DNA from: an uncultured Bacilli bacterium
GTDB taxonomy: Bacteria > Bacillota_I > Bacilli_A > RF39 > UBA660
Direction of reading: 5' to 3'
NCBI GenBank assembly: GCA_944350315.1
Contig: CALVON010000001.1
Coordinates: 10,033-74,032, forward strand
Length of the DNA stretch: 64,000 nucleotides
Shown here: piece by piece, positions 1 through 64,000 of the stretch
Layout: every line of letters starts with the position of its first letter
Position numbering within the stretch: position 1 is the stretch's first letter
The notes under the pieces: generated by a model
Database searches by the model: none
What the model was told of the DNA's origin: nothing
Seen by the model: the letters and a program-made list of their open reading frames with translations, nothing else
Made by a program: the position numbers and the translations under genes

Positions 1-86
1 GCAAATGTAGCTCCAATTATAGCTACTACTAAAGTTGCTACACCTATAACTCCATAAAAAATTCCTCTACCATTATTATTTTCCAC
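1..86 (-). CDS. N-terminal fragment of a CDS that runs off the left edge (hydrophobic signal/anchor segment)
   Basis: AGGAGG lies 8 nt upstream of a GTG at 86..84. It reads VENNNGRGIFYGVIGVATLVVAIIGATFA. Too short to appear in the ORF track. Confidence 0.3.
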   Translation of the reverse strand, partial: MENNNGRGIFYGVIGVATLVVAIIGATF

Positions 87-171
87 TTTTCTTTCCTCCT
101 TTACTATAAACATGATAACAAAAATTTATTAAAATTGCAATATCTTTTACTAAATTTTTAAACTAAATTTT

Positions 172-1941
172 TTAATTAATATAATTTTCAGATACTATAG
201 GTACTTCCGTCTTATCTGAATTAGTAAGACCCATAGTAGGGAAAATAATATCATTATTTTCTTCTGTAACTTGTTTCAATTTTGATAATACATTTGTAGG
301 CTTAACAGTTCCAATATTTTTTATTTCTGGAAGTGAAGAATCTTTATCATCTTTATCAACATTTTTATCAGTAATTTCAAATTCATTATCATCTAAAAAT
401 GGATCTACTTCCTTAAATAAATCAATATCTTCATTATCTTTAGGCTCATCAATAAATATTTCTGCAGGAATAGAAATATCTTGATTTGATGGTATATTTA
501 CCTTTATTTCTCCATCTTCTATATCATCATCAGTAAAAATATCTTTTGTACTTAATTCAACCCCCACGCTATTAGTATTTTCAATAGCTGTGTCCAAAAC
601 ATCTTGTTTCTTTTCTTCTTCCAATTTTTCATCTGCTTCTTTTAATTTATCTCTTTTAGCACTAAATTTTTTAGGTTCTAAAACAATAACAACTTTTTTC
701 ATAACAAGCTTAGCTATATCACTAGCAGCCTTAACATCAATTTTAACCGGTTCTTTTACTTTAACAACTAAATTAGCAGGCTTAGAAGCAGTATCTTTTT
801 CAACATCATCATCTTTTAAAATAATATCGTCATTATTATCATCTATATTATCATTATCTTTATTAATTGAAAATTCATTTAATAAATCTACTATTTCTTG
901 TCTATTATTACTTCCTTCTAATTCTTCTAATCTATCTTCATAATTTGAAATTTCTAATATTAACTTATCAATATTTTCAATATTAAATTTTTGAGATTTA
1001 ATAATGTTCAAATGCTCTTTGCATATATTAGAAAAATATTCTAACATATCTCTATCTTTTATAGATAACTCTTTTCTATCAGTAGCTCTATCCTCAAGTA
1101 ATTTTTCGATTTTCAATCTTTTATCATACAACTTATCATAATCCGTTATTTTATCTAATACCAATTTATAAATATTCAAAATATAGTTTTTTTCTAAACA
1201 TGCATAGTAATCTTCTTTGGCATCTTGTACATATGATAAATATTCTTCTCTCTCAGCACCACTTATTCCTGAAACACTAAGTGCATCATAAGAAGAAATA
1301 AAAGTATTCATTACTTCTCTTTTATCAATAATAGAAGTATTAATTTTCTCTAATTCTAAATCAATATCCAAATAATTCAAATTTTTGTAATATTCGTCAT
1401 TGATAATTACCTTATTAAATTCTTCAACTAATTCTTCTTCTAATTTATTATTTATTATCTCATTATTAGACTTATTTTCATATTTTTCTTCTAATTCACG
1501 TCTTTTTTCATCAAGTGTTCTTTTTATAGAATTAATTTCTTGAACGTTTGATAAATAATCAGATATGTTATCCAATCTTAATTTATAATCAGGCAAATCA
1601 TCTTCTTCTAATACCCTATCAATACTATCTAAAAAATTACCTGTAACATTTAAATAATCATCAATAAATTTGTTTCTTTCATCAATTCTATCCTCTATAC
1701 ATTTTATTAAATCAATTAATCTCTCTTTTTCCTCTTCTAAAGTAGTAGTTGTATACATCTTACTAGCTAATTTTTCTTCATATAATTTTCTTCTATAGGC
1801 ATCAATTTGAATTGCCGTATCCTCATACTCTTTTAACATATCACTTCTATTTTTAAAATTACCAAGCATAATACTCATACGTAATATTTTAAATTTTTTT
1901 TCTAAAATAGAATCTTTATCGACAAAAATTTGCTTTATCAT
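172..1941 (-). CDS. Acidic coiled-coil protein with no TM segment; last gene of the F1-like ATPase array
   Basis: 589-aa ORF with a GGAGGTG RBS before the ATG at 1941 and a 15-nt gap to the gamma-like gene. Composition is heptad-like and E/K/D/L/I-rich, with a very acidic C-terminal third. No family recognised. Confidence 0.6.
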   Translation of the reverse strand: MIKQIFVDKDSILEKKFKILRMSIMLGNFKNRSDMLKEYEDTAIQIDAYRRKLYEEKLASKMYTTTTLEEEKERLIDLIKCIEDRIDERNKFIDDYLNVTGNFLDSIDRVLEEDDLPDYKLRLDNISDYLSNVQEINSIKRTLDEKRRELEEKYENKSNNEIINNKLEEELVEEFNKVIINDEYYKNLNYLDIDLELEKINTSIIDKREVMNTFISSYDALSVSGISGAEREEYLSYVQDAKEDYYACLEKNYILNIYKLVLDKITDYDKLYDKRLKIEKLLEDRATDRKELSIKDRDMLEYFSNICKEHLNIIKSQKFNIENIDKLILEISNYEDRLEELEGSNNRQEIVDLLNEFSINKDNDNIDDNNDDIILKDDDVEKDTASKPANLVVKVKEPVKIDVKAASDIAKLVMKKVVIVLEPKKFSAKRDKLKEADEKLEEEKKQDVLDTAIENTNSVGVELSTKDIFTDDDIEDGEIKVNIPSNQDISIPAEIFIDEPKDNEDIDLFKEVDPFLDDNEFEITDKNVDKDDKDSSLPEIKNIGTVKPTNVLSKLKQVTEENNDIIFPTMGLTNSDKTEVPIVSENYIN

Positions 1942-1956
1942 ACATACACCTCCAAA

Positions 1957-2721
1957 TTACAATAATTTTTTAAAGTTTTCAACACTCTTTAGTATACTTT
2001 TTTCTTTCTTAGACTTTATTTCTTCATGCTTCATTTCTTCTTCTCTTTCTTTAATTTTATCAAGTGCTGAAGATGTAATCTGACTTCTTAAAACATTCTC
2101 AGCCGCATATGATATACTTTCACACATTTTTAATTCATAACAAATATAAAATGTCATTAAACTTCCTAATATTTGATCAACATTTGTCTCCATCACAAAA
2201 TCTTCGCCCTCATAATACTCCCCTTTAAATTCGACAGGAAACAACTGAATTTTAACAAATTCAAAAGAAGTCAAAGAATAAAAATGATTATAATATACAT
2301 TAATTTCACTATAATTTTGTGATATTATTGCTTCATCAATACATCTTTCAATCTCTACAAATCTCTTAAAGAAATCATCTTTATTAATTTTTAATAAAAT
2401 TTTATCATCTCTATAATTTATTTTTTTCCCAATTATAATTTTATAACAATCAAGATCTTTCTTTATTTGTCTACTAATCGAAGAATTGAAATTACCACAA
2501 AAACCATAATCATTAGCTATATATATATTTAGCTTAGGTTTATTTTTATCTGGTATCAATATTTTTTTATCTAAGATTAAATTTTTATTATACATAATTC
2601 TTGATAAAATATCAGTAATTTCTTTACCAACATTTCTATATTTTTCAGCATCTTTTAAAGCTTTATCCATTTTAAGAAGTGCTTGGAAGTTCATAACTTT
2701 AACAACATTTTTAATTTTCAT
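1957..2721 (-). CDS. F1 ATPase gamma-subunit-like protein (divergent)
   Basis: 254 aa. The N-terminal helix (MKIKNVVKVMNFQALLKMDKALKDAEKY) and C-terminal helix (ISYAAENVLRSQITSSALDKI) resemble the two AtpG coiled-coil helices (ITKAM.MVAA.K and ASE..AR..AM..AT.NA). GGGAGG RBS. Confidence 0.55.
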   Translation of the reverse strand: MKIKNVVKVMNFQALLKMDKALKDAEKYRNVGKEITDILSRIMYNKNLILDKKILIPDKNKPKLNIYIANDYGFCGNFNSSISRQIKKDLDCYKIIIGKKINYRDDKILLKINKDDFFKRFVEIERCIDEAIISQNYSEINVYYNHFYSLTSFEFVKIQLFPVEFKGEYYEGEDFVMETNVDQILGSLMTFYICYELKMCESISYAAENVLRSQITSSALDKIKEREEEMKHEEIKSKKEKSILKSVENFKKLL

Positions 2722-2733
2722 GAAATTCCTCCC

Positions 2734-3273
2734 TTATAATCTTTTATAATTTTTTTTCTTTAAAATCTCCTGATTAATCACAATATTATTTAAAAGTTTA
2801 AATGTAATATATGTAAAATATAAAAATATAAATATAATTACTAAACCTAATATTATTAGTAAAAAAATTGACGTATGTTTATCTATCAGATAATTATATA
2901 TCATACTACTAACATAAATACACAAAGAATTAATTGCGCAAAATAACAAATCAACAGGAATTCTTTTATACATTTTAGATACAATATCTGAACCAATCAT
3001 AAAGAAAACCATAATCAGTATATATATATAATTAAGTCCAGAAAAAGTAGCTGTTGCCCATATTAAAAATATATAATTAAGGGTAAGTAGACTAAATGAT
3101 AAAATTGACCTATTATTCATTCCTAAAAATAAACCATAAAATTTAACTTTATTTGTTTTTACATTATAATTTTTTAAAGTTAACTTAAAAGTAATTGCTA
3201 ATATTATCAAAAATATTAAAGCTACAAATAAGAAATTAACTACATTGCCTAATATATCAATACTTTTATTCAT
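2734..3273 (-). CDS. Polytopic membrane protein (about 5 TM helices), unknown family, inserted between the epsilon-like and gamma-like genes
   Basis: 179 aa and hydrophobic throughout. I could not find the a-subunit type conserved Arg (LRL..N) motif. Confidence 0.55.
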   Translation of the reverse strand: MNKSIDILGNVVNFLFVALIFLIILAITFKLTLKNYNVKTNKVKFYGLFLGMNNRSILSFSLLTLNYIFLIWATATFSGLNYIYILIMVFFMIGSDIVSKMYKRIPVDLLFCAINSLCIYVSSMIYNYLIDKHTSIFLLIILGLVIIFIFLYFTYITFKLLNNIVINQEILKKKNYKRL

Positions 3274-3274
3274 T

Positions 3275-6217
<2,943 letters not shown>

Positions 6218-6218
6218 A

Positions 6219-6983
6219 TTATACATTCCTTTCACTTAAACTAAAATCATATACCTTATTTCTATATATAATTTTAATACCCCTGTATATTTTATCATTG
6301 AATACTGTATTAATGTATTCACTTAGATGATCATAATTTTCACTCTTATTTCCAACCAATATTGTAATTTTTGGATTATTTAAATCTACTAATTGATCTA
6401 AGTACCCTATAAAATTATCAACGCTCTTTTCACTTACTACAAGGCAAAAAGCTTCATATACCTTATATTCTTTACTATTAAGCATTTTTTTAATTTTTTC
6501 GTCTTGTTCCAAAGACGTCATACTCTTAAGCTCATATATAACATCACTAGTAAACTTACCCCTCAAATTAAGACAAAATTCATAATTTTTATTTTCATCA
6601 CATAAAGATAAAAAGTCTTTAATCAATTCTTCATAATTAACTACAAAATTATCATCAATAAATTTATTAACCTCTAATAAACTTTTATCCTGATATTTAG
6701 CACTATTAAGTAGTTCAATTATATTCGTATCAAAAGCAATTTTTTTATCCTCTTTATTACTATTATCTTCTTTTATTCCCTTTTCTTTATTCTTAATTAA
6801 TTCATCAATTTCTAATAGTTTATTTTCCTTCTCAGTAATTAAATCATCATAACCTTGAAGTTTATTTATAAAATAAGACTTAGTTTGAGAATTAACAATT
6901 CCAACCGTCTTCTTTAATATCATAAACATTAAAAACACAAGAAAAGTAATAATCAAACTAACAATAATAAATAACGTTACCAT
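6219..6983 (-). CDS. Single-TM coiled-coil protein, candidate fused b/delta-like stator subunit
   Basis: 254 aa with an N-terminal TM (LFIIVSLIITFLVFLMFMIL) followed by a charged helical stretch. The C-terminal end (ITILVGNKSE...IYRGIKIIYRNKVYDFSLS) is reminiscent of the delta/OSCP C-terminus (..liGG..v.vgd.viD.S). It sits where atpF-atpH sit in canonical operons. Confidence 0.45.
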   Translation of the reverse strand: MVTLFIIVSLIITFLVFLMFMILKKTVGIVNSQTKSYFINKLQGYDDLITEKENKLLEIDELIKNKEKGIKEDNSNKEDKKIAFDTNIIELLNSAKYQDKSLLEVNKFIDDNFVVNYEELIKDFLSLCDENKNYEFCLNLRGKFTSDVIYELKSMTSLEQDEKIKKMLNSKEYKVYEAFCLVVSEKSVDNFIGYLDQLVDLNNPKITILVGNKSENYDHLSEYINTVFNDKIYRGIKIIYRNKVYDFSLSERNV

Positions 6984-6984
6984 T

Positions 6985-7297
<313 letters not shown>

Positions 7298-7301
<4 letters not shown>

Positions 7302-8029
7302 TTGCTTTTATATAATACACTTAAATTATAAGGTTTACTAAGCAATACTTTATCATTAAATGACATAAAATATCTTTCTGTTAAATTTACATTTATATAT
7401 TCTGAAGTAACACTGACATTTTTTCCCTCTACCTCTATTACTTCACTAAAATCGTTTGCATAATCATAATATACTAAAGTATTATTGCCAACCACTGATA
7501 CATAAGAACCACCGCTAAGCTCTTTATATAAAACATCATTAATTAACAAGTTGGCATCATATGGAAAGAAAAATAAATCTTCTCCATCATACATAAAGAA
7601 ATATTCATAAAATGAAGAATCAGTACCATTTTTAATACTATGAATACTATCGTCATTAATATAACTTGCATACTTATAAATACGATATTGGCTTCCTTCT
7701 CTTAAAGGAAAAGCTACAATCATTTCCTGTGGAAATATTACTTCTAATCTATCTTTATAATATATTGGCGTCGAATCATAATCTATTTTTTTATCTTTTG
7801 CTTTAATATCGACAATTTTCTCTTTCATGTCATATGTAATTACTGCCGTGTATTCTGTTTTAATACCTCCAAAATACTGATAAACTAAAGTGTCTCGTTT
7901 ATCTCTATAATTATCATATTGATATTCCCTATATAGAAAATAAAGGGTAATAAGTAACCCAAATACAACAATTATTGGTATAAATATTTTATATTTTTCC
8001 TGAAAAATTTTTTTAATCTTATTACCCAT
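7298..8029 (-). CDS. Single-pass (N-terminal TM) extracytoplasmic protein, unknown family
   Basis: 243 aa with TM IFIPIIVVFGLLITLYFLY, then a beta-rich, Y/D/N-rich domain. GGGAGG RBS and a 2-nt gap to the upstream gene. Confidence 0.6.
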
Positions 8030-8031
8030 AA

Positions 8032-9471
8032 TTACCTCCCAAACTTAAACGAATAACTACTATTAATATCTATTGTTCCAAAACTTCCCAAAACATTAAC
8101 AACTGATAATTTTAATTGTGTATTTTTATCAATATTATAACCAGATATATCGAAGGTTCCCATAATATACTTCAAATTTTCTGAAACTATTAAATTATCA
8201 TCGATAGATGCACTTTTTTTAACAGTAGAACCATCTGTAGGATCCACTTCATAATAATCAAATGATAAATTGACTTTTATATTATCAACTTTATAGCCAC
8301 TTTCCAAATATACTTTATAAGTAATTGTGTTATTGACACTGCTAACTTTATACACCTCTATAGAATATTCTGGTTTTTTAGTTGTTACATTCATTTTGTC
8401 GAATGTATTTCTAATTATTTCTCCAGAATCATCTGCAGTAGTATAAACAAAACTTAATTCATACATCGTATCTGGAGCAAGATTATCAAAAACAACATGT
8501 GTATCATTTTTGGATAAATATATAACTTCTAATTTACCATCTTTTAGAATTTCAACATATACTGACTTGTATTCATTATAAGGATCATATACTACATAGT
8601 CGACATCTATTTGTGACAACCCAGAAGTAACTCTTACTACTGAAGTCATTTTTGTCTTATCTTTAATATCTTCTATATCACTATTATCATTTCCACTACC
8701 GCCATTATTAACAACACCACTTCCACTACCACCATTACTACCTACCTGATTATTACCACTACTATTACCAGCGCCATTATCAGTACCATCATCATCATCT
8801 TCTTCTTCAGGAACATATTGGTTTGTAGTACCTATAATTTTCTTTAAATCAATATCATAATTACCAAAATTAATAATTTCATTATTAATATCGAAACGAT
8901 ATTTTGCTGTAACTAAAATAGTTGGCGTAATTGTCTTTAAATTAACTTTATTGTTAGATAGTTTCGCATTTCCTAGTTTATCAAGTTCTACTAACAAATA
9001 GTTACTCGCCTGGACATTATTATCACTACTCTTAATCTCTCTATCAACTACTAAATATTCCCTATCGGCGAGTTTATAAAATTTTGTATTAGTAGTATTA
9101 GGTAAAATTGTTTCATCAACATTTTTAACAATTTTTCCGTCTTCTTGAATTTCATAAAAGTCGCCATATAATTTCAATGAACCTGTAATTTCATTATAGA
9201 CAATAACTTTTTTCCCTAAAGAAATTTCCTTATCTTGATAAACTAAATAATAATTATCGTTCCATCTTATTTTTAACTTTGCATCATCATCAACTTGTAT
9301 ATAATTTTTATCAGTATCTTGAATAATAGCTCCAGATTCAATTAAATATTCTACTTTTAATGCTTTTGTATACTTGTAAATAAACAAGGAGAAAACAAAA
9401 ACAACTAAAACCATTAAAATCAAAATAACTAAAAAACTTCTTTTATTCCTTATATCATATTTTCTCCTCAT
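8032..9471 (-). CDS. Single-pass surface protein: TM, membrane-proximal domain, acidic/Gly-Ser-Asn linker, FN3-like domains
   Basis: 479 aa with TM FLVILILMVLVVFVFSLFIY, linker EEEDDDDGTDNGAGNSSGNNQVGSNGGSGSGVVNNGGSGNDNSD, and an FN3-like signature DTMYELSFVY. GGAGGA RBS overlaps the stop of the giant gene. Confidence 0.65.
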   Translation of the reverse strand: MRRKYDIRNKRSFLVILILMVLVVFVFSLFIYKYTKALKVEYLIESGAIIQDTDKNYIQVDDDAKLKIRWNDNYYLVYQDKEISLGKKVIVYNEITGSLKLYGDFYEIQEDGKIVKNVDETILPNTTNTKFYKLADREYLVVDREIKSSDNNVQASNYLLVELDKLGNAKLSNNKVNLKTITPTILVTAKYRFDINNEIINFGNYDIDLKKIIGTTNQYVPEEEDDDDGTDNGAGNSSGNNQVGSNGGSGSGVVNNGGSGNDNSDIEDIKDKTKMTSVVRVTSGLSQIDVDYVVYDPYNEYKSVYVEILKDGKLEVIYLSKNDTHVVFDNLAPDTMYELSFVYTTADDSGEIIRNTFDKMNVTTKKPEYSIEVYKVSSVNNTITYKVYLESGYKVDNIKVNLSFDYYEVDPTDGSTVKKSASIDDNLIVSENLKYIMGTFDISGYNIDKNTQLKLSVVNVLGSFGTIDINSSYSFKFGR

Positions 9472-9479
9472 TTTTCCTC

Positions 9480-12400
9480 CTAATTGTTATTTTCCATATC
9501 TTTAACATAAGCAACACTTGCTGTAAATGATGGATTATATGCTGCTGTTAAATTAACTAATTTTTCTGGATCATTAGGATCTTTAACATCAAAACTAAGT
9601 GTTATTAAATAATACATTCCTTCAGTATTTTTAATACCATCATTTCTCGTTATTACATACATCCCATATCCTGATTCATCATTAAATTCAAATTTATTTT
9701 TATCACCAATCGTATCAGTACCACTTACAATAAGACCACCATTAAATTCATCATCTAAACTGATAGAATAATTAACATTGACTACATTATCAAAGTTAGT
9801 ACCACTTCTAAATAACACAATATAACTATTATCTGTAATAACATAAGAAATATCATGTCCAAATGTTACCCCATAGCTATCAGTAGTATAAATAGAATGA
9901 CTTCTGCTAACTTCATAAGTTCTATCTTCTTTTGGTATATCTTGACTATAATTATTAACATAAGCATCACTATATACCATAATAGAATATTTTGTATCGG
10001 CATCTAAATCAGTAATTCTAATTTTTTTATTAACTACCAAAGCATCAAATTCATAATTTTCATATTCCTCAATATCAACATATGTCCCGTCGCTACTAAC
10101 TTCCTGCAAAGTACCAACAATATCACCGGATGAATTAACTAATTTTACAAAATATTTACCATTTACTATAGTTCTATCTAAATCATTAACATTAATTGTA
10201 AAATCAATAAAATATTTTCCATCTTCGTATCCCGCTTTTCTAGTCACTACAAATGATGGTTCTCTTAATGCCGTTAACTTAAATATTCTATCTTTACTAG
10301 GTATTAAATTAACATACTGTCTTCCCTCTACATAATCACCATTAACATCTTTTTCATACAAAGATGCTACTGCATATATAAAAATGTAATAATTTTTATT
10401 ATATTCTAAATCATACTTTGTAATATCTTCTTGACTAACAATTGTACTACTAACATCTCCATCAAGAATTTCTTTTTTGAATATATATCCAGAATCTTTT
10501 GTACATGTATTATCTTCACATATCATGTACATAACATCAAAATTGTAAGGATAATTATTTTGATATCTTGTTAAATTAATCTTAGTATTAAGTATTCTAT
10601 TTCCATATATCGTATCGTCTACTTGATAAGTAACTTCTCTATTCGTATATAAACTTTCCCCATTTTTTGTTCCAAAAGAATAAGTTTTTGTTTCATAGCT
10701 ATCTCTTACACTCTCATCAAATAATTGTGTAAATTCATATTTACCATTTTTATATAAATAAGCATAAACATTAAAGTAATATTTTTCACTACTTGTTACT
10801 GAAGCTACACCATCAATAACCGCTTCATATGTTTTATTAGGATTATCAACATCTACTTTAATTTTTACTCTAGGTCTAACAATAGAACTAACATCATGAT
10901 TAAGAGCATCATTTTCATTTTTCCAAACATCAATATATAAATAATATTCTCCGTCTTCATTTTTTATATCATTTAAATCAAGGCCAGATATTGAAAGAGC
11001 CATTACAGAGCCATTAATCAAACTTGTCCTTTGACTAACACTAACTTTAGGGGTAATACTACTAAATGAAAATGTATTATTATCGCACTTCATAGTATCT
11101 ACAGAAATCATTTTTGGATTAAGAATACCATAACTAGAATTATATCCTAAACTAGATAACCCTATATTATTAATGTTATTATAATTATTATTATTCATCA
11201 TACTTTTATAGAATAAAGACGTTCTTTCAGCATTATTAAATGAATAAGTATAATAACCTTTAGTAACATTTAATTCTTCACTCCACAAAGATATCTTTCC
11301 ATTTTTATCAAACGAAATATACTTACCATATTCTGATGTGTTATTATTTTGCATTATCATATATTGGTAGTCCTTACCATCACCAACTGTATAATCATAA
11401 CCAGTAAGTCCATTATCATATAAAGCCTCAATCGTAACTGAAATTATATTTGTCTTGTCAACACTAGATTGCATACCTGCATTTTTTAAATCGATATAAT
11501 CAACAGAAAAGCATCTAGCCTCATTATCAGAAGCAGCACATTTAGATAATTGCCATAATTCTTTATTTAATTCATTACCTAAAGAATCTTTAAATTTAAC
11601 TCTATAACTAACAACTCGATTTAATATTTCTTCACTAGCTAATAATTTAATTGTCACTTTATTGTCAGTAAGTGGATTATTAATAATTTCATACTCAAAA
11701 TTATATATTTCATCATTTGCATCATAAAAACCATCAAATAATACTACACCTTCATCCTTACCATCTAAATAATTAACCACATCATCATCTATTACACCAG
11801 TATTTTTAATATTCTTCTTATAGTATAGTTGATAAGTATCGTTATTATTAAGTCCTGACACTATAATATCACCACTATATTCTTTATTGCCAGTAGAACT
11901 AATAGATAATTTTTGTTCAATCCCACCATTAACTTTATAATAAAAGCCATAATCAACATCGCTGCTTTCTCTATATAAAGCATTATCAGGATCAGTAATT
12001 ACATATCTATATGTAATACTATTAGCATCTGATTTAGCAATATACATTCCTACTTTAGGAGTTTCCTTAGTTGTATAATCAGTCTTTTTATATACTCCAT
12101 AATCAGATGGTGAATCTGCATTATTACTTGAAGGATATAAACTACTTCCAGAATCAGAACTAACTTCAATTTCATAACCTACATAATAACTATTGCCTCT
12201 TACCATCGTCAAACTAGTAGTTCCATATTCAATTCCATAATCCATATACACTTCAGTAAGGTAATTTCCTATTTCTAAATCGCTTATTGACTCACTTATC
12301 TTATCTACTAAAACTAATTCATCAGAATCGTTCTTTATATAAAATTTTACTTTATTAAAGTTCTTATCATACACATATATATTTATCTTCTGTGGCATTA

Positions 12401-15212
12401 ACCCATTAGCAACTAAACCTCGACGATCATATACAGCATTAACCGTATAACCAACAACTGTTCCCGAATCATTAAGTTCATCAAAAAGATTTGCAGAAAG
12501 TCCATTAGTTATTTCATTTACAATAATAATAGGCTCTTCAACATTATCAAGAAGTAAAGACTCAAGAATATTATAAACCATTACATTATTCTCAATTTTT
12601 ACCTCATTCGTTTCTTCTAAATCATAATAAGCTCTTATCATGATTGTATATTCTGGGCTTAACTTTCCATCTTCACCTAAACTCTTTAAGGTATCAATAT
12701 CTAACCCAAAAGTTCCATCAGTAGTAATTGTATAATAATTATCATAAAACATTTCTTTTAAATTAACTGTCTCACTACTTGTAAATACAACAGGCGCTAT
12801 TAATGGATCCTGAGATTTAACATCATCTAAATGATTTCCCTCATATAAACTAATTACTACTTTTTTAATTGCTGCCACTGACTCTTCTGGTGATAAACTA
12901 CCGATATTATTTTTTGATGCCTCCAATTTCACTCTTTGATTAACTACATGATTTGCACTACTTAAAAGTTTATCTTCAGCCGGATAAATAGCCATAAAAC
13001 TAGACAATGTTTTTGTAGAAATATTTCTCTTTGAATCATCTGTATGCATAATTTCTACTCTTTGTTGATCCGCATCATCATTTAAAATAGCACTTACTTC
13101 AATCGTATATTGTGTTCCTTCTTGAAGACCATCAACAAATAAGTCATATTTAATCTCATCATTTACAATTTCAAAATCAGCCACAAAAGATTTAACAATA
13201 ACCTCTCCATTTACAGAATTTTTCTTAATAGTAATTACTGTACTACTATTTTCACTAGCACAACCTTCTCTATTTGGCATACTAACCAAACAACTATTAT
13301 CTGTTAAATAAATTGTCGCTCCTATAGTATTATAGCTTATTAATTCTTCTCTAGGAACAACCGTAACATAAGGGTCACTACCCATTACAAAATTAATTCT
13401 ATCACTTGTTGTATATTCAACATACTTTTCATTATCATAGTATTCAATAACAACTTTATAAAAATAATTTGTATCATTTTTTAATTCATTTTCTCCATTA
13501 CCTACTTTAATTTCTATTGGAGATGCATTCGTCTTAGTAATAGGATTTATTACTAACTTATCTGGATTATCATTTTCATAAACCAAATAAGTATAACTTG
13601 TAATTGCATTATCTGGATCTATTATATTTCCAAGAGATAATTTAAAACTTCCAGAAGCTAAATCTTTATTCGCTTCCATATCACTAAAACTAGGTGTTTT
13701 CTTTAAAGTCATTGAAGTAAGCGTTATATTGTAAACATCTTTAAAATTAGAAGATTCTACAGAAAATTCATCTAAAACAGCTGTATAAATTGTATTACTA
13801 TCTAATCCATCAAATACAATCTCACCATTTTTATCTATATCACTAAGCCATACTACCTTCTCTATATATTTAATTTCACCAGTTGCTCCATCTACATAAC
13901 TAGTCTTAACCACTTCGTTTTGATGAGTTTCTTCATTAAATTTATACAAAGACAATTTTGCATTAGTTATATCTGTTTCTTCATCAACATTAATTTTATA
14001 TCCTATCTCACTATCAGTAGCATACGTTCTTTCTAAACTTATACCAAAATCATTTGTCTCAAATATCTTCTGAAAATATTTTCCATCATCTTTCTCATTA
14101 ATCACCGTAAACAAATATCTCGTTTTAGGAGATAACAAATTAACGTTTATTTCTACATCTTGTAATACTTGAGCTGTCATGTCTACTGTTCTTCCTGTGT
14201 CCATATTAGTAACTTTTAACATAAATCTATCATCTTGTGTATTATTCATAATATCAAAAATTACTGAAACACTAGTACTACTAACAGTAGCTTTTTTTAA
14301 AGAAATAATAATGTCTTCAACATCATCTGGATTAATGCCCTCTCCAGAACCAGTTCCACTACCGTCACCATCTTCTAAATCACCATTGCCATTTTGATCA
14401 TCGCCTGGTGTCTGTACATTACCACCTGTTTCATCATCATTAGGCTTATTATCATCATCTTTATCATCAATAGGAATTATTTCGACATTCTCATTACCAT
14501 CGATAGTTATCTCTGTAATAGACATCACATCCTCATCATTTAAACTAATCTTCTTATCCCCTAAATCGATAATCAAATTATTAACATAAAATAATGTTTC
14601 ATCTGCTGCAACTTGATATTTAACATCCTTATTTTCTATATTGACAATTCCATCTTCAACATATACTATTTCAAAATAATCTCCCTCAATTAAAGATTCA
14701 TTACCAGGAATTTTAGCTTTAACATTACCAACAATAATATATTTATTATCACTAATTCTTCCCATAAAGTTATTAAGTTTAATATCGTTTTTACTACTTT
14801 CTATAACATAACTATCGCCATCTTTATCGATAATTGACTTATTAGTAATATTATAAAAAATAACTGTTCCACTACCCGTCACTGAATCAAGATCAAGTAT
14901 AGCCCCGTTTTTCAGAAATGATAAAGATCCATCCATATAATGAATAAAACTATCCTTAAGAACTGATACTTCATTATTATCAACATCAGTAAACTCAATC
15001 ATAGAAGATAAATTAGTCTTATAACTTGTACTTCCTTCAAAAAAATATTTTTCAACTTTCTCACTAAGAGGATTAAGTACATATCCGCTTTTAACAAAAG
15101 CATCATCACTATCATCAAATAAATATAATGCTCCAAATACTAATAAAATTAAAATAATTAGACTTAAAGATAAAATAAATAAAAACTTTCCATTAAACAT
15201 TTTTTTCATCAT
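9480..15212 (-). CDS. Giant (about 1,910 aa) N-terminally anchored surface protein with many FN3/Ig-like repeats
   Basis: TM FLFILSLSLIILILLVFGALYL and an acidic/Gly linker (DDKDDDNKPNDDETGG...GDGSGTGSGEG). At least 8 recurrences of the FN3 F-strand-like signature [DNKG]T.Y.[FILY].[VI]: KTRYLFTVI, NTIYTAVL, DTNYFYKVVI, GTQYTIEV, DTYQLYY, KYYFNVYAY, KNYYIFIYA, DTKYSIMVY. No LPXTG or C-terminal TM. The ATG at 15212 lies 6 nt after GAGG; the ORF track starts at the GTG inside the RBS. Confidence 0.8.
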   Translation of the reverse strand: MMKKMFNGKFLFILSLSLIILILLVFGALYLFDDSDDAFVKSGYVLNPLSEKVEKYFFEGSTSYKTNLSSMIEFTDVDNNEVSVLKDSFIHYMDGSLSFLKNGAILDLDSVTGSGTVIFYNITNKSIIDKDGDSYVIESSKNDIKLNNFMGRISDNKYIIVGNVKAKIPGNESLIEGDYFEIVYVEDGIVNIENKDVKYQVAADETLFYVNNLIIDLGDKKISLNDEDVMSITEITIDGNENVEIIPIDDKDDDNKPNDDETGGNVQTPGDDQNGNGDLEDGDGSGTGSGEGINPDDVEDIIISLKKATVSSTSVSVIFDIMNNTQDDRFMLKVTNMDTGRTVDMTAQVLQDVEINVNLLSPKTRYLFTVINEKDDGKYFQKIFETNDFGISLERTYATDSEIGYKINVDEETDITNAKLSLYKFNEETHQNEVVKTSYVDGATGEIKYIEKVVWLSDIDKNGEIVFDGLDSNTIYTAVLDEFSVESSNFKDVYNITLTSMTLKKTPSFSDMEANKDLASGSFKLSLGNIIDPDNAITSYTYLVYENDNPDKLVINPITKTNASPIEIKVGNGENELKNDTNYFYKVVIEYYDNEKYVEYTTSDRINFVMGSDPYVTVVPREELISYNTIGATIYLTDNSCLVSMPNREGCASENSSTVITIKKNSVNGEVIVKSFVADFEIVNDEIKYDLFVDGLQEGTQYTIEVSAILNDDADQQRVEIMHTDDSKRNISTKTLSSFMAIYPAEDKLLSSANHVVNQRVKLEASKNNIGSLSPEESVAAIKKVVISLYEGNHLDDVKSQDPLIAPVVFTSSETVNLKEMFYDNYYTITTDGTFGLDIDTLKSLGEDGKLSPEYTIMIRAYYDLEETNEVKIENNVMVYNILESLLLDNVEEPIIIVNEITNGLSANLFDELNDSGTVVGYTVNAVYDRRGLVANGLMPQKINIYVYDKNFNKVKFYIKNDSDELVLVDKISESISDLEIGNYLTEVYMDYGIEYGTTSLTMVRGNSYYVGYEIEVSSDSGSSLYPSSNNADSPSDYGVYKKTDYTTKETPKVGMYIAKSDANSITYRYVITDPDNALYRESSDVDYGFYYKVNGGIEQKLSISSTGNKEYSGDIIVSGLNNNDTYQLYYKKNIKNTGVIDDDVVNYLDGKDEGVVLFDGFYDANDEIYNFEYEIINNPLTDNKVTIKLLASEEILNRVVSYRVKFKDSLGNELNKELWQLSKCAASDNEARCFSVDYIDLKNAGMQSSVDKTNIISVTIEALYDNGLTGYDYTVGDGKDYQYMIMQNNNTSEYGKYISFDKNGKISLWSEELNVTKGYYTYSFNNAERTSLFYKSMMNNNNYNNINNIGLSSLGYNSSYGILNPKMISVDTMKCDNNTFSFSSITPKVSVSQRTSLINGSVMALSISGLDLNDIKNEDGEYYLYIDVWKNENDALNHDVSSIVRPRVKIKVDVDNPNKTYEAVIDGVASVTSSEKYYFNVYAYLYKNGKYEFTQLFDESVRDSYETKTYSFGTKNGESLYTNREVTYQVDDTIYGNRILNTKINLTRYQNNYPYNFDVMYMICEDNTCTKDSGYIFKKEILDGDVSSTIVSQEDITKYDLEYNKNYYIFIYAVASLYEKDVNGDYVEGRQYVNLIPSKDRIFKLTALREPSFVVTRKAGYEDGKYFIDFTINVNDLDRTIVNGKYFVKLVNSSGDIVGTLQEVSSDGTYVDIEEYENYEFDALVVNKKIRITDLDADTKYSIMVYSDAYVNNYSQDIPKEDRTYEVSRSHSIYTTDSYGVTFGHDISYVITDNSYIVLFRSGTNFDNVVNVNYSISLDDEFNGGLIVSGTDTIGDKNKFEFNDESGYGMYVITRNDGIKNTEGMYYLITLSFDVKDPNDPEKLVNLTAAYNPSFTASVAYVKDMENNN

Positions 15213-15249
15213 ACACACCTCTTATATCTTACTACACTATACTATGAAA

Positions 15250-15278
15250 ATTATATCATTTACGAAATATTATGTCAA
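15250..15278 (-). promoter_or_regulatory. Consensus sigma-A promoter (TTGACA-17-TATAAT) for the giant-protein/ATPase array
   Basis: The minus strand reads TTGACA (15278..15273), a 17-nt spacer, then TATAAT (15255..15250), about 35 nt upstream of the start codon. Confidence 0.6.
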
Positions 15279-15306
15279 TGAAAAAAGAGACATTTAAAGT
15301 CCCTTA

Positions 15307-16452
15307 TTAATTATATAATCCAAGATATACTAAGAAAGCAAAATAAAGTATAAATAGCATAATATTACTAAAATTATATTTTTTATTCTCAATAGTGCCA
15401 AGCATATTAGCCGTAAGCATTCCTGCAAATAATCCACCAACATGTCCCCACATATCTATTCCAGGAATAAAAAATCCAATAATTAAATTATAAATAACAA
15501 TTGGTACTATTTGACTTTTAATAATTGCTCCAACATATCCACGATAAGTATACCCAAAATATATAAGTGCACCAAATAAACCAAATATAGCTCCACTTGC
15601 TCCAACCGATATTACATTTTGATTAAGCCCTATTGATAATAAACCACCGCATATACCACTAAATAGATATATAATGATATATTTCCATTTACCAAAAAAG
15701 TCTTCAACCTTGGTTCCAACTATATATAAAGAATACATATTAAGAAATATATGAATAAATCCCGCATGTAAAAACATGTAAGTAATTAATCTAAAAATTT
15801 CACCACTTCGAACAAGTAAAGAAGAATTAGCTCCAAAATAAAGTAAACTATTAAGATCAAAGCCCATTCCTGATACAAAAAACATAATAACACAAATAGT
15901 GATAATTATTTCAGTTATTATTGGTTTTTTTGAAGAAAAAATCTTTTCCATTTTCTTATTCTTCCTTTCATTAGTACTGTTAATATCATCTGTTATCTTA
16001 AACAAAAGCTCCATTCCCTTTTCATCATGATTAGTTTTTTCAACAATATCTGGAAATATTTTTAAAATTGTTGGATTCTTTTTAACATCAGCAATACTTT
16101 TAATAAAAACAGATAAATTATTTGTATTACTCTCTTCTAAAGTAGAAACATTATCCCCAAGATTAGTATATATACTAAGCATATTCATTTTAAAAGATAA
16201 AGTCTTCATCTTAAGTTTTTTAGCTATTTGATTAGATCTAAATCTATTGAACTTAAGTTGCTCATTATTATGAATATATCTAGAAACAATTCTGACTAAT
16301 TTATATTCACTATTCATATTCTCTAACCATACTTCATCATTAATTCCATGAACAATTACCGGATTATAATTTTTCTCTGTTATAAAGTAATGAATTAAAT
16401 TCATCATCATTACTTCTTTATTATCTATTACAATTTGTTTCAAAACCATCAC
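15307..16452 (-). CDS. Rhomboid family intramembrane serine protease (GluP-like, with N-terminal cytoplasmic domain)
   Basis: FLHAGFIHIFLNM, GASGAIFGLFGA (GxSG) and GHVGGLFAG motifs in a 6-7 TM C-terminal half. Confidence 0.85.
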   Translation of the reverse strand: MMVLKQIVIDNKEVMMMNLIHYFITEKNYNPVIVHGINDEVWLENMNSEYKLVRIVSRYIHNNEQLKFNRFRSNQIAKKLKMKTLSFKMNMLSIYTNLGDNVSTLEESNTNNLSVFIKSIADVKKNPTILKIFPDIVEKTNHDEKGMELLFKITDDINSTNERKNKKMEKIFSSKKPIITEIIITICVIMFFVSGMGFDLNSLLYFGANSSLLVRSGEIFRLITYMFLHAGFIHIFLNMYSLYIVGTKVEDFFGKWKYIIIYLFSGICGGLLSIGLNQNVISVGASGAIFGLFGALIYFGYTYRGYVGAIIKSQIVPIVIYNLIIGFFIPGIDMWGHVGGLFAGMLTANMLGTIENKKYNFSNIMLFILYFAFLVYLGLYN

Positions 16453-16454
16453 CT

Positions 16455-17408
16455 CTAATTATCTTTATACATTTCTTCAATCTCTTTAAATATATCTGGA
16501 ACATCTACCCTAAAATCCATTTTTTCTTTTGTAACTGGATGTACAAAGCCAATCTCTTTAGCATGAAGCATCTGTCCAAAAGCTCTATATCTATCAAAAT
16601 CTTCCTTATTATTAGTATGACCCTTTATAAAAGACTCATCACTTTTACAATAACCATACACTAAATCATTTATCACAGGATGCTTAATATATGCCATATG
16701 AACTCTAATTTGATGTGTTCTCCCTGTCTCCAATTTACACTCAATTAAAGTAGCATTAGAATATCTTTTAAGAACTCTAAAATGGGTTATTGCATTCTTA
16801 GAATTATCTCCAGTTACGCACATCTTCTTTCTATCCTTACTATCTCTTCCAATTGGGGCGTCAATAGTAGCACTATCTTCTTTAATAACTCCAGATACTA
16901 AAGCTACATATTTTCTGATAACACTTTTTTCACTAATTTGCTTAGCTAAATCATTATGAACCATATCATTTTTAGCTACCAATAAAAGTCCTGATGTATC
17001 AGCATCTATTCTATGAACAATTCCTGGTCTAATACTACCATTTATTGAAGATAGATTATTATTACAGTGATATATCAACGCATTAACCAAAGTTTTACTA
17101 TGATTTCCATTTCCTGGATGAACAACCATTCCAGATGGCTTATTGACAACAAGTAAATAATCATCTTCATACAAAATATCTAATGGTATACATTCTCCTT
17201 CAACCTTATAATCTTCTTCACTAAACACATCACTAATCGTAATCACATCATCTTGTTTAACTAAATAACTTGCCTTTACTTCCTTACCATTTACAAATAT
17301 TTTCTTATTATCAATTAATTTTTTTATTTTACTTCTACTCATATTGCACTTATCAATTAAATACTTATCTATTCTAATACCGTCATCTATTACCTTTAAT
17401 TCAGTCAT
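16455..17408 (-). CDS. rluD: RluD-family 23S rRNA pseudouridine synthase (S4 domain plus catalytic domain)
   Basis: HRIDADTSGLLLVAK and GRTHQIRVHM motifs. The ATG at 17408 overlaps the lspA stop (ATGA), so I prefer it to the ORF-track start at 17423. Confidence 0.85.
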   Translation of the reverse strand: MTELKVIDDGIRIDKYLIDKCNMSRSKIKKLIDNKKIFVNGKEVKASYLVKQDDVITISDVFSEEDYKVEGECIPLDILYEDDYLLVVNKPSGMVVHPGNGNHSKTLVNALIYHCNNNLSSINGSIRPGIVHRIDADTSGLLLVAKNDMVHNDLAKQISEKSVIRKYVALVSGVIKEDSATIDAPIGRDSKDRKKMCVTGDNSKNAITHFRVLKRYSNATLIECKLETGRTHQIRVHMAYIKHPVINDLVYGYCKSDESFIKGHTNNKEDFDRYRAFGQMLHAKEIGFVHPVTKEKMDFRVDVPDIFKEIEEMYKDN

Positions 17409-17857
17409 TTTTTTACCCACCATGTCCCAATAAGTAACAACACTACTCCTGAAACTATAAAAGTATCAGCTAAATTAAATATAGGATAATTCCAATCAAA
17501 AATATTTAAATCAATAAAATCAATAACATATCCGCAAAAAATTCTATTAAAGAAATTTCCTAAAGCTCCCCCCAAAATTAACGAATAAGATAATTTCTCA
17601 AAAAATTTTAAAGAATTACTTTTATATATATAATAAATAAGCGCAATTATAATTAAAAGTGATACAAATATTATAAAAAAAGTATTTGAAGCAAAAATAC
17701 TCCAAGCAGCTCCTGTATTTTTCACATATGTCAATTTAAATAAATTATCTATAACTACTATACTTTGATTAAAAATCATAAATTCACTAACTAAATACTT
17801 ACTAACTATATCTAATAACAAAAACAATAAAGTAAAACCAATTATCAATTTAAACAC
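17405..17857 (-). CDS. lspA: Lipoprotein signal peptidase II
   Basis: NTGAAWS, GGALGNFFNR, VIDFID and FNLAD motifs in a 4-TM, 150-aa protein. Confidence 0.85.
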   Translation of the reverse strand: MFKLIIGFTLLFLLLDIVSKYLVSEFMIFNQSIVVIDNLFKLTYVKNTGAAWSIFASNTFFIIFVSLLIIIALIYYIYKSNSLKFFEKLSYSLILGGALGNFFNRIFCGYVIDFIDLNIFDWNYPIFNLADTFIVSGVVLLLIGTWWVKK

Positions 17858-18324
17858 CCCTCTGGTAAATTACTAATTACACCACTTGACTTAAGACAAT
17901 CAAAATCATCTTTTTCTATTTTATAGTAATATACGTAATCTTCATCACGATATACTGACACTTTTGCAGACACATCACATGTTACATCCTCATTATTAGG
18001 ATTTACCAAATCACTAACCGTCATTGGCTTATATGTAGAATTTATAACATCATCAAATGTAATATCATTTGCCTTATAAATTTTTACCCCTAATTTATGA
18101 GTCTTATCAATAGAACAAACTTCTTCATTGTATGATAATTTCTTAGCATCACTATCTAAATATATCTTCATGGCATCTTTAATACTATCTATAAAAACAT
18201 CCTCTGTTTTACCTTTAGCATTTTCTAAATTAAATATTCCACTGGCTAACACAATACCCATAACTATTGCTAAAATAACCAAGGTTGCCAACAACTCAAC
18301 TAATGTAAAACCTTTTTTATTCAT
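17845..18324 (-). CDS. Type IV pilin / pseudopilin-like protein (prepilin-type N-terminus)
   Basis: MNKKGFTLVELLATLVILAIVMGIV shows the G|FTLVE cleavage/methylation motif with Glu+5. AGGTGA RBS before the ATG at 18324. The ORF-track N-terminal extension is unsupported. Confidence 0.7.
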   Translation of the reverse strand: MNKKGFTLVELLATLVILAIVMGIVLASGIFNLENAKGKTEDVFIDSIKDAMKIYLDSDAKKLSYNEEVCSIDKTHKLGVKIYKANDITFDDVINSTYKPMTVSDLVNPNNEDVTCDVSAKVSVYRDEDYVYYYKIEKDDFDCLKSSGVISNLPEGCLN

Positions 18325-18461
18325 TTCATCACCTGTCAATAAAATTATACCATTTTTTATTATAATTATCAAATATTTTATTAAAACCGGATATATTATA
18401 GCCCTCACTAGACAAATTATCTATTTTAAGATAAAATAACTATTAAAGAAGGGATAATTAT

Positions 18462-19322
18462 ATGAATATAAGTAATGATTGGAAAGACTATGAATGCCTA
18501 GCCACTGGAGACAAAGAAAAATTAGAAAGATGGGGTAATATAATTTTAAATCGACCAGATCCCCAAATAATATGGGATAAACAAAATTTAAGTCTTTGGA
18601 ACAAATGTGATGCTCATTATCACCGTTCAAATCAAGGCGGTGGATACTGGGAATTTAACAAAAAATTACCCGAATATTGGACAATAAATTATAAAAATTT
18701 AACTTTCAAAGTATCTCCTACCAATTTTAAACATACTGGTATCTTTCCAGAGCAAGCAACAAATTGGAATTATATTATCGATAAACTATCTAGCTCAAAT
18801 AATCAAGAATTACGAGTACTAAATTTATTTGCATATACTGGATGTGCTACCATGGCAGCGGCTAGTACTAAAGCAGCAGAAATTGTTCATGTTGATTCAT
18901 CTAAAGGTATGATTGAATGGGCTAAAGAAAATATGAAATTATGTCACTTAGAACAAAAAAAGATTAGATTCATTCAAGATGATGTTATTAAATTCTTAGA
19001 CCGTGAAATAAGAAGAGGCAGAACATATCATGCTATTATAATGGATCCCCCTAGTTATGGAAGAGGTCCAAACAAAGAAATTTGGCGTTTTGAAGACAAT
19101 ATTCAAGAATTATTAGCAAAAGTCAAAAAAATCCTAGATCCTAAATTTGAATTTTTATTAATTAGTGTCTACACTACAGGAACTTCCCCAACATCATTAA
19201 AAAATATATTGACGCTTACATTTCCAAACTATAATATTGAAACCGGAGAAATCGGCTTACCAGTAAGTGAAAATAACCTAACTCTACCTTGTGGAATTTA
19301 TGGAAAAGTATCAAGACATTAA
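18462..19322 (+). CDS. Class I SAM-dependent (rRNA large-subunit RlmI/RlmK-like) methyltransferase
   Basis: VLNLFAYTGCATMAAA (SAM motif I) and IIMDPPSYGRG (motif IV). Confidence 0.7.
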   Translation: MNISNDWKDYECLATGDKEKLERWGNIILNRPDPQIIWDKQNLSLWNKCDAHYHRSNQGGGYWEFNKKLPEYWTINYKNLTFKVSPTNFKHTGIFPEQATNWNYIIDKLSSSNNQELRVLNLFAYTGCATMAAASTKAAEIVHVDSSKGMIEWAKENMKLCHLEQKKIRFIQDDVIKFLDREIRRGRTYHAIIMDPPSYGRGPNKEIWRFEDNIQELLAKVKKILDPKFEFLLISVYTTGTSPTSLKNILTLTFPNYNIETGEIGLPVSENNLTLPCGIYGKVSRH

Positions 19323-19974
19323 TATTCTTTATGAAGATAATCACTTACTCGTAGTAATCAAGCCAAAAAATATTCCCGTTTGTCTAGATAATTCAAATGA
19401 TTTAGATCTTTTAACTATATTAAAAAAATATTTAAAGGAAAAATATCATAAAAAAGGAAATGTATATTTAGGACTAGTACATCGTTTAGATAGACCAGTC
19501 TCAGGAATTATGGTTTTTGCAAAAACTAGCAAAGCTGCTCAAAGACTATCCAATCAAATTAACAACAAACAATTTAATAAAATCTACCATGCTGTTGTTC
19601 AAAACAAATTAGCCAAAAAAGCAACTCTTAAAGACTATCTAATTAAAGATGATAAAACAAATACATCTTATGTAACTACCAAAGAAAAAGGAAAACTCTC
19701 TACTCTTACATATGAAGTTATATCAACTGTAAATAATTTAAATCTTGTTAAAATAAACTTACACACTGGTCGCTCACATCAAATAAGAGTCCAATTTTCT
19801 TCTAGAAATAATCCTTTATATGGTGATCATCGTTATAATAAAAAAATAAAAAAAGATGATAAAACAGATATCGCCCTAATTGCTAGTGGACTTTCTTTCT
19901 ATCATCCAATAACTAAAGAATTATTAGACTTTAATATTGAATTACCAAAAAAATATCCTTGGAACATCTTCTAA
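19300..19974 (+). CDS. RluA-family pseudouridine synthase
   Basis: HRLDRPVSGIMVFAKT and GRSHQIRVQF motifs. The ATG at 19300 is preferred to the GTG at 19291. Confidence 0.8.
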   Translation: MEKYQDINILYEDNHLLVVIKPKNIPVCLDNSNDLDLLTILKKYLKEKYHKKGNVYLGLVHRLDRPVSGIMVFAKTSKAAQRLSNQINNKQFNKIYHAVVQNKLAKKATLKDYLIKDDKTNTSYVTTKEKGKLSTLTYEVISTVNNLNLVKINLHTGRSHQIRVQFSSRNNPLYGDHRYNKKIKKDDKTDIALIASGLSFYHPITKELLDFNIELPKKYPWNIF

Positions 19975-19984
19975 AGATATTTTT

Positions 19985-20272
19985 TTATTTTATTTTTAGT
20001 TCAACAATTGTACATCCATCATTAAAATTATCAACTTTATAACTAACAACCATTTTATTTATCTTCAAAGCTTCATGAACCGCATTTTTAACTATTCCTA
20101 ATCCCTTTCCATGAACAATTACAATATTTTTATTTCCTAACATTACATTTTCCAAAACAAAATCATTAGTCATTACCCTTGCACTTTCTCTATCATAACC
20201 ATGCAAATCTATTTTAGGATAACTATTTATATATAAATCATTCATCTTATCACCAATATCATTATATCTCAT
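19985..20272 (-). CDS. Smr (MutS2 C-terminal-like) domain protein
   Basis: IDLHGY....A........L......IVIVHGKGLGIVKNAVHEAL pattern. Confidence 0.65.
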   Translation of the reverse strand: MRYNDIGDKMNDLYINSYPKIDLHGYDRESARVMTNDFVLENVMLGNKNIVIVHGKGLGIVKNAVHEALKINKMVVSYKVDNFNDGCTIVELKIK

Positions 20273-20282
20273 TTTTAATACA

Positions 20283-21488
20283 TTATAAAGATAAAGTTAT
20301 AACACACTCAGTTCCTTTATTTTTAACCGAATTATAATTAATTGTTCCTCCATGAGCAACAACGATCTCATTAGATAAGGCAACCCCCAGCCCTGTACCA
20401 TTTTTTTTAGTAGTCCAAAACATCTCTTTAATATTTTTTAACTCTTCATCTTCCATACCTACACCATTATCACAAATCGTTACAATAACTTGCTTATCAT
20501 TAACCAACATATCCAAATCAATTACTCCATCATCATTAATTGCCTCTACACTATTCTTAATAATATTTATAAAAACTTGTTTTAAACGTTCATAATCTCC
20601 CCAAACATATAATTCCTCATATTTATTATTATAATTAAATTTAATATTTCTATCAGCCAATAATACTTTAAAAGAATCATATAACTCATCTAATAAAACA
20701 ACCATATCAAAAATTTCTTTATTAACTTTTATCTTGCTATATTCCATAAAATCATTCATTATATTTAAGCTTCTATCAATTTCTGTTTTAACAATATTAA
20801 CATATCTTCTTGCTTTATCAGTATCATCCAAATCAATCATATCTAAATATCCCTTACAAACAGCCAATGGATTCTTAATTTCATGAGTTAATTTAAACAA
20901 AGAATTTTTTAATTTATTTTCTTCTTTTATCTTAATCATATCAGAATATAAATTAGTTATACTATCAGCTAATTTAAATAAATAAACGCAAAAAAAAGTT
21001 ATTGAATATATAATCACTGTATACAAAAATAATTGATAAATTTTTTCAATTCCTACTTCATAATTCATAAAATATTCAAAAGAAATAAAAAAGCCTTGAA
21101 TAACAGCACTTATTTTTAAAAACAAATAATCAAAATCATTTCTCTTTAATAAAAACAAATAAGTTAATAAATAACAAAAATGTTTACAAATGATTATATA
21201 AATATTTAAATCATATTTTAAATAACAAAAAATAATAGTAATAATTGATAATATTATTCCAAGCATCGTTTCTTTTTTTATATAACATATAAGTATTGGA
21301 ATATTGCAAAAAAGTAATAATCCCTTATAATCAAAATCATTTTTTAAACTTAAATACAAAGAAGTAAACATTGTTATAATAAATGCAACTTTTTTTACTT
21401 TTTTATTAGATAAAACATTATAGCAACTAAAAACTAAATACATAAGAATTGGTACAATTACCAAAGTTATACTGATTAACATCTCCAT
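20283..21488 (-). CDS. Orphan membrane sensor histidine kinase (candidate sporulation-type kinase)
   Basis: About 6 N-terminal TMs, H-box THEIKNPLAV, N-box INIIKNSVEA, G-boxes DNGVGM and GTGLGVALS. No response regulator is adjacent. Confidence 0.8.
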   Translation of the reverse strand: MEMLISITLVIVPILMYLVFSCYNVLSNKKVKKVAFIITMFTSLYLSLKNDFDYKGLLLFCNIPILICYIKKETMLGIILSIITIIFCYLKYDLNIYIIICKHFCYLLTYLFLLKRNDFDYLFLKISAVIQGFFISFEYFMNYEVGIEKIYQLFLYTVIIYSITFFCVYLFKLADSITNLYSDMIKIKEENKLKNSLFKLTHEIKNPLAVCKGYLDMIDLDDTDKARRYVNIVKTEIDRSLNIMNDFMEYSKIKVNKEIFDMVVLLDELYDSFKVLLADRNIKFNYNNKYEELYVWGDYERLKQVFINIIKNSVEAINDDGVIDLDMLVNDKQVIVTICDNGVGMEDEELKNIKEMFWTTKKNGTGLGVALSNEIVVAHGGTINYNSVKNKGTECVITLSL

Positions 21489-21520
21489 ATTATCACCAAC
21501 TATATTATAAACACAACATC

Positions 21521-21567
21521 ATGTCATATTTTGTCGAATTATGTCAAATTCAATTTATTTTGTCGAA
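21521..21567. promoter_or_regulatory. Cluster of Spo0A-box-like heptamers (TGTCGAA) upstream of the kinase gene
   Basis: Three tandem 10-mers (aTGTCATAtt, tTGTCGAAtt, aTGTCAAAtt) span 21521-21550. A second perfect TGTCGAA lies at 21561-21567. Confidence 0.4.
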
Positions 21568-21571
21568 AAAA

Positions 21572-21593
21572 GTAGTTGCCATCAAACAACTAC
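21572..21593 (-). terminator. Rho-independent terminator of the EIIB-like gene
   Basis: The minus strand reads GTAGTTG-TTTGATGG-CAACTAC followed by TTTTTT. It overlaps the stop codon. Confidence 0.6.
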
Positions 21594-21913
21594 TTAAGTT
21601 CATTTATAAATTTTCTTAACTGCTTAGCTTCACTCCCAAAAATAATCTTTAACTGATCATCTATCTCAACAACACCTTTAGCACCAAGCTTAATAATGCC
21701 TTCCTTGTTAGCCTTATTTATATCCTTAAGAGTAACCCTAAACCTAGACATTTCAAATTCTGTCTCTACAATATTATCTTTCCCACCTAAATATTCAACT
21801 AATTTATTAAATTCAAGTTTTAGATCTCTCTTATTACTTTTCTTAATTGCAAAAAATATAATAAGTAAAATACTAATAATTATAATATATTGATATATTT
21901 GCATTTTACACAC
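21590..21913 (-). CDS. Membrane-tethered PTS EIIB(Glc)-like domain protein lacking the phospho-cysteine
   Basis: An N-terminal TM is followed by LVEYLGGKDNIVETEFEMSRFRVTLKD...LGAKGVVEIDDQLKIIFGSEA, which matches the EIIB pattern GGK.NI....HCATRLR..L.D. Met replaces Cys. Confidence 0.6.
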   Translation of the reverse strand: MCKMQIYQYIIIISILLIIFFAIKKSNKRDLKLEFNKLVEYLGGKDNIVETEFEMSRFRVTLKDINKANKEGIIKLGAKGVVEIDDQLKIIFGSEAKQLRKFINELK

Positions 21914-22007
21914 CTCTACTAAATTATACTATAAAATAAAAATTATAACAATATTAATTGTCTAATTTTATCTAATTTGATATAATTAAAAAAGTAAGAG
22001 GTGGAAG

Positions 22008-23327
22008 ATGAAAAAATTAAATATACAAAAAGTTTTCTGGTTCATAAGCTTCCTATTCATTTTATCATGTTGTATTTTTTATGGTACCAGATTTCTTAAA
22101 CTATACTTAGAAAATAAGAAAGTAGAAATTAAAGAAGAAAATTCTCTAATAAAAGTAATAAGAGAAAATAATGCTGAAAATAAAAACTTTCAAATAGTTA
22201 ATGGCCAAAATTATTTTACCAATAACGATACAAACAACTATTTAGAATATTCAAACATCATGTGGCGAATTATTAAAGTAAATAGTGATAATTCAATTAC
22301 TGCAATTGCTGATAATTCACTAACGTCACTAGCTTTTGGTAAAAATTTAAACTATGAAGATTCACAAATTAATAAATGGCTAAATAATTTTGATGAAGAA
22401 TATACTGGAATTTTAGAAAATTCTCTAAACGAAGTTGAAACATATCTTCAAAAAACATCTACTTGTATAGATACATATAATGAAATAACTAATACTCCAT
22501 GTAGTAATACTACTGAAAAATATTATCTAAGTCTACTCTCAATAGCAGACTACTTAAATATTGGAAGCAAAGACAGTTATCTAAATAATGATGAATTTTA
22601 TTATTTAAGCAGTACAAATGATGAAAACAAAATTTGGTACATTAATGATGATGGTGAAGTATCATCTAATAGTGGAACTGATATATTAGGAATAAAACCA
22701 GTTATAACAATCAAAGCTAACATTGACTATGTAAGTGGTGATGGAACAAAAGATAATCCATATAAAATAGAAAAAGAAAATAATTTATTTGGAGCATATG
22801 TTAAACTTGATGATGATATTTGGAGAATATATCAAGTAAATGAAACAGAAGTAAGATTAATGTTGAATAATTACCTTCAAGTATCTGGAAATAATCTAAC
22901 ATACAACTATTCTAAAAAAACATCATATTATGATGATTATAGTTATGGTTCTATTGCTTATTATTTGAATCACACATTCTTAAACTCTTTATCATATAAA
23001 GATAAAATAAAAGAAGTGTATTGGCCAAATGGATACTATAATAGCGATAATAATTATGACTACACTACCGCATTAAATAGTGAAATAAATAGCAAAGTAG
23101 CCCTAATGAGCATAGGAAATATTTTTCTAAATAGTGACCTAACAAATTATTCTACTATGACAGGATCTATAGAAAAAGGAAATTACATCTATGTTATGCA
23201 ATCATCAAATAAAATATATACCAGAAATATTTCTGGAGAATCAAATATTATACCTACTATTAGTATTGAAAAAGAATTATTAACAAAAGGTAATGGAACG
23301 TATGATAACCCATACGAAATGGAGTAA
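22008..23327 (+). CDS. N-terminally anchored extracytoplasmic protein with two repeats ending in G[DN]GT.DNPY
   Basis: 439 aa with TM VFWFISFLFILSCCIFYG. Repeat ends are SGDGTKDNPYKIE and KGNGTYDNPYEME. Family not recognised. Confidence 0.6.
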   Translation: MKKLNIQKVFWFISFLFILSCCIFYGTRFLKLYLENKKVEIKEENSLIKVIRENNAENKNFQIVNGQNYFTNNDTNNYLEYSNIMWRIIKVNSDNSITAIADNSLTSLAFGKNLNYEDSQINKWLNNFDEEYTGILENSLNEVETYLQKTSTCIDTYNEITNTPCSNTTEKYYLSLLSIADYLNIGSKDSYLNNDEFYYLSSTNDENKIWYINDDGEVSSNSGTDILGIKPVITIKANIDYVSGDGTKDNPYKIEKENNLFGAYVKLDDDIWRIYQVNETEVRLMLNNYLQVSGNNLTYNYSKKTSYYDDYSYGSIAYYLNHTFLNSLSYKDKIKEVYWPNGYYNSDNNYDYTTALNSEINSKVALMSIGNIFLNSDLTNYSTMTGSIEKGNYIYVMQSSNKIYTRNISGESNIIPTISIEKELLTKGNGTYDNPYEME

Positions 23328-23330
23328 AAT

Positions 23331-24371
23331 ATGAATAAAGTAAAAAACAAAAAAAGAAAAAAAATCTATAAAACAACTATTATTTTTGTCATTTTAGACT
23401 TACTTGCAATTGGTGGCTTTGTAATGATGTATGGGCCCTGGGGTTACATTAGAAATCTGTATGTAACTACTGCCATGAAAACAAAAGATCACCAATATTT
23501 AGCAAATATATTTTATAGTGATAAAAAAATTGAAGAAATAATAAACAGTAACTATTTTATTGAAATAAAAGAAGATGTTAAATTAGATGACATTGTAATA
23601 GATACCTCTCCTAAAGATAGTTATGACAATGAATATGATAAAGAAATATTAACACGTACTGAAGGAAACGATGACTATAAAATAATTGATATTAAAGTTG
23701 GTATATCAAAAGGATACTTAATTGCTATATATGACCCAACCAAAGTATCTTTAATTAGAGCAAAAAATTTTAACGTTGGAACATATGGTGAACAAGTAAC
23801 CGCTATGTGTAATAGATATAATGGTCTAGTATGCATCAATGCCGGTGGATTTAATGATGATACTGGAAGAGGATCAGACATCCCATTAGGATACGTTATT
23901 GATGATGGTGAAATTGTTTGGCCCGCTAATAATTGGGATACAACTAGAGGAAATTTAATCGGATTTAATGATGAAGGAAAACTATTATTACTATCAGATA
24001 CTACTGGAAATGAAGCATTAGAACAAGGAATGATCGATGGTGTCGAATTTGGTCCATTCTTAATTGTAAATGGTAAACCATTAGAAATTGTTGGAGACCC
24101 TTGGGGAAAATCACCACGTGTGGCAATTGGACAAAGAAAAGATGGAGTTGTACTATTTTTAGTAATTGATGGCGAAAATTATATTGATGGTGCCTCACTT
24201 CAAGAAGTTGTTGATGTACTAATGAAATATGGTGCATACAATGCAGCAAACCTAGATGGAGGTCATTCATCTTCCTTATCTATAAATGGTAAGTTATATA
24301 ATAATCCACCATCTGTTGCTAAAAAACAAGGTGGAAGATATGTTGTCACTGGATTTGGATTATTAAAATAA
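23331..24371 (+). CDS. Phosphodiester glycosidase (NAGPA/DUF2233-like) family protein, membrane-anchored
   Basis: NAGGFND, SPRVAIGQRKDG, LFLVIDG and AANLDGGHSSSL motifs. There is a 3-nt gap to the upstream gene. Confidence 0.65.
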   Translation: MNKVKNKKRKKIYKTTIIFVILDLLAIGGFVMMYGPWGYIRNLYVTTAMKTKDHQYLANIFYSDKKIEEIINSNYFIEIKEDVKLDDIVIDTSPKDSYDNEYDKEILTRTEGNDDYKIIDIKVGISKGYLIAIYDPTKVSLIRAKNFNVGTYGEQVTAMCNRYNGLVCINAGGFNDDTGRGSDIPLGYVIDDGEIVWPANNWDTTRGNLIGFNDEGKLLLLSDTTGNEALEQGMIDGVEFGPFLIVNGKPLEIVGDPWGKSPRVAIGQRKDGVVLFLVIDGENYIDGASLQEVVDVLMKYGAYNAANLDGGHSSSLSINGKLYNNPPSVAKKQGGRYVVTGFGLLK

Positions 24372-24378
24372 AAAATAC

Positions 24379-24407
24379 TTGCATTTTTCTAAAAAATATA
24401 ATATAAT
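24379..24407 (+). promoter_or_regulatory. Sigma-A-like promoter (TTGCAT-17-TATAAT) with no downstream CDS
   Basis: TTGCAT at 24379-24384, a 17-nt spacer, then TATAAT at 24402-24407. Confidence 0.4.
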
Positions 24408-24413
24408 GAAATA

Positions 24414-24493
24414 GACATGTAATACCACATACAATGTATACCGCCGCAAAAACCGTACATTGTATAAACGCCACATTACATGTCATTTTTTTA
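24414..24493 (+). ncRNA. Candidate small RNA: long imperfect hairpin plus U-tract, class unknown
   Basis: GACATGTAAT (24414-24423) pairs with ATTACATGTC (24475-24484). ATACAATGTA (24428-24437) pairs with TACATTGTAT (24456-24465). A TTTTTTT tract follows. It starts about 7 nt after the -10 element. Confidence 0.3.
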
Positions 24494-24504
24494 GCAATAA
24501 ATTT

Positions 24505-24534
24505 CCACCAGTATAGCTGGTGGTTTTTATTTTT
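24505..24534 (+). terminator. Rho-independent terminator
   Basis: CCACCAG-TATAG-CTGGTGG followed by TTTTTATTTTT. Confidence 0.65.
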
Positions 24535-24660
24535 AATCTATAAAACTATACTGCTTGCCCCACTGTCGATATATATTACCTATTACCATTTAAAAAGGAC
24601 AAAATCTTCTAATGTATTTGTCATCATATTTAATCTTCTTTTAGAGATTTTTTATAAACA

Positions 24661-24702
24661 ATAAAAATAGGCTTTAAGTATTTTTACTTAAAAGCCTTTT
24701 TT
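24661..24702. terminator. Bidirectional hairpin terminator downstream of recA
   Basis: AGGCTTTAAGTA-TTTT-TACTTAAAAGCCT, flanked by T-runs on both strands. Confidence 0.6.
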
Positions 24703-24716
24703 ATATATATCAAATA

Positions 24717-25745
24717 CTAATTTTCAGAGTCTTTTTCTTTTTTATTTTTCTTCTTTATTCCATAATATTCTCTGACTTTATCATCTATTTCATTTTTAAA
24801 ATCTTCATTATTTTTAAATAATAATTTTACATTTTCTCTTCCCTGAGCTAACTTTTCTCCCTTATAAGAATACCATGCTCCACTTTTTTCAATAATATTT
24901 GCTTCACAAGCTAAATCAATAAGTTCCCCCTCTTGTGAAACCCCTTCTCCATACATTATATCAACAACAGCACTCTTAAATGGTGGCGCAACCTTATTTT
25001 TAACAACCTTAATTGTTGTTTTATTACCAACGACATCTGCACCATTTTTTATTTGTTCACCGCGCCTAATATCCAATCTAACAGACGAATAATATTTTAA
25101 TGCTTTACCACCTGGAGTAGTTTCTGGATTTCCAAACATAACACCAACTTTTTCACGAAGTTGATTGATAAAAATAACAATTGTATTTGTCTTATTTATT
25201 GAACCAGATAATTTTCTAAGTGCTTGAGACATTAACCTTGCTTGAAGTCCCACATGACTATCACCCATCTCACCATCAATCTCTGCTTGTGGTACTAATG
25301 CAGCCACAGAATCAATAACAATTATACTGATAGCTTCACTTTTAACTAATGCATCGCATATCTCTAAAGCTTGTTCTCCCGTATCAGGTTGACTAAGTAA
25401 TAATTCATCAATGTTAACCCCTATTTTAGAAGCATACACTGGATCTAAAGAATGTTCCGCATCTATAAATGCTGCTCTACCACCATTCTTTTGTACCTCT
25501 GCAATTGCTTGAAGTGCAAAAGTAGTCTTTCCAGAAGATTCTGGACCATATATTTCAATAATTCTTCCTTTGGGATACCCCCCAACACCTAACGCTATAT
25601 CTAAAGATATTGAGCCACTTGATACTACATCTACTTCAATATTTTTTTGTTCACCTAATTTCATAATTGAACCTTTTCCAAATTGTTTTTCAATATCGGC
25701 TAAAACTTGAGCTAATGCCTTGTCTTTTTCAACTGTCTTACTCAT
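24717..25745 (-). CDS. recA: Recombinase RecA
   Basis: GPESSGKTT Walker [42 protein letters not shown] before the ATG at 25745. The ORF-track extension runs through the promoter. Confidence 0.95.
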
Positions 25746-25770
25746 ATTTCCTCCCTTACAGTATGAACTA

Positions 25771-25799
25771 ATTATATATTTATTTTTTCTTTTTGTCAA
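25771..25799 (-). promoter_or_regulatory. Consensus sigma-A promoter of recA (TTGACA-17-TATAAT)
   Basis: The minus strand reads TTGACA (25799..25794), a 17-nt spacer, then TATAAT (25776..25771). Confidence 0.6.
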
Positions 25800-25808
25800 T
25801 AGTTTTTT

Positions 25809-25822
25809 CAAACATTTGTTTG
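25809..25822. promoter_or_regulatory. Palindrome CAAACA-TT-TGTTTG, a possible degenerate LexA (Cheo-type) box
   Basis: AAAC-N4-GTTT compared with the Bacillus consensus GAAC-N4-GTTC. It lies immediately upstream of the recA -35. Confidence 0.3.
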
Positions 25823-25882
25823 TAATTATTGCAATAACAAGTCATCATTTTTTTAAATTCTGAAAAAAGAAAATGCCAAAAA

Positions 25883-27829
25883 TTATTTAGCACTTTCCAA
25901 ATCTCTAATTAAATCATATGTTATTAAATTATATGATACTGATATAATATCATCTGCATATTCACTATTTTTCTTGATATAATCATCTGATATAACTCCC
26001 GGTGATAATGCATAAGCTTCATTATCTTTTGAATTATAATAAATTTTATCTGTTATATAAGAACCATCTTTAAAAACAACAATTCCATCTTCTTTAGATA
26101 TATTCATTATATCTTTTCCTAAAGCATACTTATTATATATCCCTAACATATTACCTAAAGTAACACCAGCATCAATCATCCCCATAGGAGTATCAACATC
26201 AAGTTCGAATTGCGTATCTTTAGTCCATATGATAAATGGCACTTTTTTACTTAATTCATAATCATAATCATTAAATTCAACATAATTATCATCTCTCTCA
26301 TTTAATACCCTATCACTAATTGGATCATAATTATACATATATTCAAACTGTTTTTTACCAAGTCTAGCATCATGATCACCATATATTACAATTACTGTGT
26401 TCTCAAGTAACCCTGCTTCATCCATATCATTTATAAATTGTCCAATTGCCTCATCCATATAATTGACGGCCTTAATATAATTTCCCATTGTTTTTCCTTC
26501 AAGATAATCTCTAACTACATCTTCTCCATCAATTGAAACAGTCATTGAAACATCATAATCACTATAAATTTCTGTATCACTCCATGGAGTATGATTTGTA
26601 AGAGTAATTAATGTTCCATAGTAAGGTTCTCCAATATTATTTTTAATATCACTAATCATTGGTACTACCTGTCTAAAAAATGATTTATCAGACAACCCCA
26701 ATCCATATTCTTCATCTATTACAAAACTAGATTTAGAATAAAATTTATCATATCCCATATTAATATGCATTGCATCTCTATTCCAAAAGTCCCCATTATT
26801 ACCATGCATACTAAATACATAGTATCCTTTATTATTAAGCATATTCTGAACAGTAACAAATTTATTATTATAATAATTTACAAAAACCGTTCCTGTATTA
26901 GCAGGAAGCAAACTAGTAGCATAAGTAAATTCAGTATCACTACTAGTACCAACTCCAACTTGCGCATAAAAATTACTAAAATAAATTCCTTCTTTAGCTA
27001 ATTTATTTAAATTAGGAGTAACCTCTTCATCATTAAAAGATAAACCTAATGTAAAAGATTGTAAACTTTCTGCATGAATAACAATAATATTTTTTCCTTC
27101 AAATATTCCCGTATAATCATTAACGCTCTGAACATTACCGTTTTTTCCATAATATTCTTTTACCTCTTTTAAAGCTCCGTCATAACCAAATATATTATTA
27201 AAAGTAGGTTTTAAACTTTGAACAATATCATCTACTTGATATACATAAACCCCAAAATTATTTACAACAGAAACTCTATTCCAAAGTTTAATTAAGCGAC
27301 TAAAAGATGTATATGGCGGTAATGCACAACCAACTCCTAATGAAATTAAAGAAATAATTGCCATCTCTAAAAACCAATTTTTATAGATTTTTACATCAAA
27401 TTTATATTTTTTTATTACTATAAATAATCCTATCAATTCCCATAAATATATCCAATCAGTAATCCTAATTGCAAAATCTAATACTACATCTCCAAAATCC
27501 TTTAAAAAAACTGATGTTGCAAGTAAAGAAACTGATACAAAAGATGAATAGTAGTTATAATATATTGAATTTATTACACAACAAGCAATCAATATTATAG
27601 AAACTATTATAAAATAAAAATTTTTCTTTTTAACCAATAAGGAAAATCCAGCTAGTAATAAAACAACTCCAAAATCAAAAAATAATGCCCTAATAGCAAA
27701 TGATCCTGTTGTAAAAATTCTAAATAATACTGCGTTAATAAAATTTGCAACAACAAAATACAATATAATTGGATAATTTTTTTCAATATTTTTAAACAAT
27801 TCTTTAAATTTTTTTATTTTTAATTTCAT
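25883..27829 (-). CDS. ltaS: LTA synthase family protein (5-TM N-terminus plus extracellular sulfatase-like domain)
   Basis: Polytopic N-terminus and a sulfatase-fold region (IIVIHAESLQSF, TNHTPW, IYGDHD). Confidence 0.8.
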   Translation of the reverse strand: MKLKIKKFKELFKNIEKNYPIILYFVVANFINAVLFRIFTTGSFAIRALFFDFGVVLLLAGFSLLVKKKNFYFIIVSIILIACCVINSIYYNYYSSFVSVSLLATSVFLKDFGDVVLDFAIRITDWIYLWELIGLFIVIKKYKFDVKIYKNWFLEMAIISLISLGVGCALPPYTSFSRLIKLWNRVSVVNNFGVYVYQVDDIVQSLKPTFNNIFGYDGALKEVKEYYGKNGNVQSVNDYTGIFEGKNIIVIHAESLQSFTLGLSFNDEEVTPNLNKLAKEGIYFSNFYAQVGVGTSSDTEFTYATSLLPANTGTVFVNYYNNKFVTVQNMLNNKGYYVFSMHGNNGDFWNRDAMHINMGYDKFYSKSSFVIDEEYGLGLSDKSFFRQVVPMISDIKNNIGEPYYGTLITLTNHTPWSDTEIYSDYDVSMTVSIDGEDVVRDYLEGKTMGNYIKAVNYMDEAIGQFINDMDEAGLLENTVIVIYGDHDARLGKKQFEYMYNYDPISDRVLNERDDNYVEFNDYDYELSKKVPFIIWTKDTQFELDVDTPMGMIDAGVTLGNMLGIYNKYALGKDIMNISKEDGIVVFKDGSYITDKIYYNSKDNEAYALSPGVISDDYIKKNSEYADDIISVSYNLITYDLIRDLESAK

Positions 27830-27944
27830 ATTTAATAACCTTCTTTAATATATAAGTAAATTATATCATATTTTTGTAAATTAGACTACTATTATTTACT
27901 TGAGATTAACTTTTTGATATAATAACAATATATATGGTGATTTT

Positions 27945-29894
27945 ATGAAAGTAATTAAAAATTTAAATTTTAACAAAGAAAAAATTTTAAAATTTTTAAA
28001 AGAAATTTTAAGTTTTATTAATAACTATAAATATATTGTCTTTTTATCACTACCATTAATAGCGATGGATATAATTACTAGACTATTTGGACATGATATT
28101 AATTTTTATAATACATTAAGCATAACGCCCAATTTATTTACTATCTCATGGATTTTTTTATTCCTTGGAATAACCTTATTTTTAAAAAAGAAAATTGGAA
28201 AATACATATATATTTTTATAAATATAGTATTTTTAAGTATATTTTTAATTAATAATATTTACTACTCAATGACTAAAACTTTTTTTGACTTTAATCTTTT
28301 AGAATCAGCATCAGAAGGTGCTCCATATGTCATAGACACTATTAAAAATAGTAATCCTTTAGTATATATTTCTGCTATTTTTATTATCTTTTTAATCTAT
28401 ATTGGATACAAAAGAATTCCATATAAGTCAAAAAATAATTATAAATATTTTGTAAGTACAATTATTATCTTTTTAATAGCCCATTCTATCATTCCCTCAA
28501 CTTTAGGAAAAGCAAATTCAGAATTAACCTGGTCTACATGGAAAAATCCAAGAAATATTTATATTTCATTCAATGATAGTAATAAATCTATGAAAATAAG
28601 TGGATTATATGAATATACTATTAGAAATTTTTATATTACTTTTTTAAAAACAGAAGAACAAGAAAATAGTGAAGATGTTGAATTCTTAAACAATGCATTT
28701 TCTGAATATGAAGAATATAAAAATAAATATACTGGAAAATTTAATGGTAAAAATTTAATTTTTATACAATTAGAGGGAATTGATGATTGGTTATTAACAG
28801 AAGAAGACACCCCAACATTATATAAAATGTTAAATAATTCTTTTAACTTTACAAATCATTATTCATATTATAATGGTGGAGGATCAACATTCAATTCAGA
28901 ATTTGCTGTTAACACTGGATTTATAACACCGCTATCATATACGCAAAATGCTTATACTTTTAATAAAAATAGTTTCCCTTATTCCATGGCACATCTATTT
29001 AAAAATGAAGGCTATACTGTAAATGCCTTTCATATGAATACAGGTGAATATTATTCAAGAACAGTTAATTATAAAAATTGGGGATATGATAACTATTATG
29101 GACTAATAGATATTGAAAAATATGAAGATGAATCATATCAATTAGATAGAGAGCTAATATTAAACGAAACATTTAATGAACTTATGTTTCCTACTGATAA
29201 AAATTTTGTTGATTATATTATTACTTACTCTGCCCATCTACCTTTCAATGATGAAAAAGGAGTTTGTAAATTATTATATGATTTAGATAATACTAAAGAA
29301 GAAACTGATGATGATAAAGAAAATAATGATATTGAAACAGTAATAGAAGAAAAAATTAAAATGACTGAAGAAGAATGTGCTAGAAGGCAAGCAAAAGAAA
29401 CAGACTACATGATTGAACTATTATTACAAAATTTAGAAGAAAAAAATCTTATTGAAAATACTGTTATTGTTGTCTTTACAGACCATTATTTATATACCCT
29501 TGAAGATAAAACTATTTTAGATAAGTACAAAAATACCGCCAATAATTTAATTAATCATACACCATTCTTTATTTGGAGCAATAACGGAGAAAAAATTAAC
29601 ATAAATGACGTAACATCACAATTAAATATATTACCCACTGTTTTAAACTTATTTGGTATTAATTATAACCCAAACAACTATATTGGTGGCGATGCATTAA
29701 ATCCGCAATATGAAGGAATAGTATTCTTTAGCGATTACTCTTGGTATGATGGTAATGTTTATGTAGAAAATGGAGAAGTTGCTAATAATAAAAATATATC
29801 ATATAATCAATTAGAAGAAAAAAATTATTATATTAACTACATAACAAAGAAAAATGATCTCGCACTAAAATTTAATTATTTTAAAGATAAATAA
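27945..29894 (+). CDS. Second LTA synthase family (sulfatase-domain) protein, divergent from the first
   Basis: Same architecture (LIFIQLEGIDDW, YSAHLPF, VVFTDHY). Contains an acidic insertion (EETDDDKENNDIE). Confidence 0.75.
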   Translation: MKVIKNLNFNKEKILKFLKEILSFINNYKYIVFLSLPLIAMDIITRLFGHDINFYNTLSITPNLFTISWIFLFLGITLFLKKKIGKYIYIFINIVFLSIFLINNIYYSMTKTFFDFNLLESASEGAPYVIDTIKNSNPLVYISAIFIIFLIYIGYKRIPYKSKNNYKYFVSTIIIFLIAHSIIPSTLGKANSELTWSTWKNPRNIYISFNDSNKSMKISGLYEYTIRNFYITFLKTEEQENSEDVEFLNNAFSEYEEYKNKYTGKFNGKNLIFIQLEGIDDWLLTEEDTPTLYKMLNNSFNFTNHYSYYNGGGSTFNSEFAVNTGFITPLSYTQNAYTFNKNSFPYSMAHLFKNEGYTVNAFHMNTGEYYSRTVNYKNWGYDNYYGLIDIEKYEDESYQLDRELILNETFNELMFPTDKNFVDYIITYSAHLPFNDEKGVCKLLYDLDNTKEETDDDKENNDIETVIEEKIKMTEEECARRQAKETDYMIELLLQNLEEKNLIENTVIVVFTDHYLYTLEDKTILDKYKNTANNLINHTPFFIWSNNGEKININDVTSQLNILPTVLNLFGINYNPNNYIGGDALNPQYEGIVFFSDYSWYDGNVYVENGEVANNKNISYNQLEEKNYYINYITKKNDLALKFNYFKDK

Positions 29895-29913
29895 AAGAGA
29901 ACTTAGTTCTCTT

Positions 29914-30108
29914 TTATAATGGCCAATCATTAATAAACATCAATATACAAAATACTATCAATAATATTGTATATACAATTTTTATAATAAAAGTTAAAAA
30001 TTTCAGTAATTTTTTATTTTTAATTTTCTTATTTAGATATCTAATAGGTTTTAAATAAAAAGTTGTAGCAAAACCTTCATTATAAATTTGATTAATATAA
30101 CTTTTCAT
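29914..30108 (-). CDS. Small single-TM protein translationally abutting the GT2 synthase
   Basis: The ATG at 30108 lies 1 nt after the GT2 stop. It starts MKSYINQ... and carries the TM FLTFIIKIVYTILLIVFCILMFI. Confidence 0.4.
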   Translation of the reverse strand: MKSYINQIYNEGFATTFYLKPIRYLNKKIKNKKLLKFLTFIIKIVYTILLIVFCILMFINDWPL

Positions 30109-30109
30109 T

Positions 30110-31618
30110 TTACTGCCCCTTATTAATATCATCAATAGTCACTTTACTTTCATGAGGAATTGGTTTCCAAGTTACATTCATAAATAAAGCTGCATAAATT
30201 GTATATCTTCCAATAATATCAAACGTTGGCCACGTAAATACATATAATATTTTTTTCCAAAAATTAATCTTCTTTATTCTAGCATTTTCTATTATAAACA
30301 AATATACGGCTAACCACATATTAACAAAATAGCTACCTATTCTATATAATAACCTAAGCCATATTGATACAATAAAGCCTATAAATAAAGCCGATATTCC
30401 TGGATTTAAATTAATTCTAATATCAAAATAGTTTCTTAATAATTTCGCTAACCACGTACTACCCCCAAAAACTGATAAATTATTTATTCCATTAGAATAA
30501 GAATAACAAGAATATATCAAAACAGAAACAATTAACCATCTACATAAATTTAAAAATGAAATTGGTGTTAATTGTACTAAAGTATCAAAAGAAGCAAATC
30601 TATGTCTAATTGATTCTACAAAAGATAAACATTTTACTTTAAAGCTTTTTTTCTTTTTAACTTCTTGAGTTCTCCAACTAGTTTTAATATATTTTTTACC
30701 TAAAAATATATTTAAAAATAAATATGGTCCAGTTTGTGCAAAAGCTTGTAAATGCCCTTTAGACCAACGAAGTCTTTGTCTTAAAGCAACTCTCAAATTA
30801 ACTGGTTGTTCATCATAAAACTCTGCCTCATCTTGATAAGATATTTGATATCCTTGAGCAACTGCATCCGCTGTTAATGCTCTATCTTCGGTAAGTGATG
30901 TATAATGCCAACCATCTTTAACTATTTCATTTGCAAATAAAAATCCTGTTCCTTGTATATTTGTTGCTAACCTTAATACACTCCTTGCTCTATGATTAGT
31001 TCTAATTGATCTTATCCAATGAAGCGCATAAGTAGATGCTATCCAATTTTCATCAAAATTTTTTGTATTTCTATATGATGTTATAATTTTTTCACCAGAG
31101 TCAAAAGCATCATTCATTTTACTAATATAATTTGTTTTTAATAAATTATCTGCATCAAATATAAAATATCCTTCAAAACTCATTCTTCCATAATCTTCTT
31201 CAATTCTATCAAGTAAAAACTCCAAAGCGTAACCCTTAGTCCTATGTTCAGTATCAGTTCTCTCATAACAAATAGCACTATGTTTTCTTGCTATATCTGC
31301 TGTATTATCGGTACAATTATCAGCTACAACAAAAACAGTTAATAATTCTTTAGGATAATCTTGTTTGTTAATACTATCAAGTAAATTACCAATAACATAT
31401 TTTTCATTTCTAGCAGCAATTAATATTGCATATTTGTGCTTTTTCTTTGCAGGTTTAAACTTTCTTGTCCATAATATTCCTATTATAAAATAAAAAGTTT
31501 TATGTATTACAATAACACTAAAAAAAATACCAATTATATCATAAATATCTTTACTTATTGGATATATTCCCCCTATAGCTTTTATAATAGTATCAATTAA
31601 ATCACTTAATACTTGCAT
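30110..31618 (-). CDS. Membrane-embedded processive family-2 glycosyltransferase (PgaC/IcaA/cellulose-synthase-like)
   Basis: AARNEKYVIGNLLDSI, VVADNCTDNT, FDADN, TEDRALT and the Q(R)xRW motif QRLRWSKGH, with flanking TM helices. Confidence 0.8.
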   Translation of the reverse strand: MQVLSDLIDTIIKAIGGIYPISKDIYDIIGIFFSVIVIHKTFYFIIGILWTRKFKPAKKKHKYAILIAARNEKYVIGNLLDSINKQDYPKELLTVFVVADNCTDNTADIARKHSAICYERTDTEHRTKGYALEFLLDRIEEDYGRMSFEGYFIFDADNLLKTNYISKMNDAFDSGEKIITSYRNTKNFDENWIASTYALHWIRSIRTNHRARSVLRLATNIQGTGFLFANEIVKDGWHYTSLTEDRALTADAVAQGYQISYQDEAEFYDEQPVNLRVALRQRLRWSKGHLQAFAQTGPYLFLNIFLGKKYIKTSWRTQEVKKKKSFKVKCLSFVESIRHRFASFDTLVQLTPISFLNLCRWLIVSVLIYSCYSYSNGINNLSVFGGSTWLAKLLRNYFDIRINLNPGISALFIGFIVSIWLRLLYRIGSYFVNMWLAVYLFIIENARIKKINFWKKILYVFTWPTFDIIGRYTIYAALFMNVTWKPIPHESKVTIDDINKGQ

Positions 31619-31714
31619 TTTACTTCCTCCAAAATACTACATAATTATAACACAATAAATCTTTTTATTCAATAAATCAACAATGTATGTTATAATTTAT
31701 AAAAGGGAGGCAAT

Positions 31715-32653
31715 ATGAAAAAAATATCAATAATTGTACCTTGCTATAACGAAGAACAAGCATTGCCATACTTTTATAAAGAAATAAATAATATATCAAA
31801 AGAAATAAAAAAAAATTTTGAATTTATTTTTATAAATGATGGTTCAAAAGACAAAACTATTGAAATTATTAAAAAATATTCGCAAAAAGATAAGCGCGTT
31901 AAATATATTAATTTTTCTAGAAATTTTGGTAAAGAAGCTGCTATGTATGCTGGACTAAAATTATCTACTGGTGATTATGTAGCTATTATGGATGCTGATT
32001 TACAAGATCCACCTTCTCTTCTACCTAGAATGCTAGAAATAATTGAAGATAAGAAAACAGACTATGATTGTGTTGGATTAAGACGCATTAGTAGAAAAGG
32101 CGAACCTCCCATCAGAAGTTTTTTTGCTAGAAGATTCTATAAACTAATTAATAAAATGTCCAAAATTGAAATGGTCGACGGTGCTAGAGATTACAGGCTT
32201 ATGACTAGACAAGTAGTTAACTCTATCTTAGAATTAAAAGAATATAATAGATACTCAAAAGGACTATTTCAATTTGTCGGATATAACACTAAATGGTTAG
32301 AATATGAAAACATCGAAAGAGTCGCTGGAGAAACCAAATGGTCGTTTTGGAAATTATTTCTATATGCCATTGAAGGAATAATAGCCTTTTCAACAGTTCC
32401 ACTAGCTATTGCCTCTATTACTGGATTTATATTTTGTTTAATATCATTTATTATGATTATTGTTATTATTATTAAAACACTAGTGTTTGGAGATCCTACA
32501 TCCGGATGGCCTAGTTTAGTATGCATAATATTTTTTGTAAGTGGTGTTCAACTATTCTCTCTAGGTATATTAGGACAATACTTATCAAAAACATATCTAG
32601 AAACTAAAAACAGACCAATATATATTATAAAGGAGACTAATATAAATGAATAA
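31715..32653 (+). CDS. GtrB/CsbB-like polyprenol-phosphate glycosyltransferase (GT2)
   Basis: SIIVPCYNEE, NDGSKDKT, MDADLQDPP and two C-terminal TMs. Confidence 0.85.
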   Translation: MKKISIIVPCYNEEQALPYFYKEINNISKEIKKNFEFIFINDGSKDKTIEIIKKYSQKDKRVKYINFSRNFGKEAAMYAGLKLSTGDYVAIMDADLQDPPSLLPRMLEIIEDKKTDYDCVGLRRISRKGEPPIRSFFARRFYKLINKMSKIEMVDGARDYRLMTRQVVNSILELKEYNRYSKGLFQFVGYNTKWLEYENIERVAGETKWSFWKLFLYAIEGIIAFSTVPLAIASITGFIFCLISFIMIIVIIIKTLVFGDPTSGWPSLVCIIFFVSGVQLFSLGILGQYLSKTYLETKNRPIYIIKETNINE

Positions 32654-33059
32654 TATATATATAAAAAATAAAGAAATAATTAATTACTTAATTTTTGGCA
32701 TTTTAACTACTGTTGTAAGCCTAGCAACTTACTATGCACTTGTTTTAACTATTTTAGATGCTAAAAATCCCATTGAACTACAAATTGCTAATGTTATATC
32801 ATGGATTACATGTGTTACATTTGCTTATATTACTAATAAATTATATGTTTTTGAAAAAACTAATAAACCACTTATTAAAGAAATGATTGAATTCTATACT
32901 TCCAGATTATTAGCTCTATTTATAGATATGACTATTATGTTTATTGGCGTAACTATACTAAATATAAATGATTCTATTATCAAATTATTAAATCAAATAA
33001 TTATAATTACAGTAAACTATATAATAAGTAAATTATTTATATTTAAAAAAGAAAAATAG
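32646..33059 (+). CDS. GtrA-family membrane protein (lipid-linked sugar translocation)
   Basis: 137 aa with 4 TMs. It overlaps the gtrB-like stop by 8 nt. Typical GtrA size and topology. Confidence 0.7.
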   Translation: MNNIYIKNKEIINYLIFGILTTVVSLATYYALVLTILDAKNPIELQIANVISWITCVTFAYITNKLYVFEKTNKPLIKEMIEFYTSRLLALFIDMTIMFIGVTILNINDSIIKLLNQIIIITVNYIISKLFIFKKEK

Positions 33060-33077
33060 CATACACATGCTATTTTT

Positions 33078-34733
33078 TTACTGTATACACATACTGTTAT
33101 CACTATTATATACCCCACCCAATAAATTTATATAATCTTGTATTTTTAACTCTGAAACTTTTATATAATTCTTATTTGTATAATACCAATTAAAATCATT
33201 AGTATTACTCATATATATTGGTTCATATATAACATTATTTACATTATATAGTTCATAAGGAATTCTAATAACTGCATAATAATTAATATAATTATAAACA
33301 CTACCATCTATCTTATTATAAGTATTACCTGTATTATAATCTCTAGAATATATTCTCACTGTATTATCATTAATACCATATAAATTTCTATATTTATTAT
33401 ATAACGATAACTCTAGTGATAAATCATCCTTACTTATTTGATTTGATACTATTATTTCAAACCCATTATCAGAAGTTCTAGCCGAACCATTATGATGATT
33501 ACTATATACAACCCTACTAACTGCTCCATAATATCCAATGGCTAAAGCTCTTCTATCTAATTGATCTAAACTACCACTACCAAGCATTTCGCCATAAGAA
33601 TCATCATTTCTTATCATATAAACTCTATATCCCATAGATTCATAACGACACTTTTCATATTTAGAAATCTTTAAATTTAAATCTTTCTCAAGCATTATTC
33701 CATTAGAAGCCCCAATATCACTACCACCATGTCCAGGATCAATTACTATATCATATTTATATTCAAAATTTTCTATCTTAATACTTACCATATCATCTTC
33801 ATAAAGAACGCTAACTAATTTATTTCCTACACGAGATCTAACTATCTTAGAAAGTACATTCATTTTATTTAATAATCTCTCTTCTGTATCTCCTACAATA
33901 TATAAATCATAAACACCATTACTAATAGTAGTTAAATCCATATTTCCACTATAATAATTATCTTTTATACTAATCATATTATAAATATATTCTAAAGAAT
34001 TATCTCTATTTTTTAATTTAATTTTAAATGTATTCTTCCCATTCCTGAAATATCCCTCATAATAAATACCATTAGCGTTAAATTTATTTACAGTTATTGT
34101 ATTACTATATTTTGATACATCAATTTTTCCAAGATATAAACTACCTGTAGAACTCTTCTCTAAACTAATATTAGGCTTAACAACATTTACTATTCTTGTC
34201 GCTTCCCCAACATTTCCACTACTATCACTAACTGAATATTTTACCGTATATTTTCCCTCTTTAGAAACATCTACATTATTAGTAATCTTAACTTTACTAA
34301 ATAAATCGTCATCATAATTATCAGTTACTGTATACCCATATTCATAATAACTACCGTTAAGTAAGATACTAATTTTTTCTCCTTCATTTAATTCAATTTT
34401 AGGAGCACTCATATCAATAATCTTTACAATTCGATATATATATTCCGTCATACCATCAATCTCTACCGTATATTTAACTTTATATTCTCCTAATTTAGTC
34501 GTATCAACCTTACTACTATCAATATCAACCATATCACTAATATCACGATTTTTATACATTACCTTAATACCATATTCTTCATAATCAGTATTAACGTCAT
34601 GATACATTACACTTGGACCAATTAAATCAAATTTTAGGCCTTCACTATTATCATATTCATATGAGTAAGTAATACCAACAAAACTTACTATTAACATAAT
34701 AATAAAAGTTGTTACATAATAATACTTTCTCAT
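33078..34733 (-). CDS. N-acetylmuramoyl-L-alanine amidase (Amidase_3) with N-terminal Ig-like (DUF5011-type) repeats
   Basis: Two repeats of the type (E)GKYTVKYSVSDSSGN / GEYKVKYTVE, and an Amidase_3 start at IVIDPGHGGSDIGA. Confidence 0.75.
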   Translation of the reverse strand: MRKYYYVTTFIIMLIVSFVGITYSYEYDNSEGLKFDLIGPSVMYHDVNTDYEEYGIKVMYKNRDISDMVDIDSSKVDTTKLGEYKVKYTVEIDGMTEYIYRIVKIIDMSAPKIELNEGEKISILLNGSYYEYGYTVTDNYDDDLFSKVKITNNVDVSKEGKYTVKYSVSDSSGNVGEATRIVNVVKPNISLEKSSTGSLYLGKIDVSKYSNTITVNKFNANGIYYEGYFRNGKNTFKIKLKNRDNSLEYIYNMISIKDNYYSGNMDLTTISNGVYDLYIVGDTEERLLNKMNVLSKIVRSRVGNKLVSVLYEDDMVSIKIENFEYKYDIVIDPGHGGSDIGASNGIMLEKDLNLKISKYEKCRYESMGYRVYMIRNDDSYGEMLGSGSLDQLDRRALAIGYYGAVSRVVYSNHHNGSARTSDNGFEIIVSNQISKDDLSLELSLYNKYRNLYGINDNTVRIYSRDYNTGNTYNKIDGSVYNYINYYAVIRIPYELYNVNNVIYEPIYMSNTNDFNWYYTNKNYIKVSELKIQDYINLLGGVYNSDNSMCIQ

Positions 34734-34797
34734 ATTATCAACACCTATCTATAATACTACTAATATTTTATCACAACTTATTCTTTTAGTAAACTAC

Positions 34798-35766
34798 TTA
34801 CTCATCATCATCACATACTCCAATTAAATCCTTGTAAACTGTATTAACACACTTCTTTTTTTGATTTAATTGAGAATGGACATAAATATTTAACGTTATA
34901 TTAACGGAAGCATGACCTAGTAATTCACTAACAGTCTTATAATCACACCCTAACCGAATACAATTAGAAGCAAAAGTATGCCTTAATGTATGAAAACTAA
35001 CTCTATTTATTCCTGCTTTTCTTAATACTCGATAATAATATTTTCTCAAACTAACCGGTTCTAATGGACTATTTGTACTCGTTAAAACATAATATCCATC
35101 ATTTTTTTTAAATTCTTTTAATTTTTCTATAAATTCAGGATTAACAGGAACAATTCTCATGGAATTTTTAGTTTTTGGTGGTGTAAGAATTAATTTAGAA
35201 ACTTTTTTATTTTTAATATAAATTCTTTGAATAGTTTTATTAATTACTATATAATTTTTATTAAAATTAATATCTCCCCATTTTAAAGCACATAATTCAC
35301 CTATTCTAATCCCCGTATATAAAGAAAGTAAAATCCCCATATCCTTTTCATAGTTTTTTTGCAATAAATAACTTATTAATTTTCTTTGTTCCCCTTTACT
35401 TAAAACCTTTAATTTATTTTTCAAGCAATCATTTGGATAATAAAAGTCTAAATCAATCATTTCCATCATCTTATTTTTAATTGCATATTTTATTGATAAC
35501 TTTAAGATAGAAATAATATCTCTAATTGTTTTACAAGATAACCCTCCTTGTCCATCTACTCTTCCATTTTGATACTTCTTATTAATGAATTCTTGTAATA
35601 ACCTATTGCTAATTTCACTTAAATAATAATCCCCTATATCTGGTATTATATGATTATAAACAATTCCACAATAGTTAGCATATGTTGACTCCTTCAAAAA
35701 ACTCCTTCTTATTTTCAACCATTCCCACACCAAATCCCTATATAAAATTTTTTTTCTTTTAAACAT
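34798..35766 (-). CDS. Tyrosine site-specific recombinase (phage-integrase family)
   Basis: TGIRIGEL (Arg I), HTLRHTFAS (HxxR) and LGHASVNITLNIYVH (catalytic Tyr region). Confidence 0.85.
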   Translation of the reverse strand: MFKRKKILYRDLVWEWLKIRRSFLKESTYANYCGIVYNHIIPDIGDYYLSEISNRLLQEFINKKYQNGRVDGQGGLSCKTIRDIISILKLSIKYAIKNKMMEMIDLDFYYPNDCLKNKLKVLSKGEQRKLISYLLQKNYEKDMGILLSLYTGIRIGELCALKWGDINFNKNYIVINKTIQRIYIKNKKVSKLILTPPKTKNSMRIVPVNPEFIEKLKEFKKNDGYYVLTSTNSPLEPVSLRKYYYRVLRKAGINRVSFHTLRHTFASNCIRLGCDYKTVSELLGHASVNITLNIYVHSQLNQKKKCVNTVYKDLIGVCDDDE

Positions 35767-35801
35767 CTTCTTACTCCTTCTGATACCCTAGTATCAAAAA
35801 A

Positions 35802-35857
35802 AGTATAATTACTTTTTGGTAATTTAGCAACCTGTTTTGGTAATAATATTACCAAAA
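35802..35857 (-). promoter_or_regulatory. Integrase promoter (TTGCTA-17-TATACT) embedded in ATTACCAAAA repeats and a 23-bp palindrome
   Basis: The minus strand reads TATACT at 35807..35802 and TTGCTA at 35830..35825. Palindrome TTTTGGTAATAATATTACCAAAA spans 35835-35857, with a third GGTAAT copy at 35818-35823. Confidence 0.4.
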
Positions 35858-35894
35858 AAAGGAACTTTAAAAGTCCCTTTTATTAATCACATAA

Positions 35895-36488
35895 CTATTT
35901 TTCAAATATATATTCTTTTGCCATAACATAATACTTTGCTGCCGATACTATTGATAAAACAGCAGCTAAAATTAATAAAAAGTCAGATACTCTAATAGGT
36001 ATTAATGAAAATGGTAAATCATAAAATAATTTAAGTGTTAAACCTATCATTAAACTAGCTGTTTTATATTTTGCCACTTTAATAGCAGCAACCGCTTTTC
36101 CCTTATTTCCAATTAACATCTTAATTGAATCAACAATTATATCTCTTGCAATAATAATAACAGCAATCACTGGATGAACTAAATTATCACAAGCAAGAAC
36201 AACTATTAAAGTATTTGTCAATATTTTATCACTTATAGCATCTATCATTTTTCCAAAATCAGTTACCATATTATATTTTCTAGCCACTTTTCCATCAATA
36301 AAATCCGTCAAAGAAGCAACAACAAAAATAACTCCCGCAATAATATATTTTAATTCTACCGTAATATTTCCATTAACTACATAAATAGGTAATTCAACAC
36401 CTACTTGATGCCATGGAAATAAAAGAATAATCAGCATAACTAATGATAAAAAAATTCTTGACATTGTAATTTTATTAGCAGTATTCAC
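35895..36488 (-). CDS. pgsA: CDP-diacylglycerol--glycerol-3-phosphate 3-phosphatidyltransferase
   Basis: CDP-alcohol phosphatidyltransferase motif DFIDGKVARKYNMVTDFGKMIDAISDK. Follows rodZ, as in Bacillus. Confidence 0.9.
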   Translation of the reverse strand: MNTANKITMSRIFLSLVMLIILLFPWHQVGVELPIYVVNGNITVELKYIIAGVIFVVASLTDFIDGKVARKYNMVTDFGKMIDAISDKILTNTLIVVLACDNLVHPVIAVIIIARDIIVDSIKMLIGNKGKAVAAIKVAKYKTASLMIGLTLKLFYDLPFSLIPIRVSDFLLILAAVLSIVSAAKYYVMAKEYIFEK

Positions 36489-36490
36489 TT

Positions 36491-36958
36491 CTACCTCCTT
36501 ATTTTATAGGTGATGTTTGTATCTTGAAAATCATTTCCAGATACTTCACTAGCTAAAAAATATCCTAAAATAGCTAAAATAACTACTACTATAACTGAAA
36601 TTATAATTATTTTAAATGGCCTATTCTTATTTTTAATGCTAGTATAAGGAGAAACAACTTCTTTTTTTTGTGTATTATTAGCTTTTGCCTTTTCTATCTC
36701 ATCTACTGGTATCTTTGAAGTAAAATCAAATAAAAATTCATTGAACTCATCGACCATTTTTTCACCATCTAGTCCCAAATATTTTGCATAATCTCTAATA
36801 AAGTATTTTAAAAATACAACATCTTTAAAATCTTCTTTTTTTCCTTCTTCTAAACTTATTATTTGACTAGGTCTTAATTTTAAATCTTCAGCCGCCTCTT
36901 CAACCGAGACACCATTTTCTTCCCTTTTTTCTTTTAATTTTAAACCAATATCTTTCAT
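36491..36958 (-). CDS. rodZ: RodZ/YmfM-like HTH (XRE) membrane protein
   Basis: N-terminal HTH (LKEKREENGVSVEEAAEDLKLRPSQIISLEEG) and a single TM near the C-terminus. Sits immediately upstream of pgsA. Confidence 0.6.
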   Translation of the reverse strand: MKDIGLKLKEKREENGVSVEEAAEDLKLRPSQIISLEEGKKEDFKDVVFLKYFIRDYAKYLGLDGEKMVDEFNEFLFDFTSKIPVDEIEKAKANNTQKKEVVSPYTSIKNKNRPFKIIIISVIVVVILAILGYFLASEVSGNDFQDTNITYKIRR

Positions 36959-36982
36959 ATTCCTCTTCCTTAAATAAAATAA

Positions 36983-37326
36983 ATTATCTTATAAGCCACA
37001 TTCTGTACCGTAATTGGTGACAAACATTTATCTATGAGTTTCCTCATCCATCTTTTAGATTCTTCTTCTCCAAAGATAGTTCCCCTACCATAATTTGGGT
37101 TTCTCGCTTGTGGGGTTTACCTCGTTTCACCCTAATTATTTCTAATTAGATCGTCTCTGTGGCACTTTATATTCATTTAATCATAGTCTCCCGTAGATTA
37201 AACAAATGCCGTCAGTAAAACTGCCTTAGATTATTTTTTCTCTAAGCACAAACACTACTACCATCACAGATAGTGCGAGTGTGGACTTTCCTCTAAATAA
37301 CAATATCCAGCGTTTGTCCAGATAAC
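36983..37326 (-). ncRNA. rnpB: RNase P RNA (type B, Firmicutes-like)
   Basis: The minus strand contains GAGGAAAGTCCAC (CR-I), AGTGCCACAGAGACG, GGTAAACCCCACAAGCGAGAAACCCAAATTATGGTAGGGGAAC and ACAGAATGTGGCTTAT (CR-V). The P1 ends GTTATCT/AGATAA pair. It is a GC-rich, ORF-free gap next to gpsB, as in B. subtilis. End coordinates are approximate (plus or minus 5 nt). Confidence 0.9.
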
Positions 37327-37650
37327 CTATTCCTCTTTTCCAAGTATAATTTTTTCTAAATTACTTATTCTTCTTAATAAATCAACATTAGTTATCTCTT
37401 TTTCTCCACCTTTAACAGTCTCAATACTAGATCTTAAACCACGTACTTCTCTCTTTAAAGATGAATTTTCTTCTTCAAGGGATTCAATCTTATCTTTTAA
37501 GTCTCTTATTATATTATTATATTCATTATAATCTCTTATAATAACATCTAAGAACTTATCTACTTCTTGCATTCTATAACCTCTAGTATCTACTTTAAAC
37601 TCCTTTTCAAGAATATCCTGCATTGTAAGTGCAATCTTATCCTGGTGCAT
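37327..37650 (-). CDS. gpsB: Cell-cycle protein GpsB (DivIVA-domain)
   Basis: ILEKEFKVDTRGYRMQEVDKFLDVIIRDY, plus C-terminal NVDLLRRISNLEK. Close to B. subtilis GpsB. Confidence 0.9.
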   Translation of the reverse strand: MHQDKIALTMQDILEKEFKVDTRGYRMQEVDKFLDVIIRDYNEYNNIIRDLKDKIESLEEENSSLKREVRGLRSSIETVKGGEKEITNVDLLRRISNLEKIILGKEE

Positions 37651-37780
37651 ACATCATCACCTCTATTTTAATTATAAAGTATCTCACTAATTTTGTCAAT
37701 TTTTAAATAAGAACAAATTAACCTCTTTCAAAAAGGCAAGTTCTATTCTAGCATAAAATACCATTTAAGTCAAATTAACA

Positions 37781-37808
37781 AAAAATTATACCAAACGAGG
37801 TATAATTT
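37781..37808 (-). terminator. Rho-independent terminator after the Sel1-repeat gene
   Basis: ATTATACC-loop-GGTATAAT followed by a T-run on the minus strand. Confidence 0.55.
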
Positions 37809-38273
37809 TTATTCATGATTTTCCTGATTTTTCTGATTTTCCTTTTTTAACTGTCTTTTCTTTCTTCTTTCTGCTTTCATCTCACATATTTGTTGATCAA
37901 TTACCTTGTATCCTTGAATATCATTATTAGCAAGACATTCTGTTCCCTTTATTAATAAATATACTTCGCTAAGAGTTTCATCCTGACCAGGTGTTAATTT
38001 CTCTAATAATTCTTGAGCTTTATTATAATCTTTATTTCCTCCTAATCCTAGTGCACACATCTTTGCTAAATAAGACATCGCCTTTTTATTACCTAAAGAA
38101 GCTGCCTTATCAAACAATTCTCTTGCTCTAACAAGATCTTTACTCGCTCCACCAATACCAGAAAAATATTTTTCACCCATAAGAAGATATCTAACTGCAT
38201 CGATTGTACTTTTTCTATCCACTAATAAATTTGTTTCCTCTATCATTATTAATTCCCCTTTCAAAAAATACAT
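37809..38273 (-). CDS. Sel1-like repeat (SLR/TPR) protein
   Basis: Repeats of the type A.ELF.KAA.LGN..AM..LA.M...G.GG..DY.KA. Confidence 0.6.
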   Translation of the reverse strand: MYFLKGELIMIEETNLLVDRKSTIDAVRYLLMGEKYFSGIGGASKDLVRARELFDKAASLGNKKAMSYLAKMCALGLGGNKDYNKAQELLEKLTPGQDETLSEVYLLIKGTECLANNDIQGYKVIDQQICEMKAERRKKRQLKKENQKNQENHE

Positions 38274-38336
38274 CCATGTATACTAACACAATTTTACACA
38301 CTTGTCAAATAAATAAGATTTACACATATGTAAATC

Positions 38337-38927
38337 CTATTGTTCCTCATCCTTATTTTGCTTTCTTTTTTTTAGATAACTTAATAATCTCTTTCGTCCA
38401 TTTTTTATATTTGTTGAAACATGACCAATTTTCGCACAATTTAAAAACTTGCGAGCATCAAGATTTCCACTTTTTGCAGCTTCATCAAAAAGTTTTAAAG
38501 ATTCATCATAATTCTGAGGTACTCCATAGCCAAAATAATACATTTTTCCTAAGTTACACATTGCTTCTGTACTACCCAATTTTATAGCTTCTTCGAAACA
38601 TTCCTTGGCTTTCGTTAAATCACATTCTACACCTTCGCCAAAATAATAAGTAGCACCTAAAAAGCAGACAGCTTCACCATTTCCCAGTTTACTAGCCTCT
38701 AATGCCCATTTCCTTGCCTCTATGTAATTACCTTCTTCTTCATAAATTCGAGCTAACATATACATCGCCATATCATTACCAAACGTAGCGGACTCTATAA
38801 AAAATTTTTTAGCAATTTGTCTATTACAAGGAACACCCTTTCCCATATAATAATCTTTTGCCAAAAGCAACAAAGTTTTTCCCTTAACTTCATTATCCAA
38901 AATAATCTCTGTTTTATCAGTATCCAT
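38337..38927 (-). CDS. Sel1-like repeat protein
   Basis: Four or five SLR units (GN.EA...LG..YYFG.GV..D..KA...FEEA). Confidence 0.7.
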   Translation of the reverse strand: MDTDKTEIILDNEVKGKTLLLLAKDYYMGKGVPCNRQIAKKFFIESATFGNDMAMYMLARIYEEEGNYIEARKWALEASKLGNGEAVCFLGATYYFGEGVECDLTKAKECFEEAIKLGSTEAMCNLGKMYYFGYGVPQNYDESLKLFDEAAKSGNLDARKFLNCAKIGHVSTNIKNGRKRLLSYLKKRKQNKDEEQ

Positions 38928-39013
38928 AAATAATCCCCTTTCAAAAGATTTTAGAACTATACTATCACATTTTCCCTAACCTGTCAAATACCCTTATATA
39001 ACAACTATATTCA

Positions 39014-40243
39014 TCAAAAATTAAACATTAACCATTCTGGCCTAAAAATTAGTAGTATACCTATCATCAATAATATAATTCCTTCAACTAATTTAGCAAT
39101 TTTTCCATATTTTGTTGAAAATTCTGCCACTTCCATTGTTTTAAATGCTATAAAAAACACAACTATATCATCCAATAAAAAGAACAACATATATAAAGCA
39201 ATATATAATACCTCTTCAATAAAAGTTAAATTATTCATTGACAATATTTGAACAAACATAACTGGAAGCCCTGCCGAACAAGCCAACTCGACGATATTTA
39301 CTGATATTGCCAAAGCTATAACTCCTGATATTGCCAAAAGCAAATTTTTCTCATGAACAAATTTTCTAATTTTTGAAAATACCTTATTCTTTTTTTTGTA
39401 TGAAACTATACTACAACCATTATTAGACTTATGCCTAATATAACCAAATATATTTATAAAAGCCCCTAACAAGGCCACTATTCCAATAATTACTCTAATA
39501 TAATTAATAGAAAGAAGTAAAGATGCCACATTCAACCATGCCAACATAAGCAATAAGTATATTAATGCCGAAGAAATTAAAAAAGACAATCCTAAAATAA
39601 ACATCTTCTTTCGATCTTTTATCCCAATTAGCATACTAATTAAAAATAATAATACCCACATAGCACAAGGATTAAAACCATCTACTAACCCAATTAAAAC
39701 AGATACAATCGGTAATGTTAAATTTTTTGTATTAACTGTCCCTAAAATGGGAATATTTATTTTATAATTCATATAGTCATCAATATAATTTTCTATATCA
39801 GGTCTATCATCAGAAATTAAATAACTAGGAAGTTCTATTCCCCCTATATATTCTCCTACAATATCCGTATACCCGTACTCTGAATAATATTCAATTACTG
39901 CCATAAATCTAGCCTTAGACTCTTCATAACTAAAGCCTTTATATAATTTCTCTCCAATAATTGTCACAGGGACCCTAGTAACACTCGTATCAAATAATTC
40001 TGATACCTCATCTAGTAATTTAATATTCTCATCATTACTTACTTCATATTTATATACTCTAATATTATCATATTTCTTAACTAAATCATCCCACAAATCT
40101 CTTTCCAAAGAACAATAATAACAAGTATCTGAATAAAATAAATACACATTTACCAAATTTTTATTTTCTTTAGCAATAACACGTGACATCATACTAATAA
40201 AAATAATAACTAGAAATATTAACTTATTTAATCTCTTTTGCAT
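39014..40243 (-). CDS. Thioredoxin/glutaredoxin-like exported domain (CYYC) fused to a CcdA/DsbD-type thiol-disulfide transporter membrane domain
   Basis: Signal/TM, then YSDTCYYCSLE, then a polytopic part containing GFNPCAMWVL. Confidence 0.55.
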   Translation of the reverse strand: MQKRLNKLIFLVIIFISMMSRVIAKENKNLVNVYLFYSDTCYYCSLERDLWDDLVKKYDNIRVYKYEVSNDENIKLLDEVSELFDTSVTRVPVTIIGEKLYKGFSYEESKARFMAVIEYYSEYGYTDIVGEYIGGIELPSYLISDDRPDIENYIDDYMNYKINIPILGTVNTKNLTLPIVSVLIGLVDGFNPCAMWVLLFLISMLIGIKDRKKMFILGLSFLISSALIYLLLMLAWLNVASLLLSINYIRVIIGIVALLGAFINIFGYIRHKSNNGCSIVSYKKKNKVFSKIRKFVHEKNLLLAISGVIALAISVNIVELACSAGLPVMFVQILSMNNLTFIEEVLYIALYMLFFLLDDIVVFFIAFKTMEVAEFSTKYGKIAKLVEGIILLMIGILLIFRPEWLMFNF

Positions 40244-40505
40244 AAAAACCTATCTTCTCTCCAAGCATCTTTTCACTTTGCTCACCAACTAATCTTTCCA
40301 ATTCAATACCATTATCATCTATAAAAATAACTACTGGTAATATTTTTCCTATCTTATACTTTTCTACTAATAAATAATCTATATCATAATCTAAATAAAT
40401 AATTTCTAAATTTTGATAATCATTCATAATATTCTTAAATCTTTTCTTCATTAATAAACAACTAGGACACCACATAGCACTAATATTAATAATTTTCATA
40501 AACAC
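40224..40505 (-). CDS. Thioredoxin-family protein
   Basis: WCPSC active site in a 93-aa protein. Confidence 0.7.
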   Translation of the reverse strand: MFMKIINISAMWCPSCLLMKKRFKNIMNDYQNLEIIYLDYDIDYLLVEKYKIGKILPVVIFIDDNGIELERLVGEQSEKMLGEKIGFYAKEIK

Positions 40506-40508
40506 CCA

Positions 40509-41630
40509 CTATAAATCTAGTTTTTTATAACATTCATCAAATATAGATAAAAATTTATTAATTTCTTCTTCTGTTGTTAAATATGACAAACTAATTCTTA
40601 AACTATGACTAGATAATTCTTTATCTTTAGTTAATGCAAAAACTGAATTAGACATACTATCTGCTGAAGAACAAGCACTTTTAGTAGATATATATACTTC
40701 TCTTTCATCTAATGCATGAATAAATGTTTCTGGCTTTATCTTTCTCAAACTAAAATTAATCGTATGAACGATACTATTTTCATTACTATTTATATGTACT
40801 AGAGGATAAGTCTTTAATTTATCTACAACTATTTTATTTAATTTAGCTATATAATCATAATTTTTTTTAACACTTGGAATTATTAACTCCATTGCCTTCA
40901 TCATAGAAACTATCAAAGGTAAAGGTGGAGTTCCACTACGATATATAGTAGTACTCTTACCACCATGAATTAAAGGCTCAATCACAATATTTTCTCTTTT
41001 GTAAAGTAATCCTATTCCTTTAAGCCCATATATTTTATGAGCAGAAAAACTAGCAAAGTCCACCACAGATAAATCAATATCTATCTTTCCTAATGCCTGT
41101 GTACAATCAACATGAAAATAACATTTAGGATAATTTTTTAAAATTTTACCAATCTCTTCTATTGGTTGCCTAAGACCAATTTCACTATCTGCCATACATA
41201 TACTTACAAGTATTGTATCATCTCTAATTAATTTCTTCAAATCAGCAAGATCAACAATTCCTTGATCATTTATTTTAACAAAATCAACTTCAAACCCTTT
41301 GCTAGTCAAATAATTACAAGGAGCGATAATCGAAGAATGTTCTAAAAAAGTTGTAATAATATGTTTTCCCCTATTTTGATATTTTTCACAAACTCCTTTA
41401 ATAACCATATTATTTGACTCACTAGCTCCTGAAGTATAAATTATCTCACTTTTTTTAACTTTAAGCATCCTAGCAATCTCAGTAGTAGCATAATCTTCAA
41501 GTTCTTTAGATTTAATCCCTAAACTATGTAAAGAATTACTATTTCCAGGATATTCCATACATACTTTATTATAAGTATCTAATACTCTTCTATCAACTGG
41601 AGTAGTAGCCGAATAATCTAAATATACCAT
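40509..41630 (-). CDS. Cysteine desulfurase (NifS/IscS-like, class V aminotransferase)
   Basis: VYLDYSATTP, PLP-lysine region SFSAHKIYGLKG, and a C-terminal SACSS loop. The ATG at 41630 has a GGTGAT RBS. The ORF-track extension is unsupported. Confidence 0.85.
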   Translation of the reverse strand: MVYLDYSATTPVDRRVLDTYNKVCMEYPGNSNSLHSLGIKSKELEDYATTEIARMLKVKKSEIIYTSGASESNNMVIKGVCEKYQNRGKHIITTFLEHSSIIAPCNYLTSKGFEVDFVKINDQGIVDLADLKKLIRDDTILVSICMADSEIGLRQPIEEIGKILKNYPKCYFHVDCTQALGKIDIDLSVVDFASFSAHKIYGLKGIGLLYKRENIVIEPLIHGGKSTTIYRSGTPPLPLIVSMMKAMELIIPSVKKNYDYIAKLNKIVVDKLKTYPLVHINSNENSIVHTINFSLRKIKPETFIHALDEREVYISTKSACSSADSMSNSVFALTKDKELSSHSLRISLSYLTTEEEINKFLSIFDECYKKLDL

Positions 41631-41667
41631 TTTAATCACCAACATAATCATATCATAAAAAAAAAGC

Positions 41668-42132
41668 CTATTCAATAGATATAAGCTTAATCCCATCATC
41701 ACTTCTATATAAACTTAATATATTATCAACAACCTCCTTTATCTCATAAACATCACTCATATTATATAACATATTATCATATTCATCCTGCTTACTATTT
41801 ACATATTCTTTTGGCATATAATACTCATCAACATATAAATTATCACTATATATACTCTTTATCTTATCAATATTATCATAATTACTTGTTATTCCCACCA
41901 CTGTCTTATAACCCTCATCATCCATATAATAAATATAATTATTACTACTATTATCCTCTCTCATCTCTTCATAACTATCATATTTTCCACTCTCCACTAA
42001 ATATATTCTAGAAGACCTAAGATCACTATCTATATCATCCTTATAAGTCTTATAAATAAATTTCCCACAAACATATCCAAATAAAACTGACACAAATATT
42101 GGTATTAATAACCCCATTAACTTTCTTTTCAT
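41668..42132 (-). CDS. Single-TM protein, unknown (possibly SPOR-like) domain
   Basis: 154 aa with TM LLIPIFVSVLFGYVCG. No firm family call. Confidence 0.4.
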   Translation of the reverse strand: MKRKLMGLLIPIFVSVLFGYVCGKFIYKTYKDDIDSDLRSSRIYLVESGKYDSYEEMREDNSSNNYIYYMDDEGYKTVVGITSNYDNIDKIKSIYSDNLYVDEYYMPKEYVNSKQDEYDNMLYNMSDVYEIKEVVDNILSLYRSDDGIKLISIE

Positions 42133-42203
42133 TTTATCACCAATATCATTATAAAATTAAATATCCAAAAATAATGTCGAAAGATATAAAAAGAAGAAAG
42201 AAA

Positions 42204-42677
42204 TTATCTTCCTTTCTTACTACTTTTTTCTTCATTTAGATACACTTGATTTTTAGCCACCTCAATATAATATAATTTATATCTTAACTGTTCAATAATA
42301 ATCTGTAGTTTTTTTAAAGTTAATCCCATATAAGTATTTCCTAAATACTTAACATAATTATTAATTATCTTAAGTCTTAATCTTTCCGCATCCATTAAAC
42401 TCTTTCTAATACTACCTTCATTATCACCACTATCATCTTCATCAATAATCTTTAACTGATTCAATAAATAAGTAATACTATTATCTATCTTTTTCTTAAT
42501 AATCTTTTGACTAAATTCAGGATTTATAATAATTATTTTATTTACTTCAATAGAATCTTTCTTCTTCACTTTAGGATTTACCATATATCCATCTATCTTA
42601 TCAATTTCAAAAGAAACAATTTCTCTTTTTTTACTACCTTTTGTTATATAATAATTCTTCTTACTCATCATCCTCAC
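42204..42677 (-). CDS. Hypothetical basic protein
   Basis: 157-aa ORF overlapping the trmD stop. No recognisable motif. Confidence 0.4.
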   Translation of the reverse strand: MRMMSKKNYYITKGSKKREIVSFEIDKIDGYMVNPKVKKKDSIEVNKIIIINPEFSQKIIKKKIDNSITYLLNQLKIIDEDDSGDNEGSIRKSLMDAERLRLKIINNYVKYLGNTYMGLTLKKLQIIIEQLRYKLYYIEVAKNQVYLNEEKSSKKGR

Positions 42678-43335
42678 CAGCCAAATCTTCTCTCATTTCA
42701 TTTGTTCTCTTTATTCTTTCATTCATTCGATACTTCTCTATATTCTCATGATGACCAGATAATAAAACATCTGGTACTCTCATTCCTCTAAATTCTACTG
42801 GTTTAGTATAGTTTGGATAATCTAATAACCCATCATTAAAACTCTCACTCTTTAAAGATTCTTCAGATATAACCCCTGGTATCAACCTAACAATCGCATC
42901 ACTAATTACCATTGCCGGTAATTCTCCACCAGTCAAAACGTAATCACCAATTGACATTTCCATATCAACTATACTTTTTATTCGCTCATCAAAACCTTCA
43001 TAATGACCACATATAATTATTAAATGTTTAAAAGTAGATAATTTTTTAGCAACATCTTGTTTAAAAACTTTACCAGATGGACTCATCATAATTATATATG
43101 AATCATCTGTTCTAATACTATCAATACATCTAAAAATTGGTTCACACATCAAAACCATTCCTGCTCCGCCACCATATGGATAATCATCTACTCTTCCATG
43201 CTTATCCAAAGAATAATCTCTAAAATTATGAATTTTTATAGAAACATAACCACTATCAATTGCCCTTTTAATTATCGATGTATTCAAAAATCCTTCAAAC
43301 ATATCTGGAAATATTGATAAAATATCAATTTTCAT
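42661..43335 (-). CDS. trmD: tRNA (guanine37-N1)-methyltransferase
   Basis: DDYPYGGGAGMVLM, IIICGHYEGFDERI, IGDYVLTGGELPAMV. Confidence 0.95.
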   Translation of the reverse strand: MKIDILSIFPDMFEGFLNTSIIKRAIDSGYVSIKIHNFRDYSLDKHGRVDDYPYGGGAGMVLMCEPIFRCIDSIRTDDSYIIMMSPSGKVFKQDVAKKLSTFKHLIIICGHYEGFDERIKSIVDMEMSIGDYVLTGGELPAMVISDAIVRLIPGVISEESLKSESFNDGLLDYPNYTKPVEFRGMRVPDVLLSGHHENIEKYRMNERIKRTNEMREDLAGEDDE

Positions 43336-43346
43336 AAAATCACCTA

Positions 43347-43841
43347 CTAATCAAATAAACCTAAAATATTTACTACATTCATCTCTCTTTTTTCTAAATT
43401 TACACTCTTTATTATATCAAAATTATAAGGAATAAGATAGTCTTTTACCTCACCTTTAACAACTAATAAATTATTAGTGTTATATCTTTCTATCTTTTTA
43501 ACAACCCCCATATATTTATCATCAACAAATACTTTTAATCCAATAATATCTTCATCTAAATATTCAAAATCATTAAGTATAATATCATCCTTATTAACAA
43601 AAACATATTCTCCCTTATATTTAAGAACTTGATTTATATCATTATATCCCTTAATAGTAATCATCTCAAATATTTTATGATGTCTATAACTATTAATCTC
43701 TTCACATATCTTATCCCTACCAATATAAATCTTCATTCCTGGTATAAATACTCTATCCTTATACTTAAAATTACTAATGATTCTTACTTCCCCTTTAATA
43801 CCATGAGTATTAACTAACTTCCCAATGTTAATATATTTCAT
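43347..43841 (-). CDS. rimM: 16S rRNA processing protein RimM
   Basis: IGKLVNTHGIKGEVRI, and its position directly upstream of trmD. Confidence 0.85.
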   Translation of the reverse strand: MKYINIGKLVNTHGIKGEVRIISNFKYKDRVFIPGMKIYIGRDKICEEINSYRHHKIFEMITIKGYNDINQVLKYKGEYVFVNKDDIILNDFEYLDEDIIGLKVFVDDKYMGVVKKIERYNTNNLLVVKGEVKDYLIPYNFDIIKSVNLEKREMNVVNILGLFD

Positions 43842-44563
43842 CTATTCATCACCTCATACATAAGTATTGAAGCACTAACTCCCGCATTTAAACTCTCACA
43901 ATCGTTATTCATCTTAATATATACAAATTTATCACACTTATCTCTAACACTATCTCTAATTCCTCTTCCTTCATTTCCAATTACAATAGCTATCTTATCA
44001 GGTATATCTATATTTTTAATATCACATCCATCATTAACATCTGTTCCAATTATTAAATATTCTTTATTCTTACTAATAAAATCATCTATATCACAAGTAA
44101 TAATATTTTTATTAAATAACATTCCTTTAGTAGCTCTAATAACCTTTGGATTATATATACTAACACTATCATTACTTATCATAACTGTATCAAAATTAAA
44201 AGCCACAGCTGATCTAATAATAGTACCTAAATTACCTGGATCCTGAATATTATCAAGTATAATAATCTTATTACCTAAAGTATTTTCATCTAAATATTTA
44301 CATACTCCATAATACCTACTAACACTATCCATATCACTAATCTTCTTCATTACTTCATAACTAACATATGTATAAGGAATATCTTCATATAAAATATCAC
44401 TTCCCTCAAGTATATATAACTCTATTAAATATCCCTTTTTATAAGCTTCTTCAATTATATCTAAACCTTCTACAAAAAATAAAGAAACCTTATCACGATA
44501 TTTCTTATCCTTTAATTTAACTAACTCCTTAATTTTATTATTATTAACAGACGTAATTAACAT
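43838..44563 (-). CDS. TrmH/SpoU-family RNA 2'-O-methyltransferase
   Basis: LDNIQDPGNLGTIIRSA, IVIGNEGRGI, ESLNAGVSASILMYE. Confidence 0.8.
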   Translation of the reverse strand: MLITSVNNNKIKELVKLKDKKYRDKVSLFFVEGLDIIEEAYKKGYLIELYILEGSDILYEDIPYTYVSYEVMKKISDMDSVSRYYGVCKYLDENTLGNKIIILDNIQDPGNLGTIIRSAVAFNFDTVMISNDSVSIYNPKVIRATKGMLFNKNIITCDIDDFISKNKEYLIIGTDVNDGCDIKNIDIPDKIAIVIGNEGRGIRDSVRDKCDKFVYIKMNNDCESLNAGVSASILMYEVMNR

Positions 44564-44624
44564 AATAATCCCTTCTTTTAAATTATTATAACATCTTCAT
44601 AAAAAAAAAGAAACTAAAAGTTTC

Positions 44625-46283
44625 TTAACGGCTTCCACCGCCTCCGCCACCAAATGATCCGCCACCTCCACCACCAGATGAAAATCCACCGCCACCTGAT
44701 GAATACCTCGATGCTGCTGATCTAGCACTATTAGCACTAGACACACTACTTCTTGACATATAACTAATAAATAATAATGTATCTAAGTCTATACCATCAC
44801 CATAAATTTCTTGAATAACCTCTGGATATAAATCCTTAAGTTGTTTGGCAACTTTATCTGCTATTCCAAACAAATAAGCAAACATTAAATATTCATCCCA
44901 TAAATGAACATCCATAACTTCTTTAGTCTTCATATTAGAAAATTCTTCTAAAAACTTCTTCAACCCATATAACTTGACACTATCTTGATATATCATATCA
45001 TCCATTACATTCTTTTTACTACATTCTTTTTTATCCTTACGACGATATATATGACCTTCTTCTCTAAGCTTTCTAATATTATCATTCTCTATCTTTTTAA
45101 AGATATCTAAAAATTTAGAATAATTTTTTCGACACCATTTCTCCATCTCTTTAGTCTCTAAATAACCATCTACAGAAGCCCTATACATAATATCAAATAA
45201 TTTTGTTTCATGTTCATTGTCAAAAGTAGGACTAAGTGTTAAATCAATAATATTATTATTTTTACCTTCACCCTTTTTAAAAACTACTTTCTTCTCTCTT
45301 ACCCATTTAAGAATAATAGCCCCAAAAATATTACTCTCTTTATATCCAAAATTATTTAATTTAATTAAAGCATTCGCATAATATATATCTTTATTACAAG
45401 GAATATCCCTAAACATCTCTACATTTTTCTTATCAATTTTCTTATTATTAACATACCCATATTTACCACCACTACTAATAAAAGCATACAGTATTATATA
45501 TCCAAAAAATATTATATAAAAAATATTGTTAATAATAAAATTAATAATTTGTTTAAATACATTATTATAATTATAATCAAATGTTCCCTTTTCTGCAGCC
45601 TTATATACATCATCAAAAGTATCATATCTACTATCAGTATTCGTATTATCAAAAGTACCTAATGGAAACTTTGCTAATAAAACAGCATACTTATCATTCA
45701 TTTTACTCTCATTTGACATATATATTTTACCGTCTTCAACATAAGCATAACCCTTATATCCATATCCCCATACATCTAATGTATCAGGGAAATCATAATA
45801 ACTTGATAATACAAGACTAAAATTATCAAAATCAACATTAGATAATCTATCAATAAAATTATAATAAATTACTTGAGAATCATCTGTATTTATAACAAAA
45901 TTACTTAATTTATATGACAAAGTAAATTTATGTCTATTATAATCATATTTACCAAAACATAACTCAAGACCATCTTTAGTATAATTAATACCATAATAAC
46001 CTTTTTTTTCAGATAAAGATTCATCTACATCCCATGTTTTATAAGTTAATTTATTACCATCCATATAAACATTAAAATTAGATAATTCCATATTACCTAA
46101 ATTATTAATTACCTTATACCATTCAGTCCCATCACTACCATCAACATCCCATACTTCTACAATATTAGCACTACCATCTTTTAATACTTCAACACCAATA
46201 TTAATACTATAAATATCATTAGCAAAAACAGATAATGGCATCAAAAACATCATTACAAATAAAAATAATATTTTCTTTTTCAT
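44625..46283 (-). CDS. DUF2207-type membrane protein with Gly-rich C-terminal tail
   Basis: Signal peptide, central TM pair, and a C-terminal SSGGGGFSSGGGGGGSFGGGGGGSR tail. Sits near lemA, as is common for this family. Confidence 0.65.
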   Translation of the reverse strand: MKKKILFLFVMMFLMPLSVFANDIYSINIGVEVLKDGSANIVEVWDVDGSDGTEWYKVINNLGNMELSNFNVYMDGNKLTYKTWDVDESLSEKKGYYGINYTKDGLELCFGKYDYNRHKFTLSYKLSNFVINTDDSQVIYYNFIDRLSNVDFDNFSLVLSSYYDFPDTLDVWGYGYKGYAYVEDGKIYMSNESKMNDKYAVLLAKFPLGTFDNTNTDSRYDTFDDVYKAAEKGTFDYNYNNVFKQIINFIINNIFYIIFFGYIILYAFISSGGKYGYVNNKKIDKKNVEMFRDIPCNKDIYYANALIKLNNFGYKESNIFGAIILKWVREKKVVFKKGEGKNNNIIDLTLSPTFDNEHETKLFDIMYRASVDGYLETKEMEKWCRKNYSKFLDIFKKIENDNIRKLREEGHIYRRKDKKECSKKNVMDDMIYQDSVKLYGLKKFLEEFSNMKTKEVMDVHLWDEYLMFAYLFGIADKVAKQLKDLYPEVIQEIYGDGIDLDTLLFISYMSRSSVSSANSARSAASRYSSGGGGFSSGGGGGGSFGGGGGGSR

Positions 46284-46306
46284 AATTATTACTCCCCACT
46301 ATATAA

Positions 46307-46933
46307 TTAATCTTTAAGTATTTTTCTTATTTTCTTATATTCAGGATAATATTTCTCTACTAAAAGCCAAAAATTTTTAGAATGATTTGGATGAATAAAA
46401 TGACAAAGTTCATGCACAATAACATAATTTAAACACTCTATATCATATCTAGATAATTGATAATTAAGTGTTACATTATGATTTTTAGTATTACATACTC
46501 CCCATCTACTACTCATCTTTCTTATTTTTAAATTAGGAATAGGTATTCTTTCTTCAAATAAATTATAATAATAATTTAATCTCTCACTATATATTCTAAC
46601 TATCTCACTATTAATATATTTATCAAAACTCTTCTTATCATATGCATATATCTTATCACTACTAAACTCTATCTCATTAAATCCATAAACTATATCATAT
46701 CTCTTACCAAAAAAATAAAATTCACTCTCTTTAACTGTTATTTTATTATCCCTATCAATCATCTTCTTAATACTACTAATATTATCATTAATTAAATTAA
46801 TAATACTCTTTTTACTAACTAAATAATTAGTAGTAACAATAATCTTTCCATCTCTAACCCTAATATATGTATTCCGATTATTCTTCTTAATAATTTCTAC
46901 ATCATATTTTTTACCATCAATCTCAATAATCAT
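46307..46933 (-). CDS. YgjP/DUF45 (M48-like) zinc metallopeptidase
   Basis: HELCHFIHPNHSKNFW motif. Confidence 0.75.
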   Translation of the reverse strand: MIIEIDGKKYDVEIIKKNNRNTYIRVRDGKIIVTTNYLVSKKSIINLINDNISSIKKMIDRDNKITVKESEFYFFGKRYDIVYGFNEIEFSSDKIYAYDKKSFDKYINSEIVRIYSERLNYYYNLFEERIPIPNLKIRKMSSRWGVCNTKNHNVTLNYQLSRYDIECLNYVIVHELCHFIHPNHSKNFWLLVEKYYPEYKKIRKILKD

Positions 46934-46957
46934 TTTACCCCCTTAAAGAAAAAAACA

Positions 46958-47527
46958 CTAAAATTTAACTTTTGGTGTCTCTTTCTCTTCTTCTTCGATC
47001 TTAAAGTATTCAAATTTCTTAAACTTAAACATTCCTGCTACAACATTAGATGGAAACATTTCCACTAAATTATTAAAATTCATTGCAGCATCATTATAAA
47101 ATTGTCTCGCATAAGTAATCTTATCTTCCGTATCTTTAAGATCATTTTGTAAAGACAAAAAGTTCTCATTAGCTTTTAAATCAGGATATGCTTCAGATAA
47201 TGCAAATAACTTATTTAAAGCACCAGTAAGTTCATTATTAGCTGTAATCTTATCATTAACAGAAGTAGCACTAACAGCCTTATTTCTAGCATCAATAACC
47301 TCGGTTAACGTTTTCTCTTCATGTTTTGCATAACCTTTAACAGTCTCTACTAAATTAGGTATCAAATCAGCTCTTCTTTTTAATTGAATATCTATTTGAC
47401 TAAATTGATTATCTACCTTATTTCTAGAATTAACTAACTTATTATAAACACCAATTATATAAAAAGCTAAAAGAACCAATAATCCTACTATAACAATTAT
47501 TATAATTGTACTAGTCTCCATAATCAT
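46958..47527 (-). CDS. lemA: LemA family protein
   Basis: N-terminal TM, YNKLV, RRADLIPNLVETVKGYAKHE, ARQFYN. Confidence 0.85.
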   Translation of the reverse strand: MIMETSTIIIIVIVGLLVLLAFYIIGVYNKLVNSRNKVDNQFSQIDIQLKRRADLIPNLVETVKGYAKHEEKTLTEVIDARNKAVSATSVNDKITANNELTGALNKLFALSEAYPDLKANENFLSLQNDLKDTEDKITYARQFYNDAAMNFNNLVEMFPSNVVAGMFKFKKFEYFKIEEEEKETPKVKF

Positions 47528-47611
47528 CCTCCTAGAATAATTATATCTTAAAAAAAAAAAATTTACTAGTATTTTTTTAAATTTTCTGTAAATATTATTA
47601 TTGGTGATAAA

Positions 47612-47839
47612 ATGGAAAATATTGATATTAGAAACTATATCATAGAAAACTTTAAAGACGATAATGAAGAAAAAATAAAAGATTCCATAGAAACTACTAT
47701 CAAATTCAAAGATGAAGATGCCCTTATCGGATTAGGAGTATTATTTGAAATTCTATGGAATAGTATGACTGAAGAACAAAAAAAAGAAAGCCTTACCCAA
47801 ATAAGAAATAGTATTAAAAATCTAGCTAACCCAAATTAG
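47612..47839 (+). CDS. sspI: Small acid-soluble spore protein SspI
   Basis: LIGLGVLFEILW core and overall length match B. subtilis SspI (LPGLGVLFEVIW). A terminator hairpin CTAGCTAA/TTAGCTAG plus T7 lies at 47822-47850. Confidence 0.65.
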   Translation: MENIDIRNYIIENFKDDNEEKIKDSIETTIKFKDEDALIGLGVLFEILWNSMTEEQKKESLTQIRNSIKNLANPN

Positions 47840-47981
47840 CTAGTTTTTTTACTATAAATCTATTTTTATGTGTTTTATTAACCATAAGGCTAATAAGGAA
47901 TTAAACCTCTACGATATTCCATACTCATAATGTCCTTAAACATTATTTTGACTGAAGATATAAATCTTATATACTGTAGTC

Positions 47982-48094
47982 TGCCGAAAACCAAACGGGC
48001 GGCGTTGTTAGAGTTCGCATTACCATTATTGTTGTTGAAGTTGAAGACGCCCGCATTAACCCCATTGTTGTAGTTACCACCACGATTAAACCAC
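47982..48094 (-). repeat. DGR template-repeat (TR)-like copy of the 3' end of the upstream gene
   Basis: 113 nt, co-linear with 48259-48371 (offset 277). It has 14 AAY codons and 29 coding-strand adenines. 21 of the 25 differences to the VR are at TR adenines. The 68-aa ORF at 47890..48096 is just this repeat read in frame. Confidence 0.75.
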
Positions 48095-48139
48095 ATTTAT
48101 ACCAAAATTATACCCCTCTTTAAACAACCTACCCCATGC

Positions 48140-48167
48140 CCGGTTTGCAAAAAAAGAGGCAAACCGG
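48140..48167. other. GC-rich 9-bp hairpin between VR and TR
   Basis: CCGGTTTGC, a 10-nt loop, then GCAAACCGG. No U-tract on either strand, so it is not a canonical terminator. Confidence 0.5.
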
Positions 48168-48247
48168 ACACATCTCCATTTCGTATTTTTCTGCTACCTA
48201 TTTATCTTTTCCTATTGTCACAGCCTCCGTTTCTAAAGAGCATGTCG

Positions 48248-50050
48248 CTACGCTCCTATGCCGAAAACCAAACGGGCGGCGATGCTAGAGCCCGCACCAC
48301 CAGGGCTGACGCCGAAGCCGAAGACGCCCGCATACACCCCATAGGGGTAGTAGGCACCACGAATAAACCACGGATTACCTGAAGAAACGAAACTGGCATA
48401 ATCACTATACCAGCTAGATGTTTCTGATAAAGCGTGTCCATAACATACTCCACCATTACATGCCGTTAAAATATTTGTTGATGTATACAAATCATAATAT
48501 TTTTTTGCAGGAAAGCTGGTAAAACCACTCCGATATAGTGTATTATTGTAATTTCCCATTACTCTATCATATACGCCTCCAGACATATCATATACTCCAG
48601 TAATATTACCAGTCGAACTAGCAACCTTTGTTAAATCTCTTGTAGTATTATTACTCGTTAAAAAACCATCCCAGGTATATGTTCCATTAGTGCTAGTAGA
48701 TCCGCTTCCGCCAACAGCACCACCACTTCTTCCTGTATAATATCCACTACTATTATTTATGTATATTTCTCTATTTACCCCATATTTGGAATGTGATAGG
48801 TAAGCTACTGCGCCCCATTCACTGTTTTTCATCATATGACTATCTGTTGCTGTAGTTAATCCATAAGTTGATGAACCATTAAATGTTACATTACTATCTG
48901 ATAATTCACCTCCAGCAAATTTTAAGGCTGTTTGAAATTGCGTTGATAAATTTTGGTCTCTTAAGGATTCTACATCTGGTAATATTGTTGGGGTTGTTTC
49001 ATCTCCTGTTGTTTCAAATTTTCCTACCCATATTCCAGATAATTCTTCGCCTGTATCTCTTACTCCATCACTATCATCATCCCACCAAAACGCTGGATGG
49101 GTAATATATTCTCCTACTTGACCACCTGTTGATATTTCATCTTTTGATTCAAATACAATTTCTATCTCTTGTTCACTTCCTAGACTACTTTCTTGCAACG
49201 TCCATATCTTATACTTATATCTTGGTATCCATACAAGGTATGCTAAGATATCTGATTGATTTACTTCTACTCCAGATGTATTTAAATATGTATTTCTTGA
49301 TGATTCAGTCACTAATATGGCATTTGCCCATTCTTTATTTGAATAATTATACCAACTACTATCACTTGTTGATACTGTTTTTATTATGGTATTATCTCCT
49401 GATACATCAAAAGTTATTGGAATCATTCCTTCATCTAATACTGGACTACTAGGTTCTACTTCTGATGATACATCTGTACAACTTCCATTTAATGATAGGC
49501 TAAAAGATTGATTCATTGTTGATGATGATTCCTCAGCAGCATCTAACCATATCCATAAATAAAATGTTGCTGGGGTTGATGAAGAATATTCATTTTCTGT
49601 AAATAATTCTATTTTATCTCCGGCTTTTTTACCTTTAAAATTACCTGATACTACAACATCATCGTATGGACTAGTATCACTAGTAGTAAATGAATACATA
49701 AAATTATCACTATTAGATAGTCCTGTACCGATACTATTTATATCTAACCATAAGTCCATATAGATAGTTTTATCTGCTACATTAACTGTAGGTGTTACGG
49801 TTACTGTTCTTTTAATATAGTTATTACTATTTTGTTCATTTACTTCTGTTGGTACTAAAATAACATCTCCCTGACTTATATTACCCCCACCATCAGCAGC
49901 ACATGAAAAATCTGATTCTAATGTAAATACTACATTAGTTTTTTGTTCTTCACTAGTTTGCCATCTCCAATAAGCTAGTGTTCCCCCTAATATTGTAAAT
50001 ATTACTGTTAATATTGATAATGTAATTATTATTTTTTTATTTCTATCCAT
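48248..50050 (-). CDS. Secreted/anchored protein with C-terminal FGE-sulfatase (C-type-lectin fold)-like domain; candidate DGR target
   Basis: N-terminal hydrophobic segment ending GGTLAYW. The C-terminal half carries ITHPAFWW, NSEWGAVAYLSHSKYG, GVYDMSGGVYDRVMG (compare the FGE motif G.yDM.GNvwEW), and PWFIRG...AARLVFG. The last 37 codons form the VR. Confidence 0.75.
   Translation of the reverse strand: MDRNKKIIITLSILTVIFTILGGTLAYWRWQTSEEQKTNVVFTLESDFSCAADGGGNISQGDVILVPTEVNEQNSNNYIKRTVTVTPTVNVADKTIYMDLWLDINSIGTGLSNSDNFMYSFTTSDTSPYDDVVVSGNFKGKKAGDKIELFTENEYSSSTPATFYLWIWLDAAEESSSTMNQSFSLSLNGSCTDVSSEVEPSSPVLDEGMIPITFDVSGDNTIIKTVSTSDSSWYNYSNKEWANAILVTESSRNTYLNTSGVEVNQSDILAYLVWIPRYKYKIWTLQESSLGSEQEIEIVFESKDEISTGGQVGEYITHPAFWWDDDSDGVRDTGEELSGIWVGKFETTGDETTPTILPDVESLRDQNLSTQFQTALKFAGGELSDSNVTFNGSSTYGLTTATDSHMMKNSEWGAVAYLSHSKYGVNREIYINNSSGYYTGRSGGAVGGSGSTSTNGTYTWDGFLTSNNTTRDLTKVASSTGNITGVYDMSGGVYDRVMGNYNNTLYRSGFTSFPAKKYYDLYTSTNILTACNGGVCYGHALSETSSWYSDYASFVSSGNPWFIRGAYYPYGVYAGVFGFGVSPGGAGSSIAARLVFGIGA
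48259..48371 (-). repeat. DGR variable-repeat (VR)-like segment at the 3' end of the 600-aa gene
   Basis: It encodes WFIRGAYYPYGVYAGVFGFGVSPGGAGSSIAARLVFG, compared with the TR-encoded WFNRGGNYNNGVNAGVFNFNNNNGNANSNNAARLVFG. The adenine-free 3' 22 nt are identical. The segment is locally GC-rich in an AT-rich genome. Confidence 0.75.
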
Positions 50051-50123
50051 ATATTACTCTCCTTTTACTATCTTAATATAAATTATACTTTATATTTTTA
50101 TTTTTGTCTATTAATAATATACA

Positions 50124-51740
50124 TTATTTTTCTATTAATACACTTCTAGTACCAATCATTGGACTACCCATACTAATATCTCCAAAATAGAATAATGCTT
50201 TATCTTTACCCCCTCTAATTATATAATCTCTATTACTCATAATTGAATTACCATTATACCAAGTATTTCCATCACTTAAAATTACTTCTTTAGTAGCACT
50301 ACCTATATTATAATTACCATATACATATTCTGATAAAGAACCAGCCATATCATATACTCCATATACATTTCTAGTAGTAGTATCTTGTTTATCATCTCCA
50401 GTAATATAACTACTATTTACTGATATACTAGAACATCCATCTATAGAACATACTCCATATTTAGAATGTGATAAATATAATGTAGCTCCCCATTCTAAAT
50501 TATTAACTATATGACTTTCTACTTTATCCCCTAAATTATAACTATTACTAAGACTACTAGTTATATTTTGATAATTAACTAATGTATCATTAGCATATCC
50601 CTCTACTAAAGGTATACTTAAATAATTATCATTATTTTTACTTATTTCATATTTATTAATCCAAAATCCCGTTAAATCATTTCCAAATACTGGATGAGTA
50701 ATATACATATCATTACTATACTTATTAGCTATTACTGTACTATTTAATTTATTTTCAAATATAATATCTATTCCATTATCATAAGCATTATAACTATCAT
50801 CTACTAAATCCATTGCATTCCATAATTTATATCTATATCTAGGTATCCATACATAGTATGCAAGTATATCTTCACTATTAATCTTCATTCCTACAGTAGT
50901 ATATACATTATTTTTAACAACTACTGCATTAGCCCATTTCTGATTATTATAATCATACCATAAATTATCTTTATTACTATTCTCCCTATCAGCTACTACC
51001 CATGAACCATTACTATATACAATAGGTACCATATTATCATATAAAATTGGTCTATTAGCACAAGAAGTATCATAATTAGCTACTCTTGTATATTCTTTCT
51101 TAGCCCCTCCATATAAAGCAATAAATACTTTCATCTTCATCTTACTATTAGCTATATTACTTTGATCTATCAAAGTACAAGTAGTTAAATCATCACAACT
51201 CTCACTTATCCACATAATTAATGTATATTTATCATAATCTTCATTATATTTAGGTAAATCTTCTTGAATAGTAGTAAGTCTATAATTATCTTCTAATATA
51301 CTACCATCAAATTCTGGAGATAAATTACCAGAAGATAATAATTTCCCATTCTTATATAAATTCCATTTAGTATATTCATTTAATAAAGAACAATCTATTT
51401 CCATATCACTTAACATAACATCATATATTAAATCTTCTTCTTTATTAGTAGATACTCCTCTTAAAGAAAACTCTAATCTAATAACATTATCTTTAGTATT
51501 TATATTTATATATTCATCACTAATAGGTTCTAATCCATTAAAAGAAATATCTTCATCTCCAACATATTCTACATTATATTCTCCCCCAGTAATTAATGTT
51601 TGTGTTCTATCATTAAGTAATTTAGAAGTAGCAAAAGTAATTCCCCCTATTCCTAATACAATAACTAATATTTCAAATACTATTACTAAAATATTTTTAT
51701 TCTTAAATCCCTTTATCTTTTTATCTTCATCCATAATCAC
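50124..51740 (-). CDS. Paralogous FGE-sulfatase-like domain protein without a VR
   Basis: It shares LWYDYNNQKWANAVVV, ILAYYVWIPRYRYKLW, ITHPVF, NLEWGATLYLSHSKYG and GVYDMAGSLSEYVYG with the 600-aa protein. Its C-terminus (IIRGGKDKALFYFGDISMG...) has no match to the TR. Confidence 0.7.
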   Translation of the reverse strand: MIMDEDKKIKGFKNKNILVIVFEILVIVLGIGGITFATSKLLNDRTQTLITGGEYNVEYVGDEDISFNGLEPISDEYININTKDNVIRLEFSLRGVSTNKEEDLIYDVMLSDMEIDCSLLNEYTKWNLYKNGKLLSSGNLSPEFDGSILEDNYRLTTIQEDLPKYNEDYDKYTLIMWISESCDDLTTCTLIDQSNIANSKMKMKVFIALYGGAKKEYTRVANYDTSCANRPILYDNMVPIVYSNGSWVVADRENSNKDNLWYDYNNQKWANAVVVKNNVYTTVGMKINSEDILAYYVWIPRYRYKLWNAMDLVDDSYNAYDNGIDIIFENKLNSTVIANKYSNDMYITHPVFGNDLTGFWINKYEISKNNDNYLSIPLVEGYANDTLVNYQNITSSLSNSYNLGDKVESHIVNNLEWGATLYLSHSKYGVCSIDGCSSISVNSSYITGDDKQDTTTRNVYGVYDMAGSLSEYVYGNYNIGSATKEVILSDGNTWYNGNSIMSNRDYIIRGGKDKALFYFGDISMGSPMIGTRSVLIEK

Positions 51741-51864
51741 ACTCTCCTCTATAAAACAATTATATTATAAATAAATATTAAAAACAAGAAAAATGAATAA
51801 TGAAATAAATAATTTCATTATTCATTTGCAATTTCTAGTATTATAATATTCTTTAATTTACAGC

Positions 51865-51907
51865 AAAAACGAGTAATCTCTTTATCTATATATGATTACT
51901 CGTTTTT
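51865..51907. terminator. Bidirectional terminator hairpin
   Basis: AAAAACGAGTAATC ... GATTACTCGTTTTT. Confidence 0.6.
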
Positions 51908-51939
51908 ATTATCTTGTGTAATATTTAATATTTTATTTT

Positions 51940-53220
51940 TTATAAATCTAAACTATTCTTATCAAGTAAAAACTCTTGAATTCCAACTACTAATATTCCC
52001 TCTTCTGTAATCCAATGTTTTATATTATCTCTTACTACTATAATCTTTTTAAAATTATCATTAACATTCATAAAAGGCCTTTCTTCTTGAAGAGTTTTTT
52101 CTCTCGTATCTAGATTTAATGTTGATTGTACATAATATCTTTTATTTCCTAAATTACATACAAAGTCTATTTCCAATTGTTTTCTATCTTTATTTTCATC
52201 TCTTATTTCAACTACACCAACATCAACATTATAACCTCTAATAATTAACTCATTATATATTATATTTTCCATTAAATGATTTTCTTCTTGTTGTCTAAAA
52301 TTTAACCTAGCATTACGAAGACCAACGTCTGAAAAATAATACTTTTGTGGAGTTTGTATATATTTTTTCCCCTTAACATCATATCTATCAGATTTATTTA
52401 CGATAAATGAATCTTCTATATATTTCATATAGGAATTAATAGTGTTAAATGATATTCCTTTTTCTCCATTACTAACAAAAGTATCATATATTTTTTTAGG
52501 ATTAGTTAATGATCCAACGGAAGAAGCTAAAATATTTATAACTGAATCAATTACATCAACTCTCTGAACATTATTACGTTCTATAATATCTTTGATATAT
52601 GTTTGATCAAATAAATCTTTTAAATATTTTGACTTTTCTTCATCCGTTTTTTTTGAAATAATTAATGGCAAACCACCATATAAAACATACTCGTTCCAAG
52701 CATCTTGTTTATCTCCATTAAAAGCTGTAACGAACTCTGAAAATGATAATGGAAATACTCTTATTTCATCTCCTCTACCTCTAAACTCAGTAATAATATC
52801 TGTAGATAAAAACTTTGAATTACTTCCAGTCACATAAACATCAAGATTTCTTTCATATAGAAAACCATTTAATACTAATTCAAAATCTTCAACCATTTGA
52901 ATTTCATCTAATAAAATATAATACATATTTTTATCTTTAATTTGTGATTTAATATATTTATTTAGTTCATGTGAATCACGATATTTTTTATTTTCTTCTT
53001 TATCTAATTCTAACTTAATAATATGATCTTCCCTTATACCACTTTCTATTAAATAATTTCTAAATAATGGATCCAATAAATACGATTTTCCACATCTTCT
53101 TATACCAGTAATTATTTTAATTAACCCATTTTCTTTTCTACTTATTAATTTATCTAAATAAACATCTCTTTTAAATTCATTTTTCAATATGTCATTGAAA
53201 ATTTTTGCCACTTTTACCAC
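51940..53220 (-). CDS. AAA-family ATPase (AAA_14 plus DUF4143 architecture)
   Basis: Walker A GIRRCGKSYLL and Walker B YYILLDEIQ. The C-terminal half is typical of DUF4143 proteins. Confidence 0.65.
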   Translation of the reverse strand: MVKVAKIFNDILKNEFKRDVYLDKLISRKENGLIKIITGIRRCGKSYLLDPLFRNYLIESGIREDHIIKLELDKEENKKYRDSHELNKYIKSQIKDKNMYYILLDEIQMVEDFELVLNGFLYERNLDVYVTGSNSKFLSTDIITEFRGRGDEIRVFPLSFSEFVTAFNGDKQDAWNEYVLYGGLPLIISKKTDEEKSKYLKDLFDQTYIKDIIERNNVQRVDVIDSVINILASSVGSLTNPKKIYDTFVSNGEKGISFNTINSYMKYIEDSFIVNKSDRYDVKGKKYIQTPQKYYFSDVGLRNARLNFRQQEENHLMENIIYNELIIRGYNVDVGVVEIRDENKDRKQLEIDFVCNLGNKRYYVQSTLNLDTREKTLQEERPFMNVNDNFKKIIVVRDNIKHWITEEGILVVGIQEFLLDKNSLDL

Positions 53221-53298
53221 TTTTTTTCAATAGTAGTATATACCTTTAATCATAAAATATTCATTTTTAGTAAAAAAAGAATAACCTGTATTCTTTTT

Positions 53299-54672
53299 CT
53301 AAAACTTAATTCTCTTCTCTATATAATCTTCTATTTCATCTATCTTAATAACTACTTGTTCCATAGTATCTCTATCTCTTACTGTAACTGTATTATTATT
53401 AATACTATCATCATCAATAGTTATACAAAAAGGTGTTCCAATAGCATCTTCTCTACGATATCTTTTTCCAATAGAACCACTCTCATCATAACAACACATA
53501 AAACTTTTACTAAGTTTTTTATATATTTCTAAAGCCTTTTCACTATGATATTTCTTTACTAATGGTAATATTGCACATTTATATGGTGCTATATATGGAT
53601 GAAATTTCATTACTTCTCTAGTATCCCCATTATCTAATTCTTCTAATTCATAACTATTACATAAAATAGTTAAAAATAATCTTTCCACTCCTAAAGAAGG
53701 CTCTATTACATAAGGAATATATTTCTCATTAGTATCTGGATCTAAATATAATTGACTAACCCCACTATATTTTTGATGTTGTGATAAATCATAATCAGTT
53801 CTACTAGCAATTCCCCATAATTCTCCCCATCCAAAAGGAAACTTATATTCTATATCAGTAGTAGCATTACTATAAAAACAAAGTTCTTCTTTTGAATGAT
53901 CTCTAAGTCTTAAATTCTCTTCCTTAACACCTAAATCTAATAAAAACTTCTTACATTCATCTTTATAATATTTAAACCATTCAAGTTCTGTTCCTGGTTT
54001 ACAGAAAAATTCTAATTCCATTTGTTCAAATTCTCTAACTCTAAATATAAAATTACCAGGAGTTATTTCATTTCTAAAACTTTTTCCAACTTGCCCTATT
54101 CCAAAAGGAACTTTTAATCTCATACTTCTTTGTACATTTAAAAAATTAGTAAAAATTCCCTGTGCTGTCTCTGGCCTTAAATATACTACACTCTTATTAT
54201 CTTCAGTAACTCCCTGAAATGTTTTAAACATTAAATTAAATTTTCTTATATCAGTAAAATCACTTTTTCCACACTTTGGACAAGTTATTTTATGTTCTTT
54301 AATATAATTAACTAATTCTTTATCATCCATACATCCTGCATCACTACAACCATTATCTTCAACTAACTTATCTGCTCTATATCTCATTTTACAACATTTA
54401 CAATCAATAAGTGGATCTGAAAAAGTCGTAATATGTCCTGATGCTTCCCATGTTTTAGGATTCATAAGTATTGCTGAATCAAGTGAAACATTATTTGTAT
54501 CTTCTTGAATAAATCTCTTAATCCAAGCTTCTTTCAAATTTCTTTTAAGTAATACCCCAACTGGTCCAAAATCAAAAGTATTAGCAAGTCCTCCATATAT
54601 CTCACTACCTTGAAATACAAAACCATACTGTTTACAATAATTAACCATCTCTTGCATCTTATTTTCTTTCAT
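53299..54672 (-). CDS. glyQS: Glycine--tRNA ligase (dimeric alpha2 type)
   Basis: [85 protein letters not shown] before the ATG at 54672. The ORF-track extension is unsupported. Confidence 0.95.
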
Positions 54673-54682
54673 TTTATCCCTC

Positions 54683-55024
54683 CTAATGCTTAATTGAACT
54701 ATAACTACTTGTAAAACCAATATCATATAGTAAAAATAATTCTACTAATCTACTTATTTTTTCTACATCTTCTGAATCTATCATATTAAGTAACTTCAAA
54801 AGTTCATTACTATCACTATAAACTAAATATAAATTATCTTCTATTCCATTAACATAATCATCATCAGAAAATAATATTTTATTAACAATATCTAAATTAT
54901 TCTCATATACATGATCTAAAAAATACATAATATAATCTAAAAAATAATCATCAATCTGTATAGGTCTTTGTATACAACTTATAATATCATATAAAAATAA
55001 TACCATATATCTATTTACAAACAT
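54683..55024 (-). CDS. Hypothetical acidic 113-aa protein between the T-box leader and glyQS
   Basis: GGGGGA RBS 6 nt before the ATG at 55024. It stops 10 nt before the glyQS start. No family recognised. Confidence 0.4.
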
Positions 55025-55042
55025 AATATCCCCCTAATAAAT

Positions 55043-55165
55043 AAAAAAATTCTTATATATGTAAAGACGATTTAAACCGCGGTTCCACTTTACTTATTCA
55101 TAAGAATCTCTCATAATATATTGCTGATAGGTTTCCAAGCCCGTCATCACATTTAAAATAAATAT
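55043..55165 (-). promoter_or_regulatory. T-box riboswitch leader (Gly-type), unusually short
   Basis: The minus strand carries AAGTAAAGTGGAACCGCGG (T-box core, 55095..55077), with UGGA as expected for a U73 tRNA-Gly discriminator. A helix ATTCTTAT..GTAAAG / CTTTAC..ATAAGAAT is followed by TTTTTTT (55049..55043). A GA-motif-like UGAUGA...CAGCA flanks a small loop containing GGC (55141..55139). Confidence 0.6.
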
Positions 55166-55171
55166 ACCAAG

Positions 55172-55200
55172 ATTATAACATTGATATTATCCATTGTCAA
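55172..55200 (-). promoter_or_regulatory. Consensus sigma-A promoter (TTGACA-17-TATAAT) of the T-box/glyQS unit
   Basis: The minus strand reads TTGACA (55200..55195), a 17-nt spacer, then TATAAT (55177..55172). Confidence 0.6.
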
Positions 55201-55203
55201 TAA

Positions 55204-56004
55204 TTACTTTACCAATTTCCTAGTAATAACTCTTTCTAAATACTCTCTAGATCCAGCATCTAAATGACTAGTACCAACATCATCTTTTTCATAATTAACA
55301 CCAATTCTATTTAACATATCTTCATCAAATATTACAACCCCATCACTTTCTTTTCCCGTTAATTTATATATCATATCATAAAAAGATATTACTAATTTAT
55401 TCTTCTCTCTTAATCTATCAATACTACTAGATAATATTAATACTTTATTAAAATCTATTTTACTAAAATCTAATCCTCTGTAATTATCATCATTAAACCC
55501 ATAATCTCTATTAACTATCTTCTTAACAATTTTTAATAATAATTTTTCATAACTTGTAAGTAATTTATCTATCTTATCAAAATCACTAGGATTTGCTAGT
55601 GGAGTTCCTAAACAAGGTGGGTGTATTGCTATTACTTGATGAACTAAATCAGATTTAGAAGCATAAGAAGCAATCATTCCTCCATGGCTATCAGTTACAA
55701 TATCAACATCTTTAATATTTGCTTCTTTTAAAGCTGCTACTAAATTCTTACTAAAATTCATAGCATTAATATCTTTTTTATTAGCATAATTAAGCGGATA
55801 TTCATAAAACCAACTACCACTAAACATTTCGTGTCCACAATCAAAAGTATATCCACTACCCTCAATTACATGAAAACGATGTTCTAATTGTCCACCAATA
55901 TATATAACAGGTCTTTCATTGTCATTAATTCTATTCATATCAAGATATAAACTACCTAATTCATTAGGCTTAAACCTTACTCTATTCTTTCTATAATTAA
56001 TCAT
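55204..56004 (-). CDS. Alpha/beta-hydrolase-fold (lipase/esterase-like) protein
   Basis: Nucleophile-elbow-like VTDSHGGM and overall size. Weak call. Confidence 0.35.
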   Translation of the reverse strand: MINYRKNRVRFKPNELGSLYLDMNRINDNERPVIYIGGQLEHRFHVIEGSGYTFDCGHEMFSGSWFYEYPLNYANKKDINAMNFSKNLVAALKEANIKDVDIVTDSHGGMIASYASKSDLVHQVIAIHPPCLGTPLANPSDFDKIDKLLTSYEKLLLKIVKKIVNRDYGFNDDNYRGLDFSKIDFNKVLILSSSIDRLREKNKLVISFYDMIYKLTGKESDGVVIFDEDMLNRIGVNYEKDDVGTSHLDAGSREYLERVITRKLVK

Positions 56005-56054
56005 ATTATCCCCCTTTAAAATTATCCATATAATATCATATTTTTATAAATATA

Positions 56055-58061
56055 TCAACTTTGATTATATACAATCAATCTATGTTGAGCTCTAGTTATT
56101 GCTACATAATATAAATTCTTCTCATCTTCATTATATTTATTATCTTTATCAGTATAAATAATTACATTATCAAATTCTAACCCCTTAGCCATATAAACAG
56201 GCAATACTACAAACTCCTTATTAAATTTACCTAAATTATTACTTATTATACTAATTCCCATGTCTTTAAATAAATTATATATTTTTTCACACTCTAAATT
56301 ATTTTTAGTAATAATAGCTAAACTACCCTTATTATTCTTACATATATCTATATCACTACTCATCTCACTATATAAATTATCTTCTTTTCTTATTATTACC
56401 GGTTTTTTCTTTCCCCTTCTAATGGCTATAATATTATCTATATTTAAAACATTATTAGCATATTTAACTATCTCTTCACTAGATCTATAAGCCTTATTCA
56501 ATTCAATATATTTACTATCTTCTAATATATTACATATATCTTCTAAAGACCTATATTTATAATATGGATTTATAGTCTGATTAACATCTCCCAGTATCGT
56601 ATAAGAAGCATTTTTAAATATCTTACTAATTAATTTTATTTGTCCTAAAGAATAATCTTGTGCTTCATCAATAACTATTTCTTTAATATAAGTATTATAA
56701 TTATATCCATACATCTTATATTTTATATATATAAATAAACAAGCATCATCATACTTAATAAAACTTCTTCCCTTAATATCTATTTTTCTATATATCTTAC
56801 TATATCTACTAACAAAAAAATCTTTATATATAGAAATTAAATTCCTAGAAACATTAATTCTTTCATATAATTCTTTTTCTATCTTTTTACTTTTAAAAGT
56901 ACTTCCATTAAAATTATTTTCGCTAATTTTATTAGCCATAAACTTAACTCTCTCTCCCAAAGGAAATTTATTATATCTAACTCTTAACATATAATTAAGT
57001 TCATCCTTCGTATAACTATAATCTCTAGTAAATAAATTATCAATAAATTTTGCCTTATTACATATATCCATAATATAATTATCTATATCATCATATATTC
57101 CATCACTCTGTTTATATTTAATAAATTCAAAATCATCCCTATCTACATAACTTCTCTCTATAAAATCAGTAAAAGTTTCTACTTTATTAAATTCTTTTAT
57201 TTCTATATCTAAAAAATCATTAATTGTAGTTTGTAATGTATTATCTTCACCAAGCTCTGGTAAAACATTTGATATATATTCAGAAAAAACTTTATTTGGA
57301 GAAAAAATTAAAACATTATTTGAATTTAAATTCTTAATTCTATAAAGAAGAAAAGCTATTCGATGAAGAGCAACAGATGTTTTTCCTGATCCAGCAATTC
57401 CTTGAACAATTAAATTACGATTATCCAGATTTCTAATAACCATATTTTGTTCACTTTGTATTGTATTAACAATATTTTTCATCTTATCAGAACTATCACT
57501 TGCCAATACTTCTTGAAGTAACTCATCACTTATATTTTTATTATTATCAAATGTATGTAATAATTTTCCTTCTTTAATCGTATATTGTCTTTTTAAAGTT
57601 ATCTCTCCATCAATTTTCCCCATTGGTGCTAAATAACTAGCCTTCCCAATTTCATAATCATAAAATAAATTACAAATAGGACTACGCCAATCATGAATAT
57701 AATAATCATTCTTATCATCAAGTAAATGGGTAATTCCAATATAAACATCATAAACCTGTTTCCCATCATCAAATTTTATTCTTCCAAAATAAGGTTTATT
57801 TTGTATTTTATATAATTTTTGTAAATATTCTCCCTTATTAGTCATCAATCTAATTTCAACATCATTATTACTCATCATACTTTTAAATTCAGCTCCATCC
57901 ATTGAAGCTCTACTATCCCACATAAATCTTTTAAACTCGATTATTTTATCTTCCCTATCATATAATTCTTGTCCTAAAGTACTAATCTTATTTCTTATAA
58001 GCTTAATCGTTTTATCTAGTCTCTTTTTTTCCAAATTAATTTCTACTTTTGATAATTCCAT
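56055..58061 (-). CDS. helD: HelD-like UvrD/Rep superfamily-1 helicase
   Basis: GIAGSGKTSVALHRIAFLLY (motif I), VIDEAQDYS (motif II), YRSSEEI, GLEFDNVII, LYVAITRAQHRL. An N-terminal coiled-coil arm is typical of HelD. The ATG at 58061 has a GGAGGTG RBS. Confidence 0.7.
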   Translation of the reverse strand: MELSKVEINLEKKRLDKTIKLIRNKISTLGQELYDREDKIIEFKRFMWDSRASMDGAEFKSMMSNNDVEIRLMTNKGEYLQKLYKIQNKPYFGRIKFDDGKQVYDVYIGITHLLDDKNDYYIHDWRSPICNLFYDYEIGKASYLAPMGKIDGEITLKRQYTIKEGKLLHTFDNNKNISDELLQEVLASDSSDKMKNIVNTIQSEQNMVIRNLDNRNLIVQGIAGSGKTSVALHRIAFLLYRIKNLNSNNVLIFSPNKVFSEYISNVLPELGEDNTLQTTINDFLDIEIKEFNKVETFTDFIERSYVDRDDFEFIKYKQSDGIYDDIDNYIMDICNKAKFIDNLFTRDYSYTKDELNYMLRVRYNKFPLGERVKFMANKISENNFNGSTFKSKKIEKELYERINVSRNLISIYKDFFVSRYSKIYRKIDIKGRSFIKYDDACLFIYIKYKMYGYNYNTYIKEIVIDEAQDYSLGQIKLISKIFKNASYTILGDVNQTINPYYKYRSLEDICNILEDSKYIELNKAYRSSEEIVKYANNVLNIDNIIAIRRGKKKPVIIRKEDNLYSEMSSDIDICKNNKGSLAIITKNNLECEKIYNLFKDMGISIISNNLGKFNKEFVVLPVYMAKGLEFDNVIIYTDKDNKYNEDEKNLYYVAITRAQHRLIVYNQS

Positions 58062-58177
58062 ATACACCTCCATACAACGCAAAAAAACGCTTTCTTTTTC
58101 AAAAAAACGTCACTATCAAATAAACACAATGAAGTCTATATAAATATATCATAAACTTTTTTTATAATCAATTAAAA

Positions 58178-59236
58178 TTACATTTTTTCATTAATTTTAT
58201 CTATTTCCTTATTAACTTCATCAATATCTATATAAAAATTATTAATATTATTAGAAAGTCTATACTTATTTTTTATATCTACAATCTTATTATAATTATT
58301 AATAATTAAATTTATATCAATCTTTTTATCATTTATCATCTTATATAAACAACTATATATCTTTTTTATATCATTTTTCTTATATTTTATCATAATAATA
58401 TTACATCCACTATTAATACTTTTAATTATTAATTTTCTAATTCCATACATATATTTCATAGTATTCATTCTTAAATCATCTGTAATTATTAATCCATGAT
58501 AATTATATCTATTAATTAAATACTTATCAATAATTTCTCTATTAATAGTAGCAGGCTTATTACCATAACCTCGTACTTTTAAATGTCCTACCATAATAGC
58601 ATCACATCCACTTTTTATAGCCTCACCATAAACATCTAAATCATCCTCCATCTTTTTTACATTAGTAATATTTGGTATCAAATAATGACTATCTTCCATA
58701 ACAAGACCATGTCCTGGAAAATGTTTTACAACTGAAATTATTCCCTTATCATACATTGCCTTTATCATTGGTAATCCATATTTAATTACTTCATTTTTAT
58801 TGTTTCCATAACTACGATTTCCTATTACTTTATTATCATAATTAATATCTAATACCGGAGCTAAATTCATATTAACACCAACCATCGATAATATATTAGC
58901 AGTAATTTCATTACATTTATTAATAACTTTCATGTTTTTAGAACTAGCCTGTCTAAGTGGATTATATATTCTTTTAATTTCTAGAGGGAACCTATTAACT
59001 CTACCATTTTCTTGATCTATTGCAATAAATAATGGAATATTATTACTATTAATTTCTTTTAACTTATTAATAAAATTAACCATTGACTCCATATCAGAAT
59101 AATTTTTTCTATATATAACAACTCCACCTATTTTATAATTTTTAATTAAATCTATAATCTCATCATTTATTTTATCAATATCTAACCCTATCATAATCAT
59201 TTGAAAAAACATATCACATAAATTATTTATCATCAT
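58178..59236 (-). CDS. nagZ: Glycoside hydrolase family 3 beta-N-acetylhexosaminidase (NagZ-like)
   Basis: IDQENGRV, KHFPGHG, IITDDLRM. Confidence 0.75.
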   Translation of the reverse strand: MMINNLCDMFFQMIMIGLDIDKINDEIIDLIKNYKIGGVVIYRKNYSDMESMVNFINKLKEINSNNIPLFIAIDQENGRVNRFPLEIKRIYNPLRQASSKNMKVINKCNEITANILSMVGVNMNLAPVLDINYDNKVIGNRSYGNNKNEVIKYGLPMIKAMYDKGIISVVKHFPGHGLVMEDSHYLIPNITNVKKMEDDLDVYGEAIKSGCDAIMVGHLKVRGYGNKPATINREIIDKYLINRYNYHGLIITDDLRMNTMKYMYGIRKLIIKSINSGCNIIMIKYKKNDIKKIYSCLYKMINDKKIDINLIINNYNKIVDIKNKYRLSNNINNFYIDIDEVNKEIDKINEKM

Positions 59237-59285
59237 ATCACCATATAATTAATTATATCATAAAAAAAGTATGAATTGTATCATA

Positions 59286-59978
59286 CTATTGTTTATTTTT
59301 AGTTATATATTTATCATATATTTTCTTTAAAGTCTCTAACTTAATTTTAAAATTAGGAAATGAATTAACAAGTCTCTTAGTCCATCTAGAATTTTTAATT
59401 AAATATTCTTTAATTAACTTATTCATTTCTTCAGTATCATCTTTATATTTATCTAATTTAATATTTTTAAATTTTAAAATAACTATAAATGATAATACAA
59501 AATCTACTAAAAAGATAACCATCAAGCATATTCCTAAAATTATTAAAATCGTCCTTGGTATCATATCTAAAATGCTAACTAATAAAGGATTAACTAAATA
59601 CATAATAACTAAACCACATAAACCAAAGGGAATTGCCGTTTCTAAACAAATTCTTCCGTTTATATTAAATTTTCTATTACTATAATCCCACCATCTGGCA
59701 TTAAATAAAACTTCCATAATATAACTAGTTAAATATTCAAGTGTCATGCATAAAAGCATTGCTAAAAGGAACAAAACAATAAAATTATCCATATATTCCT
59801 GAAGAAAATTAATTATTAATAAAACACCTATCCCATATATTGGACAATACGGGCCAATTAAAAAACCTCTATTAACAAATTTATGTTGACTAGTATACGT
59901 TCTAATAACTTCTATAAGCCAGCCCAACATAGAATAAATTAAAAATAAAATAAAGTAATAGCAAATATCATATAACAT
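59286..59978 (-). CDS. Polytopic membrane protein (putative ABC-transporter type IV / CmpB-like family)
   Basis: 230 aa with 5-6 TMs, GWLIEV and GPYCPIYG motifs. Confidence 0.4.
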   Translation of the reverse strand: MLYDICYYFILFLIYSMLGWLIEVIRTYTSQHKFVNRGFLIGPYCPIYGIGVLLIINFLQEYMDNFIVLFLLAMLLCMTLEYLTSYIMEVLFNARWWDYSNRKFNINGRICLETAIPFGLCGLVIMYLVNPLLVSILDMIPRTILIILGICLMVIFLVDFVLSFIVILKFKNIKLDKYKDDTEEMNKLIKEYLIKNSRWTKRLVNSFPNFKIKLETLKKIYDKYITKNKQ

Positions 59979-60819
59979 TATTTATTCCCCTTTGCATTTT
60001 ATATGCTAATAAAACATTATATCCAAGCATAGCAACCGTCATCGGACCAACTCCACCAGGAACAGGCGTAATATATTTTACTTTAGATATTACTTTATCA
60101 TAGTCAACATCACCACATAATTTCAAATTATTATCCCTATTAATTCCCACATCTATTATTATAGAATCATCTTTTACCATCGTATCATCAATAAATTTAG
60201 CTTTTCCAACACAACTAATAAGAATATCTGCATCCTTAGTATATTTTTCTAAGTTTTTTGTTTTTGAATGACACAAAGTTACTGTTGCTCCCGCATTAGT
60301 TAACATCATACTCATAGGTTTACCTACTAAATTGCTTCTTCCAATAACCACAGCATGTAATCCCTCTACACAAATATTATATCTTTTAAATAATTCCATA
60401 ATTCCATAAGGAGTACAAGAAAATAATGCTTTTTTATTATGAAATAACAATCCTGCATTAACATCAGTAAGTCCATCAACATCCTTTTCAGGTAATACTG
60501 CATTTTGAATTGTATCAATATCTATATGCTTTGGTAATGGCATCTGCACTAAAATTCCATTAACAGAATCATCTTCATTTAATTTATTTATAATTTTTAA
60601 TAATTCATCTGTATTAATTTCTTCAGCAAGCTTAATATGACGATAATTATATCCAATATAATTAGCCATTTTTTCTTTTTGTCTAATATAAACATTACTA
60701 GCATCATCATTTCCTGCCTGAATAACTACTAAAGTAGGTTTAATATCTAACTTACTAACTTCTTCTTTAAGTTCTTCTAATACTTGTTCTTTTATTTTCT
60801 TACCATCAATTATTGTCAT
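59968..60819 (-). CDS. folD: Bifunctional methylenetetrahydrofolate dehydrogenase/cyclohydrolase
   Basis: DASNVYIRQKEK, GILVQMPLP, VIGRSNLVGKPM, TPVPGGVGPMTVAML. ATG at 60819. Confidence 0.95.
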   Translation of the reverse strand: MTIIDGKKIKEQVLEELKEEVSKLDIKPTLVVIQAGNDDASNVYIRQKEKMANYIGYNYRHIKLAEEINTDELLKIINKLNEDDSVNGILVQMPLPKHIDIDTIQNAVLPEKDVDGLTDVNAGLLFHNKKALFSCTPYGIMELFKRYNICVEGLHAVVIGRSNLVGKPMSMMLTNAGATVTLCHSKTKNLEKYTKDADILISCVGKAKFIDDTMVKDDSIIIDVGINRDNNLKLCGDVDYDKVISKVKYITPVPGGVGPMTVAMLGYNVLLAYKMQRGINNVI

Positions 60820-62560
60820 TATTCTCTTTCTCCAATTCTTTATATGCAATTTTTCCTACTAAAGTCTTTGGCAACGTATCACGAAATTCATATTCATAAG
60901 GCCAAGAATATCTAGCTAATTTATCTTCACAATATTTTTTTATTTTTCTCTTAATTGACGTATTTAATTTAACACTATCTTTAAGAACTATATATGCTTT
61001 AACAACTTGCTTTTTATAAGGATGAGGTATTCCGATAACTACACAATTATCAACCTCTTCAACTTCTTTAATAACTGATTCAACATAACTAGGATATATA
61101 TTATATCCAGAAGAAACAATTAATCTTTTAAGTCTTTGTTTAAAGTAAACAAAGCCATCTTCATCCATACATCCAATATCTCCAGTATGAAGCCATATTT
61201 TTCCATCAATATGCTTAACTAAAACTTTTTTAGTTTCTTCCACATCATTTAAATACCCCATCATTACTGTAGGTCCACTTACACATATTTCTCCATCTTC
61301 TAAGTAATCAGCTTTTCTTTTTGTACCTATTTTTACTATCTTAAAATCCATATTAGGAAGAGGTATTCCAATACTATTATCACGATATTCTCTTCTTGGA
61401 TTTAAACAACAGGCAGCTGTACACTCCGTAAGCCCATATCCACATCTTATTTGTGCCTTAGAACCATGTTTTTTTAAGTATTCATCAACTTGCTTTTTAA
61501 ATTCTGGAGTTAATGTATCTCCACCACTAACTACGCAGTTTAAACTAGAAAGTGCTCTTTTCCCTAGCTTAGTTTTCAACAAAGCTTCATATAAAGTAGG
61601 CACTCCTGTAATAAAATTGGGATTATATTTCTTTATTAATCCTCCAAATTTTCTCGGACTAAAATCAGGAACTAAAATCACCTTCATCCCTATATACAAA
61701 GGAGTATGAATTGAAACTCCTAAACCAAAACCATGGAATATTGGCAATACTGCTAAAATAGAATCCCCAGCTTTTGCAGGATCACAAGCTATATGACATT
61801 GCATTGCTAAAGCATTAAAATTCATATTACTTAAAACAATTCCTTTAGGATTACCTGTTGTTCCTCCACTATATAAAATAACCGCCTCATCATTAGTATC
61901 TCTCTTAACCGGTTCTAAATCCTTATAATCAATTCCTAATTTAATTAAATCACTATAAAATATTGCCTTTTCATCTTTAACAATCTTATTCTTTCTACCA
62001 GAAAAAAACCAATACATTGCTCTTTTAAAATTACTCATATCATCAGATATACTACTGACAATTATTCTTTCTACAGATGTTTTACTAATAATATCAACTA
62101 ATTTATCATATACTAAATCAATTGTTAAAATATACTTACTTTTTGATTCATTAAGATAAAACATAATCTCATTACTACTAGATAATGGATGTATCATACT
62201 AGCAGTAGCCCCAATCATATTAATAGCATAAAAAGTAATTATAGCGACAGGAGTATTAGGCATACATATTGTAACCCTATCCCCTTCTTTAATTCCTAAC
62301 TCAATTAAAGCACTTGCGCATTTCTTAACTTTAACTATAAATTCTCTATAAGTTACTTTTTTTCCAAAATATTCATAAGCATAATGATAAGGATACGATT
62401 CAGCAGTTTTATTAACAAATTCAAAAATAGTTAAATCTGGATAGTCAATATTATTATTAGTACCGTAATATTTATACCATGGCTCTCTTTTTGTCACTTT
62501 ATCTAAAAATTCATTAATTAATTTACTTATGATTATTAATGTTGACCTTATCACTAGCAT
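60806..62560 (-). CDS. AMP-dependent synthetase/ligase (long-chain fatty-acid--CoA ligase-like)
   Basis: ILYSGGTTGNPKGIVLSN (AMP motif), GYGLTE, TGDIG, KIAYKEL. The ATG at 62560 has a GGAGG RBS. The ORF-track start at 62599 is a TTG. Confidence 0.85.
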   Translation of the reverse strand: MLVIRSTLIIISKLINEFLDKVTKREPWYKYYGTNNNIDYPDLTIFEFVNKTAESYPYHYAYEYFGKKVTYREFIVKVKKCASALIELGIKEGDRVTICMPNTPVAIITFYAINMIGATASMIHPLSSSNEIMFYLNESKSKYILTIDLVYDKLVDIISKTSVERIIVSSISDDMSNFKRAMYWFFSGRKNKIVKDEKAIFYSDLIKLGIDYKDLEPVKRDTNDEAVILYSGGTTGNPKGIVLSNMNFNALAMQCHIACDPAKAGDSILAVLPIFHGFGLGVSIHTPLYIGMKVILVPDFSPRKFGGLIKKYNPNFITGVPTLYEALLKTKLGKRALSSLNCVVSGGDTLTPEFKKQVDEYLKKHGSKAQIRCGYGLTECTAACCLNPRREYRDNSIGIPLPNMDFKIVKIGTKRKADYLEDGEICVSGPTVMMGYLNDVEETKKVLVKHIDGKIWLHTGDIGCMDEDGFVYFKQRLKRLIVSSGYNIYPSYVESVIKEVEEVDNCVVIGIPHPYKKQVVKAYIVLKDSVKLNTSIKRKIKKYCEDKLARYSWPYEYEFRDTLPKTLVGKIAYKELEKENNDNN

Positions 62561-63374
62561 TATCCTCCAATAACTCTGGATTATTAAGTATATATTCAAG
62601 CATATTTACACATTTAGCAAAATATACTCCATCAGCAATCCTCTCATCTAAAGTAATTCCAAAATCACATACAAATCTTTTCTCTTCTTTTCCTGAAACT
62701 ACTCTAATATCTTCTTTAATCTCACCAATCGTACATAGTATTGAATTAGTTCCAAAATTAGTTAAATTATGATAAATACCATCACAATGAATACTTCCTA
62801 AATTAGATAAAATAATACTACTATGATATATACTATCCTTAGTAAGTGATCTAGGTAACATATCATGACTATCAAGAATTTTAACCATCCACACGATAAA
62901 AGCCATAATAAATTTAGGTAATCTTCCTAACTTGTTAACAAAATCGTCTGTTTTACCAACATTTTTACTTCTAATTTTTTTAACATCTCCACTTATTTTT
63001 TTACTAAGAGTATCTACATTATCGTCTTCTAAAACACGAATAACTTTTAAAAATTCACTTGCTTCATCTGAAAAATCAGTCTTCGCCACAAAAGATAAAG
63101 TTACTTCATTTCTTTGATATTTATTTCCGCCAATAATAAATCTATTAAGATATGGATTATTATATACAATCTTTGCAGCAGCCATCGAAAATAGATGAAA
63201 ATAGGTTATATTTTCATTTATTTTCTTTTTCTTTTCCATATATTTAACTAAATTAGTAACATCAATAGTCTTTGATATATATACCTCAGCTTCACTTCTT
63301 CTAGGTTTCAAATAATATAAAAACCTATCAAATCCACTCATCTTTATCTTCTTACCATCTCTACGATTTTTCAT
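62523..63374 (-). CDS. Stand-alone 2-oxoacid dehydrogenase E2 catalytic-domain-like acyltransferase (active-site His replaced)
   Basis: The C-terminal GITLDERIADGVYFAKCVNML aligns with the E2/CAT-fold motif DHR..DG. Here it reads DERIADG. Confidence 0.5.
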   Translation of the reverse strand: MKNRRDGKKIKMSGFDRFLYYLKPRRSEAEVYISKTIDVTNLVKYMEKKKKINENITYFHLFSMAAAKIVYNNPYLNRFIIGGNKYQRNEVTLSFVAKTDFSDEASEFLKVIRVLEDDNVDTLSKKISGDVKKIRSKNVGKTDDFVNKLGRLPKFIMAFIVWMVKILDSHDMLPRSLTKDSIYHSSIILSNLGSIHCDGIYHNLTNFGTNSILCTIGEIKEDIRVVSGKEEKRFVCDFGITLDERIADGVYFAKCVNMLEYILNNPELLEDNASDKVNINNHK

Positions 63375-63382
63375 ACTAACTC

Positions 63383-64000
63383 CTATTCTAAAACACCAAC
63401 GTAATAATTCTTCTTACCTTTTTTAATTATAACATATTCATCAAACATAAAATCATTATCTGAAATAACATATTCCAAGTCATTAAGCTTATTACCATTA
63501 ATACTAATTGCATTTGAAGTAATAAGTTCCCTAGCCTCCCTTTTACTAGAAGCAACATTCATTGAAATTAATAATGATATAAGATCAATATTTTTACTAA
63601 CATTTATTTTCTTATAACCCTTTAATATTTCTTCTAATTCACTTTCATTTAATTTTTTAAATTCTCCAGTAAATAATACTTCACTCATCATTTCAGCCTT
63701 TTTATATTCTTCTTCACCATGTAAATCTGTAATAATTTCTCTAGCTAAAGCTTTATGCGCTTCTCTTAAATGAGGATTCTCATTATTTTTTCTCTCTAAC
63801 TCTTCAATCTCTTCTTTACTTAAAAAAGTCAACATTTTTAAATACTGAATAATCATACAGTCTTCCAAATTAATTAAATATTGATATAATTCATAAGAAG
63901 ATGTTTTATTTTTATCTAACCAAAGAGCATTTCCTTCTGTCTTTCCAAACTTCACGCCATGACTATCAGTAACAAGCGGCATAACCATTCCATAGATTTC
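63383..64000 (-). CDS. tyrS: Tyrosine--tRNA ligase, C-terminal part (gene continues past the window edge)
   Basis: KFGKTEG (KMSKS-type loop) and a C-terminal S4-like domain. The reading frame is open to position 64000. Confidence 0.85.
   Translation of the reverse strand, partial: EIYGMVMPLVTDSHGVKFGKTEGNALWLDKNKTSSYELYQYLINLEDCMIIQYLKMLTFLSKEEIEELERKNNENPHLREAHKALAREIITDLHGEEEYKKAEMMSEVLFTGEFKKLNESELEEILKGYKKINVSKNIDLISLLISMNVASSKREARELITSNAISINGNKLNDLEYVISDNDFMFDEYVIIKKGKKNYYVGVLE

Follow-up and report, generated by a model that had tools for sequence, protein, structure and literature searches.

A divergent F1Fo-derived ATPase encoded beside giant surface-protein genes in uncultured gut Bacilli

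What could a rotary-type ATPase be doing in a gene cluster that also encodes giant surface proteins and seems to have given up the residues needed for ion coupling? This question is raised by the minus strand of a 64,000-nt stretch of DNA from an uncultured Bacilli bacterium, here called the window, by which we mean the whole stretch that was analysed. A sequence-only reading had seen in it an F1-like ATPase of a non-canonical kind. Here, we describe the cluster, its products and its relatives, and weigh what the ATPase may do.

Layout of the cluster and its surface proteins

ORF calls over the whole window place eleven tightly packed ORFs on the minus strand between positions 172 and 15218, with neighbouring ORFs spaced by -17 to +64 nt (Table 1). 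They encode alpha, beta and gamma subunits, a c-like proteolipid, a b/delta-like stalk protein, an epsilon-sized protein and a 4-5-TM protein, together with a cytoplasmic acidic protein and three surface proteins anchored at the N-terminus. The eleven co-directional, packed genes described earlier are borne out in coordinates and strand; the end of the cluster at 172 is not, since a co-directional twelfth gene starts at 86. Its translation within the window is VENNNGRGIFYGVIGVATLVVAIIGATF, and in the near-identical contig L090, where the gene is full, it encodes a 222-aa protein. In the product, a long hydrophobic stretch at the N-terminus closes with GATFAFF and is similar to a SipW-type signal; within the family of this protein (referred to below as TFAYF) SipW-signal matches are weak and were found in one member only.

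Table 1. Features of the cluster, in the order of reading on the minus strand (window positions)
Feature	Product (aa)	Position	Strand	Basis
Promoter-like site P1, upstream of giant gene		15250..15278	(-)	TTGACA-17-TATAAT with TG, consensus match only
Giant surface protein	1912	9480..15218	(-)	ORF, TM at residues 13-31
Single-pass surface protein	479	8032..9471	(-)	TM at residues 13-31
Single-pass protein, all-beta ectodomain	243	7298..8029	(-)	AF2 model
Promoter-like site P2, in 64-nt gap before c-like gene		7272..7301	(-)	Consensus match only
c-like proteolipid, 2 predicted TM	82	6985..7233	(-)	PF00137, 3.8e-8
b-delta fusion-like peripheral-stalk protein	254	6219..6983	(-)	Predicted fold
Alpha-like subunit	447	4892..6235	(-)	PF00006, 2.7e-71
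Beta-like catalytic subunit	449	3525..4874	(-)	PF00006, 2.4e-66
Epsilon-sized protein	85	3275..3532	(-)	Position, size
Polytopic membrane protein, 4-5 predicted TM	179	2734..3273	(-)	TM prediction
Gamma-like central shaft	254	1957..2721	(-)	PF00231, 1.4e-25
Acidic coiled-coil-rich cytoplasmic protein	589	172..1941	(-)	No TM predicted
Twelfth gene, start only, cut by window edge		1..86	(-)	RBS and GTG at 86

Both promoter-like sites agree with the sigma-70 consensus at 12 of 12 positions and carry an extended -10 TG, so that the two consensus promoters claimed from the sequence are perfect matches. The cluster was also said to contain no hairpin terminator between 15218 and 172, and this stands: the sole terminator-like hairpin within it (7183-7163) lies inside coding sequence and is at chance level, while another one, at 15305-15285, belongs to the rhomboid gene upstream of P1. 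Because P2 is located between the surface-protein genes and the ATPase genes, the two groups may be separately regulated. The same window encodes SspI (PF14098, 3e-18), Amidase_3 (2e-19), two LtaS-type sulfatase proteins and LspA, in agreement with the earlier view of a walled host with a sporulation gene.

All ten genes tested are under purifying selection (dN/dS 0.03-0.56, with saturated dS). For alpha, beta, c and the epsilon-sized gene the values lie between 0.03 and 0.15, the c-like gene being the most conserved of the cluster (0.03-0.05), and the same comparison shows a much higher rate of evolution in the surface genes than in the ATPase genes.

A single N-terminal TM helix is predicted in each of the 1912-, 479-, 243- and b/delta-like 254-aa proteins, and the 479- and 243-aa proteins had rightly been called single-pass. 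In the giant protein the TM anchor is followed by a juxtamembrane domain, an acidic/Gly-rich linker and a long beta-rich region. Its description as an N-terminally anchored, FN3-rich protein is correct as to the anchor; the FN3 matches are weak and below threshold. In the 479-aa protein, the N-terminal TM and a conserved juxtamembrane domain are joined by a Gly/Asp linker to two FN3-like domains, with weak FN3 matches over residues 313-434 (E 0.004-0.02); 21 of the 27 residues invariant in its family lie within residues 27-217. The juxtamembrane domains of these two proteins are homologous to each other (hhalign probability 92%, E 5.5e-7) and family-specific. The 243-aa protein was modelled by AF2 with pLDDT 91 and pTM 0.81; it has no sequence match in Pfam or PDB, the model gave no fold match in PDB better than E 0.1, and the ectodomain, as modelled, has no known structural relative.

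The 589-aa protein has no family match in profile searches, and its conservation is limited to the N-terminal part. A homologous N-terminal region is encoded 3' of gamma in 59 of 80 species loci, in proteins whose total length ranges from 54 to 735 aa, and a profile search finds no member of this family in the distant clade (L065-L080).

F1 head, stalk and membrane sector

The identities of the alpha-, beta-, gamma- and c-like proteins are each backed by a Pfam match. Reading directly from the translations, we found intact Walker A/B motifs, the catalytic Glu and an EELSEED loop in beta, and GDKKTGKT together with the SVSR arginine in alpha. Hence the P-loops, catalytic Glu, Arg finger and DELSEED of a rotary F1 are all present, as had been noticed for the Walker A/B, catalytic and DELSEED-like motifs, and the PF00006 matches are full-length. 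With its catalytic motifs intact, the F1 head is predicted to be catalytically competent. The C-terminal domain of alpha is about 60 aa shorter than the canonical one, while the N-terminal region is kept; in the best PDB match (6q45_A, 305 bits) residues 12-441 align with residues 9-439 of 500. Gamma occupies its canonical place between alpha and beta in the distant and deepest clades.

The epsilon-sized gene lies directly 3' of beta in all 79 loci where it was found. Its product has no match in Pfam or PDB, and by hhalign it aligns with epsilon in the expected register, non-significantly (E 0.19-0.65). The epsilon-like label given to it earlier is thus favoured by position, size and register and not by the significance of the alignment. 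If it holds, the 85-aa protein would be equal to the N-terminal beta-sandwich of epsilon only, without the C-terminal helices.

A similar division applies to the stalk. The 254-aa protein encoded upstream of alpha, in the canonical atpF-atpH position, has no match in Pfam or in other sequence searches. Its AF2 model (pLDDT 73) comprises an N-terminal TM with a long helix, a helical bundle and a small beta domain, and when it was compared with PDB by Foldseek, 26 of the 27 top matches were delta/OSCP chains or mycobacterial b-delta fusions, each of them weak (best probability 0.87, E 0.06-1.2). The b/delta-like assignment is therefore upheld by predicted fold, not by sequence.

The c-like protein scores 33.9 bits on PF00137 (cut-off 24) and falls below every c-subunit equivalog cut-off. 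In an alignment with reference c sequences, the canonical Glu/Asp column holds the hydrophobic V61 in the window protein. The ion-binding carboxylate is absent from this subunit in every homologue examined (74 of the 80 fetched loci and the four deepest branches), and none of these has any acidic residue in the membrane span of helix 2. The homologues share the invariant motifs DVV(H/Q/R) and GRNPETK.

The 179-aa protein is the only polytopic member of the cluster. It is fast-evolving, is present in 78 of 80 loci and has no Pfam or PDB match. Among 28 homologues G47 is the sole invariant residue, and no Arg, Lys or other charged residue is conserved. Searches of the cluster against Pfam, NCBIfam and PDB brought up neither subunit a nor AtpI. 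Neither an a-subunit nor another conserved polytopic protein was found in 88 loci with ATPase context (80 species loci, L081, deep-branch L084 and L086-L088, and the near-identical contigs L089/L090), and ATP-synt_A is absent among the precomputed Pfam matches of L081 and L084-L090. The proposed lack of an a-subunit and of the c carboxylate thus holds in the window and in those loci of relatives that were examined. The further statement that the membrane part is not an Fo has to be withdrawn: the c proteolipid and the alpha N-terminal region are retained, as is a putative b-delta-type stalk, and this makes it a degenerate Fo.

Spread of the family, gene linkage and a possible mechanism

Relatives of the ATPase occur in at least 341 species representatives, mostly gut MAGs; the carriers are uncultured Bacilli of the gut and number hundreds of species. 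Alpha, beta, gamma and c all score below the curated cut-offs for the canonical, N-type and Mycoplasma Type 2/3 families, and together with the missing a-subunit and c carboxylate this substantiates the view of the ATPase as non-canonical. Among 1.8 billion proteins, the relatives of beta form only 4-5 clusters at 50% identity, and all other F1 beta lie about 200 bits away. In a neighbour-joining tree of cluster representatives only, beta is monophyletic, forming its own clade on a long stem, and is not nested among ordinary AtpD.

Homologous ATPase clusters in relatives are linked to giant genes as well, and with beta placed outside ordinary AtpD neither of the outcomes named earlier as refuting the reading of the cluster was seen. 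The order in the distant clade, shared by all four deepest representatives, is giant, ~500-aa protein, c, b/delta, alpha, gamma, beta, epsilon-sized protein, TM protein, ~240-aa protein and a second giant. The clade of the window has kept its three surface genes though the gene order was rearranged, so that giant homologues adjoin the ATPase in the near clade as well as in the distant and deepest ones, and in two different arrangements, with adjacent genes overlapping or lying a few bases apart. The 479-aa gene adjoins the ATPase in 35 of 80 loci. The 243-aa gene was found in 38 of the 80, upstream of c in the near clade; in the distant clade it lies directly 3' of the 4-5-TM gene and overlaps it, and a homologue at 34% identity likewise adjoins the ATPase. 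About half of the 80 species loci have no giant, 479-aa or 243-aa gene within 10 kb. The association of giants with the ATPase that had been proposed is thus seen in the deepest branches and in both gene orders, and is missing from about half of the loci, where the motor may have other partners or no such partners, or where the genes may lie elsewhere. We regard the link as ancestral, given its persistence in the deepest branches and with both gene orders.

We consider it about an even bet that the cluster encodes an ion-uncoupled F1Fo derivative working as an ATP-driven rotary motor that is mechanically coupled to single-pass surface proteins. A derivative of F1Fo ATP synthase would have given up ion translocation, retaining the alpha3beta3 head with its gamma shaft and short epsilon-sized subunit, along with a b-delta-type stalk and a c-type proteolipid, and losing subunit a and the carboxylate of c; its polytopic partner would lack the stator arginine. 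ATP hydrolysis would rotate gamma/epsilon together with the c-ring, while the b-delta protein and the 4-5-TM protein would form the stator. As there is no ion path, torque would pass to the TM helices of the co-encoded surface proteins (the 243-aa and 479-aa proteins and the giant or giants), and cytoplasmic ATP would be spent on movement or conformational work of large extracellular structures, possibly in adhesion, surface motility or extension/retraction. With both the ion channel and the ion-binding site lost, and giant surface proteins co-encoded, such a rotary ATPase would probably use ATP for mechanical work at the cell surface. From composition, conservation, the loss of ion-coupling residues and gene linkage, all of which the sequences show, we infer rotation, physical contact with the surface proteins and a biological output. 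The most specific form of this picture is tentative, and we think it somewhat doubtful: in gut Bacilli related to Mycoplasmatales, the F1 head would spin an ion-dead c-ring and pass torque through the membrane to giant surface proteins. If true, this would be a new kind of surface-motility, adhesion or extension machine, and it would represent, in a living form, the intermediate stage that has been postulated in the origin of mycoplasma gliding motors, when contact with a membrane adhesin led to the recruitment of an F1Fo ATPase as its driver.

The same subunits could be read otherwise. The full F-type set, with c-ring and predicted stalk, in the canonical order c - b/delta - alpha - gamma - beta - epsilon in deep clades would also suit an ion-translocating ATPase or synthase with an unconventional path, in which the 4-5-TM protein is a minimal a-subunit and H+ or Na+ is carried by D47 or H50 of c, by S/T near the start of helix 2 or by backbone sites. 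The invariant DVV(H/Q/R) and GRNPETK motifs fit this, and so does the possibility that this ATPase is the only one of the carrier genomes; its role would be pH or membrane-potential homeostasis of a fermenter. We find this improbable: besides the helix 2 span free of acidic residues, the partner without conserved Arg/Lys and with one invariant residue, and the missing signal for subunit a or AtpI, the combination of a highly conserved c helix with a fast-evolving polytopic protein is the reverse of the pattern of an a/c interface, and the conserved flanking surface genes would be left unexplained.

Those flanking genes, lying on both sides of the ATPase genes, are what an export or assembly ATPase would account for, loosely like FliI/FliJ in type III export and acting on the giants, on the TFAYF proteins or on both; alternatively, the ATPase would power the building of an extracellular fibre. 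FliI has a common origin with F1 (its models reach about 220 bits on beta), and the secreted-looking TFAYF family is present 3' of the ATPase genes as 1-7 tandem copies in 42 of 80 loci, with one copy in the window strain. However, the distant and deepest clades have ATPase and giants but no TFAYF genes. No export-gate or channel component was found, the sole polytopic protein being of 179 aa; the ordinary N-terminal TM anchors of the giants fit Sec/YidC insertion, and a heterohexamer with peripheral stalk and c-ring suits rotation against a stator, not the threading of a substrate. Thus, export is in our opinion unlikely. Finally, ATPase and giants might be mere neighbours, the former being a soluble or membrane-tethered enzyme of regulatory or housekeeping function, or a slowly decaying atp relic, and the latter unrelated adhesins. 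The loci without giant genes nearby, the perfect promoter (P2) of the ATPase genes and the much faster evolution of the surface genes speak for this, but the linkage persists across the deepest splits and through the rearrangement of gene order, the 243-aa gene lies inside the ATPase gene string of the distant clade, overlapping its neighbour, and every subunit, the membrane ones included, is under strong purifying selection. Occurrence in so many species also argues against decay, and we give the neighbour explanation only a slim chance.

Comparison with known rotary ATPases

Canonical F1Fo (Type 1; atpIBEFHAGDC) has alpha, beta, gamma and c subunits homologous to those of the cluster, a delta/OSCP-like fold is tentatively predicted in the cluster, fused to a b-like TM helix, and the canonical gene order is kept in deep clades of the family. 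The best PDB matches of the cluster F1 are the F1 of Bacillus, Caldalkalibacillus and Fusobacterium. On the canonical models alpha scores 379 against a cut-off of 484 (TIGR00962), beta 453 against 462.85 (TIGR01039) and gamma 59.7 against 194 (TIGR01146); ordinary AtpD reaches about 780-820 bits on the atpD model. Unlike canonical F1Fo, the cluster has no a-subunit, its c lacks the carboxylate, epsilon is cut to 85 aa, the alpha C-terminus is shortened, and 4-5-TM, acidic and surface-protein genes are added. N-ATPases (atpDCQRBEFAG) resemble it as extra F-type operons with a non-standard order and extra small membrane proteins, but they keep subunit a and an ion-binding c, neither of which the cluster has. 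Membership of this group was rejected, as alt_F1F0 scores are below the cut-offs (beta 419 vs 752, alpha 349 vs 750, c 15.5 vs 131) and there is no a-subunit at the locus.

Precedents for a surface role come from Mycoplasma, whose Type 2 and Type 3 F1-like ATPases drive surface systems. The Type 3 'F1-like X0' (MSC_0618/0619 family) is required for MIB-MIP antibody cleavage (Beven 2012, Berlureau 2026); its seven-gene set includes a 12-TM protein, a 19-kDa cytoplasmic and an 87-kDa membrane protein, without c and without a stalk, and its alpha lacks the N-terminal helix. Shared with it are an F1-derived alpha/beta/gamma/epsilon set accompanied by non-Fo membrane proteins and a genetic link to surface proteins, those of Type 3 needing cytoplasmic ATP. 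In contrast to Type 3, the cluster has c, a putative b-delta protein and the alpha N-terminus, and gene order and partner proteins differ. Type 3 membership was rejected on these differences in composition, on an alpha that aligns from residue 12 and on scores below the cut-off (397 vs 570 for MSC_0618, beta; 314 vs 520 for MSC_0619, alpha); neither score is higher than that of ordinary AtpD on the same model. General family searches gave no match of the cluster proteins pointing to MIB-MIP.

The Type 2/G1-ATPase of the Mycoplasma mobile gliding motor (MMOB1660/1670) works with the giant surface proteins Gli123, Gli349 and Gli521. Its beta carries a long extension at the N-terminus and assembles into dimers and chains, and its cluster has 12-TM and 2-TM proteins and no c-ring. 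Here the likeness is that of an F1-like rotary ATPase proposed as the driver of giant membrane-anchored surface proteins, with a GGAGVGKT P-loop, a DELSEED-like loop and partner proteins in similar size classes. Membership was rejected because of low scores (MMOB1670, beta, 350 vs 850; MMOB1660, alpha, 378 vs 600), a 449-aa beta without the extension and a place outside the MMOB1670 clade in the tree. The gli genes of M. mobile are not known to be adjacent to its ATPase genes, whereas giant genes flank the ATPase genes in the cluster. By sequence, we found the cluster ATPase to be specifically close to neither Type 2 nor Type 3, and model scores, tree and composition agree with its earlier placement outside both, with a different accessory gene set.

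A structural precedent for the proposed coupling is offered by the V-ATPase. It is not homologous and still pumps protons, unlike the cluster, for which the corresponding arrangement is proposed only. Its c-ring holds the single-pass accessory proteins ATP6AP1/Ac45 and ATP6AP2/PRR inside the rotating proteolipid ring, so that TM helices of single-pass proteins with large extracytoplasmic domains are trapped within the ring.

An F-type complex without ion-moving elements

The cluster encodes an F-type complex that is widespread and kept by selection. Its catalytic head is intact, a shaft and a proteolipid are present, and a stalk is probable. Eleven ORFs, all on the minus strand, follow one another between positions 172 and 15218, with spacing of -17 to +64 nt, in a window whose DNA has about 25% G+C throughout and no compositional break. 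The sequence-only reading had ended the cluster at 172; the eleven genes and their extent stand, but a twelfth gene, cut by the window edge, lies beyond that point. It is full-length (222 aa) in a near-identical contig, L090:9029-9697, where unrelated housekeeping genes come after it. Both promoters proposed from the sequence were found at the proposed sites (see the table), each a 12/12 consensus match of the sigma-70 type with an extended -10. The upstream rhomboid gene ends in a terminator-like hairpin, and the sole hairpin within the cluster lies inside coding sequence, at chance level.

The catalytic head and shaft were recognized by Pfam as PF00006 (beta, 2.4e-66; alpha, 2.7e-71) and PF00231 (gamma, 1.4e-25). 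The beta translation contains a set of 23 residues (not shown) and EELSEED, and that of alpha GDKKTGKT and the SVSR arginine. The canonical alpha alignment starts at residue 9, so the N-terminal region is kept; the C-terminus of the cluster alpha is about 60 residues short. In comparison to the canonical ATP synthase, alpha, beta, gamma and c are all under the NCBI curated cut-offs: beta reaches 453 bits on the atpD model (cut-off 462.85; ordinary AtpD 780-820 on the same model), alpha 379 on atpA (cut-off 484), gamma 59.7 on TIGR01146 (cut-off 194) and the c-like protein 42 on the best c-subunit model (cut-off 71). The c-like protein belongs to PF00137 at 33.9 bits, against a Pfam cut-off of 24.

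No significant family match was obtained for the 254-, 85-, 179-, 589-, 243-, 479- and 1912-aa products, and a sequence-profile search of the PDB gave no match for the 254-, 85-, 179- and 243-aa proteins. By hydropathy the c-like protein has two transmembrane segments and the 179-aa protein four to five; the 254-, 243-, 479- and 1912-aa proteins have a single N-terminal one, and gamma, the epsilon-sized and the 589-aa protein have none. The 85-aa product has the size of an epsilon beta-sandwich and is always encoded directly after beta in the loci, while the 254-aa product sits at the atpF-atpH position. When these families were compared by hhalign with E. coli and Bacillus epsilon and delta, respectively, the expected motifs were aligned, at E-values of 0.19-0.65 which are not significant; epsilon and b/delta are tentative assignments, and we claim neither from sequence. 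An AlphaFold2 model of the 254-aa protein (pLDDT 73), built, like our other structure models, from a shallower alignment of protein-search matches, consists of a 70-residue N-terminal helix including the transmembrane segment, a helical bundle and a small beta domain. In a Foldseek search of the PDB, 26 of its top 27 matches come from delta/OSCP chains or from b-delta fusions of mycobacteria (best probability 0.87, E-values only 0.06-1.2). This predicted fold suggests a putative stalk of the b-delta type.

To our knowledge, ion movement in all known F, V and A rotary enzymes needs two elements, the c carboxylate and the a-subunit; the family is without both. When the c-like protein is aligned to c of E. 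coli and Bacillus PS3, valine occupies the column of the ion-binding Glu/Asp, in agreement with the carboxylate-free c of the earlier reading, and helix 2 has no acidic residue in the window protein, the representative homologues aligned from related loci or the four deepest-branching relatives. This c-like protein is nevertheless the best conserved of the cluster, with 95-96% identity where beta has 86-92%, and dN/dS of 0.03-0.05. An a-subunit, likewise reported missing, was found neither in the cluster nor in any related locus examined. The only polytopic product, the 179-aa protein (encoded by the TM gene), has one invariant residue, a glycine. We considered it as a divergent a-subunit and rejected this, as both the conserved arginine and a family signal are absent.

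Distribution, phylogeny and selection

When each GTDB species was represented by a single genome, a scan found relatives of beta in 341 stretches. The best 80 are 64-92% identical, and almost every one stems from a gut or rumen MAG with the label Bacilli, Tenericutes, Erysipelotrichaceae or Clostridium sp. CAG. Copies number in the thousands in the protein database, where one cluster is present on at least 1000 contigs. In a search of 1.84 billion representative proteins, the family accounts for only four or five 50%-identity clusters at 566-612 bits, and the first match outside it drops to 363 bits and at most 44% identity. A distance-based neighbour-joining tree of cluster representatives places beta outside ordinary AtpD, as had been anticipated, with the family in one long-stemmed clade that is distinct from the one of M. 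mobile MMOB1670. At the base of the family clade stands a sequence from a MAG labelled Mycoplasmatales. RFN20, RF39 and ML615J-28 are uncultured gut orders akin to Mycoplasmatales, sortase-poor and mixed with respect to the cell wall, and the carriers of the ATPase family probably belong to such lineages. Only 482-520 bits on the atpD model are reached by further divergent F1 beta clusters, namely P0367/P0400 (648-670 aa) and members of the P0370 group, some of them with long extensions; they may be additional atypical F-type families. We found no earlier description of the ATPase family in the searchable literature, subscription journals lying outside it.

Some carriers appear to be walled and spore-forming. 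The host-context genes named in the sequence-only reading are all in the window, i.e., SspI (3e-18), Amidase_3 (2e-19), two LtaS-type proteins and LspA, together with DivIVA. The window also contains a class B RNase P RNA (272 bits), consistent with a Bacillota host. Two genes upstream of the cluster, a ComG/GspG-like pseudopilin gene of the prepilin type (GFTLVE) has lspA and rluD beside it.

Ten genes were compared with those of three relatives, and in every case dN/dS lay between 0.03 and 0.56, dS being saturated. The smallest values belong to c, alpha, beta and epsilon, the largest to the acidic and surface proteins. The cluster is not decaying.

Ancestral interleaving of the ATPase genes with those of large surface proteins anchored at the N-terminus

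The giant 1912-aa protein had been described as FN3-rich; its FN3-like signals are consistent but do not reach threshold, and the same holds for the 479-aa protein. A juxtamembrane domain specific to the family is common to the two (hhalign probability 92%, E 5.5e-7). The 243-aa protein is modelled (pLDDT 91) as a transmembrane helix with an all-beta ectodomain that has no fold relative in the PDB; on comparison, its homology to the 479-aa protein was rejected.

We divide the relatives into near (which includes the window's cluster), middle, distant and deepest clades. The core ATPase genes are kept in 80/80 species loci, in the order c, b/delta, alpha, beta, epsilon, TM, gamma in the near and middle clades, and c, b/delta, alpha, gamma, beta, epsilon, TM in the distant clade, which is the canonical atp order minus atpB. 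In 35-38 of the 80 loci, with near and distant clades both represented, the neighbouring genes encode the giant, 479-aa and 243-aa proteins, and a homologue with 34% identity to the 243-aa protein also adjoins an ATPase cluster. In the distant clade the 243-aa gene overlaps the TM gene directly before it, and the gene after it encodes a second giant of more than 2800 aa. Giant surface genes adjoin the ATPase genes in all four deepest representatives. In three of these (L084, L086, L087) a giant and a 500-690 aa protein precede c, b/delta and alpha; then come gamma, beta, the epsilon-sized gene, TM, a 220-284 aa protein and, last, a second giant that can exceed 3450 aa, with no gene called at the TM position in L084. 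The fourth, L088, begins at beta and covers the downstream half only. Its beta (P0362) has 702 aa owing to a C-terminal extension of about 250 aa, with no separate epsilon-sized gene called after it. A ParA/MinD-type ATPase gene (PF13614, 1e-45) separates gamma from beta in one lineage that branches deeply. Among second giants, one has GLUG motifs and a shorter one (L078) an ALK/LTK glycine-rich domain (1e-33).

Since giant genes and ATPase genes are linked in the near, distant and deepest clades under different gene orders, it can be concluded that the linkage, which the earlier reading had predicted for relatives, is ancestral and outlived a rearrangement. It is not universal: about half of the 80 loci have no giant, 479-aa or 243-aa gene within 10 kb. 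In 18 of these, all in the middle clade, the slot of the 243-aa gene directly before c is taken by another conserved single-pass protein of 245 aa, which we rejected as a 243-aa homologue, homology being undetectable.

Downstream of the ATPase genes, 42 of the 80 loci carry one to seven tandem genes for proteins of 210-370 aa with a long N-terminal hydrophobic segment ending in GATFAYF. This segment resembles SipW-type signals, with weak matches from one member only. The TFAYF family is previously undescribed, and the window's twelfth gene is a member. Elsewhere in the window, three large secreted or anchored proteins have no known family; the first listed in the table has a GGTLAYW signal-like N-terminus and matches the TFAYF profile weakly (8e-06), and two of the three show a faint FGE-sulfatase-like signal at the C-terminus.

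Features of the window and of related loci
Feature	Location	Strand	Remark
Twelfth gene	1-86, cut by window edge	-	AGGAGG ribosome-binding site, GTG start at 86
Promoters	15278-15250; 7301-7272
Pseudopilin gene	17845-18408	-
RNase P RNA class B	36987-37325	-
Large secreted/anchored proteins	48248-50050; 50124-51740; 22008-23327
Second, larger giant (N-terminal TM, 2720 to >3450 aa), 3' of ATPase cluster	L072:12847-21350; L067:12900-21347; L084:12773-20935; L086:13596-21608; L087:12040-20515		distant and deepest clades
245-aa single-pass protein genes	L031:6928-7665; L046:6924-7664; L059:6934-7668; 15 further loci		middle clade
702-aa beta	L088:71-2179
ParA/MinD-type ATPase gene	L086:9206-9979

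Possible function and comparison with known rotary ATPases

ATP hydrolysis would still rotate gamma/epsilon and the c-ring against the stalk and, as the ion path is absent, the load would be mechanical. Obvious candidates for receiving the torque are the 243-aa, 479-aa and giant proteins through their single-pass helices, which may be packed on the ring or trapped within it. Such a mechanical role is supported by precedents: the V-ATPase c-ring holds ATP6AP1 and ATP6AP2 trapped inside, the mycoplasma Type 2 F1-like ATPase drives gliding via giant surface proteins, and Type 3 (F1-like X0) is needed by the MIB-MIP surface system.

Other explanations fit less well. The complex could be an unconventional ion pump, or an export or assembly ATPase serving the envelope proteins encoded beside it, or the ATPase and surface genes could be mere neighbours. 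Each of these gives a poorer account of the carboxylate loss, the lack of a channel component and the deeply conserved synteny than does a mechanical load on the rotor.

The family extends to at least 341 species, mostly gut-associated uncultured Bacilli, and raises the questions of how rotary torque is put to use without an ion gradient, how extracellular proteins are powered from cytoplasmic ATP, and how the mycoplasma gliding and MIB-MIP motors originated. In public MAG records, the stalk and 243-aa proteins are labelled 'hypothetical protein' and the family beta 'F0F1 ATP synthase subunit beta'. Because of the latter label, metabolic reconstructions of these gut lineages may wrongly assign an ion-coupled ATP synthase.

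A special kinship to the mycoplasma ATPases was considered and rejected. The cluster beta scores 397 on the Type 3 model in comparison to about 400-420 for ordinary AtpD, and 350 on the Type 2 model in comparison to 485-500; as ordinary AtpD scores at least as high, and the family has a separate clade in the tree, such kinship is undetectable. The cluster family represents another evolutionary stage than Type 2 and Type 3, in which a c-ring and probably a peripheral stalk remain while the ion path is gone. The gliding motor has been proposed to originate from an F1Fo ATPase contacting a membrane adhesin (Sci Adv 2025), and by this comparison the cluster family looks like such a stage of F1Fo-adhesin contact, with remnants of Fo still attached.

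Follow-up and report, generated by a model that had tools for sequence, protein, structure and literature searches.

What can serve the template repeat (TR) of a DGR when no reverse transcriptase (RT) gene lies beside it? The question is raised by a 113-nt repeat pair in DNA of an uncultured Bacilli bacterium, of which one stretch of 64,000 nt (the window) was analysed at its full length. TRs are usually directly adjacent to the RT gene (PMC5758913), and it was fair of an earlier reading made from the letters alone (the sequence-only reading) to call an RT acting in trans unusual for a TR, although RT-less DGR loci, some of them apparently diversified in trans, have been described in Thiohalocapsa PB-PSB1 (PMC10907252). 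That reading offered three explanations: (a) an RT acting in trans from elsewhere in the genome, (b) a relic frozen after its last diversification, and (c) a true template that is another TR copy next to a distant RT. We put the chances at about even that the locus belongs to a split DGR, in which an autonomous TR-RNA unit is served by a distant RT. A more specific form of this reading, that the system is naturally split, with the TR as a small-RNA gene beside one dispersed target, the RT and any Avd unlinked to it, and the parts inherited, lost and exchanged independently, is held more tentatively, at somewhat short of even.

The only long repeat in the window is the 113-nt pair itself, at 47982-48094 and 48259-48371 (offset 277 nt), with the minus strand as the sense strand, and a 21-mer common to both copies occurs twice in the window with none expected. 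The first copy is the TR (47982..48094, minus strand; reading in the VR frame WFNRGGNYNNGVNAGVFNFNNNNGNANSNNAARLVFG). The second is the variable repeat (VR; 48259..48371, minus strand; encoding WFIRGAYYPYGVYAGVFGFGVSPGGAGSSIAARLVFG), which forms the last 41 codons of a 600-aa ORF. Alignment of the two copies revealed 25 mismatches, 21 of which (84%) fall on TR adenines and four elsewhere, so that 21 of the 30 TR adenines are changed in the VR. Fifteen of these adenines occupy codon position 1, fifteen codon position 2 and none codon position 3. The GC-rich 3′ end of the VR is an IMH-like block of 23 nt (48259..48281, minus strand; first letters GCCGCCCG) that is identical to the TR, and the two copies are distinguished by what follows it. 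The VR continues into the motif GGAGCGTAGCGAC (48256-48244), which overlaps the stop codon, and a flank of the form GGAGCGTA(A)GCGAC is found in five loci (the window, L002, L004, L055 and L061); the TR continues into GACTACAGTATAT instead, in two lineages. The pair therefore possesses the common GC-rich block with distinguishing flanks by which IMH and IMH* are recognized in DGRs. Because adenines are confined to codon positions 1 and 2 and the mismatches fall on adenines, the assignment as a genuine DGR template and variable pair is secure, and the DGR reading of the repeat, already proposed from the letters, is upheld. A 68-aa ORF that gene callers set over the TR (47890-48096) was rejected as a gene; it is an artefact whose frame is broken by indels relative to L055, the homologous locus of another species. 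The GC content of the TR, the VR and the 3′ module behind the VR is 42-62% in a genome of 26% GC (42-56% over 48000-48400, which holds most of the TR, the spacer and the VR, compared with 17-37% in the flanks), and composition held at this level argues for maintenance.

The ORF list places the target gene at 48248..50050 on the minus strand, with the VR at the C-terminus of its product. The protein consists of an N-terminal membrane anchor and a divergent C-terminal half resembling FGE-sulfatase and C-type lectin domains, which ends in the VR. Its own FGE-sulfatase Pfam match is weak (E=0.011); the relatives P0003 (34 bits) and P0017 (39 bits) lie above the 23.3-bit Pfam cut-off of that family. 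The target belongs to a very large family of 6803 homologues, and comparison with PDB sequences gave no match. An AlphaFold model built from a 17-sequence alignment reached a pLDDT of 48, with the C-terminal half below 50, and is too poor to use. Upstream of the TR lie the target, a 538-aa paralog with 32% identity to it (50124..51740, minus strand) and an AAA_14/DUF4143 ATPase gene, so the Pfam and ORF scan agrees with the sequence-only reading, which had seen only a paralog and an AAA ATPase there. The paralog shares no DNA repeat with the TR, its AT-rich C-terminus gave no TR match, and it is a decayed or never-targeted copy. The same condition was observed in the target of L003 (3040-4836), which comes from the same sample as L002: the C-termini of this protein and of the window paralog, including the VR equivalent of L003, are AT-rich and lack both IMH and hairpin, and the two genes appear to have left DGR control. 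Another variation on the family is the tandem fusion of two lectin-like modules, found in P0002, P0003, P0010 and P0016 (L004 3457-6567), of whose modules only the terminal one matches the TR; the internal one closes with a VR-like stretch that is degenerate and non-templated (for example WLARSSAYDKGVISGTFHYSATQGTQQTWQGFRSVLV).

Behind the VR, the GC-rich, non-decayed targets have in common a 3′ module of about 135 nt, which we located at 48138-48256 in the window, 11790-11915 in L002, about 6560-6690 in L004, about 640-755 in L055 and about 11815-11960 in L061. It consists of the VR flank described above, lying over the stop codon, and an inverted repeat some 90 nt further on. In the window this inverted repeat (48138..48169, minus strand, 90 nt past the VR) has the arms GTCCGGTTTGC and GCAAACCGGGC and the loop CTCTTTTTTT, and is unique. 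The stem sequences vary by lineage with pairing kept (CCCGGTTTGC/GCAAACCGGG, TCATTTTTGC/GCAAAAATGA and TTCATTTTTGC/GCAAAAATGAA): the stems are of 11-13 bp with compensatory differences across the window, L004, L055 and L061, being perfect over 13 bp in the last three, and the 10-nt loop is conserved as CTCTYTTTTT. An inverted repeat downstream of the VR is thus present, although its position at +90 nt and its 10-nt loop are atypical when compared with the hairpins described in PMC3240598. We rejected the hairpin as a canonical terminator since no T-run follows it, and we read the 3′ module as the target-recognition element of the family.

The sequence-only reading had reported no RT or Avd gene within reach, and every search that we made of the window came back equally empty. 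A Pfam scan of the ORFs of at least 100 aa, covering nearly all of them (two short ORFs nested inside scanned genes were left out), gave no RVT_1 and no bAvd or Avd-family match; tblastn of the window retrieved nothing with either the RT or the Avd-like protein that a related cassette (L056) encodes; and a six-frame search of the window for the RT motif pair G...SQ / Y.DD was likewise negative. The window ORFs that have no Pfam match possess signal-anchor-like N-termini and no polymerase features. The window reaches 47.9 kb from the TR on the low-coordinate side and 15.9 kb on the other, and neither an RT adjacent to the TR nor an accessory Avd in a common cassette was detected within these 64 kb. 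Avd-type accessory proteins are frequent in DGR cassettes and not universal. With its 26% GC and its recA, ATP synthase, trmD, rimM, tRNA synthetase, lemA and sspI genes, the window has the look of an ordinary chromosome. At 7298-15218, large ORFs of 243, 479 and 1912 aa with signal-anchor-like N-termini and no Pfam match lie beside a rhomboid protease gene. At 34798-35766, a phage-integrase-family recombinase gene stands near an HTH regulator gene (34798-36958) in housekeeping surroundings, and could be XerC/D-like or mark the edge of an integrated element.

The place where the RT would be expected is occupied by sspI (47612..47839, plus strand; Pfam SSPI, E=3e-18), which is convergent with the TR. 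Along the minus strand, the order behind the TR is 138 nt, a terminator, the 3′ end of sspI and then lemA, much as the sequence-only reading had described with its estimate of about 130 nt. The terminator scan identified this element (47822..47843) as an intrinsic terminator on both strands, which would end sspI on the plus strand and a putative TR transcript on the minus strand. Between it and the TR lies a conserved tail that is predicted to be structured (47865..47981, minus strand), delimited by alignment with L055 and by its predicted fold. L055 derives from another species of 37% GC, in which the order of target 3′ end, hairpin, TR and tail is the same as in the window. Comparison of the two loci revealed 82% identity over the tail of about 115 nt, 79% over the TR, 75% over the coding sequence and 73% over the spacer between VR and TR, and the tail alignment contains indels of 2, 2, 3, 4 and 5 nt, which indicates that the tail is non-coding. 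Hairpins are predicted in the tail; the consensus fold has 28 pairs, five with compensatory changes, as judged from these two sequences only, and a conserved GACTACAGTA beside the TR can pair with a conserved TATCGTAGAG further along. A search of Rfam assigned the tail to no family and gave nothing relevant. In studied DGRs the spacer RNA is folded, and it both brings in the RT-Avd complex and provides the adenosine for priming (PMC12875486); on the strength of its position and predicted structure the segment 47865-47981 is a candidate for the equivalent of this RNA, which would recruit the RT and prime cDNA synthesis.

The other end of the unit is less distinct. A candidate TR promoter can be read from the letters at 48095..48124 (minus strand), where a TATAAT (48112-48107) is joined by an overlapping extended -10 element, TGGTATAAA, at 48104-48096 with TTTAAA 17 nt upstream, and the window and L055 both have GTATAA(T/A) and TTGGTATA upstream of the TR. 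The TATAAT that the sequence-only reading proposed as a driver of the TR is thus present, but it has no acceptable -35 hexamer and a promoter consensus scan made no call upstream of the TR, so that promoter function and TR transcription are put forward as candidates. The unit as a whole looks maintained. A search with the 68-aa ORF that covers the TR recovered the identical protein on seven ENA contigs from at least two studies, and the TR was found to be 100% identical in all eight copies (the window and the seven contigs). In L052, which is diverged by 1%, none of the 6 SNPs in 583 nt fell within the 255 nt of TR and tail (p=0.03).

The four mismatches that lie outside adenines (48077 G>C, 48076 T>C, 48058 T>G and 48028 T>C) were found by TR/VR alignment exactly as described in the sequence-only reading, which had also argued that each homing event should erase such differences. 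The argument from these differences is weak. Three of the four changes lie directly beside a mutated adenine, and the remaining one adjoins one of these three (p of about 0.03); all four run from T or G to C or G, opposite to the AT bias of a genome with 26% GC; and three of the four are synonymous. The VR of L004 differs from the window TR at 18 adenines and three other positions, and has the TR state at all four of the window's non-adenine positions, which indicates that the changes arose on the VR side and led us to reject the possibility that they are changes in the TR. This VR was recovered from the same metagenome sample as L049, whose contig is identical to the window. Wu et al. 2018 (PMC5758913) report that changes outside adenines occur commonly and may be a built-in ability of some DGRs. 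Given their clustering at mutated adenines, their direction toward G or C, the state of the L004 VR and this precedent, the four differences look like non-canonical mutagenesis more than slow decay, and we did not count them as evidence of decay.

Strain variation bears on explanation (b), according to which a former target-TR-RT cassette lost its RT by a rearrangement that placed sspI after the tail, leaving the TR and VR as recent fossils. We regard such a frozen relic as unlikely. In its favour is the VR itself, which is identical to that of the window in L048, L049, L050 and L051, near-clonal contigs that fall into two haplotypes, A and B: L048 and L050, from different studies, have three SNPs in common relative to the window over 2.2 kb, and yet their VR is the same. 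Diversification at the window VR appears to be rare or currently off. The sequence-only reading had called for TR conservation to be compared with VR divergence, and the outcome is divided, the TR being constant in eight of eight copies and the VRs of other alleles differing, with the stasis of L048-L051 on the other side. A relic would also be in keeping with the empty 64 kb, with the four non-adenine differences, with the existence of decayed targets (the window paralog at 50124-51740 and L003 with its AT-rich VR equivalent), and with rearrangement 3′ of the target between strains. The last is seen in L002, which matches the window with 98.2% DNA identity over 11.9 kb and has no TR at the site and none within 10 kb. 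The match ends at position 48122 of the window (11927 of L002), 27 nt before the TR, and L002 continues into dnaD-, dnaI- and dnaE-like genes with a terminator of its own; its VR is of a different length. The region just 3′ of the target's 3′ module is therefore a rearrangement point, and the absence of the TR from this site in so close a strain indicates that the TR unit is dispensable or mobile.

Several observations stand against a relic. TR and tail are free of substitutions in eight copies, and high GC and the confinement of adenines to codon positions 1 and 2 have been kept despite the AT pressure of the genome. The non-adenine differences cluster at mutated adenines and point toward G or C, a pattern that does not resemble decay. 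The break toward sspI falls just past the tail of about 115 nt conserved with L055, homology fading about 20 nt before the sspI terminator, which implies that the whole TR unit was preserved. VRs are, moreover, highly diverse in the species complex. They differ among alleles of 71-89% identity, and at the protein level those of alleles and paralogs P0002-P0016 and P0121 vary exactly at the Asn codons of the TR with the constant residues kept. In L053, the spacer and TR of the window are present exactly beside a VR 3′ end of the AARLVLGIGA type (L053 1-40, compared with window 48281-48259), known from alleles that are 80-83% identical, and the combination of an identical TR with a VR end of that type points to recombination among target alleles. 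A similar composite was noticed in P0005: its N-terminus is that of the window target, and its C-terminal part with the VR looks the same as in the 1036-aa paralog P0003. Target alleles appear to be mosaic, and VR-bearing segments seem to move by recombination. Among the original explanations, (a) is thus favoured by the conservation of TR and tail, and (b) by the identical VR in two haplotypes.

Explanation (c) makes the window TR a bystander: a complete RT-TR cassette with a near-identical TR would be at work elsewhere, and the copy studied here would be an unused leftover duplicate. This is improbable in our judgement, more so than a relic, and the evidence on a second copy is mildly negative. 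TRs do normally adjoin an RT (PMC5758913), the pattern recalls the degenerate loci of Thiohalocapsa (PMC10907252), and a slightly different master TR could explain the three non-adenine differences of the L004 VR. However, a database-wide protein search with the TR peptide returned the sspI context on the seven contigs and no other called protein, the 113-nt TR is uninterrupted in all seven assemblies, although breaks would tend to arise there from a second identical copy, and the conserved tail and the terminator are intact at the window locus. Genome contigs scanned with the 21-mer IMH, a pattern that a degenerate CGY codon might have extended to the species representative, gave one chance match in a Hyphomicrobiales MAG of 65% GC; metagenome contigs gave 42 matches, all in unrelated high-GC or marine sequences; viral contigs scanned with the TR or IMH patterns gave nothing; and a scan for the tail motif gave a single chance match within a phage repeat protein. 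When viral contigs were searched with a profile of the target, no relatives were detected, and blastn and tblastn of phages and plasmids with the TR plus tail and with the C-terminal half of the target found nothing.

The sequence-only reading had named a broken or misjoined assembly at 47840-47980 as a caveat, and an artefact or chimera there could conceal an RT next to the TR; this can practically be ruled out. The TR/VR and 3′ module repeats can break assemblies, and the VR or spacer lies at or close to the end of three of the seven contigs. The exact TR is nevertheless present in every one of the seven, those extending far enough continue through tail, sspI and lemA, and this junction is identical to that of the window in contigs of different samples and assemblers, from at least two studies, which match the window at 99.0-100% identity.

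We return to the split DGR, which receives its context from relatives of the target. The targets of L002, L003, L004, L005 and L061, the last on a 1.3-Mb contig, have housekeeping neighbours and neither RT nor TR within about 10 kb; with five loci of this kind, remote targeting is normal in the lineage. A complete cassette was found in a distant relative (L056-L060; for example L056 8001-12095), where a target, a bAvd-like protein, an RT (RVT_1, E=9e-20) and an inverted TR lie among ribosomal-protein genes in a genome of about 50% GC. The TR of this cassette has its own promoter (TTGCAA-17-CATAAT), runs opposite to the VR, converges with the RT and differs from the VR at 12-23 positions depending on the sample, the VRs themselves differing between samples. 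A full RT cassette in a distant relative indicates that the target family is RT-dependent.

Type IV filament genes (T2SSF, prepilin peptidase A24, N_methyl pseudopilins and PilM/T2SSL) were observed a few kb from the targets of several relatives (L004 8557-10671; L005 1-294 and 15502-15906; L056 1827-2870) and in the window at 17405-18408, where an N_methyl protein gene (17845-18408) adjoins that of signal peptidase II (17405-17857), some 30 kb from the target. These genes may be linked in function to the targets.

In the split DGR as we picture it, the RT and any Avd would be encoded outside the window, on the same replicon or another; co-transcription of TR and RT is not required in DGRs, and the two may even lie on different strands (PMC5758913). 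An RNA of about 280 nt would be made from the minus strand, roughly from 48100 to 47815, running from the weak TR promoter to the terminator. The distant RT would bind this RNA through its 3′ tail and copy the TR with misincorporation at adenines, and the cDNA would replace the VR of the window target and of dispersed paralogs that bear the same IMH and hairpin module. The existence of this RT and its activity at the present day are both things that we infer. That template and enzyme may be inherited independently, as the naturally split form proposes, is hinted at by the same-species strain that lacks the TR at this site and by the mosaic allele beside an identical TR.

Compared with the Bordetella phage prototype BPP-1 (mtd-avd-TR-brt), the window locus has the same adenine-specific transfer from TR to VR, a VR at the C-terminus of a target that is putatively of lectin-fold type, a GC-rich IMH-like block, an inverted repeat downstream of the VR and a predicted structured RNA 3′ of the TR (PMC3240598, PMC12875486). 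Unlike in BPP-1, the TR is flanked by neither avd nor RT, IMH and IMH* have the same 23 nt and are told apart only by the letters behind them, and the locus is chromosomal, among housekeeping genes, rather than in a phage. The inverted repeat of BPP-1 lies 4-34 nt past the VR with a 4-nt GRNA loop (PMC3240598), whereas that of the window lies 90 nt past it with a 10-nt T-rich loop. The DGRs of Treponema denticola and Lineage-4 resemble the proposed arrangement in that one TR serves dispersed target paralogs, whose neighbours are housekeeping genes and whose distance from the RT is tens of kb or more (PMC5758913); those systems keep the TR beside the RT, whereas the window TR travels with a target and the RT would be remote.

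A precedent for the missing RT is given by the Thiohalocapsa PB-PSB1 loci (Dore et al. 2024, PMC10907252), which have a target, and sometimes a TR, with no RT, and some of which show evidence of diversification in trans, the source being a complete locus of their own class. There, debris of MITEs or transposons visibly stands in place of the RT, and the same genome has a complete sister locus; in the window no debris is seen, the TR unit ends cleanly at a terminator, and the host is AT-rich (26% GC) and carries sspI. The L056-L060 cassette is related by descent of its target (29% identity, E=2.5e-37), by its VR/TR peptide of the type WF.RGGNYNNG.NAG.F..N.NGNAN.NN.FR, and by a TR with a promoter of its own, a candidate one in the window, and a convergent gene behind it; that gene is the RT in the cassette and sspI in the window, and the tail sequences are not alignable. 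RT-less DGR loci are therefore already known, and what is distinctive in the window is a clean, reproducible TR unit attached to its target, together with an atypical distal hairpin.

Surveys of DGRs start from the RT and seek a TR no more than a few kb away, and they therefore cannot see stand-alone TR units. Should the locus be a relic, it would represent a cleanly bounded case of DGR death in which the RT was lost first and template and target were left intact, and its VR would be a dated one for estimating rates of rewriting. If a distant RT does use the window TR, the TR RNA is recognized entirely in trans in nature and the template can be a separately inherited module, and the number of DGR targets would then be underestimated in AT-rich bacteria that carry spore genes and are known mainly from metagenome assemblies.

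Follow-up and report, generated by a model that had tools for sequence, protein, structure and literature searches.

The target gene and its paralogue

In the 64-kb stretch of DNA analysed here (the window), which belongs to an uncultured low-GC gut Bacilli bacterium, a gene found by ORF listing on the minus strand (48248..50050) encodes a protein of 600 aa with 6803 homologues. This target protein starts with a membrane anchor, followed by a beta-rich domain modelled with confidence and by a C-terminal domain of ~286 aa that is tentatively FGE/C-type-lectin-like. The latter ends in what we call the variable repeat (VR), defined by a repeat finder and by alignment to its template, which covers the last 37 codons of the gene, in frame (48259..48371, minus strand), and is followed by 8 nt and the TAG stop codon (48248-48250). 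The target family is very large and comprises thousands of membrane-anchored or prepilin-like proteins from uncultured gut Bacilli; many of the homologues carry a prepilin-type N-terminus (PF07963). Upstream of the target gene lies a paralogue of 538 aa (50124..51740, minus strand; ORF listing, repeats D3 and D4), which shares its scaffold with the target and has an AT-rich, undiversified C-terminus, with 28% GC in its final 113 nt. This paralogue belongs to the context of the locus and lies outside the repeat pair.

The first-pass annotation had assigned the C-terminus of the target to an FGE-sulfatase/C-type-lectin fold, an assignment that is weakly supported. The FGE-sulfatase domain PF03781 matches the window protein with E = 0.047 and 13.8 bits, below its gathering cut-off of 23.3 bits, and gives weak matches in 35 of 37 members of the target family. 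As the full-length model built from 37 sequences had a pLDDT below 50 in the C-terminal domain, this domain was remodelled alone (122 sequences), reaching a pLDDT of 71.7. When its 286 aa were compared with the PDB by Foldseek, the best match was 5vf4 (E = 2.7e-3, TM 0.45, probability 0.95), and the 25 matches consisted of DGR (diversity-generating retroelement) variable proteins, FGE and an FGE-like enzyme (EgtB-IV), with one negligible exception at rank 25. A sequence-profile search of the PDB with the target returned nothing relevant.

A repeat pair with adenine-specific differences

A repeat finder run on the 64-kb window identified one two-copy direct repeat of 113 nt per copy (47982-48094 and 48259-48371), with a start-to-start distance of 277 nt and an identity of 78%. 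Together with the ORF frame, this establishes the same-orientation repeat in register with the gene that had been noted earlier by eye. The upstream copy is the VR; the downstream copy (47982..48094, minus strand), which contains 14 AAY codons and is homologous to the template repeats of complete cassettes, is the template repeat (TR).

On the minus (coding) strand, VR and TR differ at 25 positions over 113 nt, and 21 of these mismatches fall on TR adenines (11 A to G, 6 A to T and 4 A to C). The four remaining ones are found in GGT to GCC (two), in GTT to GTG and at the third base of AAT to AGC. All 14 AAY codons of the TR are changed in the VR. Our recount agrees with the first-pass annotation for the number of differences, for the share of adenines and, exactly, for the products of the 14 AAY codons. 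The 21 changed adenines also stand, out of a total of 30 in the TR instead of the 29 counted before. The probability of finding at least 21 of 25 mismatches on 30 adenines among 113 positions is 3.5e-12 (hypergeometric). Column entropy in an alignment of 37 homologues peaks in the last 40-60 residues, at the AAY-templated positions.

The two copies end with an identical 22-mer, GCCGCCCGTTTGGTTTTCGGCA, that occurs twice in the window when up to 3 mismatches are allowed (chance expectation 0). It had been described as A-free, which is not strictly the case because its last base is the 30th adenine of the TR. The homology between TR and VR stops directly after this GC-rich end. Both copies are indeed GC-rich islands in AT-rich DNA, as noticed before: the VR has 62% GC and the TR 46%, versus 26% in the whole window and 32% in the remainder of the target gene.

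Could such a pair have arisen without reverse transcription, by an ordinary tandem segmental duplication of the 3′ end of the gene followed by mutation or gene conversion? The downstream copy can be read as a gene fragment, since in the related contig L012 it reaches further into gene-like sequence, and since the full gene of L013 ends at the same place. However, the differences are concentrated on the adenines of one copy alone, every variable codon is AAY in that copy, and the copy is followed by an RNA that has its homologues in complete DGRs. The adenine asymmetry and the homology to complete cassettes effectively refute an ordinary duplication, which we regard as extremely improbable.

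RNA elements around the template repeat

The 35 nt that follow the VR (48224..48258, minus strand; TAGGAGCGTAGCGACATGCTCTTTAGAAACGGAGG) occupy the usual position of the target-recognition hairpin of DGRs. Paralogues in L001, L002, L012 and L015, whose genomic contexts are unrelated, have the same flank after their VR. The hairpin predicted for it in the window is no better than those of shuffled sequences (-2.5 kcal/mol, z = +0.68); in relatives, it is strong in L047, with a GAA loop (z = -2.8), and weaker in L055 (z = -1.28). Between VR and TR, folding and conservation delineate a 12-bp hairpin with a CUCUUUUUUU loop (48137..48170, minus strand), which is predicted to be stable (-11.7 kcal/mol, z = -5.0) and is also present in L047 and L049 with compensatory changes in its stem.

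On its 5′ side, the TR is truncated compared with those of L012, L047 and L055. At this place L012 carries 59 extra nt, among them the motif GGGATTAAAYTGTAA and a segment that belongs to the 5′ part of the TR.

On its 3′ side, the TR is followed by a truncated 3′ domain of DGR RNA (47860..47981, minus strand) that resembles the Rfam family RT-14 and was delimited with our covariance model R1 and with Rfam. Its first hairpin and the conserved motifs of its centre are retained, and its terminal hairpin is absent. With R1, it scores 83.7 bits versus about 124-144 bits for intact bacterial copies, and not a single nucleotide matches model positions 117-161, which correspond to the whole terminal hairpin with its UAGUAGCAAAAUGGUGAA motif. 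With RF02921 (RT-14), the score is 21.9 bits (E = 1.6), with a gap at the 3′ hairpin, below the gathering cut-off of 48.1 bits. Against the full RT-14 model, L019 (85.3 bits) and L071 (56.7 bits) are above this cut-off, and L047 scores 43.8 bits. Compensatory changes were observed in 15 of the 21 predicted pairs of the post-TR RNA, and the terminal hairpin is the most conserved, covarying part of the template RNA, being retained even in a phage DGR. Its loss may disable the template of the window. The retained 122 nt differ from L012 at 2 positions. The 14 perfect AAY codons and the conserved RNA segment could reflect selection or merely a recent deletion.

Alignment to complete cassettes places a deletion boundary at 47822..47859: the homology stops at ...AACACATAAAAATAGATT, inside the 5′ arm of the terminal hairpin, and is directly followed by the bidirectional terminator of sspI (47612-47839, plus strand). 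In relatives, this site is occupied by the MutS-like, bAvd and reverse transcriptase (RT) genes.

Complete cassettes and decay states in relatives

The gut-metagenome contig L047, whose target is 60% identical to that of the window, carries in order the target, VR, hairpin, spacer hairpin, TR, RNA, and the MutS_I-like (PF01624, 4.5e-9), bAvd (PF22296, 1.5e-20) and RT (RVT_1, 1.5e-17) genes. A TR/VR pair with Avd and an unbroken RT ORF is also found in L050, L098, L086, L083 and the phage contig L019. Among RT-bearing relatives, adenines account for 12/14 to 19/20 of the TR/VR mismatches. The TR, the spacer hairpin and ~120 nt of the post-TR RNA of the window align to L047, L040 and L055.

Other relatives are in various states of decay. 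L049 has an internal TR deletion and a truncated MutS-like gene, and L055 a split MutS-like gene, both without Avd or RT. L039 has an insertion with a 409-aa ORF, putatively transposase-like (not domain-checked). L001, an 89% orthologue, retains only the VR and the spacer, and L013 only the VR. In addition, paralogous targets without an adjacent RT are found in L001-L004 and in most of L020-L098.

The RT and accessory genes are absent from the window

What defines a DGR is its reverse transcriptase. Of about 38 ORFs of the 64-kb window compared with Pfam, none matched RVT_1, and a tblastn search of the window with three RTs of the clade gave only values of E > 0.3. Neither Pfam nor tblastn (again only E > 0.3) detected a bAvd or MutS_I-like gene in the 64 kb, and scanning the window for YxDD and IGxxxSQ motifs revealed no RT. 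A 409-aa ORF with a YIDD motif (39014-40243) was rejected as an RT candidate, as its sequence suggests a protein that spans the membrane several times and has a CxxC motif at its N-terminus. Beyond the left end, ~8 kb available in L103 (17 kb examined), a contig from the same sample as L015, which is 99.93% identical to the window, contained no RT, Avd or MutS-like gene. The same holds for ~3.9 kb beyond the right end in L108, where an unannotated 345-aa ORF was rejected as an RT on checking.

We also searched for the template elsewhere. The 22-mer with two N positions only produced chance matches in high-GC genomes in the genome_contigs collection, and TR patterns had no match in viral_contigs and metagenome_contigs. 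No complete cassette of the window sub-type, defined by the 3′ end GCCGCCCGTTTGGTTTTCGGCA, was present in any collection searched; the P0137 locus, whose context was inspected along with a search for RT homologues, belongs to the L047 sub-type and not to that of the window.

As neither RT, Avd nor MutS-like gene is present and the terminal hairpin is lost, the locus is non-autonomous and probably a dead remnant, not a working DGR. The initial recognition of a DGR hallmark thus holds for the repeats, which are of the DGR TR/VR type by their adenine bias and their homology in cis to complete cassettes, but not for a full element: the RT is missing from the locus and the template RNA is without its terminal hairpin.

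The genome might still encode the missing RT and bAvd (and MutS-like gene) at another place, from where they would use the local TR RNA in trans to keep diversifying the adjacent VR. Such enzymes would be separated from the locus by more than 16 kb in one direction and by more than 55 kb in the other; in a variant of this idea, they would be encoded tens of kilobases off or carried by a mobile element or a phage, and diversification would be episodic and dependent on the acquisition of this enzyme module. The 14 AAY codons kept in the TR and the 3′ 22 nt shared with the VR are compatible with this proposal, as is the good conservation of the spacer hairpin and of the retained RNA segment. Moreover, the RT-less layout is common to at least two distinguishable strains (window/L015 and L012) and has therefore persisted for some time, and the many paralogous targets without a neighbouring RT in genomes of the clade make action in trans on remote VRs plausible. 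However, deletions have deprived the template RNA of its terminal hairpin and the TR of its 5′ part and of the conserved motif that precedes it, near-identical contigs show no variation in the VR, and no intact RT serving a distant TR was encountered among the loci examined. We consider that a split but working DGR is unlikely in its general form, and equally so in the episodic one.

Strain variation

A comparison of strains had been suggested as a check on diversification. L015, an independent contig and the sole near-identical one available, differs from the window at 2 positions in 2766 nt, and its VR and TR are identical to those of the window, with no variation at the A positions; this says little on activity, the two being nearly clonal. 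L015, L012 and L103 come from the samples ERZ24773461 and SRR34436978. Between orthologues that share at least 97% identity outside the VR, 0-2 VR residues differ. In the more distant P0001/P0004 pair, which is about 92% identical, the figure for the VR region is about 70%. The four non-A mismatches between TR and VR were rejected as a proof of long inactivity, as RT-bearing relatives display 0-4 of them and the count of the window is within this range.

It is also conceivable that the local TR is dead and that the VR is still a live remote target of a complete cassette, located elsewhere in the genome, whose TR has a matching 3′ end. The flank that follows the VR (TAGGAGCGTAGCGACATGCTC...) is also found after the VRs of several paralogues whose contexts are unrelated (L001, L002, L012), as would be expected if one machinery recognised all of them. 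In addition, 18 of the 21 differences between the L002 VR and the window TR are at TR adenines, which argues that TRs of the window type have written several genes. Against this, the collections searched hold no complete cassette with the 3′ end GCCGCCCGTTTGGTTTTCGGCA, the post-VR hairpin is weak in the window sub-type, and VRs are frozen among close orthologues. On balance this scenario appears improbable, if slightly less so than a split element acting on its own template.

A probable remnant of a diversity-generating retroelement

Altogether, we propose that the repeat pair is the TR and VR of a DGR of the MutS-like/bAvd/RT type, and that the locus is an RT-less remnant, most likely no longer diversifying (probability of about 0.7). 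The remnant is the most likely state because relatives show further states of decay. In intact relatives, the TR and the downstream structured RNA are presumably transcribed. From established DGR biology, the RT with bAvd would copy the TR into cDNA with misincorporation opposite adenines, and the cDNA would replace the VR at the 3′ end of the surface-protein gene, so that ~14 codons templated by AAY are randomised in a binding face of the FGE/C-type-lectin-like kind. The VR of the window was probably written by such retrohoming in the past. One deletion then probably took the MutS-like, bAvd and RT genes along with the terminal hairpin of the RNA and brought the remnant next to the sspI terminator, and a second one probably shortened the TR by ~59 nt on its 5′ side. 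The ORF of the target gene has stayed intact, with a VR that is presumably frozen, in a locus that is presumably inactive at present.

Finding a DGR here is not surprising, since DGRs are well described and gut Firmicutes and Bacilli are known to be rich in them. The MutS-like/bAvd/RT type is common in uncultured low-GC gut Bacilli. The locus nonetheless provides a clean and well-anchored case of DGR decay, in which the enzyme module is gone and the cis elements persist next to a frozen hypervariable surface protein, and it fits in the decay series of its relatives, with internal TR deletion, split or truncated MutS-like gene, transposase-like insertion and VR only. RT-less remnants escape pipelines that start from the RT, and counts of DGR-shaped genes are therefore too low. 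If the split arrangement were true, RT-centred DGR finders would systematically miss such loci. More broadly, the ligand-binding end of a very large target family has been shaped by mutagenic retrohoming.

Comparison with known systems

The mechanistic prototype of DGRs is that of the Bordetella phage BPP-1, in which the order is mtd-avd-TR-brt. As established for BPP-1, the window displays adenine-specific TR-to-VR changes, an AAY-rich template, a VR that forms the C-terminal end of a ligand-binding protein, and a homology that ends a few nt past a GC-rich 3′ segment. Unlike BPP-1, the locus is chromosomal and not in a phage, the hairpin 3′ of its VR is weak, no RT or Avd is encoded at the locus, and its relatives are ordered target-TR-MSL-avd-RT.

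Thermus TaqVP (5vf4), Treponema TvpA (2y3c) and Mtd (1yu0), which are DGR variable proteins of the C-type-lectin/FGE fold, were all retrieved with the model of the C-terminal 286 aa, but the similarity is marginal (E = 2.7e-3, TM 0.45, 10-17% identity). The target of the window also differs from them by its membrane anchor, and many of its homologues by a prepilin-type N-terminus (PF07963); neither feature is known from the solved proteins. Among structured RNAs associated with RTs, RT-14 (RF02921) is the closest counterpart considered here: the RNA of the window aligns to the 5′ two-thirds of the model with 21.9 bits (E = 1.6) and contains no counterpart of its 3′ hairpin.

Finally, DGRs that combine a MutS-like (MSL) gene with avd have been described as 'Architecture D', with MSL proteins of 112-283 aa and avd always co-occurring (Wu et al. 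2018, Nucleic Acids Res 46:11, PMC5758913). The relatives L047, L050, L098, L086 and L040 have this architecture, with target-VR, TR, a small MutS_I-like ORF, bAvd and RT on one strand. The window differs by the absence of all three genes and by its truncated template RNA, while its TR, VR and flanking RNA are homologous to those of these cassettes; it represents a remnant and not a functioning Architecture D.

The TR/VR pair and its counterparts in complete cassettes

The window holds a single 113-nt direct repeat pair (47982-48094 and 48259-48371, minus strand), with starts 277 nt apart. A 600-aa minus-strand ORF (48248-50050) has the upstream copy as its final 37 codons, and its stop codon begins 8 nt past the end of the copy. 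The copies differ at 25 positions, 21 of which are adenines in the downstream copy (11 A to G, 6 A to T and 4 A to C), and all 14 AAY codons of this copy are altered in the upstream one. With 30 adenines among 113 positions, the probability of at least 21 of the 25 mismatches landing on them by chance is 3.5e-12. The first-pass annotation had described this adenine bias, the same 14 codon changes and the GC-richness of the repeats, all of which we recovered, with GC measured at 62% in the VR, 46% in the TR and 26% in the window; it counted 29 adenines and took the shared 3′ 22-mer to be A-free, whereas the last base of this 22-mer is the thirtieth A. The 22-mer itself occurs only twice in the window, three mismatches being tolerated. 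From the four mismatches at other bases no long inactivity can be read, since RT-bearing relatives have 0 to 4. Beside a bias of this size, an ordinary duplication is extremely improbable, and we conclude that this is a true TR/VR pair of a diversity-generating retroelement (DGR).

Homologues of the 600-aa target number in the thousands, and scanning metagenome contigs gave 79 loci, several with a complete DGR 3′ of the same gene (contigs are cited by L numbers throughout). The clearest, L047 (28% GC, target 60% identical), has a VR (11944-12088) followed by a GAA-loop hairpin, a hairpin with a CUCUUUUUUU loop between VR and TR (12191-12226), the TR (12270-12414), a conserved non-coding stretch of about 165 nt, a 131-aa MutS_I-like ORF (PF01624, 4.5e-9), bAvd (PF22296, 1.5e-20) and finally the reverse transcriptase (RVT_1, 1.5e-17). 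L050, L098, L086 and L083 combine a TR/VR pair, Avd and an unbroken RT ORF, and the phage contig L019 has the order Avd-RT-TR-target. The TR/VR pairs of all these contigs show the adenine bias (12/14 to 19/20). In three otherwise complete cassettes the RT lies in two ORFs (L040 2734-3746, L057 2526-3560, L048 4197-5251), which may be pseudogenes or sequencing errors.

The window TR, spacer hairpin and post-TR sequence are homologous to those of the complete cassettes. The spacer hairpin (48137-48170, minus strand; counterpart in L049 at ~12128-12163) lies between VR and TR and has the conserved CUCUUUUUUU loop on a strong, covarying stem, with compensatory changes between the window and its relatives. 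As no U-tract stands behind the stem, it is not a standard terminator.

A truncated template RNA and a missing enzyme module

The conserved post-TR sequence matches RT-14 (RF02921), an Rfam family of structured RNAs that accompany reverse transcriptases, with 85.3 bits in L019, 56.7 in L071 and 43.8 in L047, the family cut-off being 48.1 bits. An alignment of ten such elements predicts two hairpins, and 15 of the 21 predicted pairs show both-sided changes that preserve the pair in at least one sequence; inside the terminal hairpin lies UAGUAGCAAAAUGGUGAA, which hardly varies. A covariance model derived from this alignment scores intact bacterial copies at ~124-144 bits, L055 at 103.9, L019 at 89.8 and window 47860-47981 at 83.7. 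No window nucleotide aligns to model positions 117-161, the whole terminal hairpin, and Rfam's own RT-14 model leaves the identical gap. Homology breaks off within the 5′ arm of this hairpin (...AAAAAUAGAUU), directly followed by the sspI terminator. Also absent, at the opposite end of the window TR, are 59 nt present at the corresponding site in L012, which include the 5′ part of the TR and a GGGAUUAAAYUGUAA motif that precedes the TRs of L012, L049 and L055 in conserved form and is degenerate in L047. To judge from these alignments, the window template RNA is truncated.

The window comes from the chromosome of a low-GC, spore-forming Firmicute (recA, trmD, rimM, ATP synthase genes, glyS, sspI, lemA), and the protein homologues retrieved bear the source name "Bacilli bacterium" MAGs. 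Only ~140 nt separate the TR from the terminator of the convergent sspI. None of the ~38 window ORFs matched RVT_1, bAvd or MutS_I, and tblastn over the whole 64 kb with clade queries (three RTs, two Avds, a single MutS-like protein) gave nothing below E = 0.3. Two contigs chosen via proteins identical to those at the window ends, L103 (from the same sample as L015) and L108, extend it by ~8 kb leftward and ~3.9 kb rightward; we found no RT in either. The DGR proposed by the first-pass annotation is therefore genuine in its repeat pair and is not a complete DGR.

Several other features were noted. A phage-type integrase gene (34798-35766, minus strand) adjoins pgsA, an HTH-protein gene and divIVA-like genes; in L047 and L099 a DGR cassette lies immediately upstream of obg-divIVA-HTH-pgsA, so that gene order varies between these genomes. 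Beside an ATP synthase operon lie a 1912-aa ORF (9480-15218, minus strand) and several ORFs without Pfam match (172-1941, 6219-6983, 7298-8029, 8032-9471, 22008-23327). Downstream of sspI, at the site corresponding to window ~47840-48100, KilA-N, RhuM or Mob_Pre genes replace the target gene in L011, L014, L016, L017 and L018, and the site looks like a hot spot for insertion or rearrangement.

Probable decay of the locus, and its activity

The RT-less layout is common to the window, L012 and L015. L001 (89% orthologue, upstream synteny kept) retains VR and spacer and has no TR, and in L013 the gene runs directly up to sspI. L049 has an internally deleted TR and a complete RNA, and its MutS-like gene is truncated and followed by unrelated genes; L055 has TR, RNA and a split MutS-like gene with neither Avd nor RT; and L039 carries, behind a MutS-like stub, an insertion with a 409-aa ORF, a putative transposase. 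Loss of the enzyme module is thus recurrent in the clade. We consider it likely (probability about 0.7) that the window locus is a remnant, in which a deletion would have taken RT, bAvd, the MutS-like gene and the terminal hairpin of the RNA, leaving the VR frozen. At ~1551-1700 of L013 (minus strand) and ~2300-2420 of L046, normal post-TR sequence follows a diversified VR directly, spacer and TR being gone, which may reflect recombination of a VR with a TR or a collapse during assembly.

The strain comparison suggested for the VR found no variation in L015, where VR and TR are the same, but with 2 differences in 2766 nt (99.93% identity) the two are nearly clonal and this is weak evidence on activity. 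Where family members share at least 97% identity outside the VR, their VR regions differ by 0-2 residues, and at ~92% identity the VR region falls to ~70%; in the sets sampled, rewriting thus proceeds on evolutionary rather than strain time scales. The VR of an L002 paralogue, in another context, differs from the window TR at 21 positions, 18 of them adenines, and several genes have evidently been written by TRs of this type. Such sharing would suit a VR that is the remote target of a complete cassette elsewhere in the genome, which we regard as unlikely; that this TR still serves in trans is slightly less probable again, its RNA lacking the terminal hairpin. The remnant reading is preferred to both.

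A comparison of the TR region of L012 (minus strand, ~2981-3215) with that of the window (47860-48094) gives 14 mismatches in the 113-nt TR, 5 of them at adenines and 8 crowded into its final 20 nt. The next 122 nt differ at only 2 positions, and flank identity is 97.4%. Between these two strains the TR itself looks patch-replaced, with a paralogous VR or TR as the possible recombination partner; in L012 its 3′ end no longer matches that of the adjacent VR.

The target protein

The FGE-sulfatase/C-type-lectin fold claimed for the target is plausible rather than established. Its Pfam FGE-sulfatase match is sub-threshold (E = 0.047), weak matches come from 35 of 37 homologues (best 4.1e-5), and a profile search of PDB sequences found nothing. 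The C-terminal half was not successfully modelled at full length; a model of the C-terminal 286 aa (122 sequences) reached pLDDT 71.7 and pTM 0.78. Of its 25 Foldseek PDB matches, 24 are DGR variable proteins (TaqVP 5vf4, E = 2.7e-3, probability 0.95; TvpA; Mtd), formylglycine-generating enzymes or the FGE-like EgtB-IV, none at E <= 1e-3.

Many homologues have a prepilin-type N-terminus (PF07963, the type IV prepilin N-methylation motif), for instance the proteins P0251, P0289 and P0300 and L055 79-1662 (GFTLIELL); that of the window target is, unlike these, a plain membrane anchor. Pilus-type genes lie nearby in L002 (T2SSF, prepilin peptidase) and L004 (N_methyl prepilin-type). Together these suggest a surface or pseudopilus location, with the DGR-shaped domain perhaps exposed on a pseudopilus. 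A tandem 538-aa paralogue (50124-51740, minus strand), also beside the target in L001, shares scaffold motifs and has an AT-rich (28% GC), undiversified C-terminus. Homologues of ~1000 aa contain two domain copies (L004 11549-11722 and 12740-12913; L002 3457-6567); in L004 the ends of the two domains are each GC-rich and resemble a VR, so that this protein may carry two VRs.

Comparison with known DGRs

Wu et al. (2018, PMC5758913) describe a DGR architecture in which a MutS-like accessory gene is always accompanied by avd. The window locus adds a probably decayed example to an already known type of system.
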